Shown: positions 1 to 44,274 of the stretch, one piece after another
How the letters are laid out: every line of letters starts with the position of its first letter
Numbering within the stretch: the first letter of the stretch is position 1
Source: Chiloscyllium plagiosum
Taxonomy: Eukaryota
Length of the DNA: 44,274 nt
Reading direction: 5' to 3'
NCBI RefSeq assembly: GCF_004010195.1
Contig: NC_057714.1
Coordinates: 8,264,482-8,308,755, forward strand
Program-made: the position numbers and the translations under genes
Notes under the pieces: generated by a model
What the model was told of the DNA's origin: nothing
What the model saw: the letters and a program-made list of their open reading frames with translations, nothing else
Database searches by the model: none

Positions 1-680
1 GGTTTGGGAGTCCTTAACCATGAGTATCAAAAAAATCCACGTCCAAATTCACTGGTTAATAAGGAATACAAATGGAATGTTGATATTTATTTCAAAGGAA
101 ATGTTGTGTAAAAGTAGAGTGGTTTTGCTAAGAATCTGTGATTCACTAGTCAGACCACAGCTGAAATACTGTGAAAAGTTTTGGGCCCCTGATCTAAGAA
201 AAGATAAATTGGCATTGAAGGCAGTTCAGAGAAGGTTTGCTAGGCTGGTACGAGGTATGGAGGGACTGTCTAATGAGGAGAGTTTGAGTAAATTGGATCT
301 ATACTCTTTGGAATATGGAAAATGAGAGGCAACCTTCTTAAAACATAGAAGATTCTTTGTGGACATGACAGGTATACACAGGTCATTTTTATGGAAAATT
401 CTAGGGCAAGAGGGTGTAATCTGGGAATAAGGGGTTGCATGTTTAGCACAGATGAATTTCTTCTCTGAGGGTGATGAATCTGTGGACAACTTTATCATAG
501 AGGGCTGTTGAGGCCAGGTCATTAAGTACAATCAGGACTGAGATCGACAGATCCTTAATCAGTAAGGGAATTAAGAGTTATGGGGAAAAAAGTAGGAAGT
601 AGAGTAGAGGATTATTAGGTCAGCCGTGACCTCATGAATGATGGAGCAGATTTGATGGGTTGAATAATCTACTTCAGCTT
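1..680 (+). mobile_element. CR1 LINE 3' fragment (ORF2 C-terminus plus 3' UTR), decayed
   Basis: ORF 20..325 contains LVRPQLKYCEKFWAPDLRKDKLALKAVQRRFARLV...LYSLE, the typical CR1 post-RT motif. The 3' UTR resembles the copies at 25040-26052 and 40500-40990. Confidence 0.88.
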
Positions 681-685
681 ATTTT

Positions 686-955
686 TTTAATATTCATTTG
701 TGTGTTATGGACATGACTGGCTGTCCAGCATTTGTGGCTTATGTCTAGGTGCCCTTGCGAGGATATTGGGGAGCTGTCTTCTTGAGCCACTGCAGTCCTT
801 CTGCTGAGAGCTTATCCACAATACCCTGTTGGAGGGAATTTCAGGGTTTTGACCCAGTGACAGTGAAGGAAAGGTGAAATAATTCTAAGTCAGGATCGGG
901 AGTGGCTTCGAGGGGAACATGCTGGTAGTGATGTTCCCATGTATCTGCCCTTATG
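686..955 (-). mobile_element. 3' end of a second LINE family (CR1/L2-like), decayed
   Basis: Clear similarity to 11177-11430 (shared gacccagtgacagtgaaggaaaggtga and flanks). Interspersed repeat whose other pieces in the window encode APE/RT-like remnants. Confidence 0.65.
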
Positions 956-1040
956 CTTAAAGATCTTAACATGCAGAAATTGTTAATCTGTACAGATAGC
1001 ATTTACAGGCTGCAAGAGATATTACTGAAGGAAAAGGCCT

Positions 1041-1068
1041 CTTTCTTTCTTTCTTTCTTTCTTTCTTA
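1041..1068. repeat. (TCTT)n microsatellite
   Basis: ctttctttctttctttctttctttctt seen directly. Confidence 0.9.
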
Positions 1069-1322
1069 GGAATTTTCAGAACTCCCAAGATCGTGGTGAA
1101 TGATGAGCTGAAAACCCCTCTGGTACAATTACTGTGCCGTGACCTAGTCTTTCAAAAAGAGAGAACGAGAATCTTTGGTTCCTTATTAATGAAAGACGTT
1201 GCCTGTGGAAAGAGATTGTCCTTTCCAATAGCTCCACGAATCAGAGCAGCACACAAGTTGTCTTTTGTTCTACTTTGACAGTTAATTCTGTTGTCCATAA
1301 TGGTAATCATAATGTGGAGGAG

Positions 1323-1470
1323 TTGAACTGGGGTGGGCAAAGTTTAAAAATCACACAACACCAGGTTATAGTCCAACAGGTTTATTTGGAAGCACTCACT
1401 TTTGGGGCGGTGCTCCTTCCACAGATAGCTGTGGAACAGGATCATAAGACACAGAATTTATAGCAAAAGG
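1323..1470. mobile_element. Interspersed repeat, probable Penelope-associated terminal repeat fragment
   Basis: Second copy at about 44010-44246 (shared aacaccaggttatagt.caacagg.ttattt and aagacacagaatttatagcaaaag). The family assignment is inference. Confidence 0.6.
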
Positions 1471-2400
1471 TGATAATGTCCTTCCTTCACATGGAGTACC
1501 CTTGTCTGCATGTCAAACTTCGATCACTGCAAATATTAAAGTGATACCACTATCCACATTGAAAAATTCCTGTCTTAGAAGCAATGAAGAAAGCTTTATC
1601 TCTTTGCCTACAGAATAATCTTCAGGATGTTTTTAATTTACTTCCCATGTCTTATATCTGTCCCCAGACCAGAAAGAGAATTTCACTTTCTTGTCTTCAT
1701 TTTAAAGAGGCTGTAACTACTTGAGTCTTGGAGTTCATCCTGAAATTAGCAGTTATTTCACTTCAATTGTTTTACCACTAATAAAATGACAAAGGAACGC
1801 ATACACCCTAAACCTCTGAGGAGACTGCAAATGCAGATCATGAGTGCAAGAGCCTTGTGGGGTTAAGGGAAGGGTGGTGAAATGAAATAAAATGTTAAAT
1901 GTTTACAATAAAAAGAGCTTGTGGGAGGGAGATATAGAAAAGAGGGAATTGTACCTTTTTTATTCTAACTATGTTAAGTATGAATGAAGAGTTAGGTCAT
2001 AGTGATGTCAGATACACTGAATGAGAGCCTGGATTGTAGGGCTGCAAGGACGATGTCCTTTCTTAGCATCATTTTTATATAGTTATGTTCTGTTGCTTTT
2101 CATTTGCAAGTGCAGATCCCACATTGCTACATTGTGGGCATTATAAGTGATCAAAATAGGATTTCTGTACATACTAAACCTGACTTTAAAACATAATGGT
2201 GCTTTCTATGACTGAATTTCTTCTCTGTTTGAGAGTAGGATTATTATGCCAGATTTCTAAATGTAGTAGTGTAAATCCAAAGCAAAACGTGTTGTATCGA
2301 ACAGTCGAATTTAATTGCCAGATCATTACCTTCACACTATCGTTCTGCAGTGGTGTGTTACATTTGACTGTTTTCACAAATGCAACACAACTGATTTGGA

Positions 2401-2640
2401 AGGAACTGGGAAAATGAAAAAACCTGACTCCCATGATGAAAGAGATTGTTTTTATCACTTGCAATTGAATGGGGTACTGGGCTAATGGTCGGATACTTGG
2501 TAGTGTGGATGAGCAGAGGGATCTTGGTGTCCATGTACACAGACCCCTGAAAGTTGCCACCCAGGTAAATAGGAACTGGGAAAATGAAAAAACCTGATTC
2601 CCATGATGAAAGAGATTGTTTTTATCACTTGCAATTGAAT
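2401..2640 (+). repeat. 70-bp direct duplication (2401-2470 / 2571-2640) flanking a 100-bp internal CR1 fragment (2471-2570)
   Basis: The two copies differ at 1 of 70 positions. The insert reads like CR1 ORF2 (GRILGSVDEQRDLGVHVHRPLKVATQV), homologous to 39115-39205. Confidence 0.92.
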
Positions 2641-3225
2641 TATAACATGAACATTGGAGTGTTATAATGACAGATTTCCTGAACACCCTATTAATATAAA
2701 ACAACTCTTACAATTAAACTTTTGTCATCATTATGCTGAAGTAACAATGATAATAGTGTGTATAATTGTTTTTGCATACAGTATGGTGTGTGCTCATTGA
2801 GTTTAAACTTTCGTTTTTCTCAATTTTAAATTCCATTTGGATTCCACCTCTCAAAATGCTTATCTTGATTCATTCAGTCTGCAGATGACCTTCATCTGGC
2901 CTCAAATGTTTGTGTATGTCATTGCTTTAGTTCCTAATTAGATTGCCCATACAATTCGCTAAATGGCTGTAACATGAAATATAACATGAAGAATTTCCCC
3001 CAAGTATTCCCCACTTTAGTGAAAATGTATAAAATGAATCATTTTAAATTAGAATTAGTAGTTCCACCTATGTTGTTGTATATCTTTTTTAAATATTCAG
3101 TTTTCAAATCCAAAAGAGCGAGTTATGTATCAACTAACTGAAATCACAATGTTTTTTTCATGAAGTTTTATTGTTAGTTGATGAAATTGACATAAATTTG
3201 ACATTTAAATATACTTCATTTGCAG

Positions 3226-3331
3226 ATGTTGAAATATTTATACTTGAAATATTAAAGGAAGAGAACCTGACTAAGAAGGCAAAAGAAAAGAAAGATGCAT
3301 TATTGAGAAAACTTAACAGTATTAAAACAAG
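3226..3331 (+). CDS. SKAP2: SKAP2 internal coding exon (probable exon 2, 106 nt), N-terminal dimerisation domain
   Basis: Acceptor ttcatttgcag at 3215-3225 and donor AG|gtaatt. Translates (D)VEIFILEILKEENLTKKAKEKKDALLRKLNSIKT(S), matching recalled human SKAP2 DVETFVADILKGENLSKKAKEKRESLIKKIKDVKS. Phase 1 start, phase 2 end. Confidence 0.93.
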
Positions 3332-3489
3332 GTAATTTTAAAAATGTTGGATATTTGTTTGCTGGTTTCAGATTGTTATATGTACTGAAGATGTACGGTG
3401 CACAAGAATTTGATAGTAATTGTTCCAATTAAATATAAAGACAAATTGATGAGAACAAGATTGATTCAGAACAGATCTAACAGGTCAAA

Positions 3490-3940
3490 GCTTGGCATTG
3501 GAGACGTTTTGACCATCCGTGGCAGGAGAATCGTAATGTGCATGCTCTGGAACTTTAGGTCTGATATAGTCCTCTACCATCTAGCTGAGGGACTGTGGGA
3601 AAGGAAGCGACTAGAGAAACTGTTCATTAGTTGGTAAAAGGTTGTGGTTATTGGAAACCAATCATCTCTGATCCAGGACATCACTGCAGGAGTTCCTCAG
3701 GTTAATTTCATAGGCCTAAGATTCTTTTATTGCTATGCTGATGACTTTCTGATCATTGAGGTTAAAACTGAGGATGTTCATTAATGATTGAACAATGTTC
3801 AATATCACTCACGTCTCAGACACTGAAGCATTTCATGGTAACTTTCAGGTTTGGACTGATGAACAGCAAGTAACATTCACTCCACACATGGCAATGACCA
3901 TATTCAACAGCATAGAATGTAAGCATTTTCTCTTATGCTA
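3490..3940 (+). mobile_element. Decayed LINE RT fragment in SKAP2 intron
   Basis: caggacatcactgcaggagttcctcagg...ataggcc reads QDITAGVPQ(GS)..GP, the RT GVPQGS motif, followed by a degenerate FADD region. Confidence 0.65.
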
Positions 3941-4066
3941 GGTATGACTCCACCAGTGAGGAAGTCAATTATTCTAGTCTTAAGTTATAAAAGAATGCTA
4001 AGCATTTATTACCAATGTACAAATAAGCTTGATTCTAGCTAATGTGTTTACTATTTTATTTTCCAG

Positions 4067-4092
4067 CTATCCTCAGGAGTTCCAGGCGAAAG
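4067..4092 (+). CDS. SKAP2: SKAP2 26-nt coding microexon (probable exon 3)
   Basis: Acceptor tattttattttccag, donor AG|gtacgt. Reads (S)YPQEFQAK(G) versus human IYLQEFQDKG. Phases 2 and 1 are compatible with both neighbouring exons. Confidence 0.92.
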
Positions 4093-4399
4093 GTACGTTT
4101 TTGATATCTATTTTAAAAAGGCTTTAACTTTGGAGTCAGTGAGCAGTTTGAAAAAATTCCTTATACTATCTTCTACTACTCATTGAAGTCTCACTGGCTT
4201 CTCGATTGATTTTTGTCTTCAACATAATGTAATTTCAAAATTGCGCATTAGCATTTAGGAGTGGAGTGATTCAAAATGTATATGATATAAAACAAGAATG
4301 AAAATATGCCATTTAAACCTTCATATGCAGATCACAAACAGTCTGCCCTCTAATTTACTCTAACTGTTCATTTAGGAGCTCTAAGGAAGAATACTGCAT

Positions 4400-5100
4400 G
4401 GATAGAAATAGTATACTAATTAAGTTATATATCTTTGGAAGGAACCTTAGGAAGTAAACAAGGAGCCTTAGGAAGTTTGATACAAACAACCTTAAGAATG
4501 AGGGGCACATTGGTAAGATTTTTTATAAAACGCATGTGAACTCCTAAATCTTATAAATAGTAAAACTCAGAACATAATTAAATAGGCAACGTTAACATAG
4601 ACCTAGTCAAATTATTGATCGAGCTGCAATTAAGTTGCGATCTTGTGCATTAGAGACAAGGCTACTTAGTGTACAAAAGAGATTTCGTAGGATGGTGCCA
4701 GACTTTAGTTGTGAAGTGACACTAGAGCAATTGAGAATCTTTCCATTGGACAGGAGAACTGAAGATCTGCTTTAAATCCTTCAAAAGTATATATCAGTAT
4801 GTGAAACATATGGAAAAACCAGTGGTTGGTGATTAAATAGTATTGATAGAATAAAGGGAGAATTAGAATTTGGTTTCTTCTAGAAGCAAAAAGTTATGAC
4901 ATGAAATACTCTATCCACAACTATGGTGACAACAGAATCCATTTTTTAAAAAAATAAAGTGTAAAATAATTGAGAAAGGAATTTCAATGGGCAAGGGGCA
5001 GAGAGATAATGTGGTACCAATGGATATTTCTTGGAGAATTGCTTGAGGTGTAATGTAAAAGATGACATACTTCTCCAGTGCTGTAAAATAGTGATTTATC
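4400..5100 (+). mobile_element. Old, highly diverged CR1 3' remnant
   Basis: gtacaaaagagatttcgtaggatggtgccag (VQKRFRRMVP) and ttttccattggacaggagaa (FSLE-RR-like) remnants. Confidence 0.5.
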
Positions 5101-5427
5101 GCGTTCCTAAAGAGAAAGTTCCATTATCTATAATTTTATCCATCCCCATTTCTGCAGCATTGAATCTTCTCCTGCTGGCCTGCGTGGAAAACAGTTCTTG
5201 ACCTCAGCTGTGCATGAAACAGTGCTTCATGCTGTTCTTCAGCATTAGTATCTGTGCTGTTCCTGTAATCTCCAATCTTAATGCATTTAATGTGTACTAT
5301 TGAGTTTTAAAAATGTGCAATATTTCTCTTGTAGTAAAGTACCTTGTCTAATGAAAAGTATTAATGAATGGCAGGAATTTTCAACCATCTGAACATTTGC
5401 TGTTTTGGGGAGGGGGAATAGGGTGTA

Positions 5428-5446
5428 GTTGCTCCCTCTGCTGGTC
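5428..5446 (-). promoter_or_regulatory. Candidate CTCF binding motif
   Basis: Minus strand reads GACCAGCAGAGGGAGCAAC, close to the CTCF core CCAGCAGRGGGCGC. Motif match only. Confidence 0.4.
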
Positions 5447-6112
5447 AAACCTTAACCTCATTTGAATTCTCAGACTTTACAATAGTTGAGTCAATCAATG
5501 GCTGTTGTAATTGGCTATTTCTGATGCACTATACTAAAATCAAAAAGGTATTTCTGTTTTACAGAAGTATTTATGTGACTATTAAGATATATATGGAGGT
5601 TGTGCAGTTAGAGATTTCCCTGAATTTTAATGCATTGTGATCTGTAACTGAAATGTTTTGGGAGTTGCAGTGTTTTATTGAGTAGTTAACTATATTAAAT
5701 GCTTTGTATTATCAGATGAATCATTGTTTTATTGTAATTAACTTTTATTAATGTCTTGTTCATTTAACAGTGGGAGAGAAAAGTAATGTAATGCAACTTG
5801 TTCTTGTTAACATCTTTAACTGACGTGCCACTGAGAACATTTCTTTCTAGTTCAGTCCAGTGCTCAATATGTTTGCCTTTTTTAAAATATACATTTTTAA
5901 AAACTGTGCTATTATGTGCAAATTATGCTAATACTAGGAATTATTTATTTTAATGATGATACGGAAATTTGTATTGCCCCCATTTTGTCCTTTTTTTTTA
6001 AATGCATCGTAAATCTAAAGATGGAATAGTACTGGTATCTAAAGCTTGCAATAGATTTTGTTGATCCTGGTAACAGCAGAATTGATTTTTTTCCCCAAGA
6101 TACCACTTGAGG

Positions 6113-6168
6113 AGGTCATGACCTTTATAGCCTGTGGCCACTGGTATGAGGGTCACAGCTTGAGGTCA
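6113..6168. promoter_or_regulatory. Candidate nuclear-receptor response element cluster (IR0 palindrome plus DR7)
   Basis: AGGTCATGACCT at 6113-6124. GGGTCA (6150-6155), 7-nt spacer, AGGTCA (6163-6168). Motif match only. Confidence 0.35.
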
Positions 6169-8199
6169 GCAAAAGCTTGTGTGAAACTACAGGAAGAGGT
6201 CTGTTATCTACCAGCTGTAGACACAGGATTGATCCTTAATAACTAGTATCTGTGTTTCTTGATAGGCTAAGAAGGTAATGACAATGCAGCAGTTTGATAG
6301 TTTAGCCAATCAGATTGATGAAGTGAGAACTGAGACTTGGTGTTTGTAGTTATTGCATTTGCTCAAACTGAATATATTCACCATGGGTGGAGTTGAAATT
6401 TGTGTCGGGGCAACTTTAAAAGACTGGTTTTAATTTATATAGTTGAGTGCAATTAGATATATGTTATTGGTAAGTTAAATTTGTCTTGGTGTAACTTTTG
6501 GTTAGCATTATCTTTGTTTACTCAACTATTCTGAGGCTTTTCATAGCATTTTATGAAAATTATTTTCATAATCCTGATTTATTGCTGATTTGAGGATTAC
6601 GTAGTACTAAAGGCTAGAATGTTTTGGCCGCCATATGTTGTACAAGTCAAAACATCACAATGACAACACAACCAAAGAGGTGGGTGAGGTTATTGTGAAC
6701 AAAAGTGTTATACAAAATAGTTCACAAAGTGTCAACACCTTCATTAGCTGGCAGCTCTAAAGAGATTTTATTGCATACTTAAATTCAGTAAATTTTAATT
6801 GAATATAGACACTTAAAGATTTTTCTTGAGGTTGAATAATGAATAAAATTAGACCTATTAAGTTAGATGAATGTAAGCATGCTAGTGAAAAATTGTCAAT
6901 TGGCTAGCTTAAGCAATTTATGACGAGTAAGGTCAAGTCATTATTATAAGCACAGAATGTAAGCATTGTTGGAGGATAAATGTTACAACATTAAAACTAG
7001 ATTGATTAATAGTTTGTTGGCTGTGTGCATAGCAACTACAATACTGACTCAGGCTTCTGTGACAGATTTTTGGCTGGAGTTGTGAGCTAAGGGTTTACAG
7101 CTCCACGTGGTTCAAAGTGATGACATCTTTTACAGCACCAGCATAAAACTGTTAAATGTAACAAAATGTCCACTCTAAGATAGACTCTTTTTAAAATTTA
7201 TTTTATGACCTAGGGTATTATATCTTACTTTATAAGGGATTAATAAAAATGTCTGTTTAAAAAATATGCCTTTCTTAGTTTGCGTTTTAAAAATATGATG
7301 AGACCTGTCATTTTTGCTGTATGCTGCATTCTGATATGTAATTTATAAATTGATATTGCTTCAAAATACAACTTGTTGATAGAATAAAATACAATAACCT
7401 GCCTATGAGGAATTTTCAGTTCTACTTAATTTTACATTTCTTTAAATAGAAAATGTTTTATATCTAGAATTTGCATTATCGGATTTAATTATTATAATAT
7501 TGTTGTATAAAGGTTTTAGGAAGTCATAATTCCAATTGCTTAGATAGAAGCTAATTCTATAAGCATACCCATTTCATGTATGAAGATGAGTGGTCAAGCT
7601 TCTCATTTATTTATATTCACAGTTTCACATTTTGCAGGACTATTGACAATTTTTTTCATAATGGAAAATGTGTTAAATCTAGTAGATAATTGTATCGTGT
7701 GATGCAATGTCCATTCATAGAACCTAGATTTGAATTCTATTGAGATTTATGAGATGAAGTTTCCACAGTTATTCATAAATTAACAATTTTTAATTGGCTT
7801 AATTCAGTTCAATTCTAATTACGTAATCTCACTAAAGGACCAAAAGAAGCATGCTGCAGAAATTACAAATGCAGCACTGGTACTGCAGAGACTAATTTTC
7901 TAAGAGAGTGCAACATATAATTTTTTTTATATATGTATCCAACTTATTACATGTACATTGCAATTAGTAGCTGATATTGTTTGAAAGTTCCTCAATTTTC
8001 ACATTCCTAACAAAAAGTTGAGGCAATCAAATATGTAAATTGAAGCTGTCTCTAAAGATTGTAGCTGTGTAATTTGTAGAACTTGATGTAACTTAGTAAA
8101 GATGTGATCAATGACTTGTTCCATTTTCTTCAACATAACTTAGCCTTTGCTCTGGTGTGAGGCTCTAATTACCTGTGGGCTCAAAGATCACTCTTTCCC

Positions 8200-8830
8200 T
8201 CAATTTGTTGACCTTGACATTCTTATAGACTCAACAGGAGACATTGCCAAAATTTCCCTGTATTGCAGCATTCCAGTTGGGCAGAGACCATCAATCACAA
8301 ATGTGGATAGTTGTCTTCACTGGAGCAGGTTTAAAAGGCACTGGGGCAAACCATTGTCAGTGCATCTAATTGATTCTGTGAGCCTACGATATCAACTGGG
8401 GAGTCACAGGAACTCTAATGGCTTCCCATTCATACATGTACAGTTACTGTGTGATCCTGCCTAGACCTTCGTTACTTAATGTATACCATCCATGCAGTAA
8501 CCAATATGCAACTGTCCTGCAGCAGTTGACTCTATACCCAATATTCGAAGCTCCTCACAGAAGCACAAGCTGTCTGCTTGTGGACAAGAACTAACACACA
8601 CTTAGATATTGGTGATAGCCCCTTTTGCTATCTCAACATGTGGGCAAACCAAGCCTGTAATGACAAAACTGCTTGGAATATCATTGAGCACACATTTGTC
8701 CTACTGAAACAATGGTTTCACTGCCTTACCACACTCAGTGGGACAAGGTGCACTGCAGTGCACGCCAGAGCACTTCTCTGAATTTATCCTGGTTTGCCAC
8801 ATCTTCTGTGACCTCCATTATGACAGCATA
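8200..8830 (+). mobile_element. Fossil PIF/Harbinger transposase (HARBI1-like DDE), pseudogenised
   Basis: Fragments RNSNGFPFIHVQLLCDP (cf. NRKGFHSINVQxxCD), IGDSPF (cf. LGDSGY) and NIIEHTFVLLKQWFHCL (cf. NIIERTFGLLKxRFRCL) occur in the right order, with stops and frameshifts. Confidence 0.85.
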
Positions 8831-10019
8831 GCATTACTTTAAGGGATTTGAAGTCTAAACGTGGAAGGCGGACCTTGCTATTGTGTCATCAGTCTGGTTT
8901 GGCTGGTTCTGACGCAGTACAGCTGAGTGGCAGTGGGGAGAGAAGAATGCTGCTATGCTAAGAGACAACATATTTTGCATTAGGACACTGCCACTTGTCT
9001 CACATTTACAATCTGAGCAATCTCCTCCATACCCCACTGTATCACTTGCTTGAAATTTATATCTCTAGACTTTTTACCATCTGATGGAAACAGTTTTTCT
9101 TGTCCATATTACCTAAACCTGTCATAATCCCTCCACCTTTAAACTAACCTCAATGTTAAAGTCCCACCTTGGGATTCCAAGGGATTCCAAACTCTGCGCA
9201 ATTCAACTTTCCATCTTGGAGCTGGATTCCTCAGTGCTTTCTGATAGCTACAGTATGCTCTGTGACTCTTTCCATTTGGACTACCTGCAGCCCAAATGCT
9301 GCTGGTGATGCATCACAAATTCCAACTTAGTACTGGCCTCTGAAGTACAAGTACTGCTACTGTAGGTGTCCGATCAATGGACAATGCTTTCTCATCATTG
9401 CTATGTAGTTGCTCTTTCTTTTTGTCAGTATGCTGTGGTTATCTACTTGGGAGTTCTTAGCTACCTGAAAGCTTTAAAGCAAAAGGAAAAGATCAGATTA
9501 AGGAATGGGCATGGAATTCAAAGTGAGCAGGTTTTCGGTCACACCTTTTGCACTCTTTGTGCCATATCTCAGAAAGGATAAAGAGGTAGGTGAGAGGATT
9601 TTAAGGCAGTAACATCATTTCTCTTTGGTTTTGACAGCCTGGGATACTGCTTACACTGTTGCAGTGCACTATGACTTGGTGTATCAACTGCTCTATTGAA
9701 TTCAATTGATGGGTTAAGATCGCACTCTGACCCCATTCCTGACTCTTCCTCCTGTTTATGAATGATCTTGTTCTGCTGGAGAGAAAACAGAATGCCATTG
9801 GTTGTGTAATGCTTTGTTTGGGTCATGTGCTTGTCATAGTTAAATGTCTATTGGTATGAGCCTAGCATTGGTGCGATTGAGTGAGGTGGAGTATTTGAAT
9901 CTTAAGTGAGAGTTCTGGGTTCTGTTGAGTGAGTGATGAGAAATGGTGCATTGAACAGTGTGAGAGGATGGTAATTTTAACGGTATGCACGATGGTGATA
10001 TGTGGATGCGTTTGCTGAT

Positions 10020-10180
10020 GATCACCATGATGTAAAGTTTTGAAATTACTTCTGGCACTGTTGCCAGGTCTTTGAGGGCCAGATTTCTGGCAGTAATGTC
10101 GATTGCTACCTGTTTCCATTTCCTTTAGGGTGTAATCTGAGGGCCTCTCCACTACTTGCAGAAGCATTGCCACCCTTCTT
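10020..10180 (-). mobile_element. Fossil Harbinger Myb/SANT-like DNA-binding gene fragment
   Basis: Minus strand gives MLLQVVER...KWKQVAIDITARNLA / KTWQQCQK*FQN across frameshifts, the W-x-x-VA...TWxQCxKKFxN trihelix pattern. It is convergent with the transposase, as in vertebrate Harbingers. Confidence 0.7.
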
Positions 10181-10699
10181 TATGTGATGTCTATCTTCAA
10201 CAGGCAGGTTGTGAATCATAACCTCACGTAATTTTTAGTCCCTGAGTCTTTTCAATAAGAAAGGAGTATATTTACATCCAAGTGGTGTTTACAATTGGTT
10301 AGAGGTGGGTCTTGGTTCTCTTACTCACTTTTTTTTTGCAGAGTTATCCCATGTAGTATTAAGGAAAAGTAATTCTTGATTTCATCATCCATCAAGCATC
10401 TCATGGATGAGCCTGTGAGAATAATCATTCCATCTGCTATTTTTTCACTTACCATAGAAGAATCTTACTTGGGTAGTGTTATATTTTTTTTAGTTGAATG
10501 TTAGACTAATCTAGAATTTGTCCATAAGCCAACAGAAATTTGTTTTCTATTAAATTAGTTAAAACATTGCAGGTCTTTTGAATTTTCATTTTATTTGTTA
10601 GAATGGGAGTATTTAAACAGGAAATGTGATCTGGTACTATTGAGGACCAGATAAAGTGGGAAGGAATTCAGGCAATAGTTCCTGTCCCCTAACTTTTGA

Positions 10700-11585
10700 G
10701 ATCTGAGCTTCATTGGCAAAGCTAGCATTTATTGTCCATCTCTAATTGCCATTGGGAAACTGGTGGTGAGCCTCGTTCTAGGTACTAGTGTCTGGGGTTA
10801 GAAAGTTCTGTCAAAGGAATTTCTGCAAATTTTTGCAGGGTATCTTATAGATGATGCATACTGCTGCCATTGTGGACTGATAGTGGTGAGAGTGAATGCT
10901 TATGATGATGGGTGGATTGTCAGTCATGTGGTGTTCTTTATCATGGATGGTAATAAGTTTCAAGTGTTTTTGAAGATGCAGCCATCAAGAAAAGTAGAGT
11001 GTATTTTATGATACTCCTGATTTGTGACTTGCAGATGGGAGATATCAAATGCTGCCCAATTGTGAAATCACATCTAATAGCTGTTTGTTTTATGTTCTGT
11101 GAGCAAGGGTTTGTTGAGTACAAAGTACTCTGCTTGTTATGAATGACTAAAAGAACATGCTGATTGAATTTTTTTCCTTTATTCATTCATGGGGCATTTG
11201 CGCTGTTGACTGGCCAGCTTATACTACCCACCCCTAGTGCTCTACGAAAGGTGGTGGTGAGCTGCCTTCCTGAACTGAGGCAGTCCATCTACTGTTGGTA
11301 GACCCACAATGCAATTAGGGAGGGAATTCCAGGATTTTGACCCAGTGACAGTGAAGGAAAGGTGAGGATAGAATAGTGAGTTACTTGGAGGGGAACTCTA
11401 AGGTGGTGGTGTTCATGTGTATCTGCTGTCCTTGTCCTTCTAGATGGAAATTGTCATAGGTTTGGAAGGTGCTGTCTTAGGACATTTGGCAGATTTCTGC
11501 TGTGTGTCTTTTGGATGTTGACATCAGTGCTGGAGTGATTTGGAGATTTGTGGATATGGTGGGAATTAAGTGGGTTGCTTGCTGA
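10700..11585 (-). mobile_element. Two 3' fragments of the CR1/L2-like LINE family (about 10700-11035 and 11177-11585) with a Penelope-like scrap between them
   Basis: Similar to 686-955 and to each other (agcatttattgtccatctctaattgcc / ggtggtggtgagc). About 11035-11160 (-) encodes TAIRCDFTIGQHLI, resembling the SAIGQHL segment of Penelope GIY-YIG regions. Confidence 0.6.
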
Positions 11586-11679
11586 TATATATGGCTTATA
11601 TATCTGAATGCTCATGAGCATTAAAATTCATACACACCACTGTTTAGTTGAGTGGTAGGCAGAAAGTGCTGTATGTTTT

Positions 11680-12015
11680 AGTAACTGCACGAACAACCAC
11701 TTTAAGATATTGATTTGAGCTTGTGAAGTGGCTCATTTATGCTTGCTTGTGATCACCATATGGAAGGGCCTGTTCTTTGCAAACAAGTAATATGTTCAAT
11801 TCTTAGACCTTTTCTGAATTTTCAGAGAGCTTTGGAGCCTGTAGTTCATTGTTTTCCCCATGGCAATGCCTCACCAAACAATGTTGGCTTGCCAACCAAT
11901 CAGCATCCTTTTCTGTGGTATAAGTAGTTGTGATAGTTTGAATTTTAGCATTTTTGTACTTGTCCAGTTGTGTGCAGGATGAAAACCTTTCACAACATGT
12001 CTCTTTCAGCAGTAC
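11680..12015 (+). mobile_element. Old Penelope-like 3' end (endonuclease C-terminus, 3' UTR, decayed hammerhead-like motif)
   Basis: NHFKILI*ACEVAHLCLL...GPVLCKQ remnant. gtccagttgtgtgcaggatgaaaac near 11963-11988 resembles a decayed CTGATGA..GAAA core. Confidence 0.5.
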
Positions 12016-12234
12016 TCAAGATGAGATTTATCCTTTTTTAGTTTTGGATCGGATTTAGCTGAACAATTTTCCATCTATCAGGTAGATGACAGTCTTTTAG
12101 CTGTCTGAGGACTAAATGTGTGGCTCGTACTCGAGTACCAATTTTAGTGCTACAACTGAGGTATTGTCAGGAATCATATTTTCACTGTATCCAGCATGTG
12201 TAGCTATCCTCTCTCTCATGGAGTCAATTGCATT

Positions 12235-12560
12235 TGATCACTAGGAAAGAAGTAGGCTGTTTAACCCTTCAATCTGTTCTGCCATTTTAAGATGGTAATA
12301 AGACCTGTGACCTAATCTGTTCCCTCCTTTCCCTTGCATCCCTAAATACTTCAGACTAACAAAAATCTTATCAATCTTGGGTTTGAAATAATAAATGATC
12401 TAGAATCAATTATCATTTGGGGATGGTAATTTCAAACGCATATCAACTGTTGAGCAAGAAGTCTTTTCTAAGCTTATACTTGAGGGCCTGGCTTTAGTCT
12501 ATTTTAGACCATTTTCTTTGAGTGTTAGACTCTCAACTAGTGGAAATAATTTTTTCCAAT
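12235..12560 (-). mobile_element. Old CR1 3' end
   Basis: Reverse complement resembles the CR1 3' UTR family seen at 400-680 (aggctgtttaacccttc...ctgttctgccatt). Confidence 0.5.
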
Positions 12561-12569
12561 CTATATTTG

Positions 12570-13400
12570 ACATCTATGAAGCTGGGGAATTCCAGGAGGC
12601 TGTGACAGATCATCAGGGTGGTACTTCAAGAAGATTATTGCTGATGCTTCAAACTTGTTCTTTTTACTTAGTCATTGGGTTCCGCCATCACTCAGGATGG
12701 AAATTTGTGTGGAATCGCCTGTTGGCATTAGTTCTTTACATATTGACTGCAACTATGAATGAATGTGCAGAACTAGTCTGTTGGTTATGGGTTTGTTTCT
12801 ATCATTGTTATTTCCACTGCTTAACATTCATGTTGTCCTAAGTTGTATATTCATTAAATTGGCACCATCTTAAAGATATACCCTGCTGTTACTCCAGATG
12901 TGCTCTGTTGCATATCTCATTGAATCAGGCTTTATGCTAATGACAGAATGAGGGCAATGACAAGCAACAAGATAATGGATGGTGGTTGATTACAATTCTG
13001 CAGCTGATGGCTTTCAATGCTTCATGGGTGCCCAGTTTTAAGTTGGTAGATCTATCCAAAGTCTGTCTCATTTAGCATAGTGATACTATCACACAACACA
13101 ATGTCCTTTTTGTGAAAGTAGGTGTTTGGGTCTACAAGGACTATATGTCATTGCTGTCAATGCCACCGTGGACAGCTCATTGTATAACAGTTTGTTGAGG
13201 GCAAAATGAAGTACATGTTTCACTGTTGGCTTTTTTAACCACCTGCCATAAGCCCAGTTTGGCCTTCTAGGTTAGTGGTGATACTGGACCACTCTTGGTA
13301 ATGGACATTGAGGTTCTCCACCCAGAGTAAAATCGTTAATATTGCTACACTCAGTTCTTCTTTCAAATTATTTAACATGGAGGAATACCGATTCATCAGC
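12570..13400 (-). mobile_element. Decayed LINE APE endonuclease region
   Basis: ORF 13235..13441 LLWVENLNVHYQEW (cf. LWVGDFNVHHQEW). Homologous to the + strand copy at about 42100-42500. Confidence 0.6.
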
Positions 13401-13654
13401 TGAGGAAAGTAGTGGGTGATAGGTTCCTTCCCTTTTGACAATTATTTAAATAAAAAGGGTGCATAAATTTCATCTCTCAATTGATCATCATCATTGCCTG
13501 TGCCTCCTATGTATTGTATGAAAAAAAAATCAATGTTAACCGTTGCCACTCGTAAAAATGCACTATTTTAAATTGGTGCACCTTTTAAGAAGGGAGCATG
13601 TGGTTAGTTAGCAGCTGAAAGCACTTACATGGACACCACTTGCACAGCCTCCTA

Positions 13655-13768
13655 GGGCTCTTGTGGTATAGTGGTAATATCCCTAACCTTGAGCCAGGAA
13701 GCCTGGGTTCAAATCCCAAATGCCCCAGAGGTATGTAATAACATCTCTTAACGGGCTGTTTAGAAAAT
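13655..13768 (+). mobile_element. Short tRNA-derived SINE (about 115 bp)
   Basis: A box TGGTATAGTGG and B box GGTTCAAATCC with tRNA-like spacing. No intact cloverleaf; non-tRNA tail. Confidence 0.7.
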
Positions 13769-13769
13769 G

Positions 13770-16130
13770 CCTAGCACAGGCTCATGGAAGCTGTAACAGC
13801 TGCACTGCAAGGCAAAAGACAGTCAAATTTGGGGGAGAAAAGTACAGTATAATAAAAGCCAAAGACAATAAGGGAGCAGATCAGAGCCAGGACTCTCTTC
13901 AGGTGCAATTGGATACCAGAGCTCCAGCAGTAAATTTCTACCCTAAGGGAAAAGGGTAGAAAACTTATCTGAATAGTACAGAACACAGGCTGGAACAAAT
14001 AAAACTGAAATATTTGCGAGTTAAAAAAAAGTATCACTGCAGTTAGAAAACAAGCATAAGATACTGCAAAAGTTTAAAATGAGGCCATAATTTCATAATG
14101 AATTTGGGACTATTGGAAACAAATTTAAACTTTGTACTTTCACTGCAGATGAAGTATTTCAGAGGTAACAAGAATTTTATTGTGGGAGGAAGAATCATCT
14201 AGATCCAAAACTTTGTCTCTCCATAGATGCTGCCTGACCTGCTGTGATCTCCCGTATTTATTGTTTTCAATGCAAATGCACTATATTGATGGGTAAAGTG
14301 CAAATCATCCCAACAAAGGGAAGAAAGAAGAACCTTGCATTTTGTTCAAAATAGCAGGAAGCAAACAGAACACAAAAAAGACAAGAATCTTTCATTTTGG
14401 TTTCTACAGCTGGGAACATCAGAAAAATAAATTATAACTTCTGTGAAATTTTTAAAGTAGTTTTTAAATGCTTTATTAGAAGACATTGTAACAATTTTAA
14501 AAATGCAAGTGTTTGACAAAAAAAAAATCCAAAGCTGGAAACAATAAATCATTACAGAACAACCAATAAATGCAATTTAAAGCTTTGTTGGAAGAATTTG
14601 ATTTTTTTGTAGATTAGATTACTTAGTGTGGAAACAGGCCCTTCGGCCCAACAAATCCACACCGACCCGCTGAAGCGCAAACCACCCAGACCCATTCCTC
14701 TACATTTACCCTTCACTAACACTATGGGCAATTTAGATTAGATTAGATTACTGTGTGGAAACAGGCCCTTCGGCCCAACAAGTCCACACCGCCCCGCCGA
14801 AGTGCAACCCACCCATACCCCTACATTTACCCCTATATCTAACACTACGGGCAATTTAGCATGGCCAATTCACCTGACCTGCACATCTTTGGACTGTGGG
14901 AGGAAACCAGAGCACCAGGAGGAAACCCACGCAGACACAGGGAGAACGTGCAAACTCCACACAGTCAGTCGCCTGAGGCGGGAATTGAACCCGGGTCTCT
15001 GGCGCTGTGAGGCAGCAGTGCTTGCCACTATGCCACCCACTAATGTTCAATGGTGACCCAAGACTGCTAAATAAAAAGCCACAAAGACACTAGCAAGTTT
15101 TACAGTGTTTTAAATTAAATGTCTATTTCTGAATTGAAGATAAGCTAATGGAACAGATTTAAAACAGTATTGAAAGTACACAGAAGTAAAATACAGTAAT
15201 AAGCTTAATTAACACCTAAAGGGGAAATAGATAAAAACATATAACTTCCTAGCAGATTTAACATCAGCGATGGTCATAAAAGAGCTGATAAGAATTCATG
15301 GAGAAAATGGTTCATGAGATACAGAATTGTTACAAATATTAAATTGTTCCAAATATTAACAGAAGTTAATAGCACTGTTACGTTCAGTAGGTCATGCAGC
15401 TAATGTTATTAATAACCAGAAAATAAAAGATGATACAGAGGCTGAGACACTTGATCACATGACTTAAAAACTTTCAACAATTACTCTAATATAAGAACAA
15501 ATAATCTTGAATGGGCAAGATTTAACAGAAGAATTCAACTTCTACGAGAAATGTCAACAATTTTGTTAATCTCTAAATTTCACTTGACATCCATGAATAT
15601 GGTGGCCTGCAATGAGAATTCATAAGAGACAAAATTGTTGTCAGAATATTTTTTCAGATCATTCAAAGTTCAAGAAAGATCTAACATTGGTTAAAAACTA
15701 TCCAGATAAATTTGGAAGCAGAGGCTTCCCATTAAATGGTGAAGCTAGGTATGGAGCAAAGGTAGTAAAATCTGTTTTGGAAAAATTAAGATATCTTTTA
15801 CAGCTCATTAAATTACTGGCCCATATACTCCAATATGGTGTATCACTATCAGAATTATTGATAGGGAGAAAACTGAATATTCTATCCTACCAAAAAGATT
15901 AATTCCACCATTAAATCCAAAGGATTACAAACATTTTCAACAAAGAGCAAGACTTATCGACAGTGCAAGGCTACTTACTAGCTTGGCTATCCTATGTGCA
16001 ATAGTTGGACCGAGGACAATAGATATGGTTAAGGGACCTCTACAGGAATGTATGGTTGCCCAAGGATGGGCAGACCAGCAACAATCCTAAATTGCCTATA
16101 CAGCAGAGGGAGTTTTAAGGTGGAGCCATA
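13770..16130 (+). mobile_element. Fossil Gypsy-like LTR retrotransposon internal region, interrupted by SINEs
   Basis: Degenerate zinc knuckle (HGSCNSCTARQKTVKFGG), protease VQLDTRAPAVN (cf. LDTGA) and integrase C-terminus PLNGEARYGAKVVKSVLEK...GVSLSELLIGRKLN (cf. PQSNGxAERxVxxVK...GxSPAELLMGRKLR). No LTRs recognised. Confidence 0.7.
14611..15039 (-). mobile_element. HE1-type V-SINE (14735-15039) fused to the 3' ~125 bp of a second HE1 copy (14611-14734)
   Basis: tRNA head with B box GGTTCAATTCC, V-domain gtgtggagtttgcacgttctccc, and a (TCTAA)n tail present twice. Nearly identical to 18190-18495. Confidence 0.9.
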
Positions 16131-16502
16131 AGATCTTTGTGTCATTGTGCAGTAATTTGTCCATTAATGCTTTACTGGGGCAAACCTAGTGAGAAATCAA
16201 TAGTATTGGTTCACAGGCTACTCAAGCTAATGATCAGCATCAAAACCAGCCGTTGTCAAGCCAGCAACCTATTGATTTCTAAGTTTGAAGCAAGTGTGTT
16301 ATGGAAGAATTGTAAAACATCCAGACTACTTTTTTTTATATACCTCTCTATAATTAGTTAACAAGAAGAGCTAAGCCTGGGGATGGATTTGTATAAAGCA
16401 ATGGATATTAAAGGATTAATCTGAGCTAATCCTTTGGTTTGCCCACTCTGATAGATAAGATAGCCACTACGTGGAGTATTGGATGTTTTGGGCAAAAAAT
16501 GC

Positions 16503-17657
16503 AAAGAATATTACAGCACAAGAGTAGGTCCTTCGGCCGACCAAGACTGCGCTACACATGATGCCTTTCTAAATTAAAAAAGCCTTTTGTGGTCTGTACC
16601 CCTCTCCCTGCTTATTGATCTATCTGTCAAGGACTCTCTTGTCTGTCTCTACCACCTCTTCTGGCAGTGCATTCCAGGAACTTATCATCCTCTGTGTAAA
16701 AAAAAAAGTTTGTTTTCCGGTCTCCTTTAAACTTAACCCCTTTTGCCTCAAACTATGTCCCCTAGTAATTGATATTTCTAGGGGAGAAAGACTGAATGTT
16801 GATTCTATCCATGCCTCTCATAATTTTGTAAACTTCAATGAGGTCATACATTCTCCTTCAACATTCAAATGGAAACAAGCTAAGTTTGTGCAATCACTCC
16901 TAATAGCTAATACCCTCCAAACCAGGCAACATATTGGTAAAATATTTCTGTACCTTCTCCAAAGCCTCCATATCCTCCTTGTAGTCTGACAACTGGAAAT
17001 ATATACAGTATTCCAAATGTGGCCTCACTAAAGTTTTGTACAGCTGCAGCTTGACTTGGCATTTTTATACTCTATGCCCTAACCGATGAAGGTAAGCATG
17101 CTATTTGACTTCGTGACCATCCTATTCAATGTGTTGCCACTTTGAGAGACCTGTGAACTTGTATGCCTAGATCTCTAGATATATTGAAGCAATGAAGAGT
17201 TCTGCCATTTACTGTGTATTTCCCACTTGTGTTTGAACTTCCAAAATGCATCACCTTGCGTTTGTCTGGATTAAATAGTATCTGCCATTTCTCTGCCTGA
17301 GCTTCCAGCCTATTTATATCCAGCTGTATCCTCTGGCAATCTTCTTCACTATCCACAGCTCCCCAACCTTTGTGTCATCCTTAAACTTACTAATTACCTC
17401 TGTACCCCTCCAAATCATTTGTATATATTACAAATTACAGGGGTCCCAGCACCGATCCCTGTGGAGCACCACTGGTCACCGATCTCCAATCAGAAAACCA
17501 TTCTTCCTTTGTTACTGTGCCTCCTATGACTAAGCCAGTTCTGTATCTATCTTACCAGCTCACCGTGATTCCATGTGACTCAATCTTTTGTATTGGTTGC
17601 CATGAGGGATCTTGTCAAAGGCTTTGCTAAAGTCCATGTAGACAACACCTACTACCT
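16503..17657 (-). mobile_element. CR1 LINE 3' ~1.15 kb, decayed
   Basis: RT motifs (YMDFSKAFDK, GAPQGSVLGP, DDTK, AEKWQILFNPDK, VRPHLEY) and CR1 3' hairpin/tail on the minus strand. Confidence 0.9.
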
Positions 17658-17940
17658 GGCAGCTGGAGCCATTTTGGGCAGGTATCACTTGGAATCTTGC
17701 ATGGCTTTCAGATGGTAACGATGTCTTGCCTATTAAGAGATAATATACCCAAAAGTTACTGTAACCTGCGAATAGTTACTTAGATGTAATACTGCATCTT
17801 ATTATCGAAGATGAGAGCTTCTTTCACTAAGAATTACTCATGGTCCATCTTCCAGCACAGGTGTTGAGTAAATTCCTAGCCTAGCAAGGTAAGAAGGCTT
17901 GGTGGCAGTAGTGTGTCTCAATCACAAGTTATTGATGGCC

Positions 17941-18190
17941 ATGGTTTTCTGATTGGCGATCGGTGACCAGTGGTGCTCCACAGGGATCGGTGCTGGGACC
18001 CCTGTAATTTGTAATATATACAAATGATTTGGAGGAGTACAGAGGTAATTAGTAAGTTTGAGGATGACACAAAAGTTGGGGAGCTATGGATAGTGAAGAA
18101 GATTGCCAGAGGATACAGCTGGATATAAATAGGCTGGAAGCTCAGGCAGAGAAATGGCAGATACTGTTTAATCCAGACAAATGCAAGGTG
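17941..18190 (+). repeat. 250-bp inverted duplicate of 17252-17501 (CR1 RT segment)
   Basis: Ungapped reverse-complement match with about 7 mismatches by eye. ORFs 17126..17356(-) and 18086..18271(+) begin with the same 32 residues. Confidence 0.92.
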
Positions 18191-18495
18191 GGCGGCACGG
18201 TGGCACAGTGGTTAGCACTGCTGTCTCACAGCGCCAGAGACCCGGGTTCAATTCCCGCCTCAGGTGACTGACTGTGTGGAGTTTGCACGTTCTCCCCGTG
18301 TCTGCTTGGGTTTCCTCCGGGTGCCTCCCACAGTCTAAAGATGTGCAGGTCAGGTGAATTGGCCATGCTAAATTGCCCATAGTGTTAGGTAAGGGATAAA
18401 TGTAGGGGTACGGGTGGGTTGCGCTTCAGCGGGGCGGTGTGGACTTGTTGGACCGAAAGGCCTGTTTCCACACTAAGTAATCTAATCTAATCTAA
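18190..18495 (+). mobile_element. Full-length HE1-type V-SINE, young
   Basis: A box TGGCACAGTGG, B box GGTTCAATTCC, V-domain, CR1-like 3' end and taatctaatctaatctaa tail. Many CpGs retained. Confidence 0.93.
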
Positions 18496-18563
18496 TGTCC
18501 TCCTTGTATCCATGCAGGATGGAGGTGGCCAGCCCTTTGTGGGTGAGCTAAAACTTGAGTATT

Positions 18564-18695
18564 CAGAGGAACCTTGATTATCTGTCATTCGATTATTCGG
18601 CAAGATCCCGATGCTTGGCTAAACTATGTTATCTGGAATTCGATTAACTGCATGAAGTACCAGCCCGTGTCCTTCGGATAATTGAGGTTCCTCTG
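18564..18695. mobile_element. 132-bp Tc1/mariner (pogo/Tigger-like) MITE
   Basis: 21-bp terminal inverted repeats cagaggaaccttgattatctg / cggataattgaggttcctctg, with 3 mismatches all explained by CpG decay. TA follows the right end; the left flank reads TT. Confidence 0.75.
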
Positions 18696-19917
18696 TACTT
18701 GTAAAATACTGTTTATGTTAATGAGCTAATCGGCACAGGGTCAATAAGATTAAGCAGGTAAATGCATGGCTCAACAATTGGTGTGGCAGAAGTGGGTTTG
18801 ACACAACAGCACAGACACAAATAGGATAGTGTATGGAAAAAGTTAGCAATCAAACTTCAAGCACACTGGATAAATGAATGACAATGAGAAGAGGGACGGT
18901 TAATACAGGACTGAAATAGTAAATCTGATTGCATATAGTATAAAGGAATAAGGTAAATTAGCTTGTGGCGCAGATCGAAATTGGCAGAAGTAACATGGTG
19001 GGCATCACAGAGACATGGCTGCAAGGGGATCAGAATTGGGATCTGAATGAGCATCCTATCGAAAAGACAGTCAGGGTGGGTAGAGGGAGTGGGGTTACCT
19101 TAGTAAGAAATGAAATGAAATAAATTGTAAGAAATGAAGGAGGGTCAAATAGCATAGAATCTATATGGGTAGAATGGAGGAACCACAAAGGTAGTAAAAT
19201 CCATGGTTGGTGATATGTACAGGCATCCAAATAGTAGTCAGGCGCTGAGGCACAAGATACACTAGGAGATAGAAAAGATGTGTCAGAAAGGCAAAGTTGC
19301 AGTGATCATGGGAGATTTCAATATGCTGGTGGATTAGGAAAATCAGGTTGGTAGTGGATTGCAAGAAAAAAAATTTGTGGAATGTCTACAAGATGGCTTT
19401 TTGGAGCAGTTTGTGGTGGAGCCCACGAGGGAACTGGCAATACTGGTGTGTAATTAGGCAGACTTGATAAAGGTGCCTAAAGTGAAGGAACGCTTAAGAA
19501 CAGTAATCATAATATGTTTGAATTTACTCTGCAATTCGAGGGAGAAGATTTAGAATCGGAGGTAACAGTATTATAGCTGAATAAAGGCAACCACATGAGG
19601 TAGGAGCTGGGTAGAATTGACTGGGAGAGCAGCCTAACAGGAAAGAGTGAAACAGTAATGGCAGGAGTTTCTAGAAATAATTCAGAAGACACAACAGAGA
19701 CTCATTTTGAAGAAAAAAAAACATGGTACAGGGAGGATGAGGCATGATGGCTGACTAATGAAGTCAAGGATAGCATGAAAGCATATAATGTGGCAAAGGA
19801 CAGTGGAAATTAGAGGATTGGGAAGCTTACAAAGACTAACAGCTGACAACAAAAAAAAAGATAAGGAGGGAGAAGTTTAAAGATCCGTGTAAGGTAGACA
19901 GTAATATAAAGGAAGAC

Positions 19918-22900
19918 AAAGTTTTGAGAAGATTTGTAGCTCAGGTTGAGGTTCTGGATGTAAGTTTGCTTGCTGAGCTGGAAGGTTCATTTTCAAACAT
20001 GACGTCACCATACCAGGTAACATCATCAGTGAGCCTCCAGTGAAGCAATGGTGGTATGGCCCGCTTTTTATTTATATTTTTAGGTTTCCTCTGGTGATGT
20101 CATTTCCTGTGCTTTTTCTCAAGGGGTGGTAAATGGGATCCAAGTCAATGTGTTGTCTTTATTCCTGATGAAGGGCTTTTGCCCGAAACGTCTATTTCGC
20201 TGCTTCTTGGATGCTGCCTGAACTGCTGTGCATTTCCAGCACCACTAATCCAGCTTCTGGTTGAAATGCCACGCTTCTAGGAATTCTTGCACGTGTCTCT
20301 GTTTGGCTTGTCCTAGAATGGATGTGTTGTCCCAGTCGAAATGGTGTTCTTCCTCATCTGTATGCAAAGATACTAGTGATAGTGGGTCATGTCTTTTTGT
20401 GGCTAGTTGATGTTCCTGTATCCTGGTGGCTAGTTTTCTGCCTGTTTGTCCAATGTACTGTTTGTTAAAGTTTGTGCAAGGTATTTTGTAAATTACATTA
20501 GTTTTGCCTGTTGTCTGTGTAGAGTCTTTCAAGTTCATTAGCTACTGTTTTAGTGTGTTGTTAGGTTTGTGGGCTACCATAATGCCAAGAGGTCTGAGTA
20601 AGTCTCGCAGTCATTTCTGGGATGTCTTTGATTAAGGGGAGAATGTCAAGGGTTTCTGGATGTGTTCTGTCTGCTTGTTTGAGTTTGTTGCTGAGAAATC
20701 GGTGGAGTGTGTTCATTGAGTACCCGTTCTTTTTGAATACACTGTACAGGTGATTTTTCCCTGCTCTTCATAGTTCCTCTGTGCTGCGGTGTGTGGTGGC
20801 TCATTGAAATAATGTTCTAATGCAGCTTCATTTGTGGGTATTAGGATGATTACTTCTGTAGTTCAGTATTTGGTCCGTATGTTGTTTTCCTGTACTCACT
20901 GGTTTGAAGCTCCCCATTGGCTGTTCACACTACTGCAACATCTCGGAATGACAGTTTGGTGTTGTTTTCCTCCTCTTTAGTGAATTTTATGCCAGTAAGG
21001 GTATTATTGATGGCCTTGAAGGTTTCCTCTAATTTGTTTCGTTTAGTGATGAGGTGTCATCCACGTAGAGGACCCAAAGTTTTAATTGGATAGTTGGCAG
21101 AGCTGTTTGTTTGAGTCTCTGCATTACTGCCTCTGGTAAGAACCCTGATATTGGAGATCCCATGGGTGTTCGATTGGTTTGTCTGTATGTTTTGTTGTTG
21201 AAGGTGAACAAGGCCAATGTAGTTTGTTAATATTGTCCTTGCTGATGAAGTAGTTGGTGTTTGGTATGCGTCTTTGGGTATTCTAATCGTGTAATCAGCA
21301 GTTCTTTGGCTAGGTTGATATTGATGGATGTGAATAGGGCTGTTATGTCAAAGGAGACCATTATTTCATCCTCTTCTATGTTGGTGTCTTTGGTCTTCAG
21401 GAATTCCTGGGTGGAGTGATTGGGGTGGCGTGAGTCTTGTAAGTGTTTTAGTCTTTGTAGCTCCTTGGCTAATCTCTAAGTTGGTGTTCTAGGTAATGAG
21501 ACTATGGGTCTGGGGGGGTATCGGGAGTACTTCTGGTTTGTGAATTTTGGGTAATCTGTAGAAGCGTGGTATGTTACATCCACCTGGTTTCGTTTTTTGG
21601 AAGTCAGTCTTATTTATTTCTCCAGATTTCTGACATTTTTTGTTTTGGGCTGTGATTTGGTTTTCTAGTTGTGGGGTCAGGTCTATCCCCACTTGTTGGT
21701 AATTGTTGGTATCTGCAAGCAGTAAATTTGACTTTTCAATGTGGTCTCTTTGAATTAAAATGACTATCAAACATCCTTTGTCTGCAGATAGGGTAATAAT
21801 AACATTTTTTAGTCCTTCTAGTGCTTTTCTTTCTTGTATTGTGTATTTCCTTCCTTTTTCCTGCTTAATGTTGGTGTGACTGTCTGTCTGATACTTTGCT
21901 GGGTTTCTTTTGTGAGTTGTCTTTCAGTAATGTTTCTAATGTTGCTAAGAAATATTTCCTATGCACCCTGGAAGTTGTAATTTAACCCTCTTAATAAGAC
22001 AGCTTTTTCAGTGTCTGTTGAGGTCAGTCAGGTAGTTTTTTTTAATAATCCATGCTTCTGTGTTGTCTGTGCTTTTTCTTTGTAAGTTTTTTTCTGCAGG
22101 TCTAGATTTTTCATTTTCTGTGTTTGTCGCTGTCAAATGTCTATGGCTTGTTGTACTGTGTCTGTCCATTCATGGTCTGTTGCATTAGTGAGCAAAGTTT
22201 TTTTTTTTGCGTGAAATTTCCTAGTTGTATTTACGGAGTCTGTTGTGGGCATCATGAATCATTTCTCTAAGCATTCTGCGGCCGTTTTGCTCTGCTATTC
22301 TTTTGGCTAGTGGGATGTTCAGGGGAGGTTTGTATTTAAGATATTAGATAATACCTGTTTCCTTAGGCATTCGTGCAGGAAGTACAGCTGTTCATGGGTG
22401 GCGTTCTGTCAGATTGGTTTGCCATTTTCGGGCATCATGGTAGCCGACAAACCCACCAACACACTAAAACAGCAGCTAATGAACTTGAAAGACCCTATAC
22501 AGACAACAAGCAAAATGCTTTGTACAAACTCTAACAAACAGTACATTGGACAAACAGGTACAAACCTAGCCACCAGGATGCAGGAACATCGACTAGCCAC
22601 AAAAAGACATGACCCACTCTCACTAGCATCTTTACATACAGACGAGGAAGGACACCACTTCAACTGGGACAACACATCCATCCTAGGCCAAGCGAAACAG
22701 AGACATTTGCGAGAATTCCTAGAAGCATGGCACTCTAACCGGGACTCTGTCAACAAACACATTGACTTGGATTCCATTTACCCCATCCCCTGAGAAAAGG
22801 AACAGGAAATGACATCACCAACCCAAGTAAACCTAAACACATAAATAAAATGCGGGCCATACCACCAGTGCTTCACTGAAGGCTCACTGATGATGTTATC

Positions 22901-22964
22901 TAGTATGGTATCAAAACATCTGAAAACGAACCTTACACATGAGCGAGGAAACTTATATCCAGAA
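19918..22964 (-). mobile_element. Penelope-like retroelement (RT plus GIY-YIG endonuclease), decayed, with inverted copy of its 3' region at 22431-22964
   Basis: Minus strand: IPRFYRLPKIHKP, TPMGSPISG, YVDDT, NVIYKIPC..QYIGQTGRKLATRIQEH. The + strand ORF 22398..22793 repeats the GIY-YIG part. Arms are 19952-20586 and 22431-22964. Confidence 0.93.
20161..20196 (+). ncRNA. Minimal type I hammerhead ribozyme motif within a 98-bp Penelope-type terminal-repeat fragment (20156-20253)
   Basis: CTGATGA (20165) - A - GGGC TTTT GCCC stem II - GAAAC - GTC. Core identical to the 38.1-38.2 kb copies. Stem I is poor. Confidence 0.6.
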
Positions 22965-23566
22965 GATTATAAGAGTTTCTTCAGATATATAAAGGGCAAA
23001 AGAGAGGGAAAAGTGGATATTGGGTCATTGAAATATGATGCTGGAGTGATAGTAGTGGGGAACAAGGAAATGGCTGACGAAATGAATAATTACTTTGTGT
23101 CAGTCTTCACAGTGGAAGACTGTGAAATGTCAAAAATTCAAGAGAGTAAGGGGGCAGAGCTGAATATGATGGCTATCACCAAGGAGAAGTTGCTAGAAAA
23201 ACTGAATGGCCTGAAGGTGGATAAATCGCCTGGACCAGATGGACTACACCCCAGAGTTCTAAGGGAGATAGCTGAAGCAATAGTCAAGGCGTTAGTGGTG
23301 ATCTTTCAGGAATCGGTAGAATCGGACAGAGTCCCAGAGGACTGGAAAATTGCTATTGTGAAACTTCTATTTAAAAGGGAGTAAGGCAAAAGACAAAATT
23401 ATAGACCGATTAGCCTAACCTCAGTCATGGGCAGGATCCTAGACTCCATTGTGAAGGATGAGATCTTTGAATACTTGGAAGTGTATGGTAAAATAGGGCA
23501 AAGTCAGCATGGTTTCATCGAGGGGAGGTCATGCCTGACAAATCTGCTAGAATTCTTTGAGGAAGT

Positions 23567-24081
23567 TGGCCCACTTGGAATGTAATATTCAGTTCTGGTC
23601 ACCTCATTATAGGAAGTATGTGGAAGTTTTAGCGAGGGTGCAAAGGTGATTTACCAGAATGCTGCCTGGACTGAAGGGCATGTTTTATCTTGAAAGGTTG
23701 AGGGAGCTAAAGCTTTTCCCATTGGAGCAAAGAAGGGTGACAGGGGACTTGATAGAGATGTACAAGATGATAGGCTTTGATAGAGTGAACAGTCAGAGCC
23801 TTTTTTCCAGGGCAGAAGTGGTTATCATAAGGGCCATAATGATTAGCAGAGATGTCAGAGGTTGGCTCTTTCCACAGTGTGTGGTTGGTGCATGGAATGC
23901 ACTGCCAGCAGTGGTGGTAGAGTCCAATGCATTAGGGTCATTTAAGTTACTCTTGGATAGGCAAATGGATGATAGTGAAGCGTAGAGAATGTAAATTAGT
24001 TTGATCTACATGTTGGATACAAAGTCAGCACAACATCGAGGGCCAAAGGGCCTGTACTGTGCTGTACTGTTCTATGTTCTA
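23567..24081 (+). mobile_element. 5'-truncated CR1 of another subfamily nested in the host CR1
   Basis: Post-RT motifs (MLPGLKG...FPLEQRRVTGDLIEMYK), own 3' end gggccaaagggcctgtactgtgctgtactgttctatgttcta. Host frame EFFEEV|TS.LDQGEPLDV resumes after it. Confidence 0.85.
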
Positions 24082-24635
24082 ATTACAAGCAGTTTGGACC
24101 AAGGAGAGCCACTGGATGTTATCTACCTGGATTTCAAGAAAGCCTTTGACAAGGTGCTGCACAGGAGGCTACTGAGTAAGATAAGGATGCATGGTGTCAG
24201 CGGCAAAGTACTGACATGGATAGAAGCTTGGCTGTCTGGCAGAAGGAAGAGAGTGGGGACAAAAGTGTCATTCTCTGGATGGCAGCCAGTGCCAAATGGT
24301 GTTCCGCAAGGTTCAGTGTTGGACTTTATATACTAATGATCTAGATCAAGGAACTGAGGGCATTCTGGCTAAGTATGCAGATGATACAAAGATAGGTAGA
24401 GGGATAAGTATCGTTGAGGAGGCGGGGAGACTGCAGAAGGATTTGAGGGAGGGCAAAGAAGTGGCAGATGATGCACACCGTGGGAAAGTGTGAGGTCATT
24501 CACTTTGGTAGGAAGAATGGAGGCATGGACTATTTTCTGAATGGGAAATAATTCAGAAATCTGAAGTGCAAATAGACTTGGGCACTCTAATCCCAGTTTC
24601 TCTCCAGTAAACTTGCAGGGTGAGTCAATAGTTAG

Positions 24636-25037
24636 TGTTGAGAGTGTGGTGCTGGAAAGACACAGCAGGTCACGCAGCATCCGAGGAGCAGGAGAGACGG
24701 GGGGAAGAGGAGGAGGAGGAGGAGGAGGTAGCTGAGAATGCGATAAGTAGGTGAAGATGGGAGAGAAGGTGATAGGTCGGATAGGAAGGTGGAGCGGAGA
24801 GATGGGAAAGGCTATGGACAGGTCAAGAGGGCAGTGCCGACTCAGAGCCTTGAGACTGGGATAATGTGGGGGGAGGGGAAATCAGGAAATTGGTGAAATC
24901 CACATTAATTCCGTGTGGTTGCATGGTCACAAGGCTGAAGATGAGGCATTCTTTCTTCAGGAGTCGGGTAAGGCCTCCATCACCAAACCTTTACCACCCG
25001 ACTCCTGGAGGAAGAACACCTCATCTTCTGCCTTGGG
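24636..25037. mobile_element. Rearranged Penelope-like fragment nested in the CR1, includes (GGA)n at about 24707-24728
   Basis: Starts gtggtgctggaaagacacagcaggtcacgcagcatccgaggagcag, as in the 38089-38140 repeat. Contains an EEE(H/C)LIF(C/S)L segment on both strands, indicating an internal inversion. Confidence 0.65.
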
Positions 25038-25567
25038 ATGTACTTCTGAGGCCTATAAGGCTCTGGTCAGACCACAATTTGGAATATCTTTTACAGTTTT
25101 GGGCCCCTTATCTCAGGAAGGATGTACTGGCTCTGGAGTGTGTTCAGAGGAAGTTCATTAGAATGGTCTCAGGAATGAAAAGCTTAACATACGAGAGGCG
25201 TTTGAAGATTCTGGGTTTGTACTCGATGGAGTTTAGATGGATGAGGAGGATCTAATTGAAACATACAAAATACTGAATGGCCAAACAGAGTAGATGTTGG
25301 GAAAATGTTTCCATTGGTGGAGAGACTAGGACCCAAGGGCATCGCCTTAGAATAGCTTTAGAACAGAGATGGGTAGAAACTTCCTCAGCCAGGGAGTGGT
25401 CAATCTATGGAAATCATTGCCATAGAAGTTTGTGGAGGCCAGGTCATTGAGTGTATTTGACACTGAGATAGGTTCTTGATTGTTAAAAGGATCAAGAGTT
25501 ACGGGGAGAAAGCAGGAGAATGGGGGTGAGAAACTTATCAGCCATGATTGAATGGTGGAGCAGTCTT

Positions 25568-26010
25568 AGAGTCATAGATGTACAGCACAGAAACAGACCT
25601 TTTGGCCCAACTTCTCCATGCCGACCAAATATCCCAACCTAGTCTCGTCCCATTTGCCAACACTTAGCCCATATCCGTCTAAACCTTTCCTCTTCATATT
25701 CCCATCTAAATGCCTTTTAAACGTTGCAATTGTACCAGCCTCCACCACTTCCTCTTGCAGCTCATTCCATACACGCACCACCCTCTGTGTGAAAATGTTG
25801 CCCCTTAGATCCCTTTATATCTTTTCCCCCTCACCCTAAACTTATGCCCTCTTGTTTTGGATTCCCCCACCCAAGGGAAAAGACTTTGCCTATTTATCCT
25901 ATCCATGCTCCTCATGATTTTATAAACCTCTATAAGGTCACCCCTCAACCTTCGATGCTTCAGGGAAAACAGCCCCAGCCTATTCAGCCTTTCCTATAGC
26001 TCAAACTCTC
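25568..26010 (-). mobile_element. 5'-truncated CR1 (HER1-like) 3' end nested antisense in the host CR1 3' UTR
   Basis: Reverse complement closely matches 39400-39843. ORF VRVWNELQEEVVEAGTIATFKRHLD. Confidence 0.9.
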
Positions 26011-26074
26011 TGAATGGCCTAACTTCTGCTTCTCTGTCTAATGGTCTCATGGGATGCTGCAGCGTGTCAATTAT

Positions 26075-26430
26075 TGAAGAGAGATTTGACCATCTGAGGA
26101 GGTTTGCCATAGAACAGAGATTTAGAGGGACATGGTTGAGATATTTAAAATTGAGGGGCATAGTTAGGGTAGACAGGAAAAGACTTTTCCCTTTGTTGGA
26201 GTGTTCAGTGAACTGTGGACATAGATTTAAAGCAAGGTGCAGAAGACTTAGAAGAGATATGAGAAAAACCCTTTTACCCAGAGTGTGGTTGGAATCTGGA
26301 ACTCGCTGCCTGTAAGACAGAGATAGAAACTCTCATAACATTTAAGAAGTATTTAGATGTGCAGTTTTGATACTAAGGCATTCAAGGCTGGGCCATGTGC
26401 TGGAAAGTGAGATTAGAATACAGAGATAAT
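26075..26430 (+). mobile_element. Old CR1 3' fragment
   Basis: FAIEQRFRG..RVDRKRLFPL..GHRFK motifs and WNSLP. Confidence 0.7.
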
Positions 26431-27263
26431 ACAGCGATCCTGCTATAATTCATGTTTCTTCAATGCAAATTGACCTTAACGTGAATTTAGACAGTTATTT
26501 GTAGAACGCAAACTTTATTTACCTGTATTGGTTATAACATGATTCTGGCCCCATTAGTTTGTCACACAGCTAATGCGTGATTTTCTTATAAAGCGAGATA
26601 GTTCCATTCCTTTGCAATCACATTATATGAGAACCACCTGTATGTGGTGGTTTTTGACTGGCACAGAAGCAATGGGCTGAAGGACCATTTCCTGTGCTGT
26701 AGATGTCTGAATCAATGGTGACTGAAATCATGTAATACATGTAGGTATGCTTTTGTTAAGCTTTGAACTTGTTTCTTACCAGCATAGCATTTGCTACTGT
26801 TGGATCCTGGTGTTGCAGTCATTTCTGATGGTTACATACAGATGTAGATTTGCTTTTCCCTAAACTGTACCAACTTTATTTAATCTACTGCGGGAGAGAA
26901 TAATTGGAGAAAACACATCATGGGAGATGATACATTTTCAAAGTAACCTAGAAAATAAATATCAATGTAAAGGTGTATTTATGTAAATGTGCATCTCAGT
27001 TTAATCTTAGTATGAAGCACCATTGTTAACTCTATTATTTAGACTAGCACTAGAATCAAGTGTGTGAGACTTCATTCTATCTCTGGCAAGTCTGTAACTT
27101 TAGATTCGTGCAATGTAACATAAACTACCTTTAATTAGATCCTTTTTCATATTCACTATTAAGTAGGGAAAACTATTTCTGTAAGTTTGTACTTGTGTCC
27201 TCTGTTTCTGCATTCAATTTAAAGCAACCTACATGCCTGTGAAGGCATTACGCAGGTTGATCG

Positions 27264-27578
27264 CATAGAATCATAGAAACCTTACAGTGTGGGAAGAGAC
27301 TGCAATCCAAAGAGTAACCCACCCAAAACCAGCACCACCCCCCCCAGCCCCCGCCCCACCACCACACCTTCCCCGTAACCCTACATTTACCATGGCCAAT
27401 CCACCTAGCCTACACATCTTTGGAATGTGGGAGGAAACCACAGGAACACCCAGCAGAAACTCCTGCAGACAAGGGGAGAACTCGAAAATTCCACACAGAC
27501 GGTCACTAAGGCTGGGATCCAGCCCAGGCCCTTGGAACTGTGAGACGACAGTGTCAACCACTGAGGCACCATGCCGCC
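27264..27578 (-). mobile_element. HE1-type V-SINE, older
   Basis: catagaatcatagaa tail, V-domain (cacatctttggaatgtgggaggaaacc) and degenerate tRNA head. Confidence 0.85.
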
Positions 27579-28557
27579 ACATGTCCTTTTAATTTTCTCT
27601 CCGACAAAAATACATTTAATATTTCATTGAGCTCCCAAATAATGGAAATTACCTCCTTGTCTGAAAACTCTCTTGGTGTCATTTTTGAAGATAGGCTCTG
27701 CAAATTTCTTGTTTTTGCAATATGTTTGGAGAAGTTTTGTTTGAATATTTTCAAAATTCACTTTTCACTGTAAATCGTGTTGATTATTAGTTTTGGGGAT
27801 GAGATGGGTGTGGGAAGTTGATTTAGGACCTTGCCTGGCAAAGGGGGCCTTACAATTCTGTGAACCTGCCCTCATTTAAATTTGGCAGGCAAGCTGTAAG
27901 GTGCTAAACTTTGTCAGAAAGACAAGTGTTGTAGAGGCAGGGGTCACAGCTGCCGAGTTGAAGAATCAGAAATAATATTTGAACGCTTATCTTTAGTAAC
28001 TTCTCTGCCTTGTCATCCACGGAACTTGCATGGCACACAGTCTGACCTAACATGCCAATCTGAGTTGTATTTATGTCAAGGACCCTAATTTGCATGTTAG
28101 CGTGGACTACCAACCTGTAACAGTCAGGCGATTTAGACACCCAGTGGCATATGTCTTTCTAAATTGTTCCATTTTGTTTGCATGCAAATAGGACAGTTAG
28201 AAAACTGCCTCAAAACAAGTTCTGTAGCATCCCATTTAGGGCAGGAAAGGACGGCAAAATTGTATTCTGTTTCTTTCTATGTTTTATTCTTTGCAGTTGA
28301 AATTAGTAGCTACTGGGCAACAAATGCAACCTGTCACATTTTAAGAACAAATTCAGTAGAAAGGATTGCTATTTGCCTAATGAGAGTGTGCACAAGTATT
28401 GCTCTTAACTCCTTATTTGCCTTCATGAAATAAATCTGCTATATCGATTAATTTTAATGTTACACTAAATTGAATTTTATCAAATATTAATGAACAATTC
28501 TCCTGTGCATATTAACACAGAATGTTAACTATGCTTAAATTTTTAATTATTTTGTAG

Positions 28558-28656
28558 GAGGATCGGATGATTCTGACAGCTGTGAAGAACCTGTGGAAGA
28601 TAGTATTTCACTAGCATCTGAACGTTGTGATAATCATGAAGAATCTGCAGCTGATG
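28558..28656 (+). CDS. SKAP2: SKAP2 internal coding exon (probable exon 4, 99 nt), acidic linker before the PH domain
   Basis: Acceptor ttttaattattttgtag, donor G|gtatgt. Reads (G)GSDDSDSCEEPVEDSISLASERCDNHEESAAD(G) versus human GDAEDGEEYDDPFAGPPDTISLASERYDKDDEAPSDG. The ISLASER motif is diagnostic for SKAP2. Confidence 0.92.
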
Positions 28657-29251
28657 GTATGTGTTATTGTAGATCTTTGTACGATCTGCTATTGACAGTC
28701 AGTGAAAAATGGGACTCCAGTTTGAAGAAGTTCCTGAGGAAACCGAATAAGCTAACAATTTTAAAGTGCAATTGAATTGGCTCCCTGTTGGAAGGCAGCT
28801 ATGTGGAATTGAAGAGCTCTCTCTAGTGGTATTCAAGGTTTATACAACCGAGAAAAATAGTTGCATTGCAAAAACGTAAGAACTTGGTCTTGATATGAAC
28901 CTCCGGATCAAATGCACTTTTCAAGCTTGGACAATATCAGTTGTTAAAAAGTAAAAAGTTTAATTTGTAATGCATATTTCTTTCTATTAGGCTGGAACAT
29001 TACAAAAATTAGCACTGAGAATGCAGTTTGTAGTTTCAGAAGTGTTGTGTACCCTAATTGAGAAAATTCAGACTTAGAAATTACACTGTATATTAAATCA
29101 TTGACAGTATCTTTCTTTAAATAAGCAGCCATTCTACACAGTAGGGATTAATTGATTAAGACAGATCCTTCACACAACAAAAAATTTATTAAGGCAGTTC
29201 AATTATAATGCAAGGCTACATCGCAGACCACATTTTGTTGAGAGATATGAT

Positions 29252-29618
29252 ATCATAGAATCATAGAATCCCTATGGTGTGGAAACAGATCACTTGCCCT
29301 GTTGAATCTACACCCACCCCCCTGAAGAATATTCCACACAGACCCAACCCCCTAACCTATTGCTGTATTCCTGCATTTCATGGCTAATCCACTTCGCCTG
29401 CACATCCCTGGATACTATGGGAAATTTTAGCATGGCCACTCCAGCTAACCTGCACATCTTTGGACTGCAGGAGGAAACTGGAACACCTGGAGGAAACCCA
29501 CGTAGACACAGGAATAGTGTATAAACCCCACACCGACAGACGCCCAAGGCTGGAATTGATTCCAGATACCTGTCATTGTGAGGCAGCAGTGCAAACCACT
29601 GAACCACTGTGCTGCCCC
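29252..29618 (-). mobile_element. HE1-type V-SINE, older
   Basis: (ATCATAGA)n tail, V-domain and tRNA head ggggcagcacagtggttcagtggtttgcactgctgcctcaca on the minus strand. Confidence 0.88.
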
Positions 29619-30702
29619 ATGTTATGATTTTCATTGAATTACTCCAGAAATATTTTACTCTATTATTAAGACTAGCATATTCCATCTTAACCAGTGTGCA
29701 AATCTTGCAAGCTAAACATGCAGATTACTGAAAAATGACATTAAACTGAATAAATATTTTAATATATCCAATAATACTGTTTTACATAGTAATATAACTG
29801 GTATTTTGTATAATTGGAAAGCTTGCTAGGGACTCATAGTTAAATAAAGCAAACAATGATGTTGCAACTTAATAATTTACTTTGGTTACAGATATCACAG
29901 ACTACATATACAACTGTCCCTATCCTACAGTTTATTTTGTATCAGTTGCTGATCCCTGACTCTCATTTCTTAAATTAAAATTAAATGTGGAGTTACAGTA
30001 TCCCTTCCACAGAATATTTTATTCAGTAAAGATTGCTTTTTCAAAGAATACGTAAACTAAAGAAAAATAAACCTTAAGAAAGTACTGTATTTTAAATTGA
30101 GATGTTTAGTCTTTTTGGGATGAGTTACAGAAATAAAGCATGTCTCTCAGAAATCAGTTGGATAGTAGCATTTTAGCAATTCATTGCTATGTTTGTCTAA
30201 TGTGTTTCCTAAGTTTTCACAGTTGTAAGTAGCTGAATATATTTATCTAGTTCAGTTTAGGGCTAACAATAATTAATAATTTTATTTGTTGCCAAGACTT
30301 CAGTGCAAGTTAGTTTTCCTCATTCTCCTCCCCCTAATATTACCTTAAATATAGATGTTGCAATTTTATTGATTTTGAAATTTCCTGTTGTCAACATTAC
30401 AATACTGACCAGAAGTGTATTTTTAAAATTAAACTTAAATTGCAGCCTATAATTTTATACATAGTTTGAAAATTGCTTGAACTTTATACTGAATGTTTCA
30501 AATGAAGAAGATTATAAGATCTTCAGCAAAGATTACACTTGATTCAAAATAAAAGCTCGTAATTCATAGTTAGTTGCAATTGAACATGATCTTTATTCTT
30601 GTTTATAAAATCTGTAGTTCTTGCTGACTTGAAACATTTAGTAGGATTATGCTTTTGTGAGGAATAGCCATCATAAATGTAAATTAATGCTAATATATTA
30701 GT

Positions 30703-31865
30703 TTCATAGGGCATGGAAACAGACCCTTCAGTCCAATTAGTCCATGCCAAACATATTCCCAACCTAAACGAGTCCCACTTGCCTACATTTGGCTCATATC
30801 CCTCCAAACCCTTCCTATTCATGTACTTATCCAAATGTCTTAAAATTGTGCAATTGTACCTGCATCTACCACTTCCTGTGATAGCTCATTCCACATATGA
30901 ACCACTCGGTGTAAAAGTGTTGCCCCTGATTCTTTTTAAAGCTTTCTCCTTTTGCTTTAAAAACCATGGCCCCTAGTTTTGAACTCCCACACTTTAGGGA
31001 AAAGATCCTTGCTATTCACCTTATCAATGCCTCTCGTGACTTTTATAAACATCTTTAAGGTCACCCCTCAACCTCTATGCTCCAGTGATAAAAATCCCAG
31101 CCTATCTTTATAAGTCAAACCCTCCAATCTTGGAAACATTCTGGTAAATCATTTCTGAACCGTACCCAGTTTAATAATATCCTTCCTATAGGAGGGTGAG
31201 CAGAACTGTACACCATAATCCAGAAGAAGCTTCACCATTATCCTGTACAACCTCAACATAATGTACCAACTCCTTTACTCAAAGGTCTGAACAATGAAGG
31301 CAAGCACGCTAAATGCTGCCTTAACTACCCTGCCTACCTGTGATGCAAATTACAAAGAATTATGTACCTGAACCCCTAGATCCCTCTGTACTACACCACC
31401 ACCTATGGCCTTCCCATTCCATTGTGCAAGTCCTCCCTTTCTTTGTTTTATGAAAATGCAACACTTCACATTTAACCAAACTATCCTCCCTCTGCCACTT
31501 CCACTGACCCAAATGATCAAGGTTTTTTTTGTCATCTTAGAAAACCCTTCTTTACTGTCCACTATACAACCTTGGTGTAATCCACAAACTTACTAACCAT
31601 ACCTCCTGAATTCTCACCCAAATTGTTTTTATAAATGACAAACAGAAGTGGACCCAGTATTGATCCCTGCTGATCACAGGCCTCCAGACTGAAATGCAAC
31701 CCTCCACCACCATCCTCTGTCTCCTATCATCAAGCCAATTTTGTATCCAGTTGGCAAACTCACACTGAAACCCATGTGATCTAACTTACTAATTAGTCAA
31801 CCATGTGAAACCTTGTCAAAGGTTTTACTAAAGTCCATGTAAACAATGTCTACCGCTCTGCATCA
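30703..31865 (-). mobile_element. CR1 LINE 3' ~1.15 kb, decayed
   Basis: YMDFSKTFDKVSH, QRDLGVQVHNSL and 3' end similar to 39700-39843. Confidence 0.9.
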
Positions 31866-33034
31866 ATCCTCAAAAACCGCAATCGACTGCTTTTGTGTTC
31901 CAACTGTGTATGAACCAACAATTGAAATATAGGCCCCTAATCTGAATGAAAGTGCATATGTTGAATTAAAGTTTCTGTCTGCTCGTAATGCTCAAAATAT
32001 GATATTCAGTTGTGTGCATCATAATATTAGATGCATATGGGCTTGGTCTCTTCCTAACTGATTCATTTCACATAACCAACCTGCTGCGAATGTGTATTTC
32101 AATAGCATATCTGCATTTTCCACGATTCTCCAATGTAAACTTTAAATAAGTAAGGATTCATGTACAAATGTTCATAAAATCTTCCTGAGGAGTTGCATTT
32201 AAACAAGATATAGCAGAAGCAAAACTGCACACAAATTGATCAACTTCTAATTTTCATTTCTGTTTGTGTCTATTACTTTGTTGTATTCTTTGATGTAATG
32301 GTTATTTTACATAGAAAGTAACACCACAAAGTTTTTATTATTTGTAGCCATGTGAGGCACTTAACAATAGAACTACAATTTTTTTTTGTCACAACATTCT
32401 GCTTTAAAATTCTAAAGTCGAGATGATAACCGAATGCAACCAGTAAAATTAGGTGTGTGGGTCTGATGCTCAACTTTAAACCTACTCGAAATCCAAACCA
32501 TGATGACTTGTGCAAATAATTGATTTTGCAAATAGTGTACAAACCAGTGTGTCTGTTCTTCTTGTCGGAAGGCTTGGTCACTTTCAGCTATTTAATGTTG
32601 AATTTAAAAGTGTTACTGTGGAACAAAGAAATTATGTTCTTTACTACATAGGGAGTCTATAAAGATTTGTATATCCTTTGCTCTGAAATGCAATTCGCAC
32701 CACTATACATTCTGTGATCGCTCTTGAACCTATGACATTGATTTCAGTGCAGGCATTGTATCTGGTTTATTGTGATGGTCATTGAAAAGAAGCTAGATAT
32801 ATTTCAAACATTGAAAAAGAAATCTAGCTATGGACTGAACTCTAACTTTGTACAAACATCTATTTGTGTTTAGCTCATATTTATTATCTTCAAATATAGT
32901 GCTAGTTTATTTTAGATGGAATGGTCAAATTTGTAGCAGTTTCGTATCCTTAATATAAATTTAGGGTGGAGATAAAAGACTACGATCTTTTCATCCTCTG
33001 ATATTTTGTGTTCAAAAAAGAAGGAATAAACTTG

Positions 33035-34260
33035 GTAACCACAGGCCAATGCTGGGAAAACTATAAAGGCTATAAGCACAAAATTAATTCTCACTTGGAA
33101 AAGTGTAAATTAATACAGGACAGCCAGCATGGATTTGTTGACTGTAACTCATCTTTGACTAGCCTAATATGTGTACTCTGAAGTAATAGCGAGGATTGAT
33201 AAAGATAGTGTTGTGGTTGTAGATCTGACGTTTCAAAAGGCATTTGACAATGTGTCAAGTAGCAGATTTATTTGAAAAATGGCAGTATCATGTGATGGTA
33301 AGTGCACTTGCCATGTGATAACTTGAATGTTAACTTGCTAAAGCATAGAAGGTAATAGTAAGCATGTGTTCTGACTGGTGAAATGTACATAATGCGGTCC
33401 CCCAAAGGTGATATTAGGATCATTGAATTTGAATTTGAGTATAGACAGTACAATTTAGAGGTTTGGCAATGTAGCAATTAGTTAAAAAGATAGATGTCAA
33501 AGAAAATAGACTTGTAGAATGAGCAGGCATGGGGCAGATGCAATTTAATCTGGCTATGTGAAATGGAGAAAGATCGTGAGAAGGCATTGTATTGTACATG
33601 GTACGATTTTGAAAGGGGTGCAGGAGCAGAGGGATCTGGAACACGCATTCACAATTCCTTTACAAATCATCAGTAAATTCAAAGTTGGAGTTTTGTACAA
33701 TTCTGGATGCCAGTCTTTGGTAGGATGCTAATTCCTTGGAGTGAATACAGAGACGATTCGAGGATGATTCTATTCTGTAAGTGTTTTCCCTGAAAGCAGC
33801 TCCTTGTCTCGTCTGCTGATGCTTCAGGCAGGGGGATGATACAATGAATGAAAGAATTCAGTTAAGTAGAAAGATTACTTTCCTCAGAGCAGTTAAGGTC
33901 TGGCCTTGTATTCAAGTTTACTAGATGAGGCTTTTTGATAGAGCAGGTAGGGAAGAAAATGTTTCCTATGGAAATTGTCAGTAACCAAAGGTCATAAAAT
34001 TAAAATTATTACCAAAAGTGGTAAAGGTGAAATGCAAATTCTCTTAAGGTAATTGATAAAACCTGACATGTATGACCTGAAAGTGTGGTGGAATCAGATT
34101 CCGTAATAACTTGCAAAAGACAATTAGACCTACATTTGAAGGGGACTAATTTTACATGATTATGGGGATAAGGCTGAATTGAATACCTCTTTCAAAGATC
34201 CCACAAAGGCATAACAGATGAAATAGTATATTTCTCTAGTGTTAGTCTATCATTCTATTT
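33035..34260 (+). mobile_element. Old CR1 RT to 3' UTR remnant
   Basis: SQHGFV, FQKAFD, PQ-like and EQRDLG-like remnants in the correct order, heavily mutated. Confidence 0.65.
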
Positions 34261-37200
34261 ATTGATGTGGAAATGATCAAATTAATACATATAAATCTAT
34301 ATTTTTAAAAACTTACGATGTTGTAAGTGGCAATATGTTTTAAAATGTTTCTGGATAATGAACTACTCCTAACTGGAGTAGGGTAAGTAATTTTGAGCAT
34401 GTGTTAGTACTTCAGCATTATGGACTAATCTCTATATTTTGCCAGCATTTATATGGGGAACAATGACAATTCCAGACATGCCTCTGAAATGGTAGTCTGT
34501 TGATGAAAACTTGCATATGGGGATAATCTAAAGATTGGTTTTGAAGGTTTTAGGTGATGCTGCTATGACTGTTACCTTTGGCATCTTGTTCTGTTGTGGA
34601 ATTATCCTTGGAAACTTTCTTTTCTGGTTAGAAACATACATGAATATAGCAGTGACAAACAAAGCGCTGAAGAAACGCAGCATGTTTGGCAATGTATGTG
34701 GCAGAGATACAGTGTTAATGTTTCTGGTCTGTCGTGGCTGTTCTTTAGAACAAAAAGGTCTTCAAAAATGATTTTTTTATGCAATTGATAATGCAGGAGA
34801 AGGAGTGAGTAAAACAAACATCGAGGGTGCTTAGACCAAAAGGCAAAGAGGTTGCCAGTGGTGGTGAAGGAAGATTTGTTAATGGTGGTAAAGGAGAGAG
34901 AAGTGAAAGATATTCTTCAATGCAATCACCAAGTCTGTGTTTGGTCTTGTCAATATAAAAGAGGGTGCTTTTGTGTGCAATGACTACAGTAGTCTAATTT
35001 GAAAGAAACGCATGTACAATATGGTTATTAAAAGATAAAATATACTTATGTAGACAATGTCAGAGTGAAGTCTGAAATGTTCAGGCTTATTCAAGAGACT
35101 ATTTTTGTCTTTGGTTTTTGAATCCGAGCTAGCTGGTCCTTAATTTTGTAACTTAGTTAAAACCAAATGATATTTTAACTGTTGAATTTAACCCGTACAA
35201 ATATAATACAAATACTTTTAGTAAACATTCAGCTGACTGCTGCAATGCCATTTAAAGTAAAAGCAGATATTGGTCTTTAAATGTATGGTTTCCAGTTTCA
35301 TAATTAGAATATTTTAGCTCCATTGCAATTTTAAAAAAAAAATCCTTCATAAATAATTTCACAATGGTGCATTTCTATCTTGTATTAATGCTGAGAAATA
35401 GAACTGCAAATAACCACACATGACAGCTACCAAATATGGACATAATTTATTATCTCCAATTATCAGGATCTCTTCTGGTCAACTTGTAAATATACTGAAA
35501 ATGGCACCTATAGTTTAAATTTCCTTTGGATCCTGGATGATCATTCTAATGCTTACTAAAGGAAAATAATAGTTACATTTGTACTGTATTGAAGATCTGC
35601 TAAAGCATCAAATTTCTGCAACTTTGTATTTGTGACCAAGATTGAACATGCCTGAGTCAATTATGAGGAAGGTCTGTGGCACTTCTTTTGCATTTCCACC
35701 TCCTAACTATGTATAGCCTTCATCCCAGACACACAACACTATAGTTTGCATCATAACTCTATTCAAATTGTAGCAATTTAAATGCTAAATCATGTTACCT
35801 AATATGATATTTTTATGGCCTCCATTCACCACCTGGATTCTCTCTCTTCCTCTCCTCTCTCTCACATACATATATTCTCCCATTTGGGATTTAGCAGTTT
35901 AAGCATTGCCTTGATCAAAACCTTGAAGCATAACTGTACACTCCATTGCTTTTACATCTGAGATGAGTATAAATTTGTAGAATGCTAGTACCCAAGACAT
36001 ATTACCTGTAATTTCTAATATAGTTACTTGTCTATGTGCATCTATTCAAAATGTAGTATTTGTTTCCATCCCTATGGATGAGACATGAAAGACATTTGTG
36101 CTTCTCGAATTGTTCTATTTGTAAAGGGCACCACCTAGTTCCTCCCCCCAGGTATTTGGAAGCATATATTAATAGCTCAATTAGGTTGAGGTCACATGAA
36201 GAGCTTTATACAAATCAAATTATGTAAGATCTGTACATTCGCCCTTTAATATAGCTCAGCATTCAGACAAAATATTGTAGCTTTATAAATTATAAACTTC
36301 TCAAGCAATAGATTATTTTTGATATGTTGATATTATTTTTGAGGTACTGTGAAGGTCAAAAACTTACTCCCGTTTTGTTCTCTTTATTTCTGTGTCTGGT
36401 TTTCTCTTTCAATCTTTGTCTGAGTCTTTCTAGTTCAAAAGTTCACTCAATTCCCAAATGACCACCTAATTTTCTAGTTATTCCCTCAAGCCATATGTGT
36501 TTGGGTTTCTTTATGGTTTATTAGGTACTGTAGGAAAGAAACATCCGTTATATCTTCTAATGTAATTCACACACACTTCACTGGCACTTCTTCTCTTGAT
36601 TGCTGGCAGCAATTAAATCACAGCAAAGGAGGGTAATACATGGACTCCCTAGCCTATGCTCCCCTACAGAAACTGACAAAGCCTAAAAAATAAATGCCAG
36701 GCTCTCCGTTACCAATCTGCCTTTTGGCTGGCCGCAAGCTTGATTGATTGTGAAATCATAACTTGCTCCTTGCTAACAGGGAGAGTTCACTGGTAGGTTA
36801 TTGTGAGCAGATAAAGCACTGGATGAGGTTTTGATTTTTCTGTATCGAATCTGGGTACATCAGATTAATGGAATTTCAATTACAGCTTGGAATTGCCACA
36901 GCTTTGTCAGGAAAACTGATGGAGATTCTATAGCCATGTCTACTAGCTAATACCAGATGCAAAAAAGGTGTGCTCTTCTATTAGGCCAAACAGCAAAGAC
37001 CGATTGTAATTGGATTGTTTTTAAACTTATTGATGTCTGTATTTTTGTCCTTTTTTAAAATCTTTTCACCTCTTCAGACAGCTCTTCTATTAGATTTGAC
37101 AGTACAGTAATGGTTTTGAGTTTATGAATCTGTATTGAGTTGAACGTTTTCTTTTTGACTTTACTCATACCAGAGCTAATTGTTTCTATTCAACAAGTAT

Positions 37201-38142
37201 ACACTATTGATGCTTTTTGTGGATCAGTTTTCAGATTTTGTACTGAAAAAGAATTGTGAAGTGATTAATCATTGAGATTTTCACAGAATAAGATAATGAG
37301 CACATTATTCACATGAGAATTAATGGTTTATCAATCTATTTTGATATCGCATCATGTCTTTTATTGTCTTTCCTATGGAAACCTGAGATTTTTAATGTCA
37401 ATTTACTTTAGTATCACCTTGGATATTTTGCATTGTTTACTAAGTAGTTGTGAAATTAATCATATTTGCTGAGTGAAACATTGAAAACTTTTTTTCCAGA
37501 ATAAGGATCAGTATAAGAAATTATTATTGGCAGTATGTATAATTAATGTTATACATTATATTATAATGGGAACAATCAATGCTATGGCATATTGTGATTT
37601 GATATTTCTATAATATTAAATAGGAATGAATAGCTATCTAGAAATAATTACAGGGGTGTAATCTAATTGAAGCTTAGATTATGTTTTAAATTTCAGTGGC
37701 AAGCTTGAGTAGTTTTTAACCACTATATTGGAGCTAATATCACAAAGATCTTGATATAATACCCTAGAGCCACTTTGCATTAAATATTTTAAGGAATTCT
37801 TTGCAGGAGCTTTGTTCTGTTTAGCTCATGTTAATCTATGGTATAGAATTGTTGTGCTGTGCACATAATGTTCATACACAATATTAACTATCCTGATAGT
37901 GTTGCAAATAAAATATAGCTGATGACTTTAATTCAATGTTCATTCCATAGTTTTATATTAGCACGCAGAATTTCTCACAAGCAGCTCAAAGTATATTAAA
38001 TGATAAAACTCGAATGTAATTTGTAAAGTGTCAAAAGGTTGACACTTGCATTTTTTCAATGATTGATATAATGGCATCTGCGTTTTTGGATTAGTGGTGC
38101 TGGAAGAGCACAGCAGTTCAGGCAGCATCCGAGGAGCAGCAA

Positions 38143-38178
38143 AATCGACGTTTCGGGCAAAAGCCCTTCATCAGGAAT
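38143..38178 (-). ncRNA. Minimal type I hammerhead ribozyme motif (antisense copy)
   Basis: Minus strand reads attcCTGATGAagggcttttgcccGAAACGTCgatt. Confidence 0.68.
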
Positions 38179-38182
38179 GCAT

Positions 38183-38218
38183 ATGCCTGATGAAGGGCTT
38201 TTGCCCGAAACGTCGATT
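38183..38218 (+). ncRNA. Minimal type I hammerhead ribozyme motif (sense to SKAP2)
   Basis: CTGATGA (38187-38193), stem II GGGC-TTTT-GCCC, GAAAC, GTC triplet (38212-38214). The self-complementary ACGT stem III is typical of Penelope-associated dimeric hammerheads. Stem I is weak. Confidence 0.68.
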
Positions 38219-38969
38219 TTGCTGCTCCTCGGATGCTGCCTGAACTGCTGTGCTCTTCCAGCACCACTAATCCAAAATCTGGTTTACAGCATCTGCAGTC
38301 ATTGTTTTAACCTATAATGGCATCTGCGACCCGCTGAAAAGGCCCAAACTTTAACTGCCCATGAAATGAATAGTATTTAAGAAATTAATATACAGATATA
38401 ATTATTTAGGTTCTAAAGGAAGTTCAACCACTTGCATTTTTGTTTCCATAATTGGTGTTATCTGCATACTTTATCTTTTTGAAGTTTCACCTACCTATAA
38501 GTCATCCACTATATAAACTAAAATTTTCAGCAGTTTTGGACTGCATCCCTTGAATATGCTTTAAGCATTTACAATTGTGCACACAATATGCTTGTACAAT
38601 AACTATTGTGTAGCTAACAATTTACAGAAGTTGTACTTGCAGTTATGGTGCTAAATTACATTTTTGGATTCATAAATTGCACACCTGCATGTTTTTGCCC
38701 ATGAAACCCTGTAAAAAGATGCAAAAATTTTACAGACATCTGACACTTCAAAACTAGATTATTTCTAATAGTACTTTTCCCAGCTGACCATTTTGAACAA
38801 GGAAGAGAGAAAAGGTAGATGATTGTTTACATGCTCCAGACTAAAAGATTCTGTATGATAGCAATGCATGTACATTTGATAGTTAGTTTCAAAGGGCAAG
38901 GAAGTGTAGGACTGCCTTATTTACTTTAATCTTAGCACTGCGATACTGCCAGTGTTCAAGAGCTGAAAA

Positions 38970-39843
38970 TTGACAGCGAATAGGGTTACCTCAGATTACA
39001 ACAGGATCTGGACCAAATGGGACAATGGGCTGAGAAGTGGCAGATGGAGTTTAATTCAGATAAATGTGAGGTGCTGCATTTTGGGAAAGCAAATCTTAGC
39101 AGGACTTATACACTTAATGGTAAGATCCTGGGGAGTGTTGCTGAACAAAGAGACCTTGGAGTGCATGTTCATAGTTCCTTGAAAATAGAGGCGCAGGTAG
39201 ATAGGATAGTGAAGAAGGCATTTGGTGTGCTTTCTTTTATCGGTCAGGGTATTGAGTACAGGAATTGCGGCTGTATGGGACATTGGTTAGGCCACTGTTG
39301 GAATATTGCATGCAATTCTGGTCTCCTTCCTATCGGAAAGATGTTGTGAAACTTGAAAGGGTTCAGAAAAGATTTACAAAGATGTTGCCAGGGTTGGAGG
39401 ATTTGAGCTATAGGGAGAGGCTGAACAGGTTGGGGCTGTTTTCCCTGGAGCGTCGGAGGCTGAGGGGTGACCTTATAGAGGTTTACAAAATTGAGGGGCA
39501 TGGATAGGATAAATAGACAAAGTCTTTCCCCTGGGATCAGGGAGTCCAGAACTAGAGGGCATAGGTTTAGGGTGAGAGGGGAAAGATATAAAAGAGACCT
39601 AAGGGGCAACCTTTTCACGCAGAGGGTGGTACGTGTGTGGAATGAGCGGTCAGAGGAAGTGGTGGAGGCTGGTACAATTGCAACATTTAAGAGGCATTTG
39701 GATGGCTATATGAATAAGACGGGTTTGGAGGGATATGGGCCGGGTGCTGGCAGGTGGGACTAGATTGGGTTGGGATATCTGGTCGGCGTGGACGGGTTGG
39801 ACCGAAGGGTGTGTTTCCATGCTGTACATCTCTATGACTCTAT
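38970..39843 (+). mobile_element. Young 5'-truncated CR1 (HER1-like) LINE
   Basis: [60 protein letters not shown] with few frameshifts. Tail ctctatgactctat. Confidence 0.93.
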
Positions 39844-40494
39844 AACTGTTGGGTTCCAGAGTGATAAGCAAACCTTGTTATGAAAATAATTAAGTTCTGC
39901 AATACGTTTTATAATTTTATACCCAATGATCCAACTCAAATATAATTGAATTTGTAACTTGTAATCGAAAAAATGTGCTCAAAATATTGGCTGGAAATTG
40001 ATATTTGAAGAGTCAATTATTACTTGTAATTAAACAAAATTAACAATACACCAAATATAATGAATCATATAATGAATTTTGTCCTCTTAATGTAACGTTC
40101 CTTTGTTTATGAGGAGTTGCCAAACTCGGAAAATTGAACCATTCATAACTCATCAGTGAACTTAATGCATGTTTTAATGCAGTAAAGAGGTTTAATCTAA
40201 TCCAATAGGAAGTCTTAAAAAAAACTTGTTAAATGCCATTATTCTGTTAATGGCATGGGGAATATAACGGAGGCAGTGTTACCCTTGTTGCTTAAATGGC
40301 AGGAGTTAAAAATACAAATATCTAAGTGGGTAGAGTTGGAAAGAAGAAAAAAGTGACCCTGATGGGAACTAGGAACAGCAGAATTGGGTTGTTGGATAGA
40401 AAATAAATCAGAAGACAAGAAAGGCACTATTGAAGCATGGGAGAACTCAATATGCAGGTGTACTGGGGCAGTCAAGTTGGTCGTAGATCCCAAG

Positions 40495-40992
40495 AAAAGG
40501 AATTGTGAGCAGTTTTGGGGTCCATATCAAAGAAAGGATATGTGGCCTTGGAAGAGGTCCAAAAATGGTTTTTAAGAATGATTCTGGATCCTTACTTGAT
40601 GTAGTTTAGAAGGAGAAGGAAGGATGTAATTGAAACTTACAGAATGCTGAGCGGCTGGATAGAGTGGACGTGGCGAAGATGTTTCCACTGGTAGAAGAAA
40701 CTAGGACCTGAGGGCACAACTTCAGAGTGAAAGGAAAGACATTGAGAACTGAGATGAGGAGGAATTTCTTCAGCTAGAGTGTGGTTATTCTGTCAAATTC
40801 ATTTCCACAGATGGCTCCGTCATTATGTGTATTTAAGACTGAGATAGAGAGGTTCTCAATTGATAAGGGAATCAAAGGTTACAGGGACAAGGCTGGAGAA
40901 TGGACTTGAAATACATATCAACCATGATTGACTGGCAGAGCAGACCTGATGGGCAGAATGACTTAATTCTTCCTATAACATATGGTCTAAAA
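40495..40992 (+). mobile_element. CR1 3' fragment, decayed
   Basis: CEQFWGPYQRKD motif and 3' UTR like 25250-25567 plus 26011-26052. Confidence 0.82.
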
Positions 40993-41290
40993 TTAGGGAA
41001 TCTGCCTCCAGTCTGTCGCATTCAAGCCTGTTGTCATTTTTAATCCAGCAATATCATGGCGTCCCCCTCTTGTCTTGGAGAGGTGTATAAGGTCGTAACT
41101 CTAATCATTTGGTGGTACAGAAGTTGAGTATTGCTGACAAAGGATTTATTTTATCTGGCTTTTATCAGGACAATTAACAAGATTACAAATTCGCGGGGAT
41201 AAATTAACATTTATCCTATGTGAGAGGAAAGTGTGGATTCGTTGGTTCTGATCTGCAGAGTGTTGCTATGGAGGCTGCATCAATTAATGT

Positions 41291-41300
41291 TGATTGACAG
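41291..41300 (+). promoter_or_regulatory. PBX-MEIS/PREP decamer TGATTGACAG
   Basis: Exact match to the established TALE heterodimer decamer, in a repeat-free segment. Motif match only. Confidence 0.35.
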
Positions 41301-41459
41301 TCAACTACTGAACTTAGTTTAAATTTTAAACGAGGCTGGTTGACTCTGGGTGGGCCATTGGCCGGAGAAATGAAGCAGTGAATGGATATTACCCATGCGT
41401 TGAAACAGATGCAATGTCTGTGCGTGTTATTTGTTTTCAAATATGTGTTTTGTTTCAGT

Positions 41460-43310
41460 AGTACTAAAAACATTATTACTAGATTGGTAATTCAGAGGTT
41501 TGGATTAACTATCAAGAGACATGAGTTCTGATCCCATCAGGATAGCTGTGTAATTTAAATATGGGATGAAAAGCTGTTCCCAACAATGGTGATTCTGAAA
41601 CTATCAATTATTGTAAAAGCATATTTGGTTTACTCATCTCCTTTGGGGAGAAAATCCGATCCCCTTACTTCGCCTGTATAACATTTGGCTCCAAACCAAG
41701 AGTAATGTGATTGACGATTATTTGCTGTTTGAAATCGCCTCACTTGTATCAAACTGCTACAGAAATGTCATATAAGAATAAAACTGGACCTCCTGGCATT
41801 GACTAAGGCATTTTACAAGACAGTGCACACTTAGTATTTTGACCCTGCAAAGTTGCCCTCTCTCAAACTTGGCATTTGTAAACACAAAATTGAGATAATT
41901 GTCCCAAGGCATTGTTACACAGGAGTCAAAATGATGATTGTGTCTTTCAGCAAACATTCTAGAATCCTCCATTAACATTTCACAATGGACAGTCTGATGG
42001 GAGTTGGTCTGCGTGTTTTCAATTTTGACTTGGACCCCTATGGTCTCATGGTTCCAAACCAAATATGAAGAAGGAAAACTACCGTTAATTACTACAAACT
42101 CCCTTCTCTCAGCTGAAGAGTCATTTCTCCCCCAAATTGAAAATTAGTTAAATGACGCACTGAAAGTAACAAGGGCACAGAGTGTGAGATCCATCACCAA
42201 GGTAATCCTACTCATGACCAAGCTGACTATATCCTGAGGATGTATTTGCCAGACTCATCCTGCAACAGGTGGTGAGAGAATCATTGAACCAACATGATGG
42301 TCGACTTAGTTTTATCCTCCCCAATTTACCTGTTGCATGCATCTTTACGTGACAGAATTGACAGGAGTAGCCATTGCACTACGTATGGAGAAATGATCCC
42401 AACTTCAAACTGAGGACTGTGGCTGAACCTCTGTATGAAATAGGATAAATTCAGAATAGATAAAGCAGCTAAAACTGGAGGCACACTGCAACATCAGACT
42501 TATTGTCCCCCACAATATATATTCCTCACTCAACCATTAAAACAGCATGCCAGGAGCAGTGACAAGCACACTTTAAAAATGAGGTACCAACCTGGCAAAG
42601 GAATATCTGACTTCATGCATGCTTAACAGTGCAAGCTTCATATTATATGCAGAGCAATGCAGTCCCACAACCTATAAATCAGATGAAAATTATGTGGTGT
42701 AGTCTCCTGCAAACATGATGACGGATATATTAAACAACTAGCATGAAAAGTGGGTCCATGAACATCTACATTGGCACCAATGACACAGCCCACCACTTGA
42801 CTGAAAAAGACAAGTTAGAAAGTTGCAGTCATTAGCTGGAGGTGTTGAGTAGATGATTTGCAATGGCTCTTTCCAAGGTAAATATCGTCATAGAAGCTAC
42901 CCTTCAGTCAATAAAGTTCACTCTATGTGACATTACAAAATGCTGAAAGTACTACATATAGCAAAAACTGTAGGTCTGGTCAACATCCTTGATGGGGCTG
43001 AAGACACATACTCTGGAACCAACTGCATTTTATAGCCAAAGTATTCCAGTACAACTACAACAGTTGGCATCTGCCCAACAGAATGGGAGCATTACAAACA
43101 CAAAATGCTAGGAATCGCAGCACATCCATGGGGAGAGAGCATGCTAACATTTCAAGTCTGGATGATGCTTCCCATTATCTGGATATGTCCTTTCCAAACA
43201 AGTCCAGTCTGGCCTGTTACCACACCATTGTTTGTGCGATTATCAGCATTGTGATGGAGAGTTGTTTTGACTATGCTTTGAAGTGAGTCGCAAGTACTCA
43301 ACAAATAACT
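41460..43310 (+). mobile_element. 5' part of a decayed CR1/L2-like LINE (SINE-like leader, APE, start of RT), interrupted at about 43090-43155 by a short repeat
   Basis: APE remnants homologous to 12570-13400. Pre-RT remnant around 42930-43085 (AKTVGLVNI...AKVFQYNYN, cf. KAxGPDNI...AKLFQYSY) and NKSSLACYHTI..IISIVME (cf. NPANYRPISLLSIISKVME). Confidence 0.65.
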
Positions 43311-44009
43311 TATTTACTGGTGCTTTGTTTGGTTCTGTGAAGATTCAAACCTCACTTCAATCTTGATCCAAACATGAACAAAGAGTGCTGAATTACAGAG
43401 ATGAAATGAAATTTCTGCATTTTCACGGTATAACTATTTTTTCTTGATGGCTCTCTTTGAGTTTTTTTTGGGGCAATTTGTTTTTTGATTTTTGGGGCTA
43501 CTCTTTGATTTTTATGGGTGACCTTTTCATTCCCACTAATGCAATTATTAAGTGGCACATTCTTATAGTACACATACCTTCTGTATTTATTTCAACACAT
43601 GATATATTTTCACTCAGCCAGAAGCAGAATTGGAAGAATTTATCAATATTCTCAATCACCAACTTTCCATTAAACTTCAAGCCACGTCACAAAAGGAAAG
43701 GATTAATTTATTGATCAACGCATTGTGTAAATTGGAGCAAGACACCATCCATACGTTAGCAAGAAGCTTTTGTTTTTAAAATAACTGACACACACTTCAA
43801 CACACAATCCATCCACCTAAACACACTTTTCATTGACTGATACGGTCATATTTCATGTGTTTCCAAAAAGTACACAAAGCTGGAAGATTTTAACCACTCA
43901 ATTTCTAATGTTTTACTGCAACTAGAATCTGATTCTCAAGTTTAAATTTGAAAATTGACATAGTGCTGATTATAAAGCATGTGCTACTTTTCTCCCCCTC
44001 CATTCTCCT

Positions 44010-44246
44010 GATTTGGGGATGCTGGTGTTGGACTGGGATGTACAGAGTTAAAAATCATAACACCAGGTTATAGTTCAACAGGCTTATTTGCAAACACTAG
44101 CTTTCAGAGCACTGCTTCTTCAGGTGGTTATGGAGTATAAGATCGTAAGACACAGAATTTATAGCAAAAGTTTACAGTGTGATGTAACTGAAATTATATA
44201 TTGAAAAAGATCTGGATTGTTTAAGTCTCTCATCTTTTAGAATGAA
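44010..44246. mobile_element. Interspersed repeat, same family as 1323-1470 (probable Penelope-associated)
   Basis: Direct similarity to 1323-1470. Minus strand acctgaagaagcagtgctctgaaagctag resembles a decayed hammerhead core. Confidence 0.6.
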
Positions 44247-44274
44247 CCCCTTTACACTCGCACTCTCGCCCGGG

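Follow-up and report, generated by a model that had tools for sequence, protein, structure and literature searches.

How did a nearly perfect palindrome with a hammerhead motif on each strand come to lie within the 44,274-nt stretch of DNA analysed here (the window), and is it a young ribozyme-bearing element, a switch in its host gene or the debris of a larger retrotransposon? We conclude with high confidence that it is what remains of a Neptune-type, endonuclease-bearing Penelope-like retrotransposon (PLE), inserted in extremely 5'-truncated form and now dead, probably in an intron of SKAP2.

Anatomy of the insert

The insert comprises 230 nt (38083-38312) between two identical 16-bp TSD copies, and is organized as follows.

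38067..38082, strand not applicable: left TSD, 16 bp, TATAATGGCATCTGCG, an exact direct repeat of 38313-38328
38084..38178, minus strand: left arm, the PLE 3' end in inverted orientation and lacking the tail; left junction found in X1, X5 and X12 contigs
38179..38182, strand not applicable: fold-back centre GCAT, equivalent to the 10-nt loop 38176-38185 when only perfect pairs are counted
38183..38277, plus strand: right arm, a sense copy of the PLE 3' end, cut ~5 nt upstream of the hammerhead core
38278..38312, plus strand: 35-nt PLE tail, present at one end only; family sequence, with contig depth still high there
38313..38328, strand not applicable: right TSD, an exact repeat of the left TSD; right junction found in X1, X5 and X12 contigs

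An exact 16-bp repeat has a chance probability of ~6e-6 over 100 × 100 positions. The arms are fully complementary over 92 bp (38084-38175 and 38186-38277) around the 10-nt loop AATGCATATG, and stretch to 95 bp with a 4-nt centre if one mismatch, A38176 against G38185, is allowed. A single surplus unpaired T (38083) lies outside the left arm, and the short palindromes ATGCAT and GCATATGC can be read at the fold-back centre. The orientation of the right arm was taken from a relative at 24646-24969 and from protein P0009, both described below. The insert folds with an energy of -196.2 kcal/mol (z = -27), a stability equalled by none of 200 shuffles. The interior (38112-38279) rests on the assembly only and is spanned by none of the listed contigs.

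An earlier, sequence-only reading of this DNA had described the 230-bp insert, the exact 16-bp TSD, the 92-bp arms, the 10-nt loop, the 35-nt tail and the intact CpGs, of which there are eight, and all of these hold. It had also called the palindrome perfect, which is true of the 92-bp arms and fails in the 95-bp arms at A38176/G38185. Because other copies of the family carry T at position 38185 (75 contigs in run X1 and the window copy at 20160-20262), the palindrome is probably not strictly perfect, and the mismatch is likely to have arisen when T changed to G near the centre. The claim that the insert lacks coding sequence stands as well: the longest open frame on its plus strand, over the right arm, runs for 42 codons with no sign of coding, and an RT-EN ORF of its own is absent. 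Inverted terminal repeats do not occupy both ends, as the tail lies beyond the right arm. A search of 37000-39500 against Rfam (E up to 10) gave 15 matches, all below the gathering score; no microRNA precursor reached Rfam gathering, and the best, MIR904, scored 51.7 of 80 bits owing to the hairpin alone.

The parent element

The insert is in all likelihood the last ~130 nt of a Neptune-type PLE, judging from homology that runs through a related subfamily. Three further PLE-derived features in the window bear on this origin.

24646..25038, minus strand: older relative with a GIY-YIG ORF end (24826-24969), a pyrimidine-rich 3' UTR and a related 3' end; hammerhead core missing
20160..20262, plus strand: another copy of the insert's family with 90% identity, a single arm with no inverted copy, nested in another decayed PLE
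19917-22964, minus strand: decayed PLE of another family with RT-like and GIY-YIG remnants (Pfam GIY-YIG, E 2.5e-04)

The older relative matches the insert family at 89% over 46 nt (24646-24691), and its ORF end shares 60-64% identity with the C-terminus of the shark proteins P0008 and P0009. A word-indexed protein search with this 48-residue ORF end found nothing among three candidates, whereas an exhaustive search with the same query gave six matches, two of which are shark PLE ends; the other four (P0002, P0003, P0006 and P0007; long, multi-stretch or no-stretch) were left out. With one shark PLE protein as the query, 15 proteins were recovered among 78 candidates; whale shark and zebra shark are the sources of related proteins. 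In P0008, Pfam detects GIY-YIG at E 8.6e-05, which passes the curated cut-off, and RVT_1 at E 9.3e-05, which falls short of it; the protein also contains YIDD and has a CxxxxCxxC linker at residue 318. A CX2-5CxxC linker between RT and EN is a Neptune/Nematis feature (PMC8557442); the pattern is unmatched in the P0009 linker. P0009 reads on through its 3' UTR, and its last 14 residues match the insert's hammerhead frame at 8 of 14 positions, with an alignment score of 47 that was reached in none of 5000 shuffles. Pfam assigned no family to the 48-residue peptide or to P0004 and P0005, and Atlas suggested GIY-YIG (score 0.93, 46% of members), which counts as no more than a lead.

A parent with an RT and with GIY-YIG at its C-terminus is therefore reached indirectly, by way of P0008, P0009 and the relative in the window, and the Penelope origin proposed from sequence alone is borne out by the homology to the two shark proteins. 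The probable Neptune label draws on the linker motif and homology, and pattern scans of metagenome, viral and prokaryote collections showed no full-length DNA copy of the insert's own subfamily. The link depends on a related subfamily together with a single match of 14 residues, which counts against the assignment, as do a TSD longer than the 8-10 bp of rotifer elements and arms that are nearer perfect than flank divergence predicts. No shark-specific description turned up among the papers listed for Penelope elements and sharks, and the family may already be catalogued in Repbase or Dfam.

The anatomy is that of an endonuclease-bearing (EN+) PLE insertion. Such insertions show a high rate of 5' truncation and often have an adjacent inverted 5'-truncated copy and a 30-40-bp tail (PMC8557442), and the insert has the adjacent inverted truncated copy, a 35-nt tail and a TSD. 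In rotifers, PLEs have inverted pLTRs, 8-10-bp TSDs, a 31-bp tail and head-to-head palindromic junctions that were interpreted as self-priming (PMC3846280), and an inverted pLTR with a 3' extension is described again in PMC8969392. The tail has been explained as the stretch between two internal RT start sites, with both strands of the target nicked (PMC11167929). The earlier suggestion of an extreme truncation product, one of two that had been offered, thus agrees with what remains here: ~130 nt of a PLE 3' end bearing the published signature of inverted copy and tail.

A sequence of events can be proposed for this structure. The GIY-YIG domain would nick the two strands 16 bp apart, as the TSD suggests. 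The RT would then start at a putative distal start site, which yields the tail, and copy ~130 nt of pLTR RNA until synthesis halts a short way upstream of the hammerhead core. The end so formed may fold back or switch template via short self-complementary bases, and the arm would be copied again up to the proximal site, giving the inverted tail-less arm. The homology to RT- and GIY-YIG-bearing elements, the anatomy, the varied fold-back points and the presence of the insertion in two organisms are observed, the last two being taken up below, whereas the nicking, the start sites and the fold-back itself are inferred.

The head-to-head layout recurs in two further PLE insertions of the window. 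The older relative has its own inverted copy (24996-25038), with 43-nt arms, six mismatches and a 26-nt spacer, and this fold-back (24927-25038) falls inside its ORF end. The decayed PLE has an inverted copy of its 3' end of ~500 bp (22431-22964), different hammerhead-like cores at 20029 (minus) and 22887 (plus) and what looks like a 35-nt tail, confined to one end. The whole element lies within a LINE fragment, which we take to be CR1-like. At 20155-20262 the second copy of the insert's family replaces ~20 bp of this host PLE, with no clear TSD, and its family sequence begins ~8 nt upstream of the hammerhead core. Other repeats of the window include an older, short piece akin to the family's 3' end (14212-14253, 79% over 42 nt), a 250-bp inverted repeat in LINE-like DNA (17252-17501 and 17941-18190, 97% complementary, 439 nt apart) and a 70-bp direct duplication (2401-2470 and 2571-2640, 98.6% identical).

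Host gene and RNA

The host gene is identified by one exon.

3227..3331, plus strand: SKAP2 exon (dimerization domain) with AG/GT ends; phmmer match of 3228-3329 to PDB 1u5e_A, E 1.7e-05

Because this exon lies on the plus strand, we take plus as the host sense strand. The insert is probably intronic in SKAP2, with its tail-bearing arm in the host sense. A second exon-like stretch with AG/GT ends (28559-28656) presumably resembles SKAP2; a comparison of it with PDB did not confirm SKAP2, and a search of the window with SKAP2 motifs gave no convincing PH or SH3 exon. The position and strand of the exon at 3227-3331 support the earlier expectation of a long hairpin if the intron is transcribed, and such a hairpin would be a plausible ADAR/Dicer substrate.

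In a poly(A) single-cell RNA run, of which ~2% was read, 1,527 of 12,955,460 records fall on the repeat; the same subset has no records on the unique flanks and no pile-up of starts or ends on the repeat, an outcome that weighs neither way on expression or cleavage at this locus. A>G and T>C changes account for 44 of 123 listed places in RNA, compared with 14 of 72 (X1) and 17 of 75 (X5) in DNA. This excess (P 0.023 against X1 and 0.058 against X5) is a property of the family rather than of the locus, and the RNA and DNA come from different individuals and were counted under different rules. It is a weak hint of RNA editing at the family level.

Age of the insertion and similarity of its arms

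Four of 24 listed public sequencing runs were mapped onto 37750-38650: the DNA runs X1 (organism A), X5 (organism A, another sample and study) and X12 (organism B), and the RNA run. Each of the three DNA runs has both junctions at this site, in contigs that pass from unique flank through the TSD into 25-33 letters of the insert at both ends. Five of the six junction contigs reach 25-29 letters inside, under a 31-letter bridging rule, and the right junction in X1 reaches 33; the inside letters agree with the insert and not with the far flank. No empty site occurs among the best 15 of 463 joints, which leaves some room for presence/absence polymorphism. The flanks in organism B differ at 26-30 of 671 sites and carry a 12-bp insertion (3.9-4.5%). 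The insertion is therefore older than the split between A and B, because the two share it at the same site, and the earlier description of it as young has to be abandoned. With the pedigree mutation rate of 7e-10 per generation reported for the epaulette shark (PMC10587355), its age would come to roughly 10-30 million generations, a figure to be taken as a coarse scale. The result is also a warning: where a shark genome mutates slowly, an insertion is not shown to be young by perfect arms, an exact TSD and intact CpGs.

If each lineage has changed by ~2%, the arms are expected to carry 3.7-4.3 mismatches; they carry one in 95 bp. This deficit has P 0.075-0.12, or 0.02-0.07 if CpGs mutate three to five times faster, and possibly reflects chance, arm-to-arm repair or assembly smoothing of the unspanned interior. 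It raises an alternative to simple decay, in which the insert has the same origin and its hairpin has been kept near-perfect by arm conversion or template switching, or by selection as an intronic dsRNA that acts on SKAP2 and serves as an ADAR/Dicer substrate. Stems are repairable by template switching (PMC8794818), and the insertion has this one mismatch although it is shared with organism B, across flanks that have diverged by 3.9-4.5%. All eight CpGs are intact, a minority base (A38275, G in ~90% of family depth) is mirrored in both arms while the single-copy tail holds two minority bases in 35, and the family-level excess of A>G and T>C in RNA counts in its favour. On the other side, the deficit is borderline, the mirrored base may stem from the source element, and the arm interior is unverified by reads, so that polishing could have evened the arms. 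The arms of the relative at 24927-25038 have decayed, with six mismatches in 43, and the portion of the RNA run that was read (~2%) has no reads on the unique flanks. We consider it quite unlikely that this hairpin was maintained, and prefer a truncated insertion without such upkeep.

The broader proposition, that arm-to-arm conversion actively keeps head-to-head PLE stubs in sharks near-perfect long after insertion, is rather unlikely. If true, this locus stayed a ~95-bp hairpin through a species split, and thousands of long-lived intronic dsRNA hairpins would feed ADAR/Dicer as possible seeds of small-RNA genes; the stub junctions would be a large natural record of PLE RT stopping and folding back at the hammerhead.

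Family copies and arm-to-arm junctions

The insert belongs to a very high-copy family: 46,155-53,040 contig pieces per DNA run fall on 37750-38650, nearly all on the insert. The question is then whether the palindrome itself is the unit that multiplies, as one branch of the sequence-only reading would have it; here this would be a fixed, non-autonomous mini-element transcribed as a unit and mobilized in trans by a Neptune RT/GIY-YIG. Such an element should recur with the same centre and ends in many dispersed copies, which is not what the best 15 of 463 joints show. All 15 leave the left arm and resume in the right arm or the tail, and their junction points all differ, one pair being mirror images. 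In X1, depth at the centre (38180-38184) is 16,000-36,000 against 1.5-5.4 million in the arms (~1%), and contigs that cross the centre contain gaps or other letters. Other structures are seen as well in the single-arm copy at 20160 and in the relative at 24646-25038.

What speaks for a fixed unit is that many copies end near the 5' edge of the hammerhead, with loose ends at 38176-38179 (115-350 records per position in X1), although these ends are partly forced because the reference leaves family sequence there. Some junctions may also be multicopy. One joint, 38111 → 38240 (mirror 38121 → 38250), has two letters between its ends and a depth of 307-1039 in all three DNA runs, 30-70 times that of unique DNA (5-18); it is possibly an amplified fixed palindrome common to organisms A and B, or contig-depth inflation. 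Taken together, a fixed mini-element is very unlikely to account for this insert. The idea of a self-propagating palindromic family falls with the variation among the best 15 of 463 joints and with the fold-back of the relative inside its ORF end, and varied inversion points, which the sequence-only reading had itself named as evidence against a family, are seen in both the public contigs and the relatives in the window.

We assembled 17 distinct joints (the best 15 of 463 and two more), dropped four that are clipped at the reference edge 38178 and merged one mirror pair. In the remaining 12 the inner arm ends lie 8.6 nt apart on average while spanning ~58 nt, compared with 24.3 nt under a uniform null (P 1.3e-4; permutation P 0.006), a correlation that is lost when the four clipped joints are included (P 0.17). 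The joint ends lean towards fold-back, in a small and depth-selected sample, and library fold-back chimeras could mimic some of them. A single stub is of minor importance, since PLE stubs of this kind are very numerous and their architecture is published. Taken together, the stubs form a data set for how PLE inverted copies arise, by self-priming on one template or from two cDNAs begun at both nicks, and for whether short near-perfect vertebrate palindromes decay or undergo arm-to-arm repair.

It is highly improbable that mis-assembly created the palindrome or made its arms identical. None of the listed contigs spans the insert, five of six junction contigs extend only 25-29 letters into it, and PLE inversions are known to trouble assemblies (PMC8557442); nevertheless, both junctions occur in inverted orientation in long flank contigs, in each of three runs that come from three studies and cover two organisms, and an exact 16-bp TSD is unexpected from mis-assembly.

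The hammerhead core

Both arms carry the motif CUGAUGA-A-GGGC/UUUUU/GCCC-GAAAC-GUC, with C17 on the plus strand at 38214.

38187..38214, plus strand: core of a minimal type I hammerhead, predicted to cut after C38214; two of the four innermost helix I pairs kept
38147..38174, minus strand: minimal hammerhead core; three of the four innermost helix I pairs kept

The earlier identification of a minimal type I core on each strand was upheld when both were parsed, as was the predicted plus-strand cut site at 38214. The CUGANGA, GAAA and UH elements are present, with G10.1-C11.1 closing helix II and a palindromic 15.2-16.2, and neither the catalytic core nor the ACGU dimer palindrome is damaged. 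Because helix I falls short of 4-5 bp on either strand, we refer to a hammerhead core and not to a complete ribozyme. The Rfam check that had been proposed did not recover it: hammerhead families are absent among the 15 matches to 37000-39500 at E up to 10. Exact pattern scans of metagenome, viral and prokaryote collections for the core gave no loci.

Forcing the core and helix II to form is predicted to cost 36-37 kcal/mol in the full or nascent hairpin and 3-5 kcal/mol in a lone arm, and the antisense arm is transcribed ahead of the core whichever strand is read. Since the pair is head-to-head, no second sense copy is available. The ribozyme is probably off and its motif locked shut in the folded transcript, because a dimer-type motif is present as a monomer, helix I is damaged, the antisense arm comes first and the opening cost is ~36 kcal/mol. 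In published work, a single minimal motif did not cleave and multimers were weak (PMC4209133), and eight of nine Xenopus dimer elements failed to cleave (bioRxiv 10.64898/2026.07.22.740005). An anole PLE hammerhead does cleave given PLE protein and is dispensable for insertion in vitro (PMC11167929). We regard the core, very probably, as a passenger of the truncated insertion that would stay paired with its antisense copy in host pre-mRNA. That SKAP2 pre-mRNA holds an active ribozyme, whether self-cleaving or switchable, is extremely improbable: the intact core and ACGU palindrome and the protein-assisted anole precedent favour it, but each transcript holds one sense copy with a damaged helix I, behind an antisense arm and a 36-37 kcal/mol barrier, and neither the single motif of PMC4209133 nor most of the Xenopus dimers cleaved. 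Of the self-silencing switch that had been envisaged, only the sequestration is left, as no ON state was found.

Two of 24 joint ends fall exactly at 38215, the first base past the predicted cut (P 0.06, not significant). A genome-wide pile-up of ends at 38215, if present, would indicate cleavage in vivo. Among the joints, 38133 → 38215 and 38146 → 38192 are both well supported and have an arm end at the base following the predicted cut. Past the cut, GCCTGAA (38238-38244) could apparently pair over 7 bp with family sequence upstream of the core, as read from the loose ends behind 38178, and this pairing is a possible distal helix I that would have been lost from the truncated copy.

Comparison with known systems

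The insert resembles non-LTR retrozymes (PMC7229834; bioRxiv 10.64898/2026.07.22.740005) in being short, non-coding, hammerhead-bearing and pLTR-related, with a TSD of more than 4 bp. Retrozymes, as those sources describe them, are head-to-tail tandems with canonical hammerheads that form circles, whereas the insert is head-to-head with one minimal motif per strand. We considered this class for the insert and rejected it for want of a head-to-tail tandem.

The motif itself is like the minimal hammerheads of metazoan PLEs (PMC4209133), which occur in pLTRs mostly solo, with some on opposite strands 100-700 bp apart. It shares with them the CUGAUGA/GAAA/GUC core, the extra base between 9 and 10.1, G10.1-C11.1, the palindromic 15.2-16.2, the lack of a loop 3 and the solo or opposite-strand occurrence. 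Helix II is 4 bp here compared with 7-8 in Schistosoma, and helix I is weak or broken here. In the Anolis Poseidon element PAc (PMC11167929), two RT start sites ~110-120 nt beyond the hammerhead explain the tail; here the tail ends 126 nt from the first base of the core, a similar spacing. PAc belongs to a different PLE clade and its ORF begins within the hammerhead; in the insert, the ATG frame is closed after 17 codons.

With the complex insertions of EN+ PLEs, as presented in PMC8557442 and PMC3846280, the insert differs in that only ~130 nt of the pLTR is left, the arms are nearly equal in length and the TSD is 16 bp, as against 8-10 bp in the rotifer examples (PMC3846280). It has in common with them the head-to-head copy, the tail at one end, the TSD, the 5' truncation and the palindromes at the junction.
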